Notes: generated by a model from the sequence alone, not told the origin. A stretch of DNA of 64,000 bases from Gemmatimonadota bacterium (GCA_029863525.1 JAOTVL010000004.1:291-64290); one strand, 5' to 3'. Counted from the first letter of the stretch, positions 1 to 64,000 are shown. Numbers and translations are program-made.

Positions 1-2
1 GG

Positions 3-176
3 CCCGTGTGGTCTCCGGATGGAGAAAGCATCGCCTACGGCGCGGGCTGTGGCGACGTGTGGGTCGTCGCCGCAACGGGGGGGACCGCCACGAACCTCAC
101 CAACGATTGCGGCATTTACGCCCACCTCGATTGGAACCCGATGCCCAACGCTACCGCGGGTGGTGCCGGACGATAG
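3..176 (+). CDS. C-terminal fragment of a PD40/TolB-like beta-propeller repeat protein (5' end lies outside the window)
   Basis: Frame 3 reads PVWSPDGESIAYGAGCGDVWVVAATGGTATNLT...; WSPDG-x-IAY is the PD40 repeat signature. Stop TAG at 174-176. Absent from the ORF track because it has no in-window start. Confidence 0.6.
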   Translation, partial: PVWSPDGESIAYGAGCGDVWVVAATGGTATNLTNDCGIYAHLDWNPMPNATAGGAGR

Positions 177-252
177 GAGGCGGGCGAAGACCGACGAGCC
201 CGTCCCAGCCCCCGTTCGGGGAAAAGCCAGCAGCCGGAAGCCCAGATCCCTG

Positions 253-504
253 TCAGCAGCTCGAGCGAGCTTCCCTCGGCAGATCGCTCACACGGTCTCC
301 GTGCCGCGAATGTCCCTGAGCGGCTGGACTCGCCACTTCCTGCCAGCGGCCTCGGTGACATACCCAGATCCGGTCACCGCCGTCGGCCGTGGCGACGTCC
401 ACAGCGATGATGGTGGGCTCGACCGCGACGGGCACAGAGGCCCGGGCCGAACAGGCCGACAGCACGAGAGCGCTCGTGCCAAGCGCGAGAATGGTCCTGT
501 ACAT
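253..504 (-). CDS. small secreted lipoprotein, function unknown
   Basis: Internal ATG at 504 gives MYRTILALGTSALVLSAC..., a signal peptide with a lipobox (LSAC). The part of the 105-aa ORF upstream of this ATG looks non-coding. Confidence 0.55.
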   Translation of the reverse strand: MYRTILALGTSALVLSACSARASVPVAVEPTIIAVDVATADGGDRIWVCHRGRWQEVASPAAQGHSRHGDRVSDLPREARSSC

Positions 505-657
505 GCTACCCCCCGAAGCTCTTCCGTGAGCGCGTTTGGCCTGGGGGATGTGCCTATTCGACGATGTCACGGGCCGGAGGCGGAAACAACAGTTTCGTTT
601 CGCCCGAACATCTCAGCGTTGGCGCGAACGCGGTGACGCGGTCGATCCGTCTCGAAC

Positions 658-1380
658 CTACTGTTCGAGGTCCTCGAGCTTGGTGAGACTCGAAACGGGA
701 ACCACCCGGAATCCCCGCGCGCGCAGCTCCGGCAGCAACGCTCGGAGCACGTCCGCTGTCCGCGCCCCCCGCTCCGGGCCGTCGTGAAGTATCAGGATGG
801 ATCCGGGGCCGACGAGCTGACGCATGTACCACCTGGCCCACTTCGCGGACGGGACCTGGGCGTCGAACGCGTACACCGACCCGAGCACCGTCCTGTACCC
901 CAGCCGGGCCGCGTCATCGACCATGCGGTCGTTGTACCATCCCGACGCCGGACGGAAGACATCGCTCCCGCCGAAATCTGCGAGAATCTCGTCCATCTCC
1001 TCGAAGCGAGTCCGAAACGTCTCGACGGGCAGATCGATCGAGGGCTCGTCGACCATCATGTGGTGTCCCAGCTCGTGGCCCTCCGCGACGAGGCGACGAG
1101 TCAGGTCGGGATATTCGCGCACGCGGTCGCCGATGACGAAGAACGTCGCGTGAGCGTCGTTTTCGGCGAGCACTTCCAGGATCTCGGGCGTGGCGGCCGA
1201 GGGGCCGTCGTCGATCGTGAGCGCGACCACGGGCTGCGCCGTCCCCACATAGAACAGCACCTCAGGTGACGCCTCGCGCTGCCACTCCATCACCAAGGTC
1301 GGCAGCACCGTGACCGCGGACCCGACGGCCGTGATGCCGAAGACGATGGCGAAGAGTATACCCATGAGAAGTGGGTACAC
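658..1380 (-). CDS. polysaccharide deacetylase (NodB homology domain) with N-terminal membrane anchor
   Basis: 240 aa. N-terminal TM helix, then the NodB motifs TIDDGPS, FFVIG, HELGHH and ILHDG. Confidence 0.9.
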   Translation of the reverse strand: MYPLLMGILFAIVFGITAVGSAVTVLPTLVMEWQREASPEVLFYVGTAQPVVALTIDDGPSAATPEILEVLAENDAHATFFVIGDRVREYPDLTRRLVAEGHELGHHMMVDEPSIDLPVETFRTRFEEMDEILADFGGSDVFRPASGWYNDRMVDDAARLGYRTVLGSVYAFDAQVPSAKWARWYMRQLVGPGSILILHDGPERGARTADVLRALLPELRARGFRVVPVSSLTKLEDLEQ

Positions 1381-1524
1381 GGGCCACGGTCGTTGGGGTT
1401 CATGGCTTCGATTCCCGGAGCCAGAGGGTCGCTCTCCGGCGGGCCGTGGTTCGACGTGGCGCCCGGGCTCACCTACCGTGAGGGCTCCAATTGGAGCAGC
1501 CCTGGAACGGGAGCGAGTGACGGA

Positions 1525-2913
1525 ATGACGTCCAGGGACGACGCGGGCGAGAGAGCCGGGCGGCTAGGTGCGTGGCAGAGGGCGCGTGACCATGCGCACC
1601 AGACGCCCGCCGGGCGCGACCGCTACATCGACCTGCTGCGGGCCCTCTCGATCATCGTGGTCGTGATCGGGCACTGGCTCATGGCGGCTCCCACGGTGGA
1701 AAGCGGCCTGCGGTTCACCCTCTCCGACATGCTTCGCGTTGCGCCCTGGACGCAGTGGCTCACCTGGATCTTCCAGGTCATGCCCATCTTCTTCGTCGTG
1801 GGCGGCTATGCCAACGCAGCCTCCTGGGAGTCGGCCCGCCGGTCCGGCCTTGGCTACGAAGCTTGGCTGTCCCGCCGACTCCAGCGCCTCGTCCGCCCGG
1901 TGCTTCCGTTCCTCCTCGCGTGGTGTGCGCTGGGGCTCGCCGCCCGGTCGTTCGGACTGGGTCGCGAGTTCGTGCGGGCCGGCTCTCAGTTGGCGTTTCT
2001 ACCCACCTGGTTCCTCGCCGTGTACGTGCTCGTGGTGGTCTTGGCGCCGACGATGCACAGCTCCTGGCGACGCTTCGGTATGGCTTCGTTCTGGGCTCTG
2101 GTGTTGGGCGCGGCCGTGGTCGATGCGGTCTCGCGCTCGAGCGGGGTCGATGCGGTCCTCGGGATCAACTACGTCTTCGTTTGGCTGGCTCTGCATCAAC
2201 TCGGATTCGCGTGGAGGGACGACACCCTCTCCGAGCCCATACGGGCGGCCTCGTTCGCACTCGGAGGGCTCGCTGGGCTCGTGGTGCTCGTGGGCTTAGC
2301 CTCCTATCCGGTCAGCATGGTCACCGTACCCGGTGGCACCGCGGCCAACAGCACTCCGCCGTCGCTCGCCCTGCTGCTTCTGGGCGTGACCCACGTAGGG
2401 CTGGCCATGTTGATCGCGGGTCCGGTGCGCAGACTGCTCCAACGGCCCGCGGTGTGGACGGCCACCGTATTCATCAACGGAGTGATCATGACGCTCTACC
2501 TGTGGCATGTAACGGTCATGATCCTTCTCGTGGGGATCGCCGAATGGCCTGGCGGCGTGGGACTCAAGTTCGTGCCGAACACGACCGCCTGGTGGGCCAC
2601 GCGGCCCGTCTGGCTCCTGGTCCTGCTCGTCGTCACGGCCGGTTTCGTGTGGGTTTTCGGACCGGTCGAGGCTCAGCCCGTACGGCGTACGGTGCGGCCC
2701 CCGGCGTGGAGGAGTGTCGTGGGAGCCGTCGCCGTGTGCGTCGGGCTGCTCGCCCTGGCAGAGAGCGGGATCGGTGGGCAAGGCGCTCTCGGCCTTCGAC
2801 TCGGGCCGGTGCTGTTGACTCTTTGTGGGGCGCTGCTCGTCACCGTGATGGGCGGACGACAGGACGACCGAGCCTCGGCGGAGGAGCCTAGTCGAGAAGC
2901 GTTCGGACGCTGA
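1525..2913 (+). CDS. membrane acyltransferase family 3 (O-acyltransferase)
   Basis: RYIDLLRALSIIVVVIGHW motif and about 10 predicted TM helices. The ATG at 1525 is preferred over the GTG at 1393; the start is uncertain. Confidence 0.8.
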   Translation: MTSRDDAGERAGRLGAWQRARDHAHQTPAGRDRYIDLLRALSIIVVVIGHWLMAAPTVESGLRFTLSDMLRVAPWTQWLTWIFQVMPIFFVVGGYANAASWESARRSGLGYEAWLSRRLQRLVRPVLPFLLAWCALGLAARSFGLGREFVRAGSQLAFLPTWFLAVYVLVVVLAPTMHSSWRRFGMASFWALVLGAAVVDAVSRSSGVDAVLGINYVFVWLALHQLGFAWRDDTLSEPIRAASFALGGLAGLVVLVGLASYPVSMVTVPGGTAANSTPPSLALLLLGVTHVGLAMLIAGPVRRLLQRPAVWTATVFINGVIMTLYLWHVTVMILLVGIAEWPGGVGLKFVPNTTAWWATRPVWLLVLLVVTAGFVWVFGPVEAQPVRRTVRPPAWRSVVGAVAVCVGLLALAESGIGGQGALGLRLGPVLLTLCGALLVTVMGGRQDDRASAEEPSREAFGR

Positions 2914-2931
2914 GCGGCCGCTACCGGCGTG

Positions 2932-6552
<3,621 letters not shown>

Positions 6553-6567
6553 CTCAGCGTATTCGGA

Positions 6568-7605
6568 TCATGCAGCACCGACGTGAGTCGGCATTGCACG
6601 AAAGGATGAAAGCTCGAGGGCGTCCACTGGAAGGAACACTTCCTCCCAATGCCGGACGACCGCAACCTCTGCGAAATCCAGGTCGGTCGGCCAGGCCGTC
6701 CAGCCCGACACTGCCAGCAAGGCCATGTGAGGCATGTCGACCCCGGCCCGAACCGTCAGGGGCATGGTCCCGGGAAAACGGGGGTTCACCTCGAGCAGGC
6801 CGAGTCGGCCGCGCTCATCGCGTCGGAACTGGATGTTGGCGACGAAGCGGAGACCAATGCGTTGGGCGACCGCTCGTGCCATCGCTTCGAGCTCGGGGTC
6901 GTGGACGGTTCGAGCGGCGACGGCAACACCCGAATCGACCTTGAGACGAACGCGCGGGACAGTGGCTCGGACCTGCCCGTCCTGATCGGCGAAGACGTCG
7001 ACGCTGTATTCCTCGCCCGGCAGGTACTCCTGCACCAAGTGGGAGCCGTCACGATGGATCTCCGCGAGATCGCGCTCCGATCGAACGAGGCGCACCCCCC
7101 GTCCCCCACTGCCCGAGCGCGGCTTGACGATGAAGGGAAACGTCCAGTCATCGCTATCGAAAGCTGGGTCGAGCGCCGCGGAGCGCGGGGCGGGGATGAT
7201 GTCCTCGCACGCCCGGGCCAGTGCCAACTTGTCGAGGCAAAGCCGAAGGGTGTCGAGGTCGGCCAATACCAGTCGGGTCCCGTGACGCTGCATGTGCTCC
7301 GCGATTTCCGCCAACGGGATCAGCTCCGAGTCGACCGTCGGGATGAGAACCTCGATCCGCATCGAACGGCACAGCTCGGCCATGTGTTTCGCGAAGTCCG
7401 GATCGTCACCCCGGGGAAGGAGCACACGCTGCTCATGACCGACGAGGTAGAGGCCGGCGGCGTGGGGGTCGACATCGCCCGCGAATAGGAGATGACCCTC
7501 GTGGGTGAGGCTCCGGAGCACGGAGATCGCGGCCGCGCCACCCGCTCCCGTGACCAGGACCCGAAGGCGATCGTCCGGCGGCGAGACGTCTGTCGTATGA
7601 GTCAT
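6568..7605 (-). CDS. ATP-grasp family ligase (substrate unknown)
   Basis: 345 aa. N-terminal Rossmann-like VLVTGAGGAAAISVLRSL. ATP-grasp core FIVKPRSGSGGRGV...VQEYLPGEEYSVDV...LLEVNPRF. Confidence 0.8.
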   Translation of the reverse strand: MTHTTDVSPPDDRLRVLVTGAGGAAAISVLRSLTHEGHLLFAGDVDPHAAGLYLVGHEQRVLLPRGDDPDFAKHMAELCRSMRIEVLIPTVDSELIPLAEIAEHMQRHGTRLVLADLDTLRLCLDKLALARACEDIIPAPRSAALDPAFDSDDWTFPFIVKPRSGSGGRGVRLVRSERDLAEIHRDGSHLVQEYLPGEEYSVDVFADQDGQVRATVPRVRLKVDSGVAVAARTVHDPELEAMARAVAQRIGLRFVANIQFRRDERGRLGLLEVNPRFPGTMPLTVRAGVDMPHMALLAVSGWTAWPTDLDFAEVAVVRHWEEVFLPVDALELSSFRAMPTHVGAA

Positions 7606-7614
7606 GATGGCTCC

Positions 7615-8658
7615 TCAGGCGCTGCGGCGGATGACCTCGAGGGGCTCCACCACGCGATAATCGGAGAAGCGCCCCCAGTACGAAGCCGTCGAGCGTAGGT
7701 GGCTCGGCTCCAGGTAGGGACGGATGCTCGCCTGCGACGCGAAGAGCCCGATGATGTCCAGCTTGCGGTCCATCTGTTCCTCGACATCCACGAAGAGCGA
7801 CGGGCGGAAGTCGACCGTCGTGGACGGCGACTGATAGCAGTAGACGTTGGGTACGCCCCGCGCGGCGACCATCGTGGCCGCGTGCACCGCCCGGTGGTCC
7901 TGGTGCGCGTCGTGGGCCGTGTGCGTGTAGATGATCGACGGGTGGAAGTCTCTCAGCACCGACTCGATGGCCGAGATGGTCTCCGGTCCTGGGCTGATCG
8001 AGCGATCCGGCAGGTCGAACATGCGCAGCTCCGCGCCAAGCGCTCTCGCGGCCTCTCGCGATTCCTTGTGACGAATGTCGGGAGCGCCACCGGCCTCTCC
8101 CCCGGTCAGGGTCACGACGATGACGTCGTCTCCGTGCCGGGAATGGTTGAGCAGGATCCCGCCGCAGCCGATCTCGACGTCGTCGGGGTGGGCGCCGATG
8201 GCGACGACGACCTCCTTCGGACGGGCGTTCGCCTTCTGTCGGCTCTTCTCGAGCAGTTCGTCCAGCTTCTGCTGGAGCGTCGCTCTGCGCATGGGCTTGA
8301 CCAAGAAGTCGTCGGCCTGCCCTCGGATTGCCCTGAGCGCGTAGTCGAACTTCTTGTGCGCGGTCACCATCAGGACGGGCGCCTGCGGTTGAAGCTTCTT
8401 GCACAGCTCGAGGATCTCCAACCCGCTCATGCCGGGAAGATCGATGTCGCTGACGACGATGTCCCAGTGGACACCCGACCTGAGGAATGCTTCCGCGGAA
8501 TACCCGGACGCGGCGTGCGTGACCTCGTAGCGATCGGTGATCTCCATCCACCGGCTCATGGCGCGCGCCTGCGATTCGTCGTCTTCGATGAGAAGGACGC
8601 GGGCCGGGTCGGGGACCGCCTTGGCCGCTCTTGTCTCGGCTTGAATCGTACTGAGCAT
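7615..8658 (-). CDS. response-regulator receiver domain fused to a PIG-L/LmbE-family N-acetylglucosaminyl deacetylase
   Basis: REC: VLLIEDDESQ...VVSDIDLPGMSG...LVKP. LmbE: VVAIGAHPDDVEIGCGG...HQDHRAVH. The ATG at 8658 has a GAGGA about 10 nt upstream. The track start at 8727 would overlap the sigma-54 promoter. Confidence 0.88.
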   Translation of the reverse strand: MLSTIQAETRAAKAVPDPARVLLIEDDESQARAMSRWMEITDRYEVTHAASGYSAEAFLRSGVHWDIVVSDIDLPGMSGLEILELCKKLQPQAPVLMVTAHKKFDYALRAIRGQADDFLVKPMRRATLQQKLDELLEKSRQKANARPKEVVVAIGAHPDDVEIGCGGILLNHSRHGDDVIVVTLTGGEAGGAPDIRHKESREAARALGAELRMFDLPDRSISPGPETISAIESVLRDFHPSIIYTHTAHDAHQDHRAVHAATMVAARGVPNVYCYQSPSTTVDFRPSLFVDVEEQMDRKLDIIGLFASQASIRPYLEPSHLRSTASYWGRFSDYRVVEPLEVIRRSA

Positions 8659-8710
8659 GGGTAGTCGTCCTCGTGGTGTTGCTGTGGGGGGTTGTTTGGT
8701 CAGACCCAAA

Positions 8711-8726
8711 AGCAACTGCCGTGCCA
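8711..8726 (-). promoter_or_regulatory. sigma-54 (-24/-12) promoter reading into the REC::PIG-L / ATP-grasp / hybrid-kinase operon
   Basis: Minus strand reads TTGGCACGGCAGTTGCT, which matches TGGCACG-N4-TTGCW with correct GG/GC spacing. It lies about 55 nt upstream of the ATG at 8658. Confidence 0.7.
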
Positions 8727-8738
8727 ATCATTTAAAGT

Positions 8739-8834
8739 AATGCCACACAACGTGTTACATATTTTGTGATGGGAGCCGGAACCCTGGGCTGTCCCGACAT
8801 GATACGTTATATGTTCAATAATGCTACACAGCAT
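8739..8834. promoter_or_regulatory. candidate enhancer/UAS elements between the divergent promoters
   Basis: Direct repeat AATGCCACACA (8739-8749) and AATGCTACACA (8820-8830), 81 bp apart. The second copy lies within the palindrome ATGCT-ACAC-AGCAT (8821-8834). The surrounding DNA is markedly AT-rich. Confidence 0.3.
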
Positions 8835-8949
8835 CAGTAATATGGCCTAGGATAATACAGTTTTGGGCCTGACCGGACAGGGCGCACCACGACAATTTGC
8901 ACGCTTAAGTCTTGTTTTTACAGCGTTTTACCGTCATTATCGCACGGCG

Positions 8950-8964
8950 TGGCATCATGCTTGC
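8950..8964 (+). promoter_or_regulatory. sigma-54 (-24/-12) promoter reading into the PHP / TPR-barrel / NtrC / EAL operon
   Basis: TGGCAT-CATGC-TTGC has correct spacing and one mismatch to TGGCAC-N5-TTGC. It lies about 55 nt upstream of the ATG at 9018. Confidence 0.6.
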
Positions 8965-9017
8965 CAATACAGGGCGATGTTCGAAAACAGTACTGACCCT
9001 TGTTCGTGGACGCGCCC

Positions 9018-9764
9018 ATGCCGACCAGGAAGCACACTTCGCCCCTCGCCGCCGATCACCACGTGCACTCCACCTTTTCGGATGGACGGGGAACCCCGGA
9101 GGACAATCTCTCGGCCGCCCGCGGCGCCGGCCTGGCGCGATTGGGCTTCGTGGATCACGTCCGCGCCGACAGCGGATGGTTGCCCGCCTATACGGCCCAC
9201 ATCCGAGCCCTGGCGGCGACCAGCGAAATCGAAATCACGTGTGGGGTCGAGGCCAAGATCCTCGACCTGGACGGTACGCTCGATCTTCCCGCCGATCTTC
9301 GCGGAATCGATCGGGTCGTGGTCGCCGACCACCAAATGCCTGGCGCGAAGGGACCGATTCGGCCGATCGACGCTCGGATCGCGCTCGAGGCAGGAGCGTT
9401 GACTCGCGGTCGGGTGGTGGATGACCTCGTCACGGCGACCGAGGCAGCGCTGAATCGGCACGAGGGAGTTCTTCTCGCGCATCTGTTCAGCGTCCTGCCC
9501 AAGATGGGCCTCTCGGAGGACGACGTCACAGACGACCACCTGTTCCGGCTCGTCGAGGCCGCATCGCGGTCCGGGGCCGCCGTGGAGGTGAGCGAACGCT
9601 GGCGCTGCCCGACGCTTCGGGTCACCCGCGCTTTCTTCGCCGCCGGTGTCGCGGTCGTCCCGAGCTCCGACGCGCACGAGCCGCGCGCAATCGGCGAGTA
9701 TGACTACGTATCCGACGTCTTCGCCGCGATCCACGGGGACCTCGAGCATGCGGAGGTCGCGTGA
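9018..9764 (+). CDS. PHP-domain metal-dependent phosphoesterase (HisJ/CpsB-like)
   Basis: DHHVHSTFSDG...FVDHVR...ADH motifs. The ATG at 9018 is preferred over the TTG at 9000. The stop overlaps the next gene's GTG (GTGA). Confidence 0.8.
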   Translation: MPTRKHTSPLAADHHVHSTFSDGRGTPEDNLSAARGAGLARLGFVDHVRADSGWLPAYTAHIRALAATSEIEITCGVEAKILDLDGTLDLPADLRGIDRVVVADHQMPGAKGPIRPIDARIALEAGALTRGRVVDDLVTATEAALNRHEGVLLAHLFSVLPKMGLSEDDVTDDHLFRLVEAASRSGAAVEVSERWRCPTLRVTRAFFAAGVAVVPSSDAHEPRAIGEYDYVSDVFAAIHGDLEHAEVA

Positions 9765-11119
9765 GCTCGCTCACGAGGGTCTGCTTCTCGACCGTGATCC
9801 TGATCGGGGCGAACCTGAGCGTCGTCGGTCCGACCGTTGCGGCCCAGGACGCGGACATGGGTGGCTTCGCGGACGTCCATGAAGAGGCTCTACGCTTCGT
9901 GGCAGCCGGCACTCCGGAGCGGGCCCTCGCTCTGCTCAGGTCGGTCGACACGGCCCGCCCGATCCGCGATCCCCAGCTCATCCTGCTCTTCGGGACCCTG
10001 GTGCGCGCTGCCGGCGAACTGGACTCGGCGATCGAGATGTTCGAGCGCGGCCTGGACGCCTCGAGCCCTGAGCAAATCGCCACGGCGTGGACGGAGCTCG
10101 CGGTCACGCGGTCCTGGACCGGGGACTTGCCTGGCGCGGAGGCCGCCTTTCGGTCGGCCCTGGACTCGTCGCCGGAATCGCGGCCCGCGCGGACAGGGCT
10201 CGCCCGGATCCTCCGCTGGCGAGGGGAGACAGCCGAAGCCGAGTCGCTCTACCGCGGCCTGCTCGCGGACGGCGGAGATCCCGTGGAGGCCATGGTAGGC
10301 ATGGGCTTTCTCGCCATCGGCGCCCTCCAGGGACGAGAGGCGATCGCCTGGTTCGACCAGGCACTGGCCCTCGCGCCGGACAACGCTGAGGCGCGCGACG
10401 GCCTCGGTCGGATCCACGATGCACGCAGGCTGGCGCTTCAATGGAGAGTCACCCGTGCCGAGACGGCCACAGGCGTGGGGCGGGCCGAGTGGGTCGTTTC
10501 CGCCGCCTACCGGGTGACTCCCCAGGGCACGGCGTCCGGCACGTTGAACCTCGCCCCCCGTGCCCAGGACGTGGTCGTCAGTGACCCCAACACCGTGACG
10601 TCGACCGTCTTCCATTGGACGGCTTCCATGGGCTGGGCTCAGCAGCTCTCGACCTCATGGAACGCAGCCGCGAGCGTCGAACGCGTCTCGTCCACGTCAG
10701 GGGCAGGCTACCTCGGCACCCTGGAATCGGGGCGCCGACTCAGTAGCGCCTGGAATGCGAGCGCCGGCGCACGGGGCGGTCACCTCCCCGGGGTCGGCTC
10801 CGAGCTAATGGGCTGGGCCGGCGTCACCCGGGTCGGCTCCGCCCGGAGATCAGCCGGCATCACGGCGTTTTACGGATCGGACCTGCGCGGCACCTGGTCG
10901 CGCTCCGCTCTCGTGACGGGGTCCACCGGAATCGGAGACCGGCTCACGGTCCGTGTGGGGGTGGCGAAGGGGTGGACGTCCTCCGTGGGATTCCATGAGG
11001 CGACCATCGCGGGTCGCTGGGGCCTGCACGGCGGACACGAGCTCGTGGCCGAGCTCTTCAGATTCGATGGAGCGTACAGGCGCTCCGGCCTTCGCGTCGG
11101 CGCCAAGATCGGACTTTGA
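9761..11119 (+). CDS. secreted TPR-repeat protein with putative C-terminal outer-membrane beta-barrel (PgaA/YaiO-like architecture)
   Basis: Signal peptide MSSLTRVCFSTVILIGANLSVVGPTVAAQ. TPR-like helical repeats fill the N-terminal half. The C-terminal half is rich in alternating beta-strand-like segments. The barrel assignment is inference. Confidence 0.55.
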   Translation: MSSLTRVCFSTVILIGANLSVVGPTVAAQDADMGGFADVHEEALRFVAAGTPERALALLRSVDTARPIRDPQLILLFGTLVRAAGELDSAIEMFERGLDASSPEQIATAWTELAVTRSWTGDLPGAEAAFRSALDSSPESRPARTGLARILRWRGETAEAESLYRGLLADGGDPVEAMVGMGFLAIGALQGREAIAWFDQALALAPDNAEARDGLGRIHDARRLALQWRVTRAETATGVGRAEWVVSAAYRVTPQGTASGTLNLAPRAQDVVVSDPNTVTSTVFHWTASMGWAQQLSTSWNAAASVERVSSTSGAGYLGTLESGRRLSSAWNASAGARGGHLPGVGSELMGWAGVTRVGSARRSAGITAFYGSDLRGTWSRSALVTGSTGIGDRLTVRVGVAKGWTSSVGFHEATIAGRWGLHGGHELVAELFRFDGAYRRSGLRVGAKIGL

Positions 11120-11142
11120 CCCAACACCAAGGGAGACAGCTC

Positions 11143-12606
11143 GTGGAAGACGTGTACGGAACCGTCGTCGTCGTCGAGGACGATCCGGCTCAGCGGACGA
11201 TCCTCGATCGATGGCTGACCGCGGAGGGTCACGAGGTCGCTCTCTTCCCCGACGGCGAGTCGTGCCTGAAGGGGCTCTCGGGCACCCTGCCCGACGTCGT
11301 TTGTCTCGACCTGCGGCTGCCGGGAATCGACGGATTGGAGACGCTGGACAGGATCCGGGCCCACCACCCGAAGCTTCCGGTCATCATGCTCACCGCCGAG
11401 GAGTCGCTGGAGCCGGTTGTCGCGTCGATACGCCTCGGTGCCTTCGAGTACCTGCAGAAACCGGTGGAGCGCCAGAAGCTCCTGACGACGGTGAGAAACG
11501 CGATCGTGCTGGCTCAGATGGAGGTTCGGCTGACGCAGCTCCAGCACGAGGTGGAGGGGTGGAACTATCCCGACATCGTGGGCCGGAGCGAACGAATGAA
11601 GCGCCTCTTCCGGCAAATGGACCGAGTCGCCCCCACGGACGTTTCGGTCCTCATCCAGGGTGAGAGCGGCACGGGAAAGGAGCTCGTGGGTCGGGCACTG
11701 CACGACGCGAGCGCCCGTGCCACCGGACCGTACGTCGCACTCAACTGCGCCGCGATCCCGGAGTCGCTTCAGGAGTCCGAGCTGTTCGGACACGAGAAGG
11801 GCGCCTTCACCGGCGCGACCCAGCGCCGGGAGGGGCGGTTCGAGCAGGCGAACGGGGGCACGCTTTTCCTGGACGAGATCGCGGAGCTGGCCCCGGGCAT
11901 GCAGGCCAAGCTGCTACGAGCCATCCAGGAGCAGCGCTTCTTCCGCGTCGGCGGGTCCAAAGAGGTCGCATCGGATTTCCGCCTCCTGACGGCGACCCAC
12001 CGGAATCTGGCTCAAGAGGTCCGGGCGGGGCGGTTCCGCGAGGACCTCTTCTTCCGACTCGCGGTCCTCGAAATCGAGGTGCCCGCCCTACGCGAACGCG
12101 GAGACGACGTGGCTCTGCTGGCGTCACACTTCGCGCACGCCATGGGCGTCAAGACGAACGGAACGCCTTCTCGGGTCACCGGTCAGGCGCTCGACGCGAT
12201 CAAGGCCTACGGCTGGCCGGGCAACGTCCGGGAGCTTCAGAACGCGATCCAGCGGGCAGTAGTCCTCGCGGAAGACGACCAGATCGGACTGGACGCGCTT
12301 CCGCCGAAGGTGAGGGCAGCCGGACGCGGAGACATCGCGCCCGACGCCGATGCGGCTGCCGACCGAAGCGAAGTTCGGGGCGGCCCCGGCGAAGTGGTTG
12401 GGGGAGCGACCATCACGCCCCCCGCTCGGCACTGGCCCGATTTGATCCCCGACCAGTCGCTCGACGCGATCGAGGGGAAGGTCATCGCGAGCATGATCCA
12501 ACGTCACGCGGGAAACCTGTCCGAGGTGGCGAGAGTCCTCGAAATCTCTCGCTCGACCCTGTACCGCAAGATGGCCGCACACGGTATCTCGAGGAGAGAG
12601 AGCTGA
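11143..12606 (+). CDS. sigma-54-dependent response regulator (NtrC family: REC, AAA+, Fis-type HTH)
   Basis: REC VVVVEDDPAQ...VCLDLRLPGIDG. Walker A GESGTGKE, GAFTGA motif (EKGAFTGA), LFLDEI. C-terminal HTH LSEVARVLEISRSTLYRKM. The GTG at 11143 is preceded by AGGGAG; the track start is the TTG at 11116. Confidence 0.93.
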   Translation: MEDVYGTVVVVEDDPAQRTILDRWLTAEGHEVALFPDGESCLKGLSGTLPDVVCLDLRLPGIDGLETLDRIRAHHPKLPVIMLTAEESLEPVVASIRLGAFEYLQKPVERQKLLTTVRNAIVLAQMEVRLTQLQHEVEGWNYPDIVGRSERMKRLFRQMDRVAPTDVSVLIQGESGTGKELVGRALHDASARATGPYVALNCAAIPESLQESELFGHEKGAFTGATQRREGRFEQANGGTLFLDEIAELAPGMQAKLLRAIQEQRFFRVGGSKEVASDFRLLTATHRNLAQEVRAGRFREDLFFRLAVLEIEVPALRERGDDVALLASHFAHAMGVKTNGTPSRVTGQALDAIKAYGWPGNVRELQNAIQRAVVLAEDDQIGLDALPPKVRAAGRGDIAPDADAAADRSEVRGGPGEVVGGATITPPARHWPDLIPDQSLDAIEGKVIASMIQRHAGNLSEVARVLEISRSTLYRKMAAHGISRRES

Positions 12607-12608
12607 TC

Positions 12609-14306
12609 ATGCGTACCGCGGAATGGCTCTCCGATGCCTCGACCGCCCAGGGGGTGGACGAGGGCGCGCGCGTGGTTCTTCGAAATGCCGTCGAGCCCTT
12701 GGCATTACTCGATGCTGACGGCCGTGTACGCGACCACAACCAGGCCATGGCAGCGCTCCTCGCCCCAGATGGCCCATCGATCGTCGGGCGCCGCGCGTGG
12801 GACTTCGCTCACTCGCGCCACCGAGCGGGGCTCCGCTCATGCTTCGCGGCGTGCCTGTCCGGTCCGGGCCCTGCACCCGAGACGCGGCTCCGCTTGAGCC
12901 ACCGTGACTCCACCGAGCATGTCCTGCAGATCCGATTGACGAACTGTATCGGAACACCCGGGCTCGATGGCGTCCTTCTCAGCCTGCGGGACGTGGGTCG
13001 GCTGACCCAAGCGGAGCAACGGCTGCTCCACAGCGCGGTCCACGATCGAACGACTGGGCTTCCTGGACGCCCGATCCTCATGGACCGAATCGCCAAGGCC
13101 TCCGTCCACGGACTGCCAGTGAGCGTCTTGATCCTCGAGGTCGAGGGCTTCGCTTCGGTTCGGGGTGGGTGGGGTCTGTCGAGTGGGGACGATTTCCTGG
13201 TCGCTCTGTCCGACCGAATCCGGTCGCTGCTCGAACCCACGGACCTGATCGCGCGTCTGGAGGGTGATCAGCTCGGCCTCCTCCTCTTCGGCCGGAGCGA
13301 GGAAGCCGCGGTGGACGTGGCACGGTCGATTCAGCTTTCCCTTCGGCAGCCGGTGTCGGCGAACGGTCGAAGCGCGCGGTGTTCGGTTCGGGTCGGGATC
13401 TCCCCGCCCGGTGATCCGGGATCGGAAGCGGGCGAGCGAATCCGCCATGCATCGCTGGCGTGTCGGCGACCGGTTCACGAAGGCTCCACGACCGTGGCCG
13501 TGTACGGCCCGGAGATGGACGATTCCGTCAACGAGCGGATGGACGTGGAAACCGGCCTCCGCAGAGCCCTGACCAGCGGCGGAGAGCTGGAAGCCCACTA
13601 TCAACCCCTGGTCGAGCTGCACTCCCGCCGAATCGTGGCCTTCGAGGCGCTGATACGGTGGCGACACCCACAGCGCGGCCTGCTCGGCGCCGGCGCTTTC
13701 GTGCCTTTCGCCGAGGAGAGCGAGTTGATCGTCGAGCTCGGCTGGTGGATGCTGGATGACATCTGCGCGGAATTGGGGCGGCGGGCGATCGCGGCAGAAG
13801 CGGTCGTGCCGGTCCACGTGAATGTGGCTCCGGCCCAGGTCGCGAGCGGCGAGCTCGTCCGACGGGTCACAGAAGCCCTCGAGCGGCACCGCTGCCCCGT
13901 GGAACTTCTCCATCTGGAGCTTACGGAGTCAGCGACGGGGCTCTCACCAGAAGCCGTCGCCAGGACGCTCGAGGAGCTTCGGTCACTGGGCGTCCGCTTG
14001 GCGATCGACGACTTCGGCACCGGGCACTCCTCCCTCAGCTACCTCCATCGGCTGCCCGCGGACGTGCTGAAGATCGATCGATCGTTCGTGAGCGGGATCG
14101 CCCCCGATGCGCGTCAGGAGCCCCTGGTCCGTAGCATCATCGCCGTAGCTCAGCAGCTTCATCTGAAGGTCGTCGCCGAGGGAATCGAGACCGAGGCGGA
14201 GGCCCAGGCGCTGCAGGGACTCGGCTGCGACTTCGGTCAGGGGTACCTGTTCTCGAAGCCCGTCCCGCTCGCCACTGCGTATTCGTTGCTGGACGGTGCG
14301 ACGTGA
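12609..14306 (+). CDS. PAS / degenerate GGDEF / EAL protein (probable c-di-GMP phosphodiesterase)
   Basis: The GGDEF position reads LEGDQLG (degenerate). EAL motifs are intact: FEALIRW, DDFGTGHSSLSYL, KIDRSF, VVAEGIETE, GQGYLF. Confidence 0.9.
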   Translation: MRTAEWLSDASTAQGVDEGARVVLRNAVEPLALLDADGRVRDHNQAMAALLAPDGPSIVGRRAWDFAHSRHRAGLRSCFAACLSGPGPAPETRLRLSHRDSTEHVLQIRLTNCIGTPGLDGVLLSLRDVGRLTQAEQRLLHSAVHDRTTGLPGRPILMDRIAKASVHGLPVSVLILEVEGFASVRGGWGLSSGDDFLVALSDRIRSLLEPTDLIARLEGDQLGLLLFGRSEEAAVDVARSIQLSLRQPVSANGRSARCSVRVGISPPGDPGSEAGERIRHASLACRRPVHEGSTTVAVYGPEMDDSVNERMDVETGLRRALTSGGELEAHYQPLVELHSRRIVAFEALIRWRHPQRGLLGAGAFVPFAEESELIVELGWWMLDDICAELGRRAIAAEAVVPVHVNVAPAQVASGELVRRVTEALERHRCPVELLHLELTESATGLSPEAVARTLEELRSLGVRLAIDDFGTGHSSLSYLHRLPADVLKIDRSFVSGIAPDARQEPLVRSIIAVAQQLHLKVVAEGIETEAEAQALQGLGCDFGQGYLFSKPVPLATAYSLLDGAT

Positions 14307-14347
14307 TCCGGCGGAAGCTCGAGCGTGCTCCCGGAAAGCATGCCGAC

Positions 14348-14695
14348 TCAGGAAGGAGGCAGATCGAGAATGAACGAGAGGCCGACGCCGTCCTGCCTCG
14401 GATAGTACTTGAACTCGACGCTGTCTTCCCGATGCTGCCACGAGTCGAGCTCGGTGTCGAAGGTACGAAGCCCGTGGAAGTCACGGATCTCCAACCAGAA
14501 GGTCTCTTTTCCATCGGGGTAGCGGACGCACGAGAGCGCGAATCGCTCCTCGGCCCCTCGTTCGAGCGAATGCCGGACCGTCGTGTAGACTTCCCGGTCA
14601 TCTCGGCGGATCGTCTCTTCCTCGACCTGGACGGTGAATCCACGGGAGGAGAAGAAGTCCACGGTGCCGCGAAGGTATTCGAACGACATCTGCAT
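14348..14695 (-). CDS. hypothetical soluble protein (115 aa), third gene of a small-ORF trio
   Basis: The composition looks like a real protein (aromatic-rich, not Arg/Pro-biased) and third codon positions are strongly G/C. It starts 6 nt after the stop of the upstream small ORF. Confidence 0.65.
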   Translation of the reverse strand: MQMSFEYLRGTVDFFSSRGFTVQVEEETIRRDDREVYTTVRHSLERGAEERFALSCVRYPDGKETFWLEIRDFHGLRTFDTELDSWQHREDSVEFKYYPRQDGVGLSFILDLPPS

Positions 14696-14701
14696 GGGCG
14701 A

Positions 14702-14899
14702 TCAGCCCACGAAGTTCCAGAGAAGCATCTGGCGAACGAGAAGCGCGCCAGCCAACAGCTCCAGAACGAGAATCACCCGATAGAACAGGAGCCGCTCTCG
14801 CTCGATATCGAGCGAGACGTCGAGGCGGAACTCGACATCGTCCGCCGGGAGCTCTTGCGTCGTCGCCTCGATCGGATCGGGTCGACGCTCGGAGGTCAC
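14702..14899 (-). CDS. hypothetical small membrane protein (65 aa, one TM helix)
   Basis: Its GTG start overlaps the upstream stop as GTGA (translational coupling) and is preceded by GGTGGAG. TM segment LLFYRVILVLELLAGALLV. Confidence 0.5.
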   Translation of the reverse strand: MTSERRPDPIEATTQELPADDVEFRLDVSLDIERERLLFYRVILVLELLAGALLVRQMLLWNFVG

Positions 14900-15069
14900 G
14901 ACTCCACCGCCGGTGGGGATCCCGGCACATCCGACGCGCCCCGGCTCAAAACCAGCCCGGTCAACGCGAGGACCTCGATGACCAATACCGCGACCACCAG
15001 GCGCCGGTGCCAGGACACCTGGCGGCGGAGGGTTCGGAGTCGCTCCTTCTTCGCTTCGATACGGTTCAT
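14896..15069 (-). CDS. hypothetical small membrane protein (57 aa, one TM helix)
   Basis: MNRIEAKKERLRTLRRQVSWHRRLVVAVLVIEVLALTGLVL... By my count about 5/6 of third codon positions are G/C. The opposite-strand frame here is Arg-rich junk. Confidence 0.5.
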   Translation of the reverse strand: MNRIEAKKERLRTLRRQVSWHRRLVVAVLVIEVLALTGLVLSRGASDVPGSPPAVES

Positions 15070-15079
15070 CCGACGGCCA

Positions 15080-17044
15080 ATGTGCCCGCTGGCGAAGCGG
15101 TTCGCCAGCGTTGTGAAGGCCGTCGCCCTCGCGCTCCTGGGTGTCGTCACCGGTCTTTCGGCGCAAGAAGTCGACGAGGTCGTGATCTCCTCGGCCCAGG
15201 TCCTCAGTGGTCGGGCCGCCCGGACAGAGATCATCATCCCGGTCTTCGGGCCCCTCGAGTCTCCCGAAGTGTCCCTCGACCTCGATTACTCGGAGATGCT
15301 CGACACCGATCGCAGCCTTCTCACGATTCAGGTCAACGATCGTCCGCTGCGAAGCATCAGGCTCTCTGAAATTGGGCGGACGCTCGCCTTCCGGTTGCCG
15401 CCTGAGGCAGGATTCCAACGCGTGTCCATCGAGGCGCGCCTCACCGTACAGGGCGATCCGTGTCTCCTCGACTACCGCGACAGCGCCTGGCTCACCCTGC
15501 TGCCCTCGAGCCGCGTCCGGTACCGGCAGGGGTCCACCGACGGGGATGATGCCACCTCCGTCGCCGTGGCCGAGATCGTGGAGCGCTGGACCGCGTCCGG
15601 TGCCACCGCGATCCAGATGGACGTGCCCGAAACGACCGACCCCGACCTGCTCCTCGCCCTCGTCGACATCGACCACCTCGTACGAGGCTGGGGACTCGAG
15701 CCCCGTTACGACGGTCCGATGGGCCGGGGTGAGCCGCGGCTCCAAGTCACGATCGGGGTCGCGGAGGCCGAATCGCCGTGGCAGAGCGCAGCAGGCCCGG
15801 ACGAGATCGCTGGAATCGCGCGCGCGGAGGGCACGTTCCTCGAGCTCCATGCGCATCGACCCGATGGGATCAGCAGAATGGCGCAGCTACTGGGGGATCC
15901 CGAAGCCTACCGCCTCTGCCCGGGCTCCACCTGCATGGTGGGCGCGAGCTTCCGGGCATCGGGCACGGAGGCGCCCAGCCCTCGCGACCGAGGAGCCGCC
16001 TACGACCTGGTCGATGCCGGATTCCCGGAGGGCTGGGTGGCAGCGGGCGCCGGACGTCATCAACTCCAGATGGTATGGCCACGGCCGCCCTGGTGGCGCC
16101 TCCACCGCTGGCCGGAGCTCAGGCTCCGGGCTCGCGTCGCCTCACCCGACGACGACGACTCACGCCTCACCGTTCACCTCAATGGTCAACCACTCGCCTC
16201 CTACGCCCTCTCGGAACGGGAGAATGACGTGGTCGCGCTCTCGGTGCGGATTCCTCCACAGTTCTGGACCGCGGACGAGTGGATCATCCAGGTAGCCGCC
16301 CGGCTCGAGGAGAGCCGAGAGAGCTGCGTAGCCGCCGACCCCGACGCCCTGTGGATGGTGCTGGAGCCCGAGTCGGGGCTGTACGTGCCGAGGACGGAGG
16401 AGCGATTCGACGGCATCGCCGAATACCACGAATTCGGGCGGGTTCCGACCCTGACGGGCGATCCGACCATCTTCTCCGACCACTTTGCCAACGTTGCCGC
16501 CGTCCTGTATCCGTACCGCGCGCGCATGGACGCTTCCAGGGGCTTCCTCTGGGATCCGGAGTGTGACGACGACTGCCTGGAGCTGGTCCCGGTGGGCAGT
16601 GGACGCGCCACCGGCAGCATCGTGGAAGCGGGCGAGATGTGGGTGCTGGATCGGTCGGGTGCCCTGAGGATTCCGCTGTTGCCGGAGCCCGGTCACTATC
16701 AGCTCGCGCGCACGGAAGTGGGTCTGCTTCTGGCCGCTCCCAGGGCGCAAGCAGAGGTGACCGTGCCCGACTTCTCCGCGCTTCTGGGACCATGGGCCCT
16801 CTTCGTGAACGGATCCTGGGTCGCCAGGGAGGCCGACGCGCCGACGGGGTTGGTCGAAGTCGGTCCGACCGGAGAGGAGACACTCCTCCTGAGCGAGGAG
16901 CAACAGCGGGCCCGCTTCGTCAACTTCCTCTGGCTCTGCGTCGTCATCGCGAGCGCGGCGGGAGGATCGTTCTGGATCTGGCGTACCTCCCGAGACCGCG
17001 CGAGCGAACCGTCGGACCACGTCGAGTTCTCGCGTGACCACTGA
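15080..17044 (+). CDS. BcsB-like periplasmic synthase subunit (signal peptide, two repeat modules, C-terminal TM anchor)
   Basis: Signal peptide MCPLAKRFASVVKAVALALLGVVTGLSAQ. Two ...L-x-[IV]-x-[LV]N-[DG]-x-P-L-x-S-x-x-LSE modules (LLTIQVNDRPLRSIRLSE and LTVHLNGQPLASYALSE). C-terminal helix FVNFLWLCVVIASAAGGSFWIW. The gene call is solid; the BcsB-like assignment is tentative. Confidence 0.5.
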   Translation: MCPLAKRFASVVKAVALALLGVVTGLSAQEVDEVVISSAQVLSGRAARTEIIIPVFGPLESPEVSLDLDYSEMLDTDRSLLTIQVNDRPLRSIRLSEIGRTLAFRLPPEAGFQRVSIEARLTVQGDPCLLDYRDSAWLTLLPSSRVRYRQGSTDGDDATSVAVAEIVERWTASGATAIQMDVPETTDPDLLLALVDIDHLVRGWGLEPRYDGPMGRGEPRLQVTIGVAEAESPWQSAAGPDEIAGIARAEGTFLELHAHRPDGISRMAQLLGDPEAYRLCPGSTCMVGASFRASGTEAPSPRDRGAAYDLVDAGFPEGWVAAGAGRHQLQMVWPRPPWWRLHRWPELRLRARVASPDDDDSRLTVHLNGQPLASYALSERENDVVALSVRIPPQFWTADEWIIQVAARLEESRESCVAADPDALWMVLEPESGLYVPRTEERFDGIAEYHEFGRVPTLTGDPTIFSDHFANVAAVLYPYRARMDASRGFLWDPECDDDCLELVPVGSGRATGSIVEAGEMWVLDRSGALRIPLLPEPGHYQLARTEVGLLLAAPRAQAEVTVPDFSALLGPWALFVNGSWVAREADAPTGLVEVGPTGEETLLLSEEQQRARFVNFLWLCVVIASAAGGSFWIWRTSRDRASEPSDHVEFSRDH

Positions 17045-18512
17045 TGCGGCCCTCATGCTGGTCGCGGCGCTCGCCACGATGCTCGTCGTGGTCGCGGCGC
17101 TTCCGGTCCTGACCGGACTCTTCCAATTCATCCTCGTCGGCGGCTCGGTCTTCCACACGCACCTGGACAAAGCGGGGCCGACGACGCCGCGGGTCAGCGT
17201 CCTGATTCCGGCATGGAACGAGGCCGCGGTCATCGGAACGACGATCGATCGACTCATGCGGCTCCGGTACCCACTCGACCGCCTCCGCATCTACGTCGTG
17301 GACGACGCTTCGTCGGACGAGACTCCGAGCGTGGTCATCGGCAAGATGAAGGAGTACCCCGGCAACGTCTTCCACATTCGTCGGGTCGACGGAGGTGAGG
17401 GGAAGGCTCACACGCTCAACTACGGCCTCGACGTGCTCTGGCGAAGCGACTGGACCGAGGCCGTGCTCGTAATGGACGCCGACGTCTTCTATACGCCGGA
17501 ATCCCTGCTCAAGATGGCGCGGCACCTCCACGATCCGGAGATCGGCGCGGTGACGGCGTATATCAAGGAAGGGAGCCGGTCACCCAACTACGTCCAGCGC
17601 TTCGTGACCTTCGAATACATCACCGCCACGGGCGCGTCACGACGAGCGCAAAACCTGCTGCAGTTTTTGGCGTGCCTTTCGGGGGGAGCCCAATTGCACT
17701 CACGCGAGAACCTCGTGGCGATCGGTGGGCAGATCTTCTCGAACACGTTGGCCGAAGACACCTTCACCACGTTTCGAACGCAGCTCCGAGGGCGGAGGGC
17801 GATCTTCGAGCCGAACGCGGTCGTTTACGCCGAAGAGCCCGACACGCTGGATGGTCTATGGAAGCAGCGGATCCGCTGGGGTCGAGGCAACGTTCAGATC
17901 ACGTCCGTCTTTCGAGACCTGTGGTTCAATCGAAAGGCCCACGCGTCCATGGGGTCGCTGGCCATGGCGCTCCTTTGGTTTTCGATCTTCCTCATGCCGA
18001 TGTTCCAGATCGGCGCGTCCATCGGCCTGTTCGCGCTCTATTTTCTGGACGAGGGTGCTGCGTGGAATCTGTTCAACCTCTTCTGGATCATTTCGGGAGT
18101 GGTCTACCTGGTGGTCACTTTGATTTCGCTCTCAGTGGATCCGGAGTCGGCGCGGAAGTCGTGGCTCGAAGGCATACTCTTCCCCGGCCTCGTCTCCCTG
18201 CTGATCATCGCGCACAGCCTCTTCCCTCCCGCTTTCGCTCCCGCCGCCGAGTGGCTCGCTCTGGACCGGGACGGATGGGTCGCGACGGTCCTGACGCTCT
18301 GCCTCTACGCCTGGATCAGCGCAAGCATGGCCGTGTCGTACGCGGCCAAGTGGTGGGAAACGCGCGGACACCCTCGGCTCGCAAGGGCATTTCTCTACGT
18401 CGGCGGCTACGGTGCGTTCCTGTGCGCGGTCACCGTCGGCGCCTACGTCATGGAGATCGGCGGCGCCGAGATGACGTGGGAAAAGACGGAGAAGACCGGA
18501 AAAATCGGTTGA
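17034..18512 (+). CDS. processive family-2 glycosyltransferase (cellulose / PNAG / chitin-synthase-like), no PilZ domain
   Basis: VLIPAWNE, VVDDASSDET, MDADV and the Q-x-x-RW motif (QRIRWGRGN). Multiple TM helices flank the catalytic domain. The GTG start overlaps the previous gene by 11 nt. Confidence 0.88.
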   Translation: MTTDAALMLVAALATMLVVVAALPVLTGLFQFILVGGSVFHTHLDKAGPTTPRVSVLIPAWNEAAVIGTTIDRLMRLRYPLDRLRIYVVDDASSDETPSVVIGKMKEYPGNVFHIRRVDGGEGKAHTLNYGLDVLWRSDWTEAVLVMDADVFYTPESLLKMARHLHDPEIGAVTAYIKEGSRSPNYVQRFVTFEYITATGASRRAQNLLQFLACLSGGAQLHSRENLVAIGGQIFSNTLAEDTFTTFRTQLRGRRAIFEPNAVVYAEEPDTLDGLWKQRIRWGRGNVQITSVFRDLWFNRKAHASMGSLAMALLWFSIFLMPMFQIGASIGLFALYFLDEGAAWNLFNLFWIISGVVYLVVTLISLSVDPESARKSWLEGILFPGLVSLLIIAHSLFPPAFAPAAEWLALDRDGWVATVLTLCLYAWISASMAVSYAAKWWETRGHPRLARAFLYVGGYGAFLCAVTVGAYVMEIGGAEMTWEKTEKTGKIG

Positions 18513-18619
18513 GCCTTGCGTCCGCGCGTCGCTTGGCGGGAGGCGTTTGACACCCTCGAAATCCGGCTCGATCTTGCCCGTCCGCCGCGCGTTCGCCTCC
18601 AAGAACCGGATGACAGCCA

Positions 18620-21481
18620 ATGTCCGCCGTACGACCCCGGAACCTCTGCCTGTCCGTTTCACTGGTCCTCTCCGCCGCCGCCCTGACCGTTCCGACGCCT
18701 GCCGCGTCGCAACAGACCGAAGAAGCGGTGGTCAACCAGTCCGAAAACCCCCTCCTCCGCCCGTTCCGTTGGCGGTCGATCGGACCCGTCGGCCAAGGAG
18801 GACGGGTCGATGACATCGCCGTTCATCCGACGGACACGCGCATCTTCTACGTCGGCTTCGCGACCGGCGGGCTTTGGAAGACCACGAACAACGGCACGAC
18901 GTTCGAGCCCATCTTCGACGAGTACGAGACGCACTCGATCGGCGCGCTCGCGATCGCGCCGTCCAGCCCGAACATCGTCTACGTCGGCACGGGAGAGGCC
19001 AACAACCGGCAGAGCTCATCGTACGGGGTGGGCATGTACAAGACGACGGACGGCGGCGAGACGTTCCAGCACATCGGCCTGCGCGAGACCCAGTCGATCG
19101 CGCGCATCGTCGTGCATCCGACGGACCCGAATACCGTCTGGGTCGCGGCGGTCGGTCACCTGTTCGGTCCCAACGAAGAGCGTGGTGTCTTCAAGTCCAC
19201 GAACGGCGGGCAGACCTGGGAGCACGTGCTCCGGTTCAACGAGGACACCGGTGCAACCGACCTGATTATCGATCCGTCGAACCCGCAGCGCATGTTCGCC
19301 GCCACCTACCAGCGTCGGCGCTCGGCGTGCTGTTTCGTCGGCGGAGGCCGCGGCAGCGCCATCTGGGCCTCGGACAACGGCGGCGAGAGCTGGTCACGCA
19401 TCGAGGCGAACGGGCTTCCCAACGGAACGATGGGGCGCATCGCTTTGGCGACGACCCCGGCCGACCCCGACGTCATCTACGCCCAGATCGAGGTCGCCGC
19501 GGACCGTGAGCGCCCCCTCACGGACGAGGACCGCGAAGCATGGGAAGCGCTGGCAGAAAACGACGAGCTCCCGCCCGACCCACAGTGGAGCGGAGTATGG
19601 CGCTCGACGGACGGCGGTCAGAGCTGGCAGTTCCGCAGTAACGAGAACGGCCGACCCATGTATTTCAGCCAGATTCGTGTCTCACCGACGGACGTCGACC
19701 TCGTTTACACGGTGGACCAGAGGGTCCAGAAGTCGCGCGACGGTGGGCAGACGTGGGAGACGCTGGACGGGTACGGTCACGTCGACCAACACGCGGTGTG
19801 GATCAATCCGAACGATCACGATCACATCCTGATCGGAAACGACGGTGGGGTCGACGTCACGTACGACCAGGGCGAAACGTGGGAGTCGCTGCGCACGTGG
19901 GCCGTAGGGCAGCCCTATCACGCATCGGTGGACATGCAGCGGCCCTACTACGTCTGCACCGGCCTCCAGGACAACGGAAGCTGGTGCGGACCCAGCTCGA
20001 ACCGCGGCAGCCCCATCCTCGCGACCGACTGGTTCCAGGCCGGAGGCGGGGACGGCTTCTATACGCAGGTCGACCCGACGAACCCCGACATCATCTACTC
20101 CGAGTCACAGAACGGGAACGTCCGCCGCATGAACCTGGCGACGGGCGAGCAGGGGAGCATCCGGCCGCGTGGACCCCGTGGTGCCGGAGGTGGCGGCGGT
20201 GGCGGCGGCGGCGGCGGCGGCGAGCCGAACATCCTGCCGACGCCGCCGGAAGGGACACAGATCCGGTGGAACTGGAACACGCCCATGCTCCTGTCGCCGC
20301 ACAATCCGAGCACGATCTACGTTGCAGGCAACCGCTTCTTCATCTCGCGCAACCGCGGAGACACGTGGACCATGACCGCGGACCTGACCAAGAACGTGGA
20401 CCGGGACCAGATCGTCCTCACGGGCGTTCCGAACGCAATCCCCAGATGCCAGCAGCTCGATCGCGGGGAGAACTGCCTGCCCTCACGCAACGACGGCGTG
20501 TCGAATTGGAGCACCGCGGTGACGATCGCGGAATCGCCGGTGGTGCCCGGTGTCCTGTGGGTCGGCACCGACGACGGCAATATTCAGGTGAGCCGCGACG
20601 GGGGCGCGACGTGGTCGGAGGTGAGCCGCAACCTGCCCGGGGGAACGACGCAGTACTACGTGTCGCGCGTCGAGGCGTCCTGGTTCGACGCGGGCACCGC
20701 CTACGCGTCGCTCGATGGAACGCTATCGGACGACATGGCCCCCTATGTCTACGTGACCCGGGACTATGGGGCGAGCTGGGAGAACATCACCTCGAACCTC
20801 CCCGGGTTCGGCAACGTGAACACCGTGCGCCAGGATCCGCGCAACCCGGACGTCCTCTACGTCGGCACGGAGCTCGGCTTCTTCGTGTCGCGTGACGAGG
20901 GTGGCGAGTGGCACAGGTTCATGAACGGCCTCCCGGTCGTACGCATCGACGACGTGCTCGTGCACCCGCGCGACAACGACCTCGTGCTCGCGACACACGG
21001 CCGGTCGGTGTACGTCATGGACGACATCACGGCGCTGCAGCGGACGACCGCCGAGGTGCTCGCGAGCGACATCCATCTGTTCGAGCCCCGCGAGGCGGTC
21101 CAGTGGAAGATCGACCGTCGGCGAATCCGCTCGGTCACCGGTGACAAGAACTGGACGGGAGACAGCGCTCCGCCGGGAACGGCGATCAGCTACTGGCTGG
21201 CCGACGCGGAACAGGACGTGTCGATCGTCATATCGGACGCCGTCACCGGCGAGCCCTTCCGTACGCTCGAGGGCACGGGAGCGCCTGGCATGAATCGCGT
21301 CCAGTGGAACCTCCGGGGAGAGCGCCAGGAGCAAGGCGGAGGAGGTGGCGGTGGCGGCTTCGGGGGCGGCGGACAGGGCCCGCTGGCCGAACCCGGGGTC
21401 TATCGCGTCACGCTGAGGGCGGGTGGCGAGCAGCGTACGACCACCGTACGGGTGCTGGAGGACACTTGGCTGGGCCGATGA
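18620..21481 (+). CDS. secreted sortilin/VPS10-type BNR-repeat beta-propeller protein
   Basis: 953 aa with a signal peptide. Repeated S-x-D-x-G-x-T-W (BNR/Asp-box) motifs: TTDGGETF, STNGGQTW, SDNGGESW, STDGGQSW, SRDGGQTW, SRDGGATW. Confidence 0.88.
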   Translation: MSAVRPRNLCLSVSLVLSAAALTVPTPAASQQTEEAVVNQSENPLLRPFRWRSIGPVGQGGRVDDIAVHPTDTRIFYVGFATGGLWKTTNNGTTFEPIFDEYETHSIGALAIAPSSPNIVYVGTGEANNRQSSSYGVGMYKTTDGGETFQHIGLRETQSIARIVVHPTDPNTVWVAAVGHLFGPNEERGVFKSTNGGQTWEHVLRFNEDTGATDLIIDPSNPQRMFAATYQRRRSACCFVGGGRGSAIWASDNGGESWSRIEANGLPNGTMGRIALATTPADPDVIYAQIEVAADRERPLTDEDREAWEALAENDELPPDPQWSGVWRSTDGGQSWQFRSNENGRPMYFSQIRVSPTDVDLVYTVDQRVQKSRDGGQTWETLDGYGHVDQHAVWINPNDHDHILIGNDGGVDVTYDQGETWESLRTWAVGQPYHASVDMQRPYYVCTGLQDNGSWCGPSSNRGSPILATDWFQAGGGDGFYTQVDPTNPDIIYSESQNGNVRRMNLATGEQGSIRPRGPRGAGGGGGGGGGGGGEPNILPTPPEGTQIRWNWNTPMLLSPHNPSTIYVAGNRFFISRNRGDTWTMTADLTKNVDRDQIVLTGVPNAIPRCQQLDRGENCLPSRNDGVSNWSTAVTIAESPVVPGVLWVGTDDGNIQVSRDGGATWSEVSRNLPGGTTQYYVSRVEASWFDAGTAYASLDGTLSDDMAPYVYVTRDYGASWENITSNLPGFGNVNTVRQDPRNPDVLYVGTELGFFVSRDEGGEWHRFMNGLPVVRIDDVLVHPRDNDLVLATHGRSVYVMDDITALQRTTAEVLASDIHLFEPREAVQWKIDRRRIRSVTGDKNWTGDSAPPGTAISYWLADAEQDVSIVISDAVTGEPFRTLEGTGAPGMNRVQWNLRGERQEQGGGGGGGGFGGGGQGPLAEPGVYRVTLRAGGEQRTTTVRVLEDTWLGR
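20186..20221 (+). repeat. in-frame Gly-codon microsatellite ending in (GGC)7
   Basis: GGA GGT GGC GGC GGT followed by seven GGC codons, giving about a dozen consecutive Gly. A second Gly-rich run lies at 21335-21373. Confidence 0.9.
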
Positions 21482-22953
21482 GGCGCACGAGACCGGCCAG
21501 CCGGGTGTTCGCCACCCGTCGCCTATTGTCCCTGGCGTTTCTACTCATCCCACTCCCCCTGCTTGCACAAACGACCGCGACCGAACGGGCCGCTGCCCGC
21601 GACATCGTCCGACAGATCGATGAGCTCCAGGCCCGTTTGGACCCGACGGGCCTGGCGAACGAGCTCGCCGGCCGGGCCGACGCCGATCGGGACGCGCTGG
21701 TCCGACGAACGACCGAGCTCTGGGAGTCGGAGATGCAGGCGCTGAGCGATTTCATCGGCCACAACCCGGAGGTGGGCTGGGAGGAGTTCCTCGCGGTCGA
21801 CACGCTCACCGCCGTGCTGGAAAACCGCGGGTGGGACGTCGAGGTCGGTGTGGCGGGGCTGGAGACCGCATTCGTCGCGACCTGGACGTCTCCGGCAGGT
21901 CCGCAGGGCCTCATGCTCGGCTTGATCGGAGAGTACGACGCGCTCCGGGACGCCGACGGCCCGTTCCACGGTGATCAACACAACGCTCAGACGCCCATCG
22001 TGTTCGCCTCGGCGTTCGCGATGGCCGAGCACATGGCTGCCGACGGCATCCCGGGGCGTATCCGCATCTACGGTACCCCCGCCGAAGAGGTGGGCCCGCC
22101 CGCCAAGGTCATCATGCACGAGGCCGGCGTGTTCGACGGTGCGGACATCCTCATCCGCAGCCACGGCGTCACCCAGACATCGCGTGCCCAGGTCGGCTTC
22201 GGGAGTTGCTGCCTGAACATCAACGAGGTGAAGTACACCTTCCTCGGGACACCCTCGCACCAGATGGCGTCCTGGCACGGGCGAAACGCTCTCGCGGCTG
22301 CGGTCCACTTCTTCACCATGGTCGACGGCATTCGTTCGACGCTGCGCCCCGAGGCCTCCATCCAAGGCGTGATCACGGAGGGCGGCGATGCACCCAACGT
22401 CGTGCCTCAACGGGCCGTACTGGACTACTACATCCGGTACCCCGACCCCGTCTATCTCGAGCACATCAGCAAGATGATGGACGATGCGGCGCGCGGCGCC
22501 GCCATGGCCACCGGTACCGAGGTCGAGATCGACCGCTACGGCGAGTACCGCGACGGCATCTCGCTCGGCACGCTGCAAGAGCTTTCGTTCGCCTATGCGA
22601 AGGAGCTGGGTGCACCGAACATCAGCCCCGAGCCGAGTCGCCCGTCGGGATACGAGGAGACCGGCGTGGTCACGAAGGACATTCCGGGCATCGGCATCAG
22701 CGTGTTCAGCTCGCGGGGGGCGAACCATACCCGAGGCATGCTCGAGGACACCTTCAACGAAGTCGGCCACACCGGCTTCCGCATCAGCGCGGAGGTGATG
22801 TCGTCGGTGCTGTATGACTTCCTCACGCGGCCCGACCTCCGGGAGGCGATCGGCGAGGAGCACCGCACGCTGGCGGGCCTTCTGGACCAATACCACGAAG
22901 CACTCCGTGAGGCGTACGCGAGCGAGCTGGGCGGGCCAATCTCGCAGCGTTGA
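21478..22953 (+). CDS. secreted M20-family amidohydrolase / peptidase (AbgB-like)
   Basis: Its ATG overlaps the upstream stop (ATGA). Signal peptide MRRTRPASRVFATRRLLSLAFLLIPLPLLAQ. M20D-like core (GEYDAL, HGDQHN, YGTPAEE). Confidence 0.75.
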   Translation: MRRTRPASRVFATRRLLSLAFLLIPLPLLAQTTATERAAARDIVRQIDELQARLDPTGLANELAGRADADRDALVRRTTELWESEMQALSDFIGHNPEVGWEEFLAVDTLTAVLENRGWDVEVGVAGLETAFVATWTSPAGPQGLMLGLIGEYDALRDADGPFHGDQHNAQTPIVFASAFAMAEHMAADGIPGRIRIYGTPAEEVGPPAKVIMHEAGVFDGADILIRSHGVTQTSRAQVGFGSCCLNINEVKYTFLGTPSHQMASWHGRNALAAAVHFFTMVDGIRSTLRPEASIQGVITEGGDAPNVVPQRAVLDYYIRYPDPVYLEHISKMMDDAARGAAMATGTEVEIDRYGEYRDGISLGTLQELSFAYAKELGAPNISPEPSRPSGYEETGVVTKDIPGIGISVFSSRGANHTRGMLEDTFNEVGHTGFRISAEVMSSVLYDFLTRPDLREAIGEEHRTLAGLLDQYHEALREAYASELGGPISQR

Positions 22954-23071
22954 TCGGCCGGGTGCGTCCTCAATCGCGCCGGCCCGCGCGCGGGGGATTC
23001 CCATTCCCCGGCGAAGCAGTACCTTCGTCGCCTCGGCGCACTGAAAGGCGACCCCTCCGAAGGATCCTGCT

Positions 23072-24178
23072 TTGACCGAATGGACGCCGGACCCGACGCA
23101 CCGGACATGGCTCCTTGCGCTCGTGCGCACGCTGTACTTCTTGCTGCTGCTCTACCTGTTCTTCTTCAGCATCGAGCTGATGAGCCAGGCGTTCAAGATG
23201 GCCGGACGCGGATTCGCCGAGCAGCTCCTCAACACCACAGCGGATCCGCTCGCGGGCCTCATCATCGGATTCCTGGCCACCAGCCTCATTCAGAGCTCGT
23301 CGACGACGACGACGATCGTGGTGGGCCTCGTCGCCTCCGAAGTGCTCACCATACCGCTCGCGATTCCCATCATCATGGGCGCGAACATCGGGACCACGAC
23401 GACGAACACCATCGTCTCCATCGGGCACGTCACGCGGCCCCGCGAGTTCGAGCGGGCCTTCGCAGCTTCGACGGTACACGATTTCTTCAACATCTTGGCC
23501 GCTCTGACGATCCTGCCCATCGAGCTGCTCTTCCACCCGGTCGAGCGCATGGCGCGATTCATGGAGGAGGCCTTCGCGGGCGCGGGGGGATTGGGGTTGG
23601 CGAGCCCCCTCAAGGCCATCGTCGGCCCGCCGGCCGAGGTCCTGACGAGCAGACTCCCCTACGAGATCCCGCTTGTCGCCATAGCCCTCGCGATCCTCTT
23701 CGTGTCGCTGAACCAAATGATGACGGTGATGCGCGGCGCGGTCCTCGATCGCATGAGCGGGCTCTTCGACCGGGTGCTTTTCCGTAACGACGCCGCGTCG
23801 TTCGCGCTCGGCGCGGTAATGACGGCGTCGGTGCAAAGCAGCTCGGCCACGACCTCGCTCGTGGTCCCGCTCGCGGGAACCGGCGTGCTGACCCTGCGAC
23901 AGATCTTCCCGTATACGTTGGGCGCCAACATAGGGACGACCATCACGGCGATCCTCGCGTCGTTCGCCACCGGGAGCGCCGCAGCGGTCACCATCGCCTT
24001 CGCGCATCTTTCGTTCAACATGCTGGGCATCGTCATCTTTTATCCGATTCGCGCGGTGCCCATCTGGATGGCCGAGACCGTCGCATCGTTTGCCGCGCGC
24101 AATAAGGGCAAATCCGCAGCCGTAATCGGCGTATACATCGCGCTGCACATCCTGCCCATCCTGTACGTCATACTCTGA
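23072..24178 (+). CDS. Na+/phosphate cotransporter family protein (NptA-like)
   Basis: Duplicated QSSSTTTTIVVGL / QSSSATTSLVVPL and GANIGTT motifs. Polytopic membrane protein. TTG start. Confidence 0.85.
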   Translation: MTEWTPDPTHRTWLLALVRTLYFLLLLYLFFFSIELMSQAFKMAGRGFAEQLLNTTADPLAGLIIGFLATSLIQSSSTTTTIVVGLVASEVLTIPLAIPIIMGANIGTTTTNTIVSIGHVTRPREFERAFAASTVHDFFNILAALTILPIELLFHPVERMARFMEEAFAGAGGLGLASPLKAIVGPPAEVLTSRLPYEIPLVAIALAILFVSLNQMMTVMRGAVLDRMSGLFDRVLFRNDAASFALGAVMTASVQSSSATTSLVVPLAGTGVLTLRQIFPYTLGANIGTTITAILASFATGSAAAVTIAFAHLSFNMLGIVIFYPIRAVPIWMAETVASFAARNKGKSAAVIGVYIALHILPILYVIL

Positions 24179-24191
24179 GGGGGCCCCACCG

Positions 24192-24863
24192 ATGTGGAAG
24201 GAACTCATCGCCCTGTTCAAGTCCGAAGGACCTCTTCAGGAGGCCTTCGAAGAAGCGATCACGATGCTCGAAGCGTCGCACGGCATGTACAAGGACGCCG
24301 TCGCCGCGCTGCGGGGCGAGGGCCCCATGGCGGTCGACATCTACGAGCGAGATCGCCTGCTCAACAAGTACGAGCGCTCGGTGCGACGGAAGATCGTCAC
24401 GCACATGTCGGTCTCCGCGAAGCCGGACATCAACCTCGGCCTCGTGCTCACCGCGATCGTGATCGACATCGAGCGGATCGGAGACTACACGAAGAACATC
24501 ATGGAGCTCGCCGCTGCGCTCGACAACCCGCTCGACGCGCTCGAGCTCAGCGAGGAGGTCTCGAGACTCGAGCGGACGATCGACGGGATGTTCGGCGACA
24601 TCGTCCCGGCGCTCGAAGGACCGGACGAGGCGCGCGCGCGCAAGATCATGGAGAGGCACTCCGAGGTCTCGAAGGTGGTCGACGCCGCGATTCCGCGGCT
24701 GCAGGACAGCGAGGTCCTGCGCGGGCGATCGGGCCACGCAGTGACGGTGGCGCTGTACATGCGGTACCTCAAGCGTGTGAGCGCACACATCAAGAACGTC
24801 GCGTCGAGCGTCGTAAATCCGTATCACCGCATCGGATTCCGGGAGAAGCCGAACGACGGGTAG
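24192..24863 (+). CDS. PhoU-domain phosphate-uptake regulator-like protein
   Basis: 223 aa and helical. Carries the IERIGDYTKNI motif typical of PhoU repeats. Lies immediately downstream of the Na/Pi transporter. Confidence 0.75.
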   Translation: MWKELIALFKSEGPLQEAFEEAITMLEASHGMYKDAVAALRGEGPMAVDIYERDRLLNKYERSVRRKIVTHMSVSAKPDINLGLVLTAIVIDIERIGDYTKNIMELAAALDNPLDALELSEEVSRLERTIDGMFGDIVPALEGPDEARARKIMERHSEVSKVVDAAIPRLQDSEVLRGRSGHAVTVALYMRYLKRVSAHIKNVASSVVNPYHRIGFREKPNDG

Positions 24864-24926
24864 GCGAGTGCTGCCGCGTCGATCCACCCTGGGTGCAGGT
24901 TCCGCCCGGCCCGACCCGCCTTGAGG

Positions 24927-27626
24927 CTATTCCGCCTGCATCGCGACCACTGGATCGACCATCGTCGCGCGCCGCGCCGGGATGAGGCACGCGGCGAGGG
25001 CCGTCACGGTGAGAAGGGCGCCGACGCCGACCAACACACCGAGATCCGCGGCCGCGACTCCGAAGAGCACGAACGAGAGGCCCTGGCCCAGCAGGACCGC
25101 CAGCGCCAAGCCCAGTACCATGCCGATCGCGAGCTGCAGGCCGGCCTGACCCAGGACGAGGCGCACGACGCTCGATCTGGACGCGCCGAGTGCGACCCGG
25201 AGCCCGAGCTCGTGGCGCCGCTGGTTCACGCTGAAGGACAAGACGCCATAGAGGCCGACGGAGGCGAGGAAGAGCGCCGACGCGCCGAAGACCGTGAAGA
25301 TGACTCCGAAGATGCTGAAGAAGGCCGTACCGCCACGGATCGTCTCCGAGAGCGTGTTGACCTGGGAGATCGGCAGGTCCGGATCCAACTCCGCCACGAT
25401 CTCACGCACGCGCGGCGTGATCTGCAGCGGGTCACCGCGCGTGTGGATCATGAGGTTCACGGCCGAAGAGGTCCGCTGCGCGAGCGGAAGGTAGATCGCT
25501 TCGGGGGCGAGAACGAAGACGTCGCCCTCCAGGTAGAAGTCCGGCGCGACGCCCACGATGGTGTACCAATCCTGTCGCTCCTGGATCTCGGCGCCCGCCT
25601 GGGCCACCCGCTGAATGCGTAGTCGTCGACCGAGTGCTGATTCACCCGCGAAGTACTCGTCGGCGAACTTCTGGTTCACGATGGCCACGGGCGAGGAACG
25701 AGCGTCATCCGAGGGGGCGAACGGACGCCCCTCGACCAGCCCGGCCGACACGGTCTGGAAGTACGCCGGATCGATCGAGCCGATTCGTGCGCTGGGATAA
25801 TCACTGTCGCCGAGGTACGTCTCGCCCTCCAGCTCGAAGCGGCCGTTTCCGAAGCCGGCCGCGGGGAGCTCGGTCGTGACGCTGGTGGAGATCACGCCCG
25901 GCTCACCGTTCAGCCGGTCCCTGAGCTGATCGAACAGCCGAAGTCGATCCTCGTCACTGGGATAGTCCGCCGGTGGCAGCGAGAGAGCCGCAGCAAACAC
26001 GCGGTCGCCTTCGAACGGGTACGCCACATTCGTGATGTTCGTGACGCTCTTCACCATCAGGCCCGCCGAGACGAGGAGCGCGAAGGAAAACGCCACCTCC
26101 CCGATGACCAACCCGCGGCTCAGCCGCCCGATGCTTAGGGACGACGTGCCCCTCGAATCGTCCTTCAAGATGTCGTTGACGTCCGTCCGGGAAGCGCGCA
26201 TGGCCGGGATCCCTCCAGAGAGGAGGCTGGCGACTACCGTCAGCGCCAGGACAAACACCAGGACGGTGGGGTCCAACTCGATGGCGAACCAGAAGGGGAT
26301 CCCTTGCGGGAAGGTGGCCAGGGATTCGTTGAACGCCCCAATGGCGACCTGCGCGATGCCGAGACCGAGCACTGCACCGAGCACGGCGATCACGGTCGAG
26401 TCCATGAGGAGCTGAAACACCACGCGGGACCGACTCGCGCCCAGCGCGGTCTTGAGCGCGACCTCTTTGCTCCGCAAGCTCGCCCGGGCCAAGAGCAGGT
26501 TGGCGACATTGGCGCAGGCGATGAGGAGCACGAGAGAGACGGCCCCGAGCATCGTGTAGAGCAGCCCGGGGATCTGGTATCCGATCAACTCTGACACGTA
26601 GGGCCCGACCACGACGGTCATGCCCTCGTTCGTGTCGGGATGCTCGACCCCGAGCTGATCCATGATCCGCCCGAGGTCTTCCTGCGCCCGCTCACGGGAG
26701 ACCCCGTCGGCCAGACGCCCGAACGCCAGGAGGGACGGACCCGAGCCGCGCTCGAGCGAGAGGTCGACCGCAGGAAGCGGCGTCCATACCTGCTGATTGA
26801 AGGGGAATTCGAAACCGTCGGGCATGATCCCGATGATCTCCGTGGTGCGACCGTCGAGCCGAACCGTGCTTCCGAGCACGTCCATCGATCCATCGAAGCG
26901 GTCCTGCCAGAAGCGATACCCGATCAGCGCTACCGGCGGAGCACCGACCCGGTCGTCTTCGGCGGCGAATCCGCGTCCGATGGTCGGCGGCGTGCGGAGA
27001 AGACTGAATGTGTTCGGCGTGACGTTCGCGCCCTGGACGAGGTCGGGCGGACCGTCGCCGCTTCCGAGGTTGAACGCGACGACCTGGTAGGCGGCGAGTC
27101 CTTCGAGCGTCGACTGGCGCTCACTCAGGTCGTTGTAGTCGTGAATGCGCGTCAGGAGCCGATTGGGACCCTGGGACGGATTCACACGGTTCACCGCGAT
27201 GAGATCGTGCGGCTCCTCGACCGGAAGACCCTTCAGGATCACTCCGTTCACGATGCTGAACATCCCGGTGGTCAGGCCGATGCCGAGCCCGAGCGCGAGG
27301 ATCGCGATGAGCGCCGGTCCCGGCCGACGGAGTAGTCCCCGGAACGCGAGCCGTATGTCCTTCATGAGATCGTCGGGCACGGTGGGTCTCCCTTCGGAGG
27401 GTGATCTGAGGGTTTTGGGCCTCGCGGTCAGCGTATGCCACCAGACTCGTGGAAGCGTCGTGGCGAAGTCCCACACGACGAACGACCAAAGCGTCGCCGT
27501 CTGCCGCACGGTCCGGCATCCACGGGTCGAGGCGTCGAAGTCCGCGAGCATCTCGGACTGGAAGCGGATCCTGAACCACGAGGGATAAAGGAGTAGCAGC
27601 AGGCGAAACGCGCGACGGCCGAACAC
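24927..27626 (-). CDS. ADOP-family duplicated MacB/FtsX-type ABC transporter permease
   Basis: 899 aa with two FtsX-like 4-TM modules and large periplasmic loops. A PadR regulator gene lies immediately upstream. Confidence 0.88.
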   Translation of the reverse strand: MFGRRAFRLLLLLYPSWFRIRFQSEMLADFDASTRGCRTVRQTATLWSFVVWDFATTLPRVWWHTLTARPKTLRSPSEGRPTVPDDLMKDIRLAFRGLLRRPGPALIAILALGLGIGLTTGMFSIVNGVILKGLPVEEPHDLIAVNRVNPSQGPNRLLTRIHDYNDLSERQSTLEGLAAYQVVAFNLGSGDGPPDLVQGANVTPNTFSLLRTPPTIGRGFAAEDDRVGAPPVALIGYRFWQDRFDGSMDVLGSTVRLDGRTTEIIGIMPDGFEFPFNQQVWTPLPAVDLSLERGSGPSLLAFGRLADGVSRERAQEDLGRIMDQLGVEHPDTNEGMTVVVGPYVSELIGYQIPGLLYTMLGAVSLVLLIACANVANLLLARASLRSKEVALKTALGASRSRVVFQLLMDSTVIAVLGAVLGLGIAQVAIGAFNESLATFPQGIPFWFAIELDPTVLVFVLALTVVASLLSGGIPAMRASRTDVNDILKDDSRGTSSLSIGRLSRGLVIGEVAFSFALLVSAGLMVKSVTNITNVAYPFEGDRVFAAALSLPPADYPSDEDRLRLFDQLRDRLNGEPGVISTSVTTELPAAGFGNGRFELEGETYLGDSDYPSARIGSIDPAYFQTVSAGLVEGRPFAPSDDARSSPVAIVNQKFADEYFAGESALGRRLRIQRVAQAGAEIQERQDWYTIVGVAPDFYLEGDVFVLAPEAIYLPLAQRTSSAVNLMIHTRGDPLQITPRVREIVAELDPDLPISQVNTLSETIRGGTAFFSIFGVIFTVFGASALFLASVGLYGVLSFSVNQRRHELGLRVALGASRSSVVRLVLGQAGLQLAIGMVLGLALAVLLGQGLSFVLFGVAAADLGVLVGVGALLTVTALAACLIPARRATMVDPVVAMQAE

Positions 27627-27629
27627 GGC

Positions 27630-27935
27630 TCAGAGAATGCGTCGGAGACGGGCATAATCGACGATCCGCTCCAGCGTGCCGGCTTCGCGCGCGAGCACCT
27701 TCCGGCCGCTCGGCGTGAGCGCGTAGAAGCGTCGACGCTCGTCGGTCTCGCCCTCGGGGGCCTCCACCTCTTCGATCAGACCGACGTCCGAGAGTCGGCC
27801 GAGGGACCAGTACAAAGAGCCCGGTCCGAGCCTCACCGAGCCGCCCGACCGTTCTTCCACCTCGCGGGCCATCGCGTGACCGTGACGTCGGCCTTCGGTC
27901 AACGACAGCATGAGGAAGAAGAACGACGGCGTCAT
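27630..27935 (-). CDS. PadR-family transcriptional regulator
   Basis: LMLSLTEGRRHGHAMAREVEERSGGSVRLGPGSLYWSLGRL winged-helix signature. The internal ATG at 27935 is preferred over 27983. Confidence 0.85.
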   Translation of the reverse strand: MTPSFFFLMLSLTEGRRHGHAMAREVEERSGGSVRLGPGSLYWSLGRLSDVGLIEEVEAPEGETDERRRFYALTPSGRKVLAREAGTLERIVDYARLRRIL

Positions 27936-28134
27936 TCTGATCGGTGACTTGTCATCAGCCACGAATACCCACCCGTTCGGCAATTATCTTGGTTTCTGTA
28001 GTAGTATACGAAGAGAGGGGCGCAGGGGTTTCACCGCGAGGATTTCGCACGGGACGGAGGCTGGTCGCGACACGGTGGCGCGGTTCGGCCGCCCGAGCGG
28101 ATCGCTCCGACCGCGCTTGACCAACCGTGCCGAA

Positions 28135-28710
28135 CTACCGAGCCTCGGCGCGCCGGACGCCCGACGCGATCTCCCCGCCGAGCCGACCTAGCGCCCGACT
28201 CAGGGCCGCGACCGTCGAGGCTCGGTCCGTGCCCACGGCCGACTCGCCGACGAGTGTCGCACGACGCTCGATCAACCCGCCGTCTTGCGTGATCTGCCAG
28301 GTCGCGTCGAGCACGACCTCGCCCGCCGAATCCGCCTCGAACCTACGCACCTGAACCTCGATACCGTAGTCGGGAGCCGCGGAGGCGTACCACGGATACG
28401 AAACGAATGAAGCCCCCGGTAGGAGCGCCGACAGGTTCTCCTCGAGAGCGCGGGCGAGGTTGTCGGGCAGAGGCTCAGCCCAGCGGTCGCTCTCGGCTAG
28501 CGCGATCTCGTTCTCGCCGACCCGCACCACGATCTGAGGCCGATCCAGGTAACCCGGCAGCGAAATGGGACCGAGGCCCAGGACGACAGGCATCGCGGCG
28601 CCCTGCTGGGGTTGCAGCGTCGCGTTCAGGAGGTAAAACGACGACGGATCCGACCTCGGTCCGAGACAGGCCGCCAGCATGATCGGTCCTACGAGCCACG
28701 GGCGCCTCAT
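28135..28710 (-). CDS. PqiC/YmbA-like ABC-transport auxiliary lipoprotein
   Basis: Lipobox MLAAC, then the SSFYLL motif typical of the family. 4-nt overlap with the upstream MCE gene. Confidence 0.75.
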   Translation of the reverse strand: MRRPWLVGPIMLAACLGPRSDPSSFYLLNATLQPQQGAAMPVVLGLGPISLPGYLDRPQIVVRVGENEIALAESDRWAEPLPDNLARALEENLSALLPGASFVSYPWYASAAPDYGIEVQVRRFEADSAGEVVLDATWQITQDGGLIERRATLVGESAVGTDRASTVAALSRALGRLGGEIASGVRRAEAR

Positions 28711-29687
28711 CGGTCTCCTCCTGGCCTACCGCGTAGGAGTGCGCTCGGGTTTCGTTCGAGATAGTCCGCCAGGTTTCGAAGGGCGCGAGTCGCATCGCTG
28801 AGGTCGATCATCGCCCTCTCGAATTGAACGAAGACGGGAGACTCCGGCTCGAGAACGTCGCCGACACCCTCGACCACGACGCCAACGTCCTGGAGCGTCG
28901 TTTCGAGGCGTTCCATGGCCGATGTCGCTCGTTCCGTGGTCTGCCGCACACCCTCGCTCATGGGGGTCAGGCTGGAGTCGACTCGGATCACGAGGGCCTG
29001 GAGGTCACCTACGGTCGCGTTCAAGCGATCGATCGTTTCAGGAAGACGCTCGATGGCTGCCGACAATTCGGGCGACCCCGCGAGCGCCCCGACATCTCCG
29101 AACGCCTCGGCCGCGACATTCACCAGCGCATCGAGTTGAACGGCCCCCAGCTCGGCGATGATCCCGTATACCTCGTCCTCGATCCGCTCGAGCCCGGTGC
29201 TTACCGTGGGAATCTCCGGATAAAGGGCACCCGCGACTGGCACCATCGGAACCGGATTCTCGGGATCGAGGTCGAGCGCGATGTACTTACGCCCTGTCAC
29301 GAGACTCTCCGTCGACAGTTCGGCGCGGATCCCGAGTTCGAGCAGCGCATCGATGTCGAGCGGGTCCTCCAGACGGGCGCCCGCGCCGCGCGCCTCGACC
29401 CGCTCTCGGTCCACCTCGTAGATGACGGCAATTCTGAGATCAGCGGATTCGCGCTCGACGCTCGGCAAGTCGAGCAGCACGTCCGACACCGTCCCAACGT
29501 CGATCCCCCGGAACCGGACCGGCGCACCCACATCGAGTCCAGCGACCGAACCGTCGAAGAACGAGATGAACGTCCGCGTGTCGCGAAACAGCTGACCGGA
29601 ACCCAACACGACCGTTGCGAGGACGGCGAGAATCACGCCACCCAGCACGAAACCGCCGATCAGGGTTGGATTTGCTCTGGCACTCAC
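28707..29687 (-). CDS. MlaD/MCE-domain substrate-binding protein
   Basis: N-terminal TM helix followed by an MCE domain (VAGLDVGAPVRFRGIDVGTVSDV). Confidence 0.88.
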   Translation of the reverse strand: MSARANPTLIGGFVLGGVILAVLATVVLGSGQLFRDTRTFISFFDGSVAGLDVGAPVRFRGIDVGTVSDVLLDLPSVERESADLRIAVIYEVDRERVEARGAGARLEDPLDIDALLELGIRAELSTESLVTGRKYIALDLDPENPVPMVPVAGALYPEIPTVSTGLERIEDEVYGIIAELGAVQLDALVNVAAEAFGDVGALAGSPELSAAIERLPETIDRLNATVGDLQALVIRVDSSLTPMSEGVRQTTERATSAMERLETTLQDVGVVVEGVGDVLEPESPVFVQFERAMIDLSDATRALRNLADYLERNPSALLRGRPGGDR

Positions 29688-29689
29688 GG

Positions 29690-30463
29690 CTACGACTCCC
29701 CTCGTCTCAAGAAGCGACGGACCCGCTCATTCTGGGATTGGTCGCGAAGCTCTACTGGTGGCCCGTGCGCGATCATGGTGCGGCTTTCGGCGTCCAGGAA
29801 GACACTGTTCGTGCCGATCGCGAAGATGCTGGCGAGCTCGTGAGTGACGATCACGATCGTCGCGCCCAGGCTGTCACGCAACTCAATGATCAGGTCGTCC
29901 AGGAGGCGCGCACTGATCGGATCCAAGCCAGCGCCAGGCTCGTCGAAGAACAGGATATCCGGATCGAGCGCCATTGCCCGCGCCAGGCCGGCTCTCTTTT
30001 GCATTCCGCCGCTGATGTCCGCCGGATAGTAGTCCTCGAAGCCCGCCAGGCCCACGAGTGCGAGCTTGAGCGCAGCGACCTCAGCGATCTCGCTCTGATC
30101 GAGCTCCGTGAACTCACCTAGCGGTAGAGCCACGTTCTCCGCGAGCGTCATCGAGCTCCACAGTGCCCCGCTCTGATAAAGGACCCCGATGCGGCGCAGC
30201 ATCTCCGAGCGACGCTCGGGCGCGGCCTTCGTAAAGCTCTCGGTACCGTAGAGGATCTCGCCGCGCGCGGGCTCGTTTAGGCCGATCAAATGGCGGAGGA
30301 GCGTGCTCTTGCCGCACCCACTCCCACCCATGATGACGAAGATGTCACCGGCTTCGATGGTGAAATCCAGGTCCCGCTGGAGCGTGAAGTCACCGTACGC
30401 CATCGTCAGGTTGCGCACCGTAATCGCCGGCGTCGATTCGGCCACGACGGCACGCGCCTCCAT
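29690..30463 (-). CDS. ABC transporter ATP-binding protein (MlaF-like)
   Basis: Internal ATG at 30463 (TGATG junction with the upstream stop). Walker A GGSGCGKST, signature ISGGMQKR, Walker B ILFFDEP. The longer 479-aa ORF is an artefactual extension. Confidence 0.9.
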   Translation of the reverse strand: MEARAVVAESTPAITVRNLTMAYGDFTLQRDLDFTIEAGDIFVIMGGSGCGKSTLLRHLIGLNEPARGEILYGTESFTKAAPERRSEMLRRIGVLYQSGALWSSMTLAENVALPLGEFTELDQSEIAEVAALKLALVGLAGFEDYYPADISGGMQKRAGLARAMALDPDILFFDEPGAGLDPISARLLDDLIIELRDSLGATIVIVTHELASIFAIGTNSVFLDAESRTMIAHGPPVELRDQSQNERVRRFLRRGES

Positions 30464-31605
30464 CAGAGGCCCAACATGTAGAAGACGAAGGCGAACACCC
30501 CACACGCCACGATGATGGCCACGATGCTCGTCACGACCGCGGACGTCGCCGCGTCTCCCACGGCGGAAGAGCTCCGCCCGGACTGCACCCCTCTCAGGCA
30601 GCCGGAGATGGCAATGAGCACACCATAGACGCTCCCCTTGAACACCCCTCCCACCACGTGCGACAGACTCACGGCGTCTGCGGACTGCAGGAGATACTCG
30701 ACGGGTGACAGGCCGAGCATGGTGACGCCGACGAAGGCACCCCCGAGGATTCCCATCGCGTCCCCGTAGAGGGTCAGAAGCGGCATCATCAGGCAGAGGG
30801 CGACCACCCTCGGGACCACCAGAAACTCCATGGCCGAGATCGCCATGGTTTCCAGCGCGTCGATTTCCTGGGTCACCTTCATCGATCCGAGCTGTGCGGC
30901 GAACGCCGCGCCGCTGCGCCCCGCCATGATGATGCCCGTAATCAGCGCCCCCATGTCGCGAACCATCGCCACGCCGACCAGGTCCGCCACGTAGATCGTG
31001 GCGCCGAAGGTCTGCAACTGGATCGCTCCCACGAACGCGAGGATGAGGCCGAGAAGGAAGGTCACGAGCGTCACGATCGGCAGGGCCTCGAAGCCGTTCT
31101 GTTGGACGAGCAGGGCGAGATCCGACCACCGGAACCTCGCCTTCCCACGTGCGGCCCGACTCATCGCGAGCACCAATCGGCCTACGAAGTCGAGGTCGCT
31201 CCTGAACAGCCGATGTGTGTCGATCGCCTTCCCGCCGAGTCGCTGTACGAACGCGTCATCGATCACCGACGTACGGGCGTCGTCCTTTTCCGGTACGGCC
31301 TCGGCAAGCTCCAATAGACGTCGCAACCCCTCGGGCAGACCCGAGCGATCGACATCGATGTCGCGCTCGCGCGCGAGCCGGCAGGCGCTGGCCAGGAAGG
31401 CGAGAACGGCGCTGTCCCAATCGCCCAACTCACGACTGTCGAAGCTGATAGCGCTCGTGGGACCGTCTGCGAGGACCCCCTCGAGGGCGGCGACCGACGG
31501 CAAGCCACTCTCGATTCGCCATGAGCCCGCGAGCCGAACGACCACGGTTCCGTCCACGCCTCGCGTGACGGTCAGCTCACCTGGGGAGGACACGGCCATC
31601 GACAT
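30463..31605 (-). CDS. MlaE-type ABC permease with N-terminal STAS-like domain
   Basis: The C-terminal 260 aa is an MlaE-like polytopic permease. The N-terminal ~110 aa (VVRLAGSWRIESGLPSVAAL...ISFDSRELGDWDSAVLAFL) resembles a STAS domain. Start at 31605 or 31599. Confidence 0.85.
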   Translation of the reverse strand: MSMAVSSPGELTVTRGVDGTVVVRLAGSWRIESGLPSVAALEGVLADGPTSAISFDSRELGDWDSAVLAFLASACRLARERDIDVDRSGLPEGLRRLLELAEAVPEKDDARTSVIDDAFVQRLGGKAIDTHRLFRSDLDFVGRLVLAMSRAARGKARFRWSDLALLVQQNGFEALPIVTLVTFLLGLILAFVGAIQLQTFGATIYVADLVGVAMVRDMGALITGIIMAGRSGAAFAAQLGSMKVTQEIDALETMAISAMEFLVVPRVVALCLMMPLLTLYGDAMGILGGAFVGVTMLGLSPVEYLLQSADAVSLSHVVGGVFKGSVYGVLIAISGCLRGVQSGRSSSAVGDAATSAVVTSIVAIIVACGVFAFVFYMLGL

Positions 31606-31705
31606 GGGCCAAGAAGATGAGTCGATCGGCCTCCGGAGGCGAGCGGCGTCCCGAGGGTGAGCGCCGCGACCAGGCTCGGTTAGAGGGCCCTGAGCCGCCA
31701 GTGCC

Positions 31706-32155
31706 TCACCGGGTATGCTCTTGGGCCAGCGATGCGAGGTAAGCCGCCAGTGCCTCGGCATCGGGACCGATCCGATCGAGAACCTCGTCGAGCTGCCCGA
31801 TCTCGACGCCATTGGCGGCCAGAAGAGAATCGGCCACGCTCCGGTCCTCCGTGATGCGCGAGGCGAGCTCGCCCACGTCGCGCACGGTCATCCCGGCGAG
31901 CGCCGCGCCAACCACCTCGGCCTGCGACCCGAGCGCACCGAGAATCGAATCGAGCTGTCCGATGTCGACGCCGTTGGCGGCCAGGATCGAGTCTGCCACC
32001 CCGGGATCTTCCGCGACGCGCGAGGCGAGGTCGCCCAACTCACTGACCGTCAGCGATGCCAACTCTGCGCCGATCGCACGAACCGCCGACTCTACCTGCT
32101 CGGTGTCGCATCCGGCGGTGCCCAACACGAGTGCTACGAAAACCCAGCGTCTCAT
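31706..32155 (-). CDS. lipoprotein with internal tandem repeat, function unknown
   Basis: Lipobox LGTAGC. Two ~50-aa repeats (...LASRVAEDPGVADSILAANGVDIGQLD... and ...LASRITEDRSVADSLLAANGVEIGQLD...). Confidence 0.7.
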   Translation of the reverse strand: MRRWVFVALVLGTAGCDTEQVESAVRAIGAELASLTVSELGDLASRVAEDPGVADSILAANGVDIGQLDSILGALGSQAEVVGAALAGMTVRDVGELASRITEDRSVADSLLAANGVEIGQLDEVLDRIGPDAEALAAYLASLAQEHTR

Positions 32156-32369
32156 CCGATACGTCCTCAGTCTTTGCGGTCTGTCGTCCCGACCTCACCA
32201 GCGCGTCGCCAAGAGAAGGGACCGGTTTCCCGCCTACTTGTCACATGGGAGCGAGGGAGTGGAACGTTGCCTGCTCCCCCAACGTAGGGAAAGTGAGCAC
32301 CGCCTCCCCGGAGCCAAACGACACGCATCGGCGGCCGCGACACGCGGCGGCACTGGAAATGGGGAACCG

Positions 32370-34685
32370 ATGTCGATCGAGCGACTGATCGAGTCGATCC
32401 AATTGCGGAGGCTCCCACACTGGCTGGTCGTCTACGCGGCGGCGGCGTGGGGTTGCCTGGAGGCCACGGGCTTTCTCATCGACGCCTACGGCGCCCCGCC
32501 GCGCCTGCTCGACGTGGTCCTCTTCCTTCTCTTCGTCTTCTTCTTCCTGGTCGTCGTTCTGGGGTGGTATCACGGGGAGAAGGGGCCGCAGCGTCCCACG
32601 CGCGTAGAGGGGTCCCTTCTCGGCACTCTGCTTTGCATCGCCGTGGTCGGCAGCATCTGGATCATGGCCACAGGGGAGGAAGCCGACGGATCCCCGGTGC
32701 CGGAGGGGGTCGTGCGCGTCGACCTGGGCGAGCGGTCGCTCGCCGTCCTTCCGTTTCGGAGCACGGTCGCGGATTCCGGCTTCGTCTGGCTCGATCGTGG
32801 CGTCGCCGAACTGCTGTCCACGAAGCTCGCCCAGGTCGAGGACCTCCGGGTGGTGAGCAGTCAGCGGCTCCTCGACCTGGCCGGGCAGCTCGGAGTCGAA
32901 TCGAACGCGCCGATACCGGAGCGGGTGGTATCGACTCTCATGCAGCTGTCGGGTGCACGCCTGGCGGTCACCGGCTCGGTTTTCGGGCGGCCGGGCGACC
33001 TGACGATCACCGCGACCCTGGTCGAGGCCTCCACCGGAGAGATCCGGGCGAGTGCCAACGCCCGCGGCGACGATGTCTTCGTCCTCGTCGACGAGATCGC
33101 CACCGTGCTGCGCGACGGGATGGGATCCGGTGGCGGGGACGAGGAGCCTGCGTCCATCGCCAGTCTCACGACCGCGAGCATCGACGCGTACAGGGCCTAC
33201 GAGGAGGGTCGAGGCGCGTTCCAACGCTTCCTGTATGACGATGCGGAGCGACACTTCGAGCGGGCGCTCAGTCTGGACTCCACATTCGCGCTCGCTCGCT
33301 TCCGGCGTGCGCTCACTCTGTATCAGCTCGGCGAGCTCTCGGAGGCTGCGTCGGAGGCGAGGCGAGCTCGGACCGAGCTCGGTCAGGTGTCCGAGCGTGA
33401 CCGCCTCTTCGTCGAGGCATTCGACCACTTCGGCACGGACACCACGGCGGCCGTGGCCACCGTCCGCGAGCTGCTCGCGAAGTACCCGGACGAAAAGGAC
33501 GCCCGCATCATCTTCGCCAGCATCCTCGCCGGCGTGCGAGGAGCAGCCGATACCGAGGCGCGAGCGCTGCTCGTCGAGACCCTGAAGCTCGATCCGTCCT
33601 ACGCCCCGGGATACAACATCCTCGCGTACTCCTACGCGGGGTCTGGTGATCTCGAGGCCGCCGACTCGCTCAGCCAACGCTACGTCGAGCTCGAGCCCGA
33701 CGAGCCGAACCCTTGGGATTCACGCGGGGAGATCCTGGAGCTCGCGGGCCGTATCGACGACGCTCGCGAAGCCTATCGTGAGGCGCTCCGCATCCGACCC
33801 GATTTCCGCTTCGCGATCAACCACCTCGCCCGTTCCTATCTGCGGGAGAACGATCCGGCCGGGGCCCGTCAGGAGCTCGCGAAATTCCGTGAATCGGACT
33901 TGCCCGACGTCCGCATCAGAGCCATGGCCCTCGAGGCAGACTCCTATCTGTGGGAGGGAGAGGTCGACGAGGCGATCGCTCTGTACGAGTCGGCAGAGAG
34001 GGCCGCCGACATGGCCGGACTCTCCACGCTCCGTGTTTGGCGTCTCCGAGATCTCGTCCAGGTACGTCTCGCACTGGGGCAGCATGCCGGGGCAGTCGAA
34101 GCGGCCGAGACCATTCGCGGTCTGGAGCCGCTCGACGGGTGGTGGATCACCGCGCTATACGATTCACTGGCTTCGGTGGGTGACGTGGCGGAGATGGAGC
34201 GCTGGAGGCCGCGCGTCCAAGCCGAGATCGGAGAGAACCCGCTCACGCGGGAGCGGCTCCCGATGATCTCACGCCTCATCGACGTTTGGATCGCGCACGC
34301 GCGCGGAGACCACCGAGAGGTGCTGGCCCTGGCGTCGGAGCTTCCCGACGCCATGCGCCCGGGCGTTCTCACGGGGTGGCCGGTCTTCCAGTCCATGCTC
34401 GAGCTCCGAGAGTTCGAGCAAGTCCTCGGCGACGTCCGAGGATATCGGTCACCGGACCTCTTCGTGCGGGGCCCGCGATTCGAGCCGCTTCGCGTCCGTT
34501 GGGCCCAGTACTTCGAGGCTCGCACGTACGAGGCGGCCGGGGACACTGCGGCGGCCGTGGCCGGCTACCTGGAGTTAGCACGCGGGCTCGGCGATGGTCT
34601 CGCTCGGTTCCCCACGCTGTCCGACGTCCCCACGCGCCTGGAGAGACTCCTGGGATCCGACGCCGATGGGAGCGCGCCCTCGTAA
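32370..34685 (+). CDS. membrane-anchored TPR-repeat protein
   Basis: The ATG at 32370 gives MSIERLIESIQLRRLPHWLVVYAAAAWGCLEATGFL..., a two-TM N-terminal module. A periplasmic TolB_N-like region and many TPRs follow. The track ORF start at 31812 is an artefact. Confidence 0.8.
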   Translation: MSIERLIESIQLRRLPHWLVVYAAAAWGCLEATGFLIDAYGAPPRLLDVVLFLLFVFFFLVVVLGWYHGEKGPQRPTRVEGSLLGTLLCIAVVGSIWIMATGEEADGSPVPEGVVRVDLGERSLAVLPFRSTVADSGFVWLDRGVAELLSTKLAQVEDLRVVSSQRLLDLAGQLGVESNAPIPERVVSTLMQLSGARLAVTGSVFGRPGDLTITATLVEASTGEIRASANARGDDVFVLVDEIATVLRDGMGSGGGDEEPASIASLTTASIDAYRAYEEGRGAFQRFLYDDAERHFERALSLDSTFALARFRRALTLYQLGELSEAASEARRARTELGQVSERDRLFVEAFDHFGTDTTAAVATVRELLAKYPDEKDARIIFASILAGVRGAADTEARALLVETLKLDPSYAPGYNILAYSYAGSGDLEAADSLSQRYVELEPDEPNPWDSRGEILELAGRIDDAREAYREALRIRPDFRFAINHLARSYLRENDPAGARQELAKFRESDLPDVRIRAMALEADSYLWEGEVDEAIALYESAERAADMAGLSTLRVWRLRDLVQVRLALGQHAGAVEAAETIRGLEPLDGWWITALYDSLASVGDVAEMERWRPRVQAEIGENPLTRERLPMISRLIDVWIAHARGDHREVLALASELPDAMRPGVLTGWPVFQSMLELREFEQVLGDVRGYRSPDLFVRGPRFEPLRVRWAQYFEARTYEAAGDTAAAVAGYLELARGLGDGLARFPTLSDVPTRLERLLGSDADGSAPS

Positions 34686-34772
34686 GAGGCGAAGCCCGCC
34701 GTCGGGTTGCGCGGCCCCGGGCGTCAGCCCCAAGGTGCGGCAGTATCAGGGCATGCACAGTCGCCGGATCGG

Positions 34773-37322
34773 ATGAACGACCCAGACCTCCATCGCCGTG
34801 CCATCGAGTTGCTCGACGAGCTGCTCGATCTCGGGCCGGACCAGAGACTGATCCGCCTGGAGCACGCCTGCGACGGCGACCCCGAGCTGCGCGAGCTCGT
34901 GGAGTCGCTCCTCGTCGCCGACGGAGTGGAACACGCCCTGCTCGACTCGGGCGCACCGGAGATCGGGGCCGGCGAGCCGGTGGGAGCCGGGGAGGACCGG
35001 GTGGGGCCGTACCGCCTGATCCGTGAGGTCGGACGCGGCGGGATGGCCACGGTCTACCTGGCAGAGCGAACACTGGGCGACGTTCGGCAGAGAGTCGCGC
35101 TCAAGCTGCTCAAGCGTGGGATCGACACCGACGAGGTGCTGCGCCGCTTCGCCCAAGAGAGCCGCGTGCTCGCGGCGCTGGAGCACCCCCACATAGCGCG
35201 GTTCTACGACGCGCGCGCCCACGAGGGCGGTACGCCGTACCTCGCCATGGAATTCGTGGAGGGCCGGCCGCTCACCGCGCACTGCGACGAGCGACAGCTG
35301 AGCATCGCGGACCGGCTCGCGCTGTTCCGGACGGTTTGCGAAGCCGTGCAGCACGCACACCGACACCTGGTCGTGCACCGGGACCTGAAGCCCTCGAACA
35401 TTCTCGTCGACGATTCCGGCCAGGTGAAGCTCCTCGACTTCGGGATCGCCAAGCTGCTCACGGAGGACTCCGACCCCGCGGCCGCCAGGACGCGAACGGG
35501 CATCCGTGTCCTCACGCCCGAGTACGCCGCGCCCGAGCAACTCCTCGGGGGCCCCGTCACCGTGGCGACCGATGTCTACGCCCTGGGCCTGGTCCTCCAC
35601 GAGCTGCTCACCGGCGTGCGTCCAGCCCTAGCACCCATCGGGGACCCCACGGTCGGGCTCCGACCTGGCCCGGAGCCCGACCGACCGAGCTCGGTGATCC
35701 GCAGGACCTCCCGGGAGGACGACGCTGCGACCGTCGCGGCCGCCCGTGCGACGACGCCGGATCGCCTGCGACGGACCCTGCTCGGCGACCTCGACACGAT
35801 CGCCGTCAAGGCGTGCGCCGCCGAGCCCTCTCGTCGGTACCGATCCGCAGACGAGCTCGGCGACGACGTCGAGCACTATCTCGAGGGCAGACCGATCCTC
35901 GCGCGCCCAGCGACCGTGACCTACCGGATGCGGAAGTTCGCGCGACGCCACCGGGCGGGCGTGCTCGTGTCGGGCACTGCCGCCGTGCTCGCCGTCGGCT
36001 TCACCGCCTTCTATTCGGTGAGCGTGGCGCGCGAGCGGGACATCGCGGAGGCCGAGGCGGCCCGGGCCCAGATCACGACGGAGTTCCTCCAGCGCCTGCT
36101 CGGGGAGGCGTACCCGAGCGTTGCGCTCGGCGACACCTTCTCCATGGCCGATCTCCTCCGCCGTGCGGTGGCGCGGGTGGATTCGATCGAGGCCGAGCCC
36201 GACGTCCAGGCGGAGCTTCTGCGTACGATTGGCGACGTCTACCGGGAGCAGGGGCGGTTCGAGGAGGCCCTGCCGCTACTCGAGCGGGCGGTGGCGCTCC
36301 ACCGGCGCGGGGGACAGATCCGGGGCCGTGCGGGGGGACGCTCGCTGGACGCCCTGGGTCACTTGGAGTACGAACGGGGTGACTACGGCGCCGCGCTGGC
36401 GACGCATGAGGAGTCGCTCCAGGTCTTCGGGAGCCTCTACGAGCCCGACGACTCACTCGTCCTCTTCGCGCTCAACAACGTGGCGACCGCGGCCACGGCG
36501 CTAGGCGACTTCGAACGAGCCCTCGAGCTCCATCGGAGGGTCCTCGACCGACACACGCGGCTCTTCGCCGACACGAGCGAGCTGGTGCATGTCAGCCGCA
36601 ACAACCTGGGTCACCTCTACCACCGAATGGGCGACTACGGGCGGGCCGAGGGCGAGCTGGCGGCCGCCGTCGAGCTCAGGCGCCGGGCGTTGCCAGCGAA
36701 CCACCCTTCGCTCGCGCTCAGCCTTAACAACCTGGGCGCGACGCTCCGGTCGCTCGGCCGACTGGACGAATCCGCGAACGCGCAGCGGGAGGCGCTCGAG
36801 ATCTTCCGGAGCGTGTTCGGTCCGGATCATCCTCGGGTCGGACTGGGGGCGTACAACCTCGCGCTGGTGCTCCGGGACTCGGGTCGTTTCGACGAAGCCG
36901 AGGCGCTCTTCCGGACGACGCTGTCGATCGACCGGGCGACCTACGGCGAGGACCACGTGGAGGTAGGAGCGGATCTCCGCAGCCTGGGGCTCCTGCTCGA
37001 GCAGAAGGGAGACTGCGAGACAGCGGTGACGACACTCGCCGAGGCGGACGCGATCTTCGCGGCCAACGGGCTTCCGCTCGGCGACCGGCGTCGCCTCACG
37101 GCGCGAGCCCGCATCGGGGCGTGCCTCACCGTGCTCGACCGGTTTCCCGAGGCCGAGGAGGTTCTGACGGCCGGCTTGGACGCGGTGCTCGCGGCACCTG
37201 GCGAGGCGGACGGCACGGGAGCGAGAGAAACCGCCGAGCGGCTTGCCGAGCTCTACCGGGCATGGGGCCGGGCCGAGGCCGCGGACTCGGTCCTGGCGCT
37301 GTCGATCCCCGCTTTCCCCTAG
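34773..37322 (+). CDS. Ser/Thr protein kinase with TM segment and C-terminal TPR domain
   Basis: VALKLLK, HRDLKPSNILV, DFGIAK and APE motifs; one TM helix; TPR-like repeats. Confidence 0.9.
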   Translation: MNDPDLHRRAIELLDELLDLGPDQRLIRLEHACDGDPELRELVESLLVADGVEHALLDSGAPEIGAGEPVGAGEDRVGPYRLIREVGRGGMATVYLAERTLGDVRQRVALKLLKRGIDTDEVLRRFAQESRVLAALEHPHIARFYDARAHEGGTPYLAMEFVEGRPLTAHCDERQLSIADRLALFRTVCEAVQHAHRHLVVHRDLKPSNILVDDSGQVKLLDFGIAKLLTEDSDPAAARTRTGIRVLTPEYAAPEQLLGGPVTVATDVYALGLVLHELLTGVRPALAPIGDPTVGLRPGPEPDRPSSVIRRTSREDDAATVAAARATTPDRLRRTLLGDLDTIAVKACAAEPSRRYRSADELGDDVEHYLEGRPILARPATVTYRMRKFARRHRAGVLVSGTAAVLAVGFTAFYSVSVARERDIAEAEAARAQITTEFLQRLLGEAYPSVALGDTFSMADLLRRAVARVDSIEAEPDVQAELLRTIGDVYREQGRFEEALPLLERAVALHRRGGQIRGRAGGRSLDALGHLEYERGDYGAALATHEESLQVFGSLYEPDDSLVLFALNNVATAATALGDFERALELHRRVLDRHTRLFADTSELVHVSRNNLGHLYHRMGDYGRAEGELAAAVELRRRALPANHPSLALSLNNLGATLRSLGRLDESANAQREALEIFRSVFGPDHPRVGLGAYNLALVLRDSGRFDEAEALFRTTLSIDRATYGEDHVEVGADLRSLGLLLEQKGDCETAVTTLAEADAIFAANGLPLGDRRRLTARARIGACLTVLDRFPEAEEVLTAGLDAVLAAPGEADGTGARETAERLAELYRAWGRAEAADSVLALSIPAFP

Positions 37323-37345
37323 GTCCACCGGGCCGGCGCCCGTCG

Positions 37346-37933
37346 CTACCCCTCGCCCAACGCCCGCGCGAGCCACGCGCGAGCCACGCGCCAGTCTCGC
37401 TTCACCGTCGGGGCGGAGACGCCGAGCGCCACGGCCGTCTCTTCGACCGTGAGACCTCCGAAGAACCTGCATTCCACGATGCTGGCCCTCCGTGGGTCCA
37501 GGCCCTCCAGCTCCTGTAGGGCGTCGTCGAGCTGCACCAGGTCCTGGTCCCGCAAAGTGGCTGACCCGAGCGCTTCGTCGAGCGTGACGTCGGTCATGCC
37601 GCCGCCCCTTTTCTCGGCCACGCGCCGCCTCGCGGCGTCGATCAGGACCTGGCGCATCGCGCGCGCAACGATCCGGGTGAAGTGCGCCTTGTCCTGGAGA
37701 TCGAGACCCCTCTCGGGCTGAAGCTTGAGATATGCCTCGTGGACCAGCGCCGTCGTGTTGAGCGTCTCGCCGGCGCCACGCGCCCGAATCAGCTGCGCCA
37801 GGCTCCGGAGCTCGTCGTATGCGAGCGCGAAGAGCTCGTCCACCGCCGACCGGTCGCCATCGCGGGCGGCGCGGATCAACTCCAGGGTCGGGGGGGTGGG
37901 CGCCTCGTGGCTCATCATTCGCAACGTGGCCAC
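37346..37933 (-). CDS. ECF-type sigma-70 family factor (Sig70_ECF / TIGR02999-like)
   Basis: 195 aa. TALVHEAYLKL (region 2) and a region 4 HTH (LTVEETAVALGVSAPTVKRDWRVARAWL). Confidence 0.85.
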   Translation of the reverse strand: MATLRMMSHEAPTPPTLELIRAARDGDRSAVDELFALAYDELRSLAQLIRARGAGETLNTTALVHEAYLKLQPERGLDLQDKAHFTRIVARAMRQVLIDAARRRVAEKRGGGMTDVTLDEALGSATLRDQDLVQLDDALQELEGLDPRRASIVECRFFGGLTVEETAVALGVSAPTVKRDWRVARAWLARALGEG

Positions 37934-38092
37934 AGTCAGGACCTCGTTGCAACCTCGCCGGAGCCCGTGATCCCATTTGGGGGCGCGCTACGTATTTGTG
38001 CTCGAGACGGTGCGGGAGCGGCCACGCATGCCCCCGCATCCGCGGAACATAGCCGGCGCCGCGCGCGCCCTAGCCTCCCCAGGGAGCGGACC

Positions 38093-39070
38093 ATGAAGAC
38101 CCCACACCTGCACCCCGCGCTCCTCGCGACTGGCCTGATCCTGCTCGGCACGTCGTGCAGCGGGAAGGCATCGAGCCCGTCCGACCCGGTGGATGCCACC
38201 CCACCCACCGTCACGCTCACGGCGTCCGAAGCCGCTCTCACGGCGGACGGCACGGTCATGCTGGTCGCGACGGCCTCGGACAGCGACCGGGTCGCGTCCG
38301 TGGAGTTCCGGGAGGGCGCGACGTCCCTGGGAACCGCCTCCAGCGCACCGTACCAGCTCCCGATCGCTCTCACCGCCGCGGATAACGGCCTCCAGAGCTA
38401 CACGGCCGTAGCGCGCGATGCGTCTGGGAATCAGGCGACCAGCGCGCCTGCCACCGTCGACGTCGCGATCCTCCACCTGCCGCTCGCTGACGACTTCGAC
38501 GACAACGCCACCGACTCCACCCAGTGGACGTTCGTGGAAACCGGGGGCGGCACGGCAGCGGAGCTCAACGCCCGCATGGAGGTGACGATCCCCGCCGCCC
38601 TGACTGCCTCGACTCCGTGGGGGAGCGCGAAGACCCGGTGCACCGTGACCGGCGACTTCGACGTTCAGGTGGACTACGAGGTCCTGGACTGGCCGGCTCA
38701 GTCCGGCGTGCGCGCGGCGCTCCACGTGAGCGTTGGGGCCGCCGAGCGGGTGAGCTTTGCCGCCGGGGAATTCACCGGTCAGGAGTCCTATGCCGCTGAC
38801 CATTCCGGGGCCGGAGGCACGATCGTCACGGTTGGGACCTCCGACCAGTCGGGCATGCTGCGCGCGACCCGAATCGGGAGCACGCTAACGTCGTACTACT
38901 GGTCCGGAACGGACTGGGCCGTGCTCCAGTCCTCAGGCGCCGGGTCGGCCACTGAAGTGAACGTCCACCTGGCCGCGTGGACGCACGAGAGCCTCTTCAT
39001 CGGCCAGCAGGTACGCATCGCGTTCGACGACTTCCGGGTCGTGTCGGGACAGCAGGGGAGCTGCTCATGA
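38093..39070 (+). CDS. lipoprotein with Ig-like domain and a C-terminal jelly-roll/LamG-like region, function unknown
   Basis: The ATG at 38093 gives MKTPHLHPALLATGLILLGTSCSG (lipobox). An Ig-like segment follows (PPTVTLTAS...VEFREGATSLGTASSAPY). Confidence 0.7.
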   Translation: MKTPHLHPALLATGLILLGTSCSGKASSPSDPVDATPPTVTLTASEAALTADGTVMLVATASDSDRVASVEFREGATSLGTASSAPYQLPIALTAADNGLQSYTAVARDASGNQATSAPATVDVAILHLPLADDFDDNATDSTQWTFVETGGGTAAELNARMEVTIPAALTASTPWGSAKTRCTVTGDFDVQVDYEVLDWPAQSGVRAALHVSVGAAERVSFAAGEFTGQESYAADHSGAGGTIVTVGTSDQSGMLRATRIGSTLTSYYWSGTDWAVLQSSGAGSATEVNVHLAAWTHESLFIGQQVRIAFDDFRVVSGQQGSCS

Positions 39071-39290
39071 GGGGGCGCGACTCAGTGCCCCAGCGCGAGT
39101 CCTTTCGAGGACCGGCCTCGCCGGGTGTTCATCCGTTGGGATCATCCGACCCCTCGCTCATCCCGGCCGAGCTCGCCAACATCGCCACGCTGGCTCCTTT
39201 GTACCTCCTCCAGTGCTTCGGTTTCGTCGGCATGGTGGGGTCCATCGATCGGCCTCCCAGACGTGTTCGACTCGACGGTTCGGGCGGTCG

Positions 39291-41852
39291 CTACCGGTAC
39301 GCAGCGGCCGACTCAGGCCGGCCCCATGCTTCATAGAGGCTCACCAGGGAGGCCGCAAGCTGTGCGGCGTACGGGTCGTCCTCACCACGCGTCGCCAGAA
39401 GACGGGAATGTCCGGAGCGCAGGATCGCTTCGGCCCCATCATAGTCGCCCGAATCGATCATGACACGAGCGAGCGCCCCCTCCCGCAACACGGTCATCAA
39501 CGCATCCGGACCGAAGTTAGTCGCGAACCACTCGGTGCCCTGCTCCAGGACTGCGCGCGCCTCTGCGAACTCCCCTCGGCGGTGAAGGAACTCGCCCAAC
39601 GCGGCCGCCCGCGTCGCCCAGTTGAGTCCGTTGTCCGGGAGCGAATACTCGATCTCGACGGCCTCGCGCAGTAGCGACTCGGCCTGCTCCACCTCGCCCC
39701 GCCACTCCAACGCCGTCGCCCGCTGTTGCATCGCGAAGGCCACCTCGGTGCTGGTCTCGGAGAACGTCGCTCGGGCGATCCGGGTCGCTCGAAGCGTCGT
39801 CGTGTCGGCTCCGACCGTGTCGCCGAGCTGAATCATCAGGTTCGCCAGATCCTGCAGCGATTCACCGGTCGCCGGGTGTTCCGCTCCCAGGAGCTCGGTG
39901 GACATGCCCGCGGCATCATGGAGAAGCCGCTCGGCCCCCTCCAGATCCCCCTGGTATCGACGGATGACGCCCAGTCGGCCCAGGCTCCGGAGGAGCTCCG
40001 GGTCGGCGACGCGGTCGGTTTCGAGCAACGATTCCCAGGCGCTCCACGCGCTGTCTGCACCCTCGGCGTCGCCCAGCAGATGGAGGGCGTTGCCGAGCCC
40101 GGATAGGCCGCGTTGGTACAGGGCGTCGGGAGGGGAGGATGCCCGCCGTCGAAGCAGGGCCCGAAAAAGCTCAACGGCCTGGGCGTACTCCTCGCGTGCG
40201 AGATGGTTCTCGGCGAGGCGCTGAACGGCGACGTCGCGAAGCTCGGCACCCTCCTCCGTCGGCCCGATCGAATCATATAGGTCGACCGCTCCTCGCAACG
40301 CGAGCTCCGCCTCGTCGTGCAGGCCGAGGTTGTACTGAGTCGTGCCGATCGCTTCCAGCACCGCTGCCCTCACCGCCGGCTGGCCTCCCAGGGCGTCAGC
40401 CTCCGACACCCCACGCGCCAGGAGCTCCTGCACGCTGGCCGAAGGATCGGGCTCGCGATAGGGATCCGCGGAAGAAAGGAGCCCCACCACGAAATCGGTC
40501 ACACGCTCTGCGCGTCGCGCCTGCACGCTCGCCTCCTCCGCAGCCTCGGCCGCGCGATCGCGTTCGCGCGTCACGATCCGGTTCTGCCCTGTGATCGTGA
40601 GCGCGTACCCAACGGCGAGCAGGGCCGCCGTCGTGAGCGTTCGGTGGCGACGCACGAACTTCCGCGCCCGGTACACCGGACCACCGGGTCGGGCCAGGAC
40701 CGGACGCCCGTCGAGGAATCGGCGGATGTCGTCGGAAAGCGCGTCGGCTGTACCGTACCGCCTACTCGGGGCCTTCTCCAAACACTTGAGCACGATCCGG
40801 TCTAGGTCGCCGCGAACCCTACGAAGGGTCCGCGTCGGACTGGTCGGATCCCCTAGCGTGTCCGACCCGAGGCCGCGCTCCTTTCGGGAGGAGGGGGGAG
40901 GCGGTACCTCCTCGCCGACGACACGCGCTGCGTCCGCGGGCGTGAGCGTGCTCACATCGAACGGAGCCACCCCGCACAGAAGCTCGTACAGCAAGACGCC
41001 CAACTGGTAGATGTCCGTGGCGGTGGTGACGCGCTCCCCGCGAAGTTGCTCGGGCGAAGCGTACGAGGGAGTAAAGATCCGGGTGCCGGCCCGCGTCGCT
41101 TCACGCTCATTCCCGACGTCGAGCAGCTTGGCGACCCCGAAGTCCAATAGCTTGACCCGCCGATCCTCGGTAACCAGGACGTTTCCCGGCTTGATGTCGC
41201 GATGGACAACGAGGTTCCTGTGCGCATAGGCCACGGTACTACAGAGCTCGAGGAAGAGCGCGAGTCGATCTTCCAGACCGAGGTTATCCTCCCAACAGAA
41301 CCTGGTGATGGGTCGTCCGTGAACGACCTCCATGGCGAAGTACGGAGCTCCCTCCTCGGCGACGCCGGCGTCGTGTAGCTGTGCGATGCCCGGGTGCTCC
41401 AGCCGCGCGAGAATCCTCTGCTCACGCTCGAAACGCCGCACCTGATCGTCGGAGATGAACGGACCCCGCACGACCTTGAGAGCGACTCGCTTTCCGATGT
41501 CGGGGCGCTCGGCCAGGAATACGCGTCCCATCCCCCCTCGTCCCAGCTCGTCCAGGATGCGATACGGACCGAGAGAGGCCGGAGTCGACCCCGCACCCGA
41601 GGACCCAGTCCACTCGGCTCGGGAGACTCCGTCCAGAATCGCCTGCGCCAAGTCCGGCCATCCCTCGTCATCCTCCGCGTGATGTTCGAGGAGTCGGGCC
41701 ACCTCCCTGGCAAGATCCGGCTCAGATTCCTGCAAGGCTCTCATCCAGCTCGCTCGGTCCGCGTCGGATTGATCCAAAGCCTCGGCGAACAGTCGCTCGA
41801 TGTTGGCGAAGTGGTTCGGGTCCACGGCCATCTCCAAATGTCGACGGGGCAC
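39291..41852 (-). CDS. Ser/Thr protein kinase with TM segment and C-terminal TPR domain
   Basis: VALKVVR, HRDIKPGNVLV, DFGVAK and SPE motifs; TM helix; TPRs. Paralogous architecture to 34773-37322. Confidence 0.9.
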   Translation of the reverse strand: MPRRHLEMAVDPNHFANIERLFAEALDQSDADRASWMRALQESEPDLAREVARLLEHHAEDDEGWPDLAQAILDGVSRAEWTGSSGAGSTPASLGPYRILDELGRGGMGRVFLAERPDIGKRVALKVVRGPFISDDQVRRFEREQRILARLEHPGIAQLHDAGVAEEGAPYFAMEVVHGRPITRFCWEDNLGLEDRLALFLELCSTVAYAHRNLVVHRDIKPGNVLVTEDRRVKLLDFGVAKLLDVGNEREATRAGTRIFTPSYASPEQLRGERVTTATDIYQLGVLLYELLCGVAPFDVSTLTPADAARVVGEEVPPPPSSRKERGLGSDTLGDPTSPTRTLRRVRGDLDRIVLKCLEKAPSRRYGTADALSDDIRRFLDGRPVLARPGGPVYRARKFVRRHRTLTTAALLAVGYALTITGQNRIVTRERDRAAEAAEEASVQARRAERVTDFVVGLLSSADPYREPDPSASVQELLARGVSEADALGGQPAVRAAVLEAIGTTQYNLGLHDEAELALRGAVDLYDSIGPTEEGAELRDVAVQRLAENHLAREEYAQAVELFRALLRRRASSPPDALYQRGLSGLGNALHLLGDAEGADSAWSAWESLLETDRVADPELLRSLGRLGVIRRYQGDLEGAERLLHDAAGMSTELLGAEHPATGESLQDLANLMIQLGDTVGADTTTLRATRIARATFSETSTEVAFAMQQRATALEWRGEVEQAESLLREAVEIEYSLPDNGLNWATRAAALGEFLHRRGEFAEARAVLEQGTEWFATNFGPDALMTVLREGALARVMIDSGDYDGAEAILRSGHSRLLATRGEDDPYAAQLAASLVSLYEAWGRPESAAAYR

Positions 41853-41920
41853 TCCCCGTAACAGCGTCGTCTATGCCCGAACGGGCCAATGGGCCTGCGC
41901 GAACGTCACCCTCCTGCCAC

Positions 41921-42493
41921 CTACTCTGCCTCCAACTCCTTTTTGATCCAGGCCCGCGCCATGTGCAGTTGGCGTTTCACGGTGCGGGTCGATACCCCCG
42001 CGACTTGGGCGATCTCGTCGTTGGTCAACCCCGCGAAGTAGCGGAGTTGGACGAACTCCGCCATCCGCGTGTCGAGGGCTTCGAGCCGGGTGAGCACAGC
42101 ATCGAAGGCCGCAAGATCGAGGGGCTCGGCCGATGCGCTCGCGTGCTCCGCGTCGAGCGTGATGTGTCGCGCGCCGCCGCCGCGCTTCCCTCTCCCTCGG
42201 GCTCGTGCGTGGTCGACGAGAAAGCGCCGCATCACACGGGCTGCCAGAGCCAGGAGGTGAACTCGGTCCATTACCTCGAGCTCCGCCGCGTTCAATCTCA
42301 GGTACGCCTCGTGCACGAGCGCCGTGGGCTGGAGCGTGTGTGACGAGCGCTCGGCCTGCATGAGCTGCGTCGCCACGGTGCGAAGCTCGTCGTAGATCGC
42401 AGAAAAGAGGGCCTCCTCCGCGGACGCGTCACCGCCCTGCCAGCGAGCGACCAGCGTGGTCACCGCCCCGGGGTCCTCTCGATCGAAGCTCAT
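41921..42493 (-). CDS. ECF-type sigma-70 family factor (Sig70_ECF / TIGR02999-like)
   Basis: 190 aa. TALVHEAYLRL and an HTH (LTNDEIAQVAGVSTRTVKRQLHMARAWI). Lies directly upstream of the kinase gene. Confidence 0.85.
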   Translation of the reverse strand: MSFDREDPGAVTTLVARWQGGDASAEEALFSAIYDELRTVATQLMQAERSSHTLQPTALVHEAYLRLNAAELEVMDRVHLLALAARVMRRFLVDHARARGRGKRGGGARHITLDAEHASASAEPLDLAAFDAVLTRLEALDTRMAEFVQLRYFAGLTNDEIAQVAGVSTRTVKRQLHMARAWIKKELEAE

Positions 42494-42640
42494 GCGCGGT
42501 CCTCCCCCTCAGCCCTTACGTGATGGAACCTGCCTGGCTGGGGGCGGCTGCTGCAAGCGCAGCCTCGACCGCGAGCGCCCTGGCCCCCCTCTCCGGATTC
42601 GACGCTTGAAGGGTGACGAGCATCACAACCGGAGGACACC

Positions 42641-44557
42641 ATGCAGCACGCACACCACGGAACACGGCAGTCGCTTCTCACCGCGACGCGAGGCGTCACG
42701 ACCGCCGTTTGCCTCATCGCGCTCGGCTGCGGCGACCCGAGTGGGCCGGAGGACGTGCCCGACGGACCGTCGCTGGCCTTCGTGATGAGTCCATCTTCGG
42801 CCGAAGCAGGTGAGACGCTCACGAGCGTTCAAGTCGAGATCCGCGGTCCCAGCGGAACGCGCGACACCTCCGCGTCGGGGTCGGTGGCGCTGGAGCTGGT
42901 GGGTGGATCCCCCGGCGCCGTGCTTGACGGGACGCAGACCGTCGCTGCGGTCGACGGTGTCGCCATGTTCGACGACTTGCTGATCGAGCGGGCCGGCACC
43001 GGCTACTCGCTGACCGCGACGGCCTCGGGCGCGGCGGCAGCGGTGAGCGCTGGGTTCGACGTCGTCGCGGCGGCCGCGGTCTCTCTCGAGTTCCGTGGAG
43101 TCTCGTCGGAGGTCGCCATCGGTGCGGAGATGGGCGACCTCGAGGTCGTCGTGGAAGACGCGTTCGGGAACCCGATCACGAGTGCCGACCCGGTGTCCGT
43201 CGAACTGCTCTTCGATCCCGCGGGCGACCCAGCCGTGCTGGGGGGCCTCGGCTCCGCCGCACCCGTGGCGGGAGTGGCGGACTTCGCGAGCCTTCGCATG
43301 CTTTCGGGTGGGAGGGACCTCAGTCTCCGCGCGACGTTCGGTGCGCTGGAGACGGAGAGCGGACTCTTCGACGCCTATCTGCCCTTCACCGAGATCACCG
43401 CCGGGAGCCAGCATACGTGCGGCATCGCTGATGAGCATGCGACTCCGGCGGGCGATGACGTTCCGCCCGGCGTGGTCTACTGCTGGGGGTACAACGAGTA
43501 CGGACAGACCGCCGGAGCCGGCCCGACGGTCGGACGCCCGCAAGTCGTCCGCGTCGCCCCAAGCGGGGCGGCGTACCAGGCGAAGGCCGTGGCGGCCGGC
43601 CGAGGCCACACGTGCTCCATCGACCTCTCCGGGGAGGCGGTGTGCTGGGGACAGAATCACCGCCAACAGCTCGGCGTGGTCGTATCGAGCCTGGAGGCCG
43701 TTCCGACGCCGATCGGCTCGAGCGAGCGCTTCCGGGAGATCGAGGCCGGTGGAGACCACACGTGCGCGATCACCGAGATGGGCGAGTTGCGCTGCTGGGG
43801 TGACAACGAGGACGGACAGATCCGGTATCTCACGCGGACGACGCCCAGGGAATTCTCCACGCCCACTGCACCGTTCAACCTCTCGCAAGCTTGGGCCGTG
43901 GCCCTGGGCCCCGACCACACATGCGCCACAGGCACCCCGCCGGAAAGCGACGCCGTGGTGACGTGCCGCGGGCTCAACGGGTCGGATCAGATCGGTACTC
44001 CGGACCCGATCACCGGTGTGTGGTCGACCTCGGAGCCCGACCTCATGACGTTGGCAACCGTTTGGACGCATACGTGCGGACTGACGGCGGAAGGGGAGGC
44101 CCACTGCTGGGGAGCGGACGAGGGCGGTCAGCTCGGTGACGGAATCGCGGGCGGATTCAGGGCGTTCCCGGACACGGTGCACACCGGGCTGCGGTTCGCC
44201 GAGATCGTCGCGGGAGCCTCGACGGGCACCTCCTTCACGGGCCACACCTGCGCCCTGACGGCGGAGGGAGAGGTGTACTGTTGGGGCGAGAACTCCGGAC
44301 ATGTCTTCGGCGTCACGTCTCCGGCGAGCTCGGCACTTCCGGTCCGGGCTGCGACGAACGCGAGCCGAATCGAGGCGAGCGTGTCCTTCGCGCGCATCAC
44401 GGCCGGTCGGGACCACATGTGCGGGCTCAGCACATCCGGGAGGGCCTACTGCTGGGGCTCCAACACCTTCGGAGAGGTCGGCCTGGACATCGTCTCTGCG
44501 GTGGTGGTCAAGACTCCTCTGCCCATTCTGTGGCCCACCGTGGTGGTCCTGCCCTAG
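42641..44557 (+). CDS. secreted RCC1-repeat (beta-propeller) protein with N-terminal Ig-like domains
   Basis: Repeated C-W-G-x-N-x-x-G-Q motifs (YCWGYNEYGQTG, VCWGQNHRQQLG, RCWGDNEDGQIR, HCWGADEGGQLG, YCWGENSGHVFG, YCWGSNTFGEVG). Confidence 0.85.
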   Translation: MQHAHHGTRQSLLTATRGVTTAVCLIALGCGDPSGPEDVPDGPSLAFVMSPSSAEAGETLTSVQVEIRGPSGTRDTSASGSVALELVGGSPGAVLDGTQTVAAVDGVAMFDDLLIERAGTGYSLTATASGAAAAVSAGFDVVAAAAVSLEFRGVSSEVAIGAEMGDLEVVVEDAFGNPITSADPVSVELLFDPAGDPAVLGGLGSAAPVAGVADFASLRMLSGGRDLSLRATFGALETESGLFDAYLPFTEITAGSQHTCGIADEHATPAGDDVPPGVVYCWGYNEYGQTAGAGPTVGRPQVVRVAPSGAAYQAKAVAAGRGHTCSIDLSGEAVCWGQNHRQQLGVVVSSLEAVPTPIGSSERFREIEAGGDHTCAITEMGELRCWGDNEDGQIRYLTRTTPREFSTPTAPFNLSQAWAVALGPDHTCATGTPPESDAVVTCRGLNGSDQIGTPDPITGVWSTSEPDLMTLATVWTHTCGLTAEGEAHCWGADEGGQLGDGIAGGFRAFPDTVHTGLRFAEIVAGASTGTSFTGHTCALTAEGEVYCWGENSGHVFGVTSPASSALPVRAATNASRIEASVSFARITAGRDHMCGLSTSGRAYCWGSNTFGEVGLDIVSAVVVKTPLPILWPTVVVLP

Positions 44558-44628
44558 GCGGGCTCGTGTCCCCGCTCGGCCGTTTCGACGCTGAATGGGT
44601 GGAAGAACGCCGTGCCAAGGAGCCTTCG

Positions 44629-46515
44629 ATGACACAGGAGCGAATTCTCATGCGCCAACGACACGCACGGTCGTGGATGGCTGTGTTACCAGCGCTGTGC
44701 CTCGCGGCGTCAGCGTGTGGCCCGGCTGGCGGCCCCACCGATCTCCCGGTCGCATCCGCGTTGCGATTCGTCACCCCGCCCGCGTCGGTGCGGGCCGGGG
44801 AGGCCTTCGCCCCGGCGGTGGAGGTCGAGGTCCTCGACAGCGACGGGGCCCGGGACCCGTCTTCGTCTGCGACGGTCACGCTGACGCTCTCCGGTCCCGG
44901 CGGAGCCGTCCTGCAGGGCACGGCGGCTCGGAACGCGGTGGCTGGCGTCGCAGTGTTCGAGGACCTCTCCACCGAGCGGGCGGCGAGCGGATACGTTCTG
45001 ACCGCCACCAGCCCGGGGCTGACGGCGGTCGCGAGCAGCTCGTTCGACGTGGTCGCGGCCGGACCGGGCGCCCTCGCGTTCCTCGCAACGCCCTCGGATG
45101 TCGCGATCGGGGCGGCGCTGGATCGTCTCGAGGTGGCGCTGATGGACGTGTTCGGCAACCGGGTCGAGAGCGGCCTCCCCATTTCCGTGGAGCTCGTGCA
45201 CGACACCGCCTCCCTCCCGCCCCTGGACGGCACGACATCCCTCGTGCCGACGGACGGTATCGTGAGTTTCGACGACCTGCGGGTCCTCGGCGGCATCGAG
45301 GATGCGCGCCTCCGAGCGAGCTTCGGCTCCGTCGAGATCGAGACCGAGCCGTTGGACGTGTTCCTCCCGTTCATGGACATCTCCGTGGGAAACGCGCACA
45401 CCTGCGGGATCGCGGGCGAGCATGCGACGCGCGAGGGCGAGGTCGTGCCAGAGGGGGTCGTGTACTGCTGGGGCGATGGCGAGTTTGGACAGACCGGACA
45501 AGACGCTCCACTCGTCCCCCGGCCCACCATGGTGCTCGACCGAGCGAACGCTCGGGCCCATCGAGCGAGTGCCTTGACGAGCGGCGCCGACCACACATGC
45601 TCACTCGATCTGGCCGGCGCGGCATTCTGCTGGGGCAACAACAGTTACAGCCAGCTCGGAGACGTGGCACCTCTCAACACGCCTGAGCCAACGCCGATCG
45701 GGTCCGCAGAACGGTTCGCTTCGATTAGAGCCGGGTCCTTCCATTCGTGTGGCATCACGACCGGCGGCGCCGTTCTGTGTTGGGGTAGCAACCGTTCCGA
45801 GCAGATCCGAAAGGAGCTTCGGGGCACGACGCCCAGCGAGTTCGCCACTCCGACGGCACCGTTCTCGCTCACAGAAGCGACATCGGTCGCGCCCGGAGCG
45901 GTCCACACGTGCGCCAGCGGCCTCGATCCGTCGGGAGACGCGGTGGTCCTATGCCGGGGATTCGACGTCAAAGGACAGGCGGGCGTCCCCGATTTCCTGA
46001 CGGGCGTGTCTCGGATCACCGAGCCCCGGCTGACGTCACTCGCGGCGAGCTTGGGTCACACGTGCGGCGTGACCTCGGATGGAATCGCTCATTGTTGGGG
46101 TTCGAACGACGATGGGCAGCTGGGTGACGGGGGGCTCACGAGCCGTCCGAGTCCGGCTCCGGTCGCGAGCTCCGTGAGGTTCGAGCGGGTCCATGTCGGA
46201 AACCTGAACTTCCTTCACACCATCGGCTTCACGTGTGCCAGGACCACGGCCTCGGACACCTATTGCTGGGGCAGCAACGAAACGTCCACCCACGGAACGG
46301 CTCAACCCGGTTCGAGAACGCCCGTGCGCATCGACCACAGCGTCCGTTTCCGAACGCTCTCCATGCGATGGCGGCACGCCTGCGGAGTCAGCCTCGCGGG
46401 CCGCGCCTTTTGCTGGGGCGACTCGAGATGGGGGCGGCTGGGGACTGGTTGGGTAGTCGGGGTCCAGTCCACGCCGCGCGCTGTGCTGTGGCCACTCGAG
46501 GTGATCCTGCCCTAG
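44629..46515 (+). CDS. RCC1-repeat lipoprotein, tandem paralogue of 42641-44557
   Basis: Start at the ATG at 44629 (or 44650); lipobox LAASAC. Same Ig-like plus RCC1 layout (YCWGDGEFGQTG, FCWGNNSYSQLG, LCWGSNRSEQI, HCWGSNDDGQLG...). Confidence 0.85.
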   Translation: MTQERILMRQRHARSWMAVLPALCLAASACGPAGGPTDLPVASALRFVTPPASVRAGEAFAPAVEVEVLDSDGARDPSSSATVTLTLSGPGGAVLQGTAARNAVAGVAVFEDLSTERAASGYVLTATSPGLTAVASSSFDVVAAGPGALAFLATPSDVAIGAALDRLEVALMDVFGNRVESGLPISVELVHDTASLPPLDGTTSLVPTDGIVSFDDLRVLGGIEDARLRASFGSVEIETEPLDVFLPFMDISVGNAHTCGIAGEHATREGEVVPEGVVYCWGDGEFGQTGQDAPLVPRPTMVLDRANARAHRASALTSGADHTCSLDLAGAAFCWGNNSYSQLGDVAPLNTPEPTPIGSAERFASIRAGSFHSCGITTGGAVLCWGSNRSEQIRKELRGTTPSEFATPTAPFSLTEATSVAPGAVHTCASGLDPSGDAVVLCRGFDVKGQAGVPDFLTGVSRITEPRLTSLAASLGHTCGVTSDGIAHCWGSNDDGQLGDGGLTSRPSPAPVASSVRFERVHVGNLNFLHTIGFTCARTTASDTYCWGSNETSTHGTAQPGSRTPVRIDHSVRFRTLSMRWRHACGVSLAGRAFCWGDSRWGRLGTGWVVGVQSTPRAVLWPLEVILP

Positions 46516-46523
46516 TGGGCAGC

Positions 46524-46563
46524 CGTCCGGAGTGGTTGGTCTACCGGACGTCTAAATTTTCGT
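46524..46563 (+). terminator. rho-independent terminator-like hairpin after the RCC1 pair
   Basis: CGTCCGG-N13-CCGGACG followed by TCTAAATTTTCGTT. Confidence 0.5.
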
Positions 46564-46603
46564 TCGCCGCGGTCGAGGCGATCTCAATGGCCGGCCCGCC
46601 CCA

Positions 46604-47152
46604 TTACAGCTCGAAACGCACGCTGCTCAAGATGCTCTCAAAGGTTGCGACGAATGTGGCTTCGCCCGGGTCATTGACCCGATAGGAAAGAAAGAACTTG
46701 TACAGCAGCGTTCCGTGGGGGACGTACACCACGAGGTCTCTCGACGCATTGGCTGGGCCAAGTGCATAGGTGTAGGCAACCTCTTTCCCAGCCTCGCCCC
46801 CCACTGCCGCGTCCCGTACGAACTCGATGGCAACGCCTTGCAGGTCTCTGTTGATGACTTCCGTGATCGAATCCGGAGGAAGCTGAGTCGCCGCAATATT
46901 GACCACGAAACCGCCCTGAGGTGCCAATCCGCCCTGTGCGTATGCGCCGCCGAAGTTGTCGATAGAAATCGGACCCCCCTGATCAAGTAGAGCCTGATCG
47001 AGGTGCAACTCCGCGGGGAAGTCCAACGTGATTCCCATCGCAGTGATGGTCTCTGTAGCCCGAGTCGTGTCGCCTCCACATGCGATAGGAAACGCCACCA
47101 CCAAGAGCGAAATCATAGAACGAGCCAAGATGGTCTCCCGCGCTTGATTCAA
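46604..47152 (-). CDS. hypothetical lipoprotein
   Basis: 182 aa; MISLLVVAFPIACGG lipobox. Codon usage is visibly less G/C-rich than in the neighbouring genes. Confidence 0.65.
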   Translation of the reverse strand: MNQARETILARSMISLLVVAFPIACGGDTTRATETITAMGITLDFPAELHLDQALLDQGGPISIDNFGGAYAQGGLAPQGGFVVNIAATQLPPDSITEVINRDLQGVAIEFVRDAAVGGEAGKEVAYTYALGPANASRDLVVYVPHGTLLYKFFLSYRVNDPGEATFVATFESILSSVRFEL

Positions 47153-47667
47153 CCCTCCGGGTCGAAGATGCCGACGTGCGTGAACGTGGTGTCAGGCACC
47201 CCGTTGCTGCTGTAGGGCGTCACGATGAGCCTCTTGAACACGTCGAAGCCCCCACCGGATAGAGGGTCGAAGGTGTACGTCGTGTGGGTCAGCCCGATCG
47301 TGTAGGCGACCTCGTTGTCCACCATCGCGTACGGCTCGTCCCAGTATCCCCAGTAGTCCTCACCCCAGCTCGTCACGGTCGGGTCGGTGCGCAGGAGGAC
47401 CTGATCCCCTTCGATGCCGAAGCGGTACAGCGGATCGTAGTCGTAGTCGACGGACTCCACGTACCATGCGTAGTCGGGTTCGGGCTCCGGCGGAGGTGGC
47501 GGTGGCTCCGCTGGTGGCCCCTTCTTCTTTCCACCCTTGGCGAATTGGGCCTGCACGTCCAGCCCGGGGTCGGGATCGAGAACGTGTGACTCGCATGCAG
47601 CCGCGACAAGCACGACGAACGTCGCAAGCATGACCGCAGGGAGTGTTCGAACCGCTCTTCTCGTCAT
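47149..47667 (-). CDS. hypothetical lipoprotein
   Basis: The ATG at 47667 gives MTRRAVRTLPAVMLATFVVLVAAACES (lipobox). 4-nt overlap with the downstream gene. Pro-rich linker (PPAEPPPPPPEPEPD). Confidence 0.65.
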   Translation of the reverse strand: MTRRAVRTLPAVMLATFVVLVAAACESHVLDPDPGLDVQAQFAKGGKKKGPPAEPPPPPPEPEPDYAWYVESVDYDYDPLYRFGIEGDQVLLRTDPTVTSWGEDYWGYWDEPYAMVDNEVAYTIGLTHTTYTFDPLSGGGFDVFKRLIVTPYSSNGVPDTTFTHVGIFDPEG

Positions 47668-47882
47668 CTCACACCTCCGTTGACGGAGAAACCAGAAACT
47701 ACCGATACTTCCTTGGCAGAAGCCGTGCCGTGTGATTCCGCTCCCAGCCACGCGGACTTCCGCGTCTTCGGGGGCCGTGCCGCGTGTTTCATGAAACACC
47801 CCGATGTTTCACGAGGCGCCCGTGAAACGTCGGTCGTCGTCGTCGTCTGCTTCCGGATAAAGCGCAGTGAGTCGGATGCTGA

Positions 47883-47975
47883 GTCATCGTGGCGGGGGTG
47901 CTCGTGGCGCTGGGGGTAGACCAGTGGCGTGAGGAGCGAGGGGATAGAGCGCGCGAGCGCGAGATGCTCGGGGCG
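47883..47975 (+). pseudogene. N-terminal remnant of a DUF6090-like membrane-anchored protein
   Basis: An in-frame stop lies immediately upstream. The frame then reads VIVAGVLVALGVDQWREERGDRAREREMLGA (TM helix plus the W-x-EER motif typical of that family's N-terminus) before degrading into junk. Confidence 0.35.
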
Positions 47976-48223
47976 CGTCCTTGCTGCATCGCCAAACGGA
48001 TGCCTCTGCGTGCGCAAGGGGCCGGAGGCACTTCCTGCAGACAGCGCCCGCCTGCTCTTGCCGTAGGGCTAACCGTGGCCCTGCAATGAGATGACCGACG
48101 CTCTCGCGCGACACAAGGTGTCCCGCTACGCGACACCTCTCGTTGGTGCAGGCGACGGCCGGAAACGGTCCGTGCGTACCCCGGCCCCGGCGCACGAGTC
48201 GTCCGGAGGGAACCTGGGGGCGG

Positions 48224-50554
48224 TCAGCCGCTTCGGGCCCGGATCGCCTCCAGTCGCTCGCGCGCGGCCTGGACCCGAGGCTGAAGGATCGGATCCGCGT
48301 CTGCCCATAGCTCGATGAACTGCGCGGTGTAGAGCGCGGCCTTCTCCAGATTCTCCCGCTCCTCGTGGAGCTGACCCAGTCGCTCGAGGATGGGGCCCCG
48401 AGCACGGGCGTCGTCATACAGCCTGGACCACCAGGGAGTCTCGAGGTACCGCTCGTACACAGCGATCGCCGAATCTCCGACGCTGGCCCGGTCGTACGCC
48501 AGTCCGATCTCGTCGAGAAGGCAGATCGGGCACATGAATTGCGCCTTCGTGTCCCACTCTAGGAATTGCGTCAACGCCTCCGCCGCCCGTCCCTCCGAAA
48601 GGGCCAACTCTGCCTCGGCCCAAGCTGCCCCCGCACCTTTTGGGTCTCGCCTCAGCTCGGGCGGAACCTCCTCCGCCCATGTGCGAAGCCAGCGGCGAGC
48701 CTCGTCCGGCCTCCCTCCGCGTGCGAAGGCGGCAGCGACGTCGAAGTAGGGTCGATCCGCCCGATCGATCGAATCGATGGGGAAGTGTGCGAGCGCCTCT
48801 TCCAGGATCGCGAGCCCCCCTTCGCGGTCCCCCCCGTCGGCGCGGAGGCGGACGAGCTCCGTGGCGTTGACCAGGTACCACCGTCCAAATCCGCGCTCCG
48901 CCTGCCCGGCCATGAGGCGCCGATAATGGTCCTCCGCCTCCCGCAGTCTTCCACGCATCCACGCGAGGTTGGCGAGCCAATACGGGTCCGCAAGGGCCAC
49001 CGCCAGGGAATCGGCCCTTCCGAAGTCGCCATCGGCTTGAGCCAACCTGAGCGCTACGAAGTCCCAGCGTGCCGAATCGCGATTGGCGGCGCGGGCCTCT
49101 GCCAGCGCCGCCACGGCCTCGTGGCGCTTCCCGAGCGCGTACTTTTCGCGGATGCGATTCTGGTGGCTGATCCAATTCGTGACGGTTCCGCCCCTGGCCT
49201 CGACCATCTCGAAGTTAAGGTCGGTGACGTGCTCGGCCTCTTCGAACCGGCGGAGCTGCTCGTACGCGATGGCGAGGTTGGCCCAGGTTCCTGATGAGTC
49301 GGGACTCAGCTCGATGGCTCGTCGGTACTCCGCGATCGTCGTCTCAAAGTCACGGATCGCGTAGGCGTAATAGGCACGGAGATCGGCCCGCTCGTGCTCG
49401 GGCAGCCCGCTGGAGTGGCGCACCGCCGCGGCGGCAGCCTCCAGGTGTCGCGTCTGCTCCCCCAGGTTGTAGTGCAGAGCCCCCAGCTTGCGCCACGCGT
49501 GCGCGAACGTCGAATCGATCGCTACCGCCTCCTGGAGAAGCCGCATCGCGCGTGCCCGGTCTCCCTCCACATTCTCGGCCCACGATCCTTCGACGTAGAG
49601 CTTGAGCGCGTCCAGGGAGGACGTCGTGGCCCGACTGAGTCGGGGGCTCGCGTTCACATCCCGGAGCGACTCGCCGGCCCGCTTGCGGAAGCGGCGCGCG
49701 AGCTGGTCGATCGCTGGGATCAGTTCGGAGTCGTCGCTCGCCGTCTCGTGGTGCGAAAGCACGATGTCGCCGGACTCCGCGATGACGAGGTCCGCCGACA
49801 AGAGATACCCGGTTCCGACTTTGTCCACGACGCCGGCGACGAAGCCCTTCAGGCCCTCTCGCGTTGCGATCTCTCGCGCGGTCGGGCGATCGATCGCCGT
49901 GCCGTACGGGTCGCGTTCCATGCGACGCAGAGTCACTTCGATCGCGGACGGATCCATGAACCGAAGGACCGAGGACTCCGCCAAAGCGCGTCGCAGGCCC
50001 TCCGTCACCGTCCGCGCAAGCGTCGTGTCGGTGAAGCTCTGAAAGTCCGCGAGGACGAGCTCCTCTTCCGCATCAAGCACGCCGCGCGCCACGAGGGAGC
50101 CCGCGGGTCCGATCCCGAGCGATCGCATGCCGAGGAAGCTGGCCGTGATGAGTCCGAGAAGGGTGAATGCGCCCACGCCGCTCCAGGCGGCGTTCCGCCA
50201 GGTGAGCAGATGTGGCGTCCGGGACGGGGTCCCCACGGGGACCGGCCCGTGGGCGACGGCCGCGCCCGGCTCGACGGCGGATGCGTGCGATTCGACAGAT
50301 GCACTGGGCTCGGGACCTGGCCCGGCGTCCGGATCGGCGTGGCCGTGTTGGACGAACGCAGTGGCCACGACGAGGGGGAAGCCGATGGCGAAGATCGCGA
50401 TCGCGGCTCCCGGAACCCACTCCGGCAGGCCGACGCTATCGGTAAGGGTCTCGACGACCTGGAGCGCCACCCAGCTCGCGGTGAGATAGACGCCGACTAC
50501 CTGCCACAGCGAGCGGCGGTGGATCTCGTGGATCAACTGCCCGAATCCGGTCAT
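48224..50554 (-). CDS. membrane-anchored TPR-repeat protein
   Basis: 776 aa. The N-terminal two-TM module (RRSLWQVVGVYLTASWVALQVVETL...) resembles that of 32370-34685. TolB_N-like region and TPRs. Confidence 0.82.
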   Translation of the reverse strand: MTGFGQLIHEIHRRSLWQVVGVYLTASWVALQVVETLTDSVGLPEWVPGAAIAIFAIGFPLVVATAFVQHGHADPDAGPGPEPSASVESHASAVEPGAAVAHGPVPVGTPSRTPHLLTWRNAAWSGVGAFTLLGLITASFLGMRSLGIGPAGSLVARGVLDAEEELVLADFQSFTDTTLARTVTEGLRRALAESSVLRFMDPSAIEVTLRRMERDPYGTAIDRPTAREIATREGLKGFVAGVVDKVGTGYLLSADLVIAESGDIVLSHHETASDDSELIPAIDQLARRFRKRAGESLRDVNASPRLSRATTSSLDALKLYVEGSWAENVEGDRARAMRLLQEAVAIDSTFAHAWRKLGALHYNLGEQTRHLEAAAAAVRHSSGLPEHERADLRAYYAYAIRDFETTIAEYRRAIELSPDSSGTWANLAIAYEQLRRFEEAEHVTDLNFEMVEARGGTVTNWISHQNRIREKYALGKRHEAVAALAEARAANRDSARWDFVALRLAQADGDFGRADSLAVALADPYWLANLAWMRGRLREAEDHYRRLMAGQAERGFGRWYLVNATELVRLRADGGDREGGLAILEEALAHFPIDSIDRADRPYFDVAAAFARGGRPDEARRWLRTWAEEVPPELRRDPKGAGAAWAEAELALSEGRAAEALTQFLEWDTKAQFMCPICLLDEIGLAYDRASVGDSAIAVYERYLETPWWSRLYDDARARGPILERLGQLHEERENLEKAALYTAQFIELWADADPILQPRVQAARERLEAIRARSG

Positions 50555-50711
50555 ATACGGGCTTGGCTCTCGTCGACGAGTACAGTGACCGTGCCTCCCT
50601 GAACAACGTCCGCTGTCGGTTGGGCGGGGTCAAGATGTCTTGAGGGATGGTGCCCGGCCGCGGATCCCCTTCGAAGTTCTGTCTGCGAAGCGGCCGAGCC
50701 GTTGGTTGTCT

Positions 50712-50995
50712 TCAGTCTACCTGCCGCAGGCCGAGCCGGCGCGCCGCTGTGTCGTGGCGAATGTGGGGACCGATTCGATCCCACAAACGAACTTCCGCGT
50801 CGAGGATCCACTCGTTCAGCTCCTCCATCGCTGCCCGCCGGTCCTCGAAATGGAACAACCAGTTCCCTTCGCAGTTCGGGGTTCCGAATCAGGTCCAGGT
50901 CACCGGCCGCGTTTAGCCCTGAGTAGCCCGCGTTCGCTGCCTCGTACGAGTTGGTCCCCGGAATCGCGGAGACGATCTCAATCATCGAGTCAATC
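50712..50995 (-). pseudogene. frameshifted C-terminal remnant of a DUF6090-like gene
   Basis: One frame reads SMIEIVSAIPGTNSYEAANAGYSGLNAAGDLDLIRNPELRRELV. After a 1-nt shift near 50855-50870 it continues NWLFHFEDRRAAMEELNEWILDAEVRLWDRIGPHIRHDTAARRLGLRQVD, ending at a stop at 50712-50714. Confidence 0.5.
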
Positions 50996-51135
50996 GGCGC
51001 GTCTGGACGTGGGAGGGTGTTGTGTAGCCGCGGTGCGCCCGAACCTTGCGGACACGGCCGGTCCCCGCGGATCTTGCCCCGAGCTTCGCGGCTGCCCGGT
51101 CCGTCGCGGCTCCCCTCCACGGTGGAAACGGCCAC

Positions 51136-52041
51136 GTGAACCCCTTCACACCTTCGTCCGCGCCGATCGCTGGAGCGCCGGCCGCCTTCCTTTCCGGCCT
51201 CCTCCTCCTCGCGTGCGCAGACCCACCCGAATCCGATACGACCCACGACTCCTCGGATGCTCCCGTCGTGGTCGACCGGGCGAGACTGGTCCCGGGCGTG
51301 GACCTCGCACTCTGTCTCCGGCTCGCGGGCGACGCGCTCCAAGGGGAACAGCCGGGCTGCCCATCGTTTCTCCCCGTCGCCCTCCGGGACCCCATCGAGC
51401 GCTGTAGCGAGTTCGGCGAGCTCGTCCCCCAGACGGAGTCGTGGATCTGGTCTCTGGACGTCGATCGGGACGGCGTTCCCGAGTACCTGATGGACGTTGC
51501 GGAGAACTACACGTGCGACGGCGCCCCCGGTGTGCTGGCGTGCGGCAGCCTCGGATGCCCCTCGCCTCTCTACACTGGACGGGCCGGCGTGTGGGAGGTG
51601 ATCGGATATTTGAACGTTTTGGACGCACCCGGCGTGGAGCTGCTCGCCGCCCCCTCGGGGGCGTCCTACGGCTCACTCCGTGGAGGATGCGGGGGCACGC
51701 GCCCCTGCGACGAGCTCACGTACTACGATTGGGACGGGACTGCCTACGTCCGCACCGCCGTCGACGTGCGCGGGAGCTGGGTGGACCTGACCCCGATCGG
51801 CGTCCGGGTCCTCAGCAGGGACGCCCCCCTTCTCGAGGAGCCGACGGCGGGCGCCGCGGTGATCGATCTACTGCCCGCGGGTCGGGACGTGATCGTGCTC
51901 GGGGAAGCCCGGGATCGCCCCTATCACTACGTGTCGCCTTGCAACGTGTGCGCCTCGGGCTTCATCCAGACGGACGCGCTGGAGGAGGGCGACATAGCCG
52001 TGACCCAGCGGACGTACGCGCACATCGGCCGATCTCCGTGA
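51136..52041 (+). CDS. Cys-rich hypothetical lipoprotein
   Basis: Lipobox FLSGLLLLAC. The start is uncertain (GTG at 51136 or TTG at 51046). Confidence 0.55.
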   Translation: MNPFTPSSAPIAGAPAAFLSGLLLLACADPPESDTTHDSSDAPVVVDRARLVPGVDLALCLRLAGDALQGEQPGCPSFLPVALRDPIERCSEFGELVPQTESWIWSLDVDRDGVPEYLMDVAENYTCDGAPGVLACGSLGCPSPLYTGRAGVWEVIGYLNVLDAPGVELLAAPSGASYGSLRGGCGGTRPCDELTYYDWDGTAYVRTAVDVRGSWVDLTPIGVRVLSRDAPLLEEPTAGAAVIDLLPAGRDVIVLGEARDRPYHYVSPCNVCASGFIQTDALEEGDIAVTQRTYAHIGRSP

Positions 52042-52069
52042 GCGCCTGCAACGAAGTCGAGCCGCCGGG

Positions 52070-52107
52070 CTGCTCCATGTCACACGGAGCAGGGCTCCGT
52101 CGTTTCC
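52070..52107 (+). terminator. possible terminator hairpin
   Basis: CTGCTCC-N9-GGAGCAG followed by a weakly T-rich tail (GTCGTTTCC). Confidence 0.3.
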
Positions 52108-52201
52108 ACAATGGAGCGTCGCACCAATGAGGCCAACCACCGTGGAATCGGGCTGGCCACGACGCTAGAGTGGAACCCTAGTGACCAGGGAGCGTGCGAA
52201 A

Positions 52202-53506
52202 ATGCGAAAAGTCGGTTGGGCGTCGCCCGTCTGCGCCGCGGTAGCTATCGCCGCGGCAACACTCATCGGTGTTACCGGTTGCTCAGATACTGAGCGAGTA
52301 TGGGGGTTCTCGCCGATCTACCTCACTTATGCGGAGCTCCGAACGCCGGTCACGGCGGTGGCTCCCGTAGAAATCGACATAACCGGCAAGATCTACGTCA
52401 AAGACAGCTACATCTACGTCAACGAGCTCTACGAGGGAATCCACGTCATCGACAATGCCGACCCGTCCTCGCCGCAGAGGATTGCCTTCATCCCGATCCC
52501 AGGCAACGTCGACATGGCAATACAGGGCACCACCCTATACTCCGACAGCTATGTCGACCTCGTAGCGATCGACATCGCCGACCCGTTGAATGCCGTTGAG
52601 GTCGCACGGATCGAAGACGCCTTTCCGTACATGACCCCCTGGCCCTGGCTCCAGGGAGATTTCGTCGCCGGCAGCCCCGTCGAGACTCCCGATGAGAGCC
52701 TCGGCGTTGTCGTGGGATGGGAGCAGACGCTAATCGAGCGCGAGCGCAGGGATTTCATATTCGATGTTGCTGCCCCCACAGCCACGAACCGCTCAGACGC
52801 GACCGGCACGGGCGGATCGATGGCCCGGTTCACCATTGTCGAACCCTTCCTGTACGCCCTTCACGATTCGTACATCCAGCTCGTGCGGATTGACGATCCC
52901 GTCAATCCAAGTCTCTGGAGCACGGTCGACGTCGGCTGGGGCATCGAAACGATATTTCCGTACGGGAACCAACTGTTCATTGGATCCACCACGGGGATGT
53001 TCATATACGACAACACCGACCCCGAGAACCCGACGAGGCTCTCCCAGTTTGCGCACGTCACCAGCTGCGATCCCGTGGTGGCCCAAGGCGACTATGCTTA
53101 CGTGACACTGAGGGCGGGAAGCTTCTGCGGGGGGGGCGTGAATCGGCTCGACATCCTCGACATTGCCGACCTCACGGATCCGCTGATGGTCGAAAGCTAC
53201 TCGATGCAGGGACCCTTCGGTCTGGGGATTGACGGCTCGACGTTGTTCGTGTGCGACGGCGTCGCCGGGCTCAAGGTATATGACGTGACCGACCCCATGA
53301 ACATTGACCTGCTCGCGTTTGAAACGAGCAACGAGACTTACGATGTCATACTCATTCCGCCGTTGGCAATCGTGGTCGGTCCCGACGGCCTCGACCAGTA
53401 CGACTACAGCGACGTCGCGACGACTGGGGAGCTCGTGCTTCTGAGTCACCTCGACGTGGTGAAGCCGCTGACGCCGGCGTCGACCGCTCCGACGTATGTC
53501 CGGTGA
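52202..53506 (+). CDS. LVIVD-repeat beta-propeller lipoprotein
   Basis: MRKVGWASPVCAAVAIAAATLIGVTGCSD lipobox. Repeated h-h-V-h-D-h-x-D-P motifs (HVIDNADPSSP, VAIDIADPLN, VRIDDPVNP, IYDNTDPENP, ILDIADLTDP, VYDVTDPMN). G+C is lower than in the flanks. Confidence 0.75.
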   Translation: MRKVGWASPVCAAVAIAAATLIGVTGCSDTERVWGFSPIYLTYAELRTPVTAVAPVEIDITGKIYVKDSYIYVNELYEGIHVIDNADPSSPQRIAFIPIPGNVDMAIQGTTLYSDSYVDLVAIDIADPLNAVEVARIEDAFPYMTPWPWLQGDFVAGSPVETPDESLGVVVGWEQTLIERERRDFIFDVAAPTATNRSDATGTGGSMARFTIVEPFLYALHDSYIQLVRIDDPVNPSLWSTVDVGWGIETIFPYGNQLFIGSTTGMFIYDNTDPENPTRLSQFAHVTSCDPVVAQGDYAYVTLRAGSFCGGGVNRLDILDIADLTDPLMVESYSMQGPFGLGIDGSTLFVCDGVAGLKVYDVTDPMNIDLLAFETSNETYDVILIPPLAIVVGPDGLDQYDYSDVATTGELVLLSHLDVVKPLTPASTAPTYVR

Positions 53507-53607
53507 AGGCCAGCCCGCGTTGCGAGCTGCTCCTGGGTAAGCCCGCACTTCAGGCGATGTTCCCGGATTGTGCGTCCGATCACTTGCCGCACTCGCTTGT
53601 CGTTCAT
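53446..53607 (-). pseudogene. truncated XRE-family HTH gene (first ~40 aa of an HTH_3 domain)
   Basis: MNDKRVRQVIGRTIREHRLKCGLTQEQLATRAGLHRTYVGAV is followed by unrelated residues and a stop. The 3' end overlaps the convergent LVIVD gene by about 60 nt. Not in the ORF track (53 aa). Confidence 0.45.
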
Positions 53608-54070
53608 GCGGAAGCATCATCCACCGACGCCGGTCACGGGTCTACAGACTATAAGTAGCACGACGCGACGGCAGAGACTGGACGCCGTCTAACCGCGGGA
53701 CTCGGACTTGGGGCCGCGCATGAGGCGCCCCATGGCCCGACCGGCCATGACCTGGAGGCCGGATGTGGCGTTAGATCTGGAGCGGACATCAGGGCCGGAG
53801 TTGGTGGCCGATTCCGGGGTCCTTGGAACGCTCATGCAGCAGAGTTAGACCAAGTGGGTGAGCCAGGCAGATGATGGCTCTGCTCTCATTGAGTTCCACC
53901 AATGGATTGGGTCGGCCACAGCGAGCTTCGCGAACGGCGTTCTCAGCCTGGCTACAGCGCGCCAAGCGCCATCGACGCTGACAGAGGGCTCACGGGCCGA
54001 CCGAGGCCGTGTTCGCGCCGTCGCCGACGCTAGAGCGTGCTTCTGCAGCAAGAGAATCGCGGACAAGACA

Positions 54071-54102
54071 AAGCCGCCACCCCGCGAAAGGAGTGACGGC
54101 TT
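54071..54102 (-). terminator. hairpin downstream of the Big_2 lipoprotein gene
   Basis: AAGCCGCCAC-N12-GTGACGGCTT pairs at 9 of 10 positions. On the minus strand it is followed by TGTCTTGTCC. Confidence 0.35.
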
Positions 54103-54189
54103 CGTCTGTGTATTAGATCGGGCTGACCAACTGCTCGCTACGCCGCCACGCGACGAGCCCGAGGCCCAGGATGTCGGTCAGCTAGGCGG

Positions 54190-55632
54190 TCAGTTGATCA
54201 CCTCAATCGTCATGTCCTCTAGTTGGAAGAAGCCGGGCTCGGTGAAGGGCCCCAGAGGCTCCCGGAAGGTCGCCTGGGAGAACCACAATGGCAGCCACGT
54301 GTTCGTCGCCGACATGGTGATACGCAGTACCGCGAGGTACTCATGCCCAGCCGTGAGTGGGACGTTTCTCACAAGCACCTCATACGGGACCTCGGCCTTT
54401 TCCCATTCTGGTATCGGGACGGGAACGGGCACGCCCTGAACGGCAACCACCTTGAACCCGCCGCTCTTGGAGCGCTGGTCGATGTCCTCGTCGATCCGCA
54501 TTGAACCCGCAGTGGCATCATAGAGGCTGAAGTTGATCTTGTATGAGGCTGCACCAAGCGTGCTGGCAAAAAGCCGGGCCAGGAACTTCGTCTGCAGGTT
54601 GACCGTGGCGGAGTACGTTTCACCCTCTGGACCACCCACGGAGAAATTTCGAGCCAGGGCGGGACGGGTGGTGACGGTCTCATGGAACGGCGGAACGAGC
54701 TGTTCCGAGAAGTCTGACACCCAAGCGTACACGGAGGGCCTCATGATGCCGTCCCCGTCGAAAGAATTGCTGCACCTGCTGCGGGATATCCAGATATCCA
54801 GAATCGGTTCTCGGTCACGTGTGATAGTGCACGGATCGTCGACGCCGTAGAACTGAATGTCCCGATATGTTGTCTCGGCCTGCAAAACCAAGGGAATAGA
54901 TGTGTTCGCGATCGCGGGATCGGGAGGGGCTAGCAATGCGTACTGGCTGAAGCTCGTGACCTCTGCCGTCACCGTCTGGTCCGCCCGGTTGACTTCTCCG
55001 CCAACTGCTTCCCAGGTGTCGGCGGGCGTCACTTTGTAGACTCGCAGGAATCCCTCTTCAAGGGTATTCGGAAGCGAGGCGCGATCGTATCCGATCGTGA
55101 TCTCTATCGGCACGCTGAACTCGGTGCCGTCCGGTCCGAACTCATAAGCAGTCCCATCGACGAAGAAACTGCTACCTGGAGACGAAGTGGCCTCCTGGAC
55201 CGTCAGCTGGATCTCCCCCGACACCGCACCGGGTGGAACGACGAGCTTGACCAGGCCGCCGGCAGCGAGGACCGTCCCGCCCTCAGGCCCGGTCACAACT
55301 TCCATGGCCAGGGAGCCTGACACTCCCCCGGTCATCGCCGTAATCTCCGCCGAGCCATTCTCCCCGGCGGCGGTGACGAGACCGGAAGCACTAACCATCA
55401 GAACCGCCTCGTCAGACGAGGACCAGGTGTACGAGACTCCTGTCGCGATCGAGCCGTCTGTGTAGGTGGCGCTCACAGTCAGCTGTGCCGTTTCGCCCAT
55501 CGAGTAGAGCGTGCTGGTAGTCGATACGACACTAACTGAGGCCACGGTTTTTGGCCTGACCGGGTCTTCTCCGCCACAGCCCAACAGAAGTACCGAGAGA
55601 GCGACTCCAATGAGATTCACGCGGCGTATCAT
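54190..55632 (-). CDS. lipoprotein with bacterial Ig-like (Big_2) domain, function unknown
   Basis: MIRRVNLIGVALSVLLLGCGG lipobox. Big_2-like segment (VASVSVVSTTSTLYSMGETAQLTVSATYTDGS...WSSSDEAVLMVSASGLVTAAGENGSAEITA). Confidence 0.75.
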   Translation of the reverse strand: MIRRVNLIGVALSVLLLGCGGEDPVRPKTVASVSVVSTTSTLYSMGETAQLTVSATYTDGSIATGVSYTWSSSDEAVLMVSASGLVTAAGENGSAEITAMTGGVSGSLAMEVVTGPEGGTVLAAGGLVKLVVPPGAVSGEIQLTVQEATSSPGSSFFVDGTAYEFGPDGTEFSVPIEITIGYDRASLPNTLEEGFLRVYKVTPADTWEAVGGEVNRADQTVTAEVTSFSQYALLAPPDPAIANTSIPLVLQAETTYRDIQFYGVDDPCTITRDREPILDIWISRSRCSNSFDGDGIMRPSVYAWVSDFSEQLVPPFHETVTTRPALARNFSVGGPEGETYSATVNLQTKFLARLFASTLGAASYKINFSLYDATAGSMRIDEDIDQRSKSGGFKVVAVQGVPVPVPIPEWEKAEVPYEVLVRNVPLTAGHEYLAVLRITMSATNTWLPLWFSQATFREPLGPFTEPGFFQLEDMTIEVIN

Positions 55633-55900
55633 GCGCGCCTCCTAGGATTTGAGTGCACGGTAGGAACGAAAGTCGGCCGACACATACAAGGCGGGGCCTT
55701 AGCTAAGTCTTAACGCGCTCCTAAATCGACCTGGGGCCGCCCGGTCGGATGTCGATGCTAGGTAGGGCTCGCGCCGCTAGGTGACGAGCCTCCGACCGAG
55801 ATCCTGCCGTCGGTACGCGACCCGAGGCCGACCTCCACGAGCGCGTCGCAAGCCGCGTTCGCTACGTCGTCCCGGCCGCCCGGACCGTGATCGTCAGGCC

Positions 55901-55936
55901 GAAAAAGAAGAACCGGCCCCCCGTGGGAGGCCGGTT
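55901..55936 (-). terminator. rho-independent terminator downstream of the tRNA-like gene
   Basis: Minus strand reads AACCGGCC-N10-GGCCGGTT followed by CTTCTTTTTC. Confidence 0.65.
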
Positions 55937-55948
55937 TCTTGTGATTAG

Positions 55949-56023
55949 TGGAGCCAGGTGGATTTGAACCACCGTCCTCCCGTTAGGACTAACCAGGCGC
56001 TCTTCCGTCTGAGCTATGGCCCC
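55949..56023 (-). tRNA. tRNA-like gene with non-canonical anticodon arm (isotype undetermined)
   Basis: GGGGCCA TA GCTC-AGACGGAA-GAGC ... GGTGG-TTCAAAT-CCACC TGGCTCC A. The acceptor, D and T arms are canonical. The 25 nt between the D and T arms (GCCTGGTTAGTCCTAACGGGAGGAC) is 2 nt too long. It folds only with a 9-nt loop, or with a 7-nt loop that lacks U33. Confidence 0.55.
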
Positions 56024-56029
56024 GTTCTT

Positions 56030-56197
56030 CTAGGCTAGTTCTCCCCTACGCCGCCAGGTCAGGATGCCCAGGCCCATGAAGCCGGTGAGCATCAGCAGGT
56101 AGGTGCTGGGCTCGGGGGACGGAACGACAGCCGTTGTCTTCACCTTGATTGTCGTTGTCGCCCTGATCGTCGTCGTCGTCGCGGTACGACGTACCAT
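56030..56197 (-). pseudogene. PEP-CTERM sorting-signal remnant (no signal peptide or mature domain)
   Basis: ...VVPSPEPSTYLLMLTGFMGLGILTWRRRGELA matches the PEP motif, TM helix and Arg cluster of PEP-CTERM. What precedes it is only a Thr-rich stretch, and no N-terminal signal peptide is visible. Confidence 0.45.
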
Positions 56198-56618
56198 GAG
56201 AACACACCTGTAGGCTGGGGGTGAGCCTGATACAGAATGCAACGGCATCAGGGCACGCGCAATCAGACTGACCGCCTCCGACAACACCCAGGACAACCCA
56301 CCTGGCTGAACGCGGCGAAAAGCCAAAAAAATGTCGGAAAACGATCAACAAGGCATCGGATCGGAGGGCCCTCAGCCCCCTTTCGACGTAAAGCTTGTTC
56401 TTCTCCGACGACGTGTAGAAGCCGGCCGGTACGCCCGCCACCACGCCAAGTTCACAAAGTCCCAAGAAGGCGTCTCGCGGACAGCTTTTCTTCTGCGATG
56501 AGGGACTGTCCCGAAGGACGGCTACCACGGCTTTGCCCCAAGCCTCTCGAGGCTGTGGCTCGACGCCCTGCACGATCATGTCAACGGCCGCCAGAGCCGC
56601 CTGCCCGTATTCTCCCAT
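56046..56618 (-). CDS. hypothetical protein (DUF6979-like N-terminal ~100 aa); 3' half probably not genuine coding
   Basis: MGEYGQAALAAVDMIVQGVEPQPREAWGKAVVAVL...SSQKKSCPRDAFLGLCELGVVAGVP looks protein-like. After an A7 tract (56325-56331) the frame becomes junk-like and overlaps the PEP-CTERM frame. Confidence 0.45.
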   Translation of the reverse strand: MGEYGQAALAAVDMIVQGVEPQPREAWGKAVVAVLRDSPSSQKKSCPRDAFLGLCELGVVAGVPAGFYTSSEKNKLYVERGLRALRSDALLIVFRHFFGFSPRSARWVVLGVVGGGQSDCACPDAVAFCIRLTPSLQVCSHGTSYRDDDDDQGDNDNQGEDNGCRSVPRAQHLPADAHRLHGPGHPDLAA

Positions 56619-56803
56619 TGATGGCCCGTGACCGTTGATCAGTATTAGTCAGCTGCGATGCTGCCGACCCAGGTCCAAAAGCACAACGGAAGTTGCCGGG
56701 CCTACGCCTGTCCGGAAACACCGAGAACGGTTCCAAAGGTCGTCGCGGCAGGAATTGGTTTCAAAGAAGACTCCTCTGTGAGCTGGTCACTCCGGAGCCA
56801 TGG

Positions 56804-58630
56804 TCACCCGTTCCCCGCGTCGTCTTGGCCCTCGGGTCCGGCCGCAGCCAGCCTATCGAGCTCGTCCCGAAGCCCTTCTAGAAACGGTCTGAACGGCTCC
56901 AGAATCGTCGGATCCTGCCTCGCCCGAGCAACGATCCAGTCTGCGAACGAGAGCTTCGTGTTCGGGTCAACCCGGAGAATCCAAAAGCGCTGTGGATCAG
57001 TCGATGGGGGGAGGTGCTCTTGAATCGCGGCATACCACTTTGAATCCAACAGCTCATCATGGGGAATCGTCGTCAAGGCCAGCGCCCCGTCCGTAACGGC
57101 CTCTGCCCGGAGCGCAGGCTCGAACATGTTCTCCAGGCTGCCTGGCCAAGCTGCCTTGTTGATCCCCTTTGACGTCATGTAGGTCGACAACGAGGTGAGG
57201 AACGGCAACCGGCACCAATAGACACGGTTCGAGTTGTGCCGCACCCATTTCCCACCGTCTCCTAGACGACGGTCCGAGTATAGCTGCCGCCCAGCGTGGT
57301 CATTATCGACCAATGCCATAACGGTTCGTGCTGGCGCCAACCGATTGATCACCTGACCATCCCGGCCCAGGCTTTCCATCTTCGTAGTGCCAGACGCGTC
57401 CTCGATGTCGAACGGGCGCTCCCCTCCGATCAAGACATCCCAGGCAGCGGTGATCACGCGCCGGTCCGACTCGCCCTCAACAAAGAGAATCGAGCGGTCT
57501 CGCTCCGCCAGCTGCGCTGCCAGGCCCTGGCTCACCTCTCTCAGATCTTCTATGCGACCGTGCGCTTCCGCGAGATAGGAGCTGATCACCGGCAAGTGTG
57601 GAGTCTCGCCCATTAGTTGCCCCGGCGCCTCATCGCCGGAGATCGCCCTCAGGGTCGACGTCAGTCGACCGCTCCGCTCTTCACTTCGCGACACGAAGTA
57701 GCGTTTGGCATCGTCTTCACGGAGCGCGAAGAAGGCAGGGCTGTGGCTGGTCAGGAAGATCTGTTTGTTGCGCGCCCGACCGTGCTCGCAGAACTGCTCC
57801 GCCTCGTCGATCGCGTTAGCCAGCTCAAGCGAATTCTCGGGCTCCTCGAAACCCCAGATGTGATAATCCTCGGCACCGCGATCACTCAGGAACGCAAGAA
57901 TGGCGGGGATGTGTCTTACCTGGATACCGTCCCCTCTTTGGAGCGTGAGGCTGTACGAATCGCCCTGCTCGGTGTTGGTCTCGAAATCCAACGATCTAAA
58001 CAAGTCTGACAGATCATCGGGAGGTGAGATCACGCTCTTCACGTCCAAGGCTGACAGCAGGCCTTGTGTGAGTTTCTCGGTACGCTCTTGCAGGGCGCCA
58101 GCGAAGTCGGCGAGAGATGCGGTGAACTGTTCTTGACTCGCGACTACTTCATAGATCTGGGCAAGTAGCTGTTCGAAGATTCGCCGGTCCTTAATGGCAG
58201 GGATGTAGTGGAACCGGACTTGGTTAAGGAACCGGGTGAGGTACTGATACTTGCTTGGATCGCCAATCGAATGACTCACGACCGGGTCACCCTGCCGCGT
58301 AACGCTCCACTGTTTCCGGACCCAGAACTCCCGTCCAAGGGAAGGACGATAGGACGCAGGCGTGGTGAACCACACCTTCACGTAAACGAACTTCCGAATG
58401 TTCTTAGTTGGGTCCGCCTCGGCCCGCCGTGCGTGGCAGAAATCACGCTCGAACGAGAAGGGCTGTCCCGGGTTCGTATGCCCATTGAAAAACAGATTCA
58501 ATGCCCGGAGCACATTGCTCTTGCCCGCGTCGTTTCGGCCAAATAGGACCGTGGTCCCCAGGGGCCGGTCCACTGTTTCCTTGTAAATGGATCGGAAGTA
58601 CGCGATCTCAAGTCTTCGGATTAGCTGCAT
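56804..58630 (-). CDS. OLD-family / PARIS-like ABC-type ATPase fused to a Toprim nuclease domain (candidate anti-phage defense protein)
   Basis: The ATG at 58630 gives MQLIRRLEIAYFRSI... Walker A GRNDAGKSNVLRAL; Walker B/D-loop IWGFEEPENSLE; H-loop FLTSHSP. C-terminal Toprim: ILFVEGESDRRVI ... ALVDNDHAGRQ. Confidence 0.75.
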   Translation of the reverse strand: MQLIRRLEIAYFRSIYKETVDRPLGTTVLFGRNDAGKSNVLRALNLFFNGHTNPGQPFSFERDFCHARRAEADPTKNIRKFVYVKVWFTTPASYRPSLGREFWVRKQWSVTRQGDPVVSHSIGDPSKYQYLTRFLNQVRFHYIPAIKDRRIFEQLLAQIYEVVASQEQFTASLADFAGALQERTEKLTQGLLSALDVKSVISPPDDLSDLFRSLDFETNTEQGDSYSLTLQRGDGIQVRHIPAILAFLSDRGAEDYHIWGFEEPENSLELANAIDEAEQFCEHGRARNKQIFLTSHSPAFFALREDDAKRYFVSRSEERSGRLTSTLRAISGDEAPGQLMGETPHLPVISSYLAEAHGRIEDLREVSQGLAAQLAERDRSILFVEGESDRRVITAAWDVLIGGERPFDIEDASGTTKMESLGRDGQVINRLAPARTVMALVDNDHAGRQLYSDRRLGDGGKWVRHNSNRVYWCRLPFLTSLSTYMTSKGINKAAWPGSLENMFEPALRAEAVTDGALALTTIPHDELLDSKWYAAIQEHLPPSTDPQRFWILRVDPNTKLSFADWIVARARQDPTILEPFRPFLEGLRDELDRLAAAGPEGQDDAGNG

Positions 58631-58891
58631 TCTCTGTCGCGCCTTCGCCGACCCGAAGCTTGTGTCCTGGCCGACTCTGAATCCCACCCCAGGTTCCCAG
58701 ATGTAAGCCGCAACGTACGAGGATTGCGACGCTACTCGACACCCCAATGGCTGATCGCCCAAGCGCTAACAGCGCCTGCAACCTCTCAGGGCCCGCACAT
58801 CGAGTGGACCGTGAACCGCAGCGGTGGAATGGCTACCAGTGGGACAACCTGACCCAAAGCCTGACCCAACCCGCCCGCAACCGGCGGACAC

Positions 58892-58928
58892 AGAAAAACC
58901 GGGAGCCCGCATCTTCCGCGGACTCCCG
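58892..58928 (-). terminator. rho-independent terminator downstream of tRNA-Lys
   Basis: Minus strand reads CCGGGAGTCCGC-GGAAGAT-GCGGGCTCCCGG followed by TTTTTCTGTG. Confidence 0.75.
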
Positions 58929-58933
58929 GCCTA

Positions 58934-59006
<73 letters not shown>

Positions 59007-59139
59007 GTTCACCCTTCGCGTACAAGCGATCGGGAGCCTTGAAAGCTACCGGTGGGCGCCCGAGGGTCAACCTCGGGGGTCGCGTCGCACAGTCCGATAC
59101 CGCCCTATCTGGCGGGCCCCTCACGATCTTCGCCTTCGC

Positions 59140-59331
59140 GAAGCCGCGGCCGAGCATCGGTTGAACGCCCAGCACGTCGAAGATCTGATGCGATGCGCTG
59201 GCCGCCGAGATCTGCACCGGCTCGGCGTCCGTTACCAGCGCGACGTCGTCATCGGGGACGACCGCGAGCGCGTCGAGGGAGCGCGGGCGCTCGACGTAAG
59301 GCAGGTATGTCGCCTCGGAGTGACGGATCAA
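59140..59331 (-). pseudogene. internal fragment of an ADOP/FtsX-type permease (periplasmic-loop segment only)
   Basis: ...RSLDALAVVPDDDVALVTDAEPVQISAASASHQIFDVLGVQPMLGRGF parallels ...LEGLAAYQ...VQGANVTPNTFSLLRTPPTIGRGF of the intact permease at 24927-27626. It has no TM modules and junk on both sides. Confidence 0.4.
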
Positions 59332-59587
59332 GGAAACCTCGGACCGCCGCGATCACGGCCGTCAAACGCGTCCGTCCCGTTCCCCATCGTCGTGTCAGCG
59401 AGCCGCTCCACGCCTGTCTCTCGGAGCTCGCAGGCCGGAGAATTCGCCTCGAGCGTTGCCCGACGGGTCGGCCGGAGCGATCGTGCGCCGACATCCTTGT
59501 CGCATCCCGTTCCGAGGGTTCTTGCAAGGCCGCTTGGTGGCCTGTCGGCCAACCCGAACGGGCTCCCATGAAGCAGAGAACGAACCC

Positions 59588-62500
59588 ATGAGCACGAAGT
59601 CCGCAGCGCGATCGCGTGTCCTGATCTTGATCCTCGCCCTCGGCGCTCAACCCTTGGGCACTCATTCCCTCAGCGGACAGACCGCCGAGCAGAACGACAG
59701 CTCTGCCAGAGCGGCCCGGCGTTCCAATTCACTGCCGCTGATTCCGACACGCATCCTCGAGTTCACGACCGACGAAGGAACGTGGATCTCGCTCGACGTC
59801 TCACCTGACGGACGGACCATCGTCTTCGAGCTGCTGGGTGACCTGTACACGATCCCCATCTCGGGCGGTAACGCGACCCGCATCACGAGCGGTCAGGCGT
59901 ACGACATGCAGCCGCGCTATTCGCCTGACGGATCGCTGATCGTCTTCGTCAGCGACCGGGACGGGTCGGAAAACCTCTGGGTAGCCAATGTCGATGGCAC
60001 CGATGCCCACCAGCTCACCGACGATGAGCGCGAAAGCTACATGTCGCCCGTATGGACGCCGGACGGGCGGTACGTGATGTCGACCAAGGGGACCCAACAG
60101 TGGCTGTATCACGTCGACGGAGGCTCCGGTGTACAGGTTACCGGGCACCGCGAGGAGGGCGGCCCGACCCCACCGGCTTACTTCGGCGCGGCGTTCGGTC
60201 CGGATGATCGCTACGTCTGGCTGAACGTGCGCGGTGACGTCGGGGGCGGACTGCGGGCGGACATCGATCCGTGGAAGGACGACTTCGGTCCCGACCATAC
60301 GACGCGAAGCTCAGCTCGCGAGATCGGGCCATTTCAGATCGGGATGCTCGACCGCGAGACCGGTCAGGTTCTGCTAAGGACGCACGAGCACACCGGTGCG
60401 TTCAGGCCGATGCCGAGCCCGGACGGCCGATGGCTCGCATATGCGACGCGCTTCGATGACCGCGAGGCGCTCAAGCTGCGCGATCTGGCGACCGGTGAGG
60501 AGCGGTGGCTGGTAATGGACGTGCAGCGCGACGAGTCGCAGGGAGGCGGCACGCGCGACCGCGACGTGTATCCCGGCTCCGCATGGCTACCCGATGCGAG
60601 CGCGCTCGTCACGTTCTATGGCGGGAAGATCATGCGAGTGGAAGTGCCGTCGGGTGACGCGTCGGAGATTCCGTTCCGAGCCGAGGTGGAGCAGGAGCTC
60701 GGTCCGCTGGCGCTGTTCGACTACCCCATCGACGACCGCCGGCTGACGGTCTCCCAGATTCGGGGGGCTCGCCCCTCTCCCGACGGAAGACGACTCGCCT
60801 TCACCGCGCTGGACCGGCTCTGGATCGCGGACCTGCCCGAGCCGGCGGGGACGCAAGACGAGGGCTTCCCGGTCATCTCCGACGCCGAGCGGCTCACCGA
60901 ATCGACCGAAATCGAACACGCCCCGGTCTGGTCGCCGGACGGACGTCATGTCGCGTACGTGACGTGGAACGACTCCGCCGGCGGGGACATCTGGCGCATA
61001 CGCTCCGATGGTAGCGCCGGCCCCGAGCGCCTGACGACGACGTCGGCGTTCTACGACAAGTTGGCCTACTCGGGCGACGGCTCGCGCATCGTCGCCGCGC
61101 GGGGCTCGAGAATGCACCGCATGCGCACGCTCGAGGATTTCGGCTCTCACAGCGCCACCGCCGAACTCGAATACGTCTGGCTCCCCGCGGGGGGCGGTGA
61201 GCCGCAGCGGATCGCGTGGGTCGGGAGCGGCGCGACCCAGCAAGGTCGCAACGCTCCCCATGCCGGCCCCGACCCCGACCGCATCTACGCGTGGGCGGGC
61301 GCGGAGGGATTGCTCTCCATGCGCTATGACGGCACAGACGTCCGGACACTCGTGAAGGTGACGGCGCCCGGGCGTCCCGGCCCGGGCAACGCGCCGACAC
61401 CCGACGAGGTCGTGCTCTCGCCGGACGGTTCGCGCGCGATCGTCCGAGCAAACCGCAACGTCTATCTGATCACGGTGCCGCCGGTCGGTGGGGAGGCGCC
61501 AACCGTGTCCGTAGCCGCCTCGTCGTCCGTGCCGACCCGCCGCCTGACCACCGTCGGCGGCGACTTCATCGGGTGGAATCAGGACGGGTCCACCGCCTAC
61601 TACTCGATCGGGCGGTCCTTCTTCTCGTACGACATCGCGACGGCCGACTCCCTCATCGCGGATTCGGTCGCGGTCGCACGTGCCGAGGCTGCGTCTCCAG
61701 CAGACGAGGAGGAGGCCGAAGAAGCCACCGACGAGGATGAGGCCGAAAGCGAGGACGAGGGCAGACCCGTGTACGAGGCCGCTCGCGTCGACGTGGAGAT
61801 CGTCGTCCAGAAAGACCGGCCCGAGGGTGTCATCGCGCTCACCAACGCGCGACTGATCACCATGCGCGGCCGGGAGGTCATCGATCAAGGAGACCTGGTC
61901 GTGACGGACAACCGGATCACGCAGATCGGCCCCAGCGGAACCGTCTCGATCCCGCCGGGGGCCGTGGTGATGGACATGTCGGGCAAAACCATCTATCCGG
62001 GTCTCGTCGACATCCATGCGCACACGTGGGTCGCTTGGGGTGTCCACCGCAGCCAGATCTCGCAGTTCCTGGCGCAACTCGCCTACGGTGTGACCACGCA
62101 GCGAGATCCGCAGACTTCATCGGAGGACGTGGTCACCTACGGCGATCTGGTCGAAACGGGAGAGATCATCGGGCCGCGCATTTACTCCACCGGGCCCGGC
62201 ATCTTCGGGGCGGACCAGATCTCGAGTCTGGCCGACGCGCGTAATGTGCTTCGACGGTACTCTGACCATTTCAACACCCAGACGATCAAGCAGTATTTGG
62301 CGGGCGACCGGAAGATCCGACAGTGGGTTATCATGGCGGCGAACGAGCTCGGGCTGACTCCGACCACGGAGGGTGGCTCGAACTTCACCATGAACATGAC
62401 GCTCGCCCAGGACGGTTACGCGGGACTCGAGCACTCGCTGCCGATCAGTCCCTTCTACCGAGATGTGGTGGAGTTGGGAGCGTTCAGCCGGATGGTCTAC

Positions 62501-63064
62501 ACCCCGACCTTTATCGTGGCCTACGGTGGGCCCTCGGGTCGTCAGTACTACCTGACCCGCGTCGACCTGGACAATGATGCCCGGCTCAAGCGCTTCACCC
62601 CGCACGACGAGCTCGACAAGTGGAAACAGACCACCTGGCACCGAGCCGATCAGTACCCGCACGTGCAGCATTCCGAGTCGCTCGTGCGTTGGATGGAGGC
62701 GGGCGGTCAGGCAGGACTCGGTTCGCACGGCGAGGTCCAGGGCCTGGGCACGCATTGGGAGCTCTGGATGATGGCGTCCGGGGGCATGGACCGTCACACG
62801 GCCCTGCAAATGGCCACGCTCATGAGCGCGGACGCGATCGGGTTGGACGGCGACATCGGATCACTCGACGTGGGCAAGCTGGCCGACCTGCAGATCCTGA
62901 ACTCCGACCCCCTCGACGACCTGGAGAACTCGGTCGACATCGCGTACGTGATGAAGAACGGCCGGCTGTACGAGTCGCTCACCCTCGACGAGGTCTGGCC
63001 GCGCCAGCGCTCTCTTCCGACGCAGTGGTGGTGGCGCCTGGAGCCATCGGGCGAGGGCAACTGA
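59588..63064 (+). CDS. secreted TolB-like (PD40 beta-propeller) protein fused to an amidohydrolase domain
   Basis: The ATG at 59588 gives a signal peptide (MSTKSAARSRVLILILALGAQPLG). PD40 repeats (SPDGRTIVFE, YSPDGSLIVFVSDRDG, WTPDGRYV, PSPDGRWLAY, WSPDGRHVAY). C-terminal amidohydrolase with YPGLVDIHAHT. Confidence 0.88.
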   Translation: MSTKSAARSRVLILILALGAQPLGTHSLSGQTAEQNDSSARAARRSNSLPLIPTRILEFTTDEGTWISLDVSPDGRTIVFELLGDLYTIPISGGNATRITSGQAYDMQPRYSPDGSLIVFVSDRDGSENLWVANVDGTDAHQLTDDERESYMSPVWTPDGRYVMSTKGTQQWLYHVDGGSGVQVTGHREEGGPTPPAYFGAAFGPDDRYVWLNVRGDVGGGLRADIDPWKDDFGPDHTTRSSAREIGPFQIGMLDRETGQVLLRTHEHTGAFRPMPSPDGRWLAYATRFDDREALKLRDLATGEERWLVMDVQRDESQGGGTRDRDVYPGSAWLPDASALVTFYGGKIMRVEVPSGDASEIPFRAEVEQELGPLALFDYPIDDRRLTVSQIRGARPSPDGRRLAFTALDRLWIADLPEPAGTQDEGFPVISDAERLTESTEIEHAPVWSPDGRHVAYVTWNDSAGGDIWRIRSDGSAGPERLTTTSAFYDKLAYSGDGSRIVAARGSRMHRMRTLEDFGSHSATAELEYVWLPAGGGEPQRIAWVGSGATQQGRNAPHAGPDPDRIYAWAGAEGLLSMRYDGTDVRTLVKVTAPGRPGPGNAPTPDEVVLSPDGSRAIVRANRNVYLITVPPVGGEAPTVSVAASSSVPTRRLTTVGGDFIGWNQDGSTAYYSIGRSFFSYDIATADSLIADSVAVARAEAASPADEEEAEEATDEDEAESEDEGRPVYEAARVDVEIVVQKDRPEGVIALTNARLITMRGREVIDQGDLVVTDNRITQIGPSGTVSIPPGAVVMDMSGKTIYPGLVDIHAHTWVAWGVHRSQISQFLAQLAYGVTTQRDPQTSSEDVVTYGDLVETGEIIGPRIYSTGPGIFGADQISSLADARNVLRRYSDHFNTQTIKQYLAGDRKIRQWVIMAANELGLTPTTEGGSNFTMNMTLAQDGYAGLEHSLPISPFYRDVVELGAFSRMVYTPTFIVAYGGPSGRQYYLTRVDLDNDARLKRFTPHDELDKWKQTTWHRADQYPHVQHSESLVRWMEAGGQAGLGSHGEVQGLGTHWELWMMASGGMDRHTALQMATLMSADAIGLDGDIGSLDVGKLADLQILNSDPLDDLENSVDIAYVMKNGRLYESLTLDEVWPRQRSLPTQWWWRLEPSGEGN

Positions 63065-63075
63065 GGGAGCGGGGT

Positions 63076-63675
63076 CTAGACGGATCGCTCGACGCGGTGC
63101 TGTGCTACGAGCTCATGGACTTCGGGCGAATAGCGGATACGCACGCCGTCCTCCTGACCCGAGCCAGCGACGAAGCGAGGGCGGGGACACCGGCTGTACG
63201 CCGATTTGATCATGGCCCATCCCTCGAAGACCGCCCAGGCGCAACACAGGAGGCCCAGGCCGGCGCCTCCGAGGCTGACCGCCAGCCAGGAGAGTCTCAT
63301 CTCGACCTGGAGGGCGGTCCCCACCGTGATGGAGGACGAGATCAGCCAGCCCAGCGGCAGAAGCAGGATCGCCACCCCTGCGCCGATCAACGATCCGCGC
63401 AGCGCCTCGCCGCGGCTGACGTCAGGTCCCCGACCGGTGAGCGCGAGAACGCAGCCCAGCACGACCCCGACGGTGCTCCCCACGAGGAAGAGCGCGGGAG
63501 CGAGCAGCAGATGAAGCCCGGGGCCGCCGAGGCCCGCCAGGGCCAGCGCACCAATGAGGAGACCGCCTCCGAGTATGCCGCCCGCGAGGGTCCACGAGAC
63601 CACGACCCGCCCCACCGAGCCGGCTGGCCCGGTGAACGTCCGCTCGAGGACCCGTTTCCAACGCGCTTCGGCCAC
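63076..63675 (-). CDS. hypothetical polytopic membrane protein
   Basis: 199 aa with 4-5 Gly/Ala/Leu-rich TM helices. I recognised no family motif. Confidence 0.6.
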   Translation of the reverse strand: MAEARWKRVLERTFTGPAGSVGRVVVSWTLAGGILGGGLLIGALALAGLGGPGLHLLLAPALFLVGSTVGVVLGCVLALTGRGPDVSRGEALRGSLIGAGVAILLLPLGWLISSSITVGTALQVEMRLSWLAVSLGGAGLGLLCCAWAVFEGWAMIKSAYSRCPRPRFVAGSGQEDGVRIRYSPEVHELVAQHRVERSV

Positions 63676-63873
63676 GACACACCCGCGTCACGCACTTCAG
63701 CCGCGGACGATACGACCCGACGATTCGAACGCACGAACCGCGGCGCTGACGATCTATGTCGATCCCGCATCCGGGAATCGTAGCCGACGTGTCGGTAACA
63801 CTTCCTGCAAGATGAGCCGAGCGTGCCGCGCCGCGCTGTCGGGGTGGGGCCGAAGGCTTTGTGGGAGGACCCC

Positions 63874-63999
63874 CTACGCGCCCTCTGCCCCGAACACATC
63901 GGGGCGCAGGACATCGAGGATGTAGGCGGCCACGGCGTCGACCTGCCGCGTCGTCAGCCCCCCGTCGCCGAAGACCGGCATGCCCGTCTCGTGCCCGAC
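63874..63999 (-). CDS. C-terminal fragment of a c-type cytochrome-like protein (5' end outside the window)
   Basis: Minus strand reads VGHETGMPVFGDGGLTTRQVDAVAAYILDVLRPDVFGAEGA then a stop. MP-x-F...L-x-x-x-Q-V-D-A-V-A-A-Y-I resembles the distal Met-ligand end of class I cytochromes c. Confidence 0.45.
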   Translation of the reverse strand, partial: VGHETGMPVFGDGGLTTRQVDAVAAYILDVLRPDVFGAEGA

Positions 64000-64000
64000 G

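Follow-up and report, generated by a model that had tools for sequence, protein, structure and literature searches.

Candidate bidirectional, enhancer-dependent sigma-54 control of two divergent operons in a Gemmatimonadota bacterium

Does the short intergenic region between two divergent operons of a Gemmatimonadota bacterium drive both of them through sigma-54, and is the activator encoded in one of these operons the protein that controls them? We addressed these questions in a stretch of 64,000 nt (GCA_029863525.1 JAOTVL010000004.1:291-64290), hereafter the window, with all positions counted from its first nucleotide. The original prediction had placed back-to-back sigma-54 promoters at the two ends of the gap at 8659-9017 and had proposed a feedback circuit around them. 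Our analysis of the sequence and its relatives leads us to regard this gap as a likely bidirectional, enhancer-dependent sigma-54 control region, with dyads as putative binding sites of an NtrC-type activator and probable input from a hybrid kinase.

Two divergent operons and an AT-rich gap

On the minus strand, Pfam assigned a REC::PIG-L deacetylase (7615-8658), an ATP-grasp ligase of the PF15632 type (Ter-type; 6568-7605), and a cytoplasmic hybrid kinase with the domain series GAF-PAS-HisKA-HATPase-REC-REC-HPt (2932-6552), which confirms that the minus-strand operon encodes a hybrid kinase with an HPt domain. A long ORF at 7433-8731, considered for the REC::PIG-L protein, proved to be the wrong frame. 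The kinase gene is co-conserved with the REC::PIG-L operon in relatives, and the order REC::PIG-L, ATP-grasp, hybrid kinase is common to four related loci (L128-L131). Within the REC::PIG-L receiver, the acceptor Asp and the Lys-Pro pair are kept across 47 homologues. On the plus strand lie genes for a PHP hydrolase (9018-9764), a TPR protein (9761-11119), a REC-AAA+(Sigma54_activat)-HTH_8 activator (11116/11143-12606), a PAS-GGDEF-EAL protein (12609-14306), a BcsB-like protein (14303-17044), and a PgaC-like GT2 synthase (17034-18512), followed after a gap of 108 nt by a BNR/sortilin glycosidase-like gene (18620-21481). The minus-strand genes are separated by 9 and 15 nt, and plus-strand stops and starts overlap or abut throughout from PHP to GT2. 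Each gene set, with gaps of at most 15 nt or overlaps, therefore resembles one operon (2932-8658 on the minus strand and 9018-18512 on the plus strand), the BNR gene excepted. The two sets are flanked by genes for an acyltransferase_3 and a polysaccharide deacetylase, and the neighbourhood as a whole looks like a synthase-type exopolysaccharide locus.

Downstream of the locus, the window also encodes a 957-aa TPR protein (31812-34685), two large Ser/Thr protein kinase-TPR proteins (34707-37322, plus strand; 39291-41852, minus strand), and genes for tRNA-Asp (55948-56023) and tRNA-Lys (58934-59006). A small ORF of 44-66 codons is called between the GT2 and TPR genes in four relatives (L129 3285-3464, L130 3301-3480, L138 3441-3641, and L140 4510-4644), whose gene order around GT2/TPR differs from that of the window.

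The gap is AT-rich, as originally described, with a GC content of 46-49% compared with ~66% for the window; specifically, GC is 0.46-0.47 at 8700-8999 and ~0.66-0.70 in the flanks. Two -24/-12 motifs face outward from it. The first, P_rec (TGGCACGGCAGTTGCT), lies on the minus strand at 8726..8711, with GG at 8725-8724, GC at 8713-8712, and a predicted start (+1) near 8700. The second, P_php (TGGCATCATGCTTGCC), occupies 8950-8965 on the plus strand, with GG at 8951-8952, GC at 8963-8964, and a predicted start near 8976. On the plus strand, 8950-8964 reads TGGCATCATGCTTGC, precisely where the original prediction had put it. The minus-strand 17-mer, which reads AGCAACTGCCGTGCCAA on the plus strand (reverse complement TTGGCACGGCAGTTGCT), spans 8711-8727 and not 8711-8726, a correction of one base. 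The predicted exact -24/-12 spacing was borne out: both motifs have the canonical 12-nt GG-to-GC register, with GG and GC exactly 10 nt apart in TGGCAC-N5-TTGCW. The end of each 16-nt motif is 52 nt from the ATG, in agreement with the earlier figure of ~55 nt. We set +1 at 12 nt past the -12 C, which gives a predicted leader of 42 nt for P_rec and for P_php. REC::PIG-L begins with an ATG at 8658 (CAT at 8656-8658 on the plus strand), with a GAGGA ribosome-binding site upstream, and the PHP ATG is at 9018.

By direct reading, P_rec matches 12 of the 12 specified positions of TGGCACG-N4-TTGCW and P_php 9 of 12; the latter has a T at -21 and a C instead of A/T at -11. T at -21 is a common sigma-54 promoter variant, found, for example, in Pseudomonas Pu. 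The scan with a sigma-54 position weight matrix, which had been suggested as a check, placed P_rec first (17.8 bits) and P_php second (13.1 bits) among 128,000 positions on both strands, with a matrix that approximates published Barrios-type frequencies. The next-best matches, at 32260 in a TPR gene and at 37908 in a Big_7 gene, are both intragenic, and we ruled them out as further sigma-54 promoters on account of that position. Across 2.1 million positions from 77 unrelated control loci, the per-position frequency was 9e-6 for scores of at least 13 and 1.9e-6 for scores of at least 15.5. At these rates, a pair of sites in the right orientation, each no more than 100 nt from one of two divergent start codons, has an expectation of ~1e-7.

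An Rfam scan of the gap returned no family match at E <= 1, and a known RNA element was discarded on this basis. We also noticed a 19-nt inverted repeat (8693-8711 / 8861-8879; 84% complementary, arms 149 nt apart), one arm of which covers the P_rec start, with the other immediately past the candidate dyad UAS3 described below; neither predicted transcript spans both arms. The related locus L082 has an inverted-repeat pair at the two equivalent places (4947-4960 and 4778-4791) with a different sequence.

Conservation of the motif pair in related loci

Relatives of the REC::PIG-L gene were gathered from a protein database, a species-level genome collection, metagenome contigs, and exact-protein look-ups. 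Scanning the genome collection with the family alignment gave mostly Actinomycetota loci, which we used as negative controls, with L073, L064, and L059 as the only informative loci; the metagenome scan yielded two close loci, L081 and L082, and the other loci came from the exact-protein look-ups. The back-to-back motif pair is present in seven distinct syntenic loci, six on Gemmatimonadota-like contigs (58-80% REC::PIG-L identity) and one in a Blastocatellia genome. These are L127 (80% REC::PIG-L identity; P_rec TGGCACGGGCGTTGCT, P_php TGGCATCTCTCTTGCG), L081/L082 (77%; TGGCATGCCAGTTGCT, TGGCATCCCCCTTGCT), L128 (68%; TGGCACGGCCGTTGCT, TGGCATTGCTCTTGCC), L137 (67%; TGGCACATGCGTTGCT, TGGCACCCGTCTTGCC), L129 (59%; TGGCATATCAATTGCT, TGGCACGGGCTCTGCA), L130/L131 (58%; TGGCACTGGAGTTGCT, AGGCACGGCTGTTGCG), and the Blastocatellia locus L073 (49%; TGGCATCGTGCTTGCC, TGGCACTGTGCTTGCA). 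The original prediction had tied its fate beforehand to the GG and GC dinucleotides in orthologous loci, and we found both invariant in these seven further loci, with varying spacers. The two motifs are the top two matrix matches of their locus in L127, L081/L082, L128, L137, and L129; in L130/L131 and L073 they take ranks one and three. Orthologous P_rec sites score 12.8-17.5 bits and orthologous P_php sites 11.2-17.1 bits. A seven-sequence alignment (A2) has 40 invariant columns, 16 of which fall within the two motifs and six in start codons, and in every one of the seven Gemmatimonadota regions 214-223 bp separate the two -24 elements.

All loci with the divergent REC::PIG-L / PHP order carry both motifs in equivalent places and orientations, except L059. 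This more distant Gemmatimonadaceae locus keeps the divergent order and has only degenerate sigma-54 matches (AGGCATGGTTCTAGCA, TGGCCCTATACTTGCG). The non-syntenic relatives (L132-L136 and L138-L140), in which REC::PIG-L sits in a colinear operon or another context, have no site upstream of REC::PIG-L, nor were such motifs found in the ~60 Actinomycetota loci with the order REC::PIG-L, ATP-grasp, PHP, GT2. The latter absence is the expected outcome of a negative control, because Actinobacteria lack sigma-54 (PMC3162934). A separate observation concerns L064 (Polyangiaceae), in which TGGCACTGCCTTCGCA lies 43 nt upstream of the REC::PIG-L gene.

Could both motifs simply be chance matches in an AT-rich gap, devoid of promoter function? 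Short degenerate motifs do arise randomly: TGGCACN5TTGC with at most one mismatch has three matches in the 64-kb window, two of them P_rec and P_php, and ~2.6 are expected by chance. We nevertheless hold this explanation to be extremely improbable, given that the two motifs rank first and second in the window in the correct orientation and placement, persist down to 49% protein identity and across two phyla amid diverging surroundings, and are missing where synteny or sigma-54 is missing.

Another reading would keep P_rec alone as a sigma-54 promoter, with P_php weak, silent, or a palindromic regulator site, and with the PHP operon read by sigma-70. It draws on the lower score of P_php, in the window and in several relatives (11.2-14.3 bits; 11.2 in L130 and 11.4 in L137), on its near-symmetry in the window, where the minus-strand reading scores 10.6 bits, and on a sigma-70-like match at 8794-8822 that points rightward. 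That match, the only one that a sigma-70 search of the gap region returned, is weak (9/12), with 0.4 expected by chance. Furthermore, the partial palindrome (TGGCA-N7-TGCCA) is lost in L127, L082, and L129, whereas the TGGCA and TGC register is kept in eight of eight loci; as the dyad symmetry is not conserved, we rejected the idea that P_php is instead a palindromic transcription-factor site. The position of P_php is constrained as well, at 42-79 nt from the start codon across loci and with UAS3 centred at -121 to -125 from its predicted start. Finally, in L129 (17.1 bits) and L073 (16.9 bits), the site on the PHP side equals or outscores its partner. On balance, a promoter function restricted to P_rec seems very unlikely to us, and we continue with P_rec and P_php as a pair of candidate sigma-54 promoters.

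A candidate shared enhancer and the activator encoded beside it

Between the two motifs we recognized three candidate dyads. Relative to the P_rec and P_php starts, respectively, the centre of UAS1 (TGTCCCGACATGATACG; TGT-N11-ACG; 8790-8806) lies at -98 and -178, that of UAS2 (TGTTCAATAATGCTACA; exact TGT-N11-ACA; 8812-8828) at -120 and -156, and that of the weaker UAS3 (TGGCCTAGGATAATACA; 8843-8859) at -151 and -125. They are spaced by ~21 bp and then ~31 bp, corresponding to two and three helical turns. Measured from the predicted P_rec start, UAS1 stays at -98 to -102 across seven loci, and UAS2 lies at -118 to -122; UAS3 keeps its distance from the predicted P_php start in six of seven loci (-113 in L130), and its window copy is the weakest (8.7-11.5 bits). 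The exact TGT-N11-ACA pattern occurs ten times in eight intergenic regions, against 0.64 expected (~15-fold enriched); in the same regions, TGT-ACA pairs at N7-N10, N12, N14, and N15 showed no excess, and N13 a weaker one (six occurrences). With a matrix built from the relatives only, UAS2 and then UAS1 are the best matches of the entire 64 kb, and leave-one-out matrices retrieved the triad at equivalent positions in each Gemmatimonadota locus, with only UAS2 above the threshold in L128. The leave-one-out scores are not fully independent because the sites were partly picked by pattern and by eye, whereas the enrichment of the exact pattern is independent. The dyads are absent from L073, although its promoters are shared with the window. 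Overall, the layout is that expected of a shared enhancer, the dyads between the two outward candidate sigma-54 promoters being at enhancer distance from both (P_rec, -98 to -151; P_php, -125 to -178).

A conserved AT-rich block with CARNNNNTTR, which we take to be the IHF consensus core, adjoins each promoter at a constant offset in most loci. On the P_rec side it is represented by CAACGTGTTA at 8748-8757, ~22 nt upstream of the -24 element, the core of which recurs at an equal offset in L082, L128, L137, and L129 and forms a conserved block in alignment A2. On the P_php side, CAGCGTTTTA at 8921-8930 lies ~20-30 nt upstream of the -24 element and is also found in L082, L128, and L137. We infer that both may be IHF sites.

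A fourth UAS-like dyad (TGTTCGAAAACAGTACT) at 8978-8994, +3 to +19 of P_php, scores 14.1 bits with the relatives-only matrix and is the best match of the window besides UAS1 and UAS2. Only L127 and L082, the closest two relatives, have counterparts of it (at +10/+12). Speculatively, it might be an operator for negative autoregulation. Elsewhere in the window, the same matrix gives 14.0 bits to a perfect-palindrome UAS-like site (TGTCCCGCTACGCGACA, 48119-48135); a weak sigma-54-like match (GGGCACATGAATTGC) lies at 48528-48542.

The plus-strand operon was said to encode the only sigma-54 activator of the window, and indeed no other protein in the 64 kb bears a GAFTGA motif. The activator has the domains expected of an enhancer-binding protein (EBP), namely PF00072, PF00158 (233.7 bits), and PF02954, as well as the motifs GHEKGAFTGA (GAFTGA at 11800), a Walker A GESGTGKE, and an acceptor Asp in VCLDLRLPG. 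It scores below the NCBIfam cut-offs for NtrC (452 vs 559 bits), AtoC (408 vs 714), PrsR (PEP-CTERM; 399 vs 503), and ZraR (392.6 vs 760), all the named equivalogs, and thus belongs to the NtrC-type class without a name of its own. The L129 and L130 orthologues share 64-65% identity with it and have a near-invariant HTH recognition region that fits a conserved dyad as its putative target, and the activator gene is kept within the PHP-side operon in L129-L131. As the only EBP in the window, with a kept operon position and with dyads at enhancer distances, it makes autoregulation through a shared enhancer the natural reading. Comparison of the loci thus lends support to the proposal that the cis-encoded activator would act on its own operon, and we infer that this protein, rather than another EBP of the genome, would bind the dyads.

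Alternatively, P_rec and P_php might be real promoters driven by a different EBP encoded elsewhere, the cis-encoded activator being a target and not an autoregulator. In L073, in which the dyads are missing, the related EBP gene lies outside the PHP-side operon, together with an ATP-grasp gene; in L059, no EBP was found within 7 kb. Several EBPs are also listed for Gemmatimonas aurantiaca (Francke et al. 2011, additional file 1). Against such a remote regulator stand the location of the EBP gene within the PHP-side operon, which the window shares with L129-L131, and the near-invariance of the HTH, matched by that of the dyads. Moreover, even in L073 the EBP is encoded at the locus and is preceded by a sigma-54-like site of its own. 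We consider control by an EBP from elsewhere unlikely and retain the cis-encoded activator as the putative regulator. The L073 site (TGGCCCGGCGTTTGCC; 12145-12160, minus strand), the third of its kind in that locus, lies ~70 nt upstream of the ATP-grasp gene, which precedes the EBP gene; the L073 activator, too, seems to be placed downstream of a sigma-54 promoter.

Both promoters presuppose sigma-54. A search for the RpoN box within the 64-kb window found none. Sigma-54 is listed for Gemmatimonas aurantiaca T-27, the type species of the phylum (Francke et al. 2011, additional file 1), and this supplementary table was all that we found in the literature on rpoN in Gemmatimonadota. We assume that rpoN is encoded by the host MAG, in line with this listing and with the intact GAFTGA activator at the locus.

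A proposed circuit and its relation to known systems

Taken together, these features suggest a circuit in which ~276 bp separate the predicted starts of the two outward-directed -24/-12 promoters, and the three helically phased dyads would bind dimers of the NtrC-type response regulator from the rightward operon. The IHF-core-like element beside each promoter may bend the DNA such that the activator oligomer reaches either closed complex. The cytoplasmic kinase would sense a signal through its GAF/PAS domains, and its HPt would pass phosphate to the receiver of the activator and, probably, to that of REC::PIG-L; phosphorylation of the activator by this kinase is suggested by their domains and co-occurrence at the locus. 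Once phosphorylated, the activator would oligomerise on the triad, contact the sigma-54 holoenzyme, and open both promoters using ATP. The expected output is an increase in the kinase, the activator itself, and the c-di-GMP enzyme, along with a synthase-type polysaccharide machine (GT2, BcsB-like, and TPR proteins) and its modifying enzymes (PIG-L, ATP-grasp, and PHP). Kinase and activator would both be products of the circuit, which is therefore proposed to be self-reinforcing, with net feedback that is presumably positive. If they were made only from activator-dependent promoters, a basal source would be needed. The use of sigma-54 is likewise a prediction, as is the product of the pathway.

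The enzymes concerned extend well beyond this locus. A colinear cassette of REC::PIG-L, ATP-grasp, PHP, and PgaC-like GT2 genes occurs in ~60 Actinomycetota genomes (e.g., L005 7001-11266), including Microbacterium, Cellulomonas, Leifsonia, Solirubrobacterales, and Conexibacter, and cassette genes are also found in Legionella, Lysobacterales, Burkholderiales, Myxococcota, and Acidobacteriota. Gemmatimonadota have the cassette divided between two divergent operons. Our literature search found no paper describing the four-gene cassette. A more far-reaching and, in our judgement, doubtful interpretation is that the bidirectional enhancer might be the master switch of this widespread four-enzyme cassette, split in Gemmatimonadota and Acidobacteriota, with self-repression through the dyad at 8978-8994. 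If true, 1) the split cassette would have been placed under a phosphorelay-driven sigma-54 activator in these two phyla, and 2) the activator would repress its own operon through that dyad, combining positive and negative feedback. Irrespective of this interpretation, the locus draws attention to a conserved set of enzymes that phyla with sigma-54 regulate differently from phyla lacking it. We found no published promoter-level study in Gemmatimonadota, and the value of the locus lies in a mapped, testable model for this phylum, comprising two predicted starts, a candidate motif (TGT-N11-ACA), and a fixed enhancer geometry.

How does the locus compare with known systems? In the zraP-zraSR (hydHG) locus of E. 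coli and Salmonella, divergent sigma-54 promoters lie in one intergenic region and are both controlled by ZraR, a REC-AAA+-HTH protein encoded with its kinase in one of the two operons, such that the two-component system autoregulates (PMC4987338). The window resembles it in that divergent candidate sigma-54 promoters share a region and the activator is encoded in one of the operons. Unlike zraP-zraSR, however, the two operons carry one of the two signalling genes each, the kinase on one side and the activator on the other. In place of a periplasmic zinc sensor there is a cytoplasmic hybrid kinase with GAF, PAS, and HPt domains, the predicted outputs are a c-di-GMP enzyme and polysaccharide-type enzymes, and the dyad is TGT-N11-ACA.

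A second likeness is to the syp polysaccharide locus of Vibrio fischeri, in which SypG is the sigma-54 activator and SypE is an enzyme-linked response regulator. The proposed relay from the HPt to both the EBP and REC::PIG-L would resemble that system, with its hybrid kinase SypF, SypG, and SypE. The proteins are not orthologous, though, and syp has several same-direction sigma-54 promoters and no bidirectional enhancer; moreover, SypE acts on the SypA partner switch and, unlike REC::PIG-L, is not a deacetylase.

As for the enhancer itself, the upstream activating sequence of NifA is TGT-N10-ACA, and NtrC sites at glnAp2 lie near -108 and -140. GlrR at glmY uses TGTC-N10-GACA sites (PMC4987338). 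The candidate triad is like the NtrC, GlrR, and NifA enhancers in its tandem dyads 100-150 bp upstream of -24/-12 elements, on one helical face and often with an IHF bend between. The spacing from TGT to ACA is 11 nt in the window compared with 10 for NifA and 12 for GlrR, and, unlike these enhancers, a single triad serves two promoters in the proposed layout. That sigma-54 controls cell-surface polysaccharides is a familiar theme (Francke et al. 2011). With this theme and zraP-zraSR already known, the locus therefore adds no new principle; it is a clean instance of a known regulatory design and not a new kind of system.
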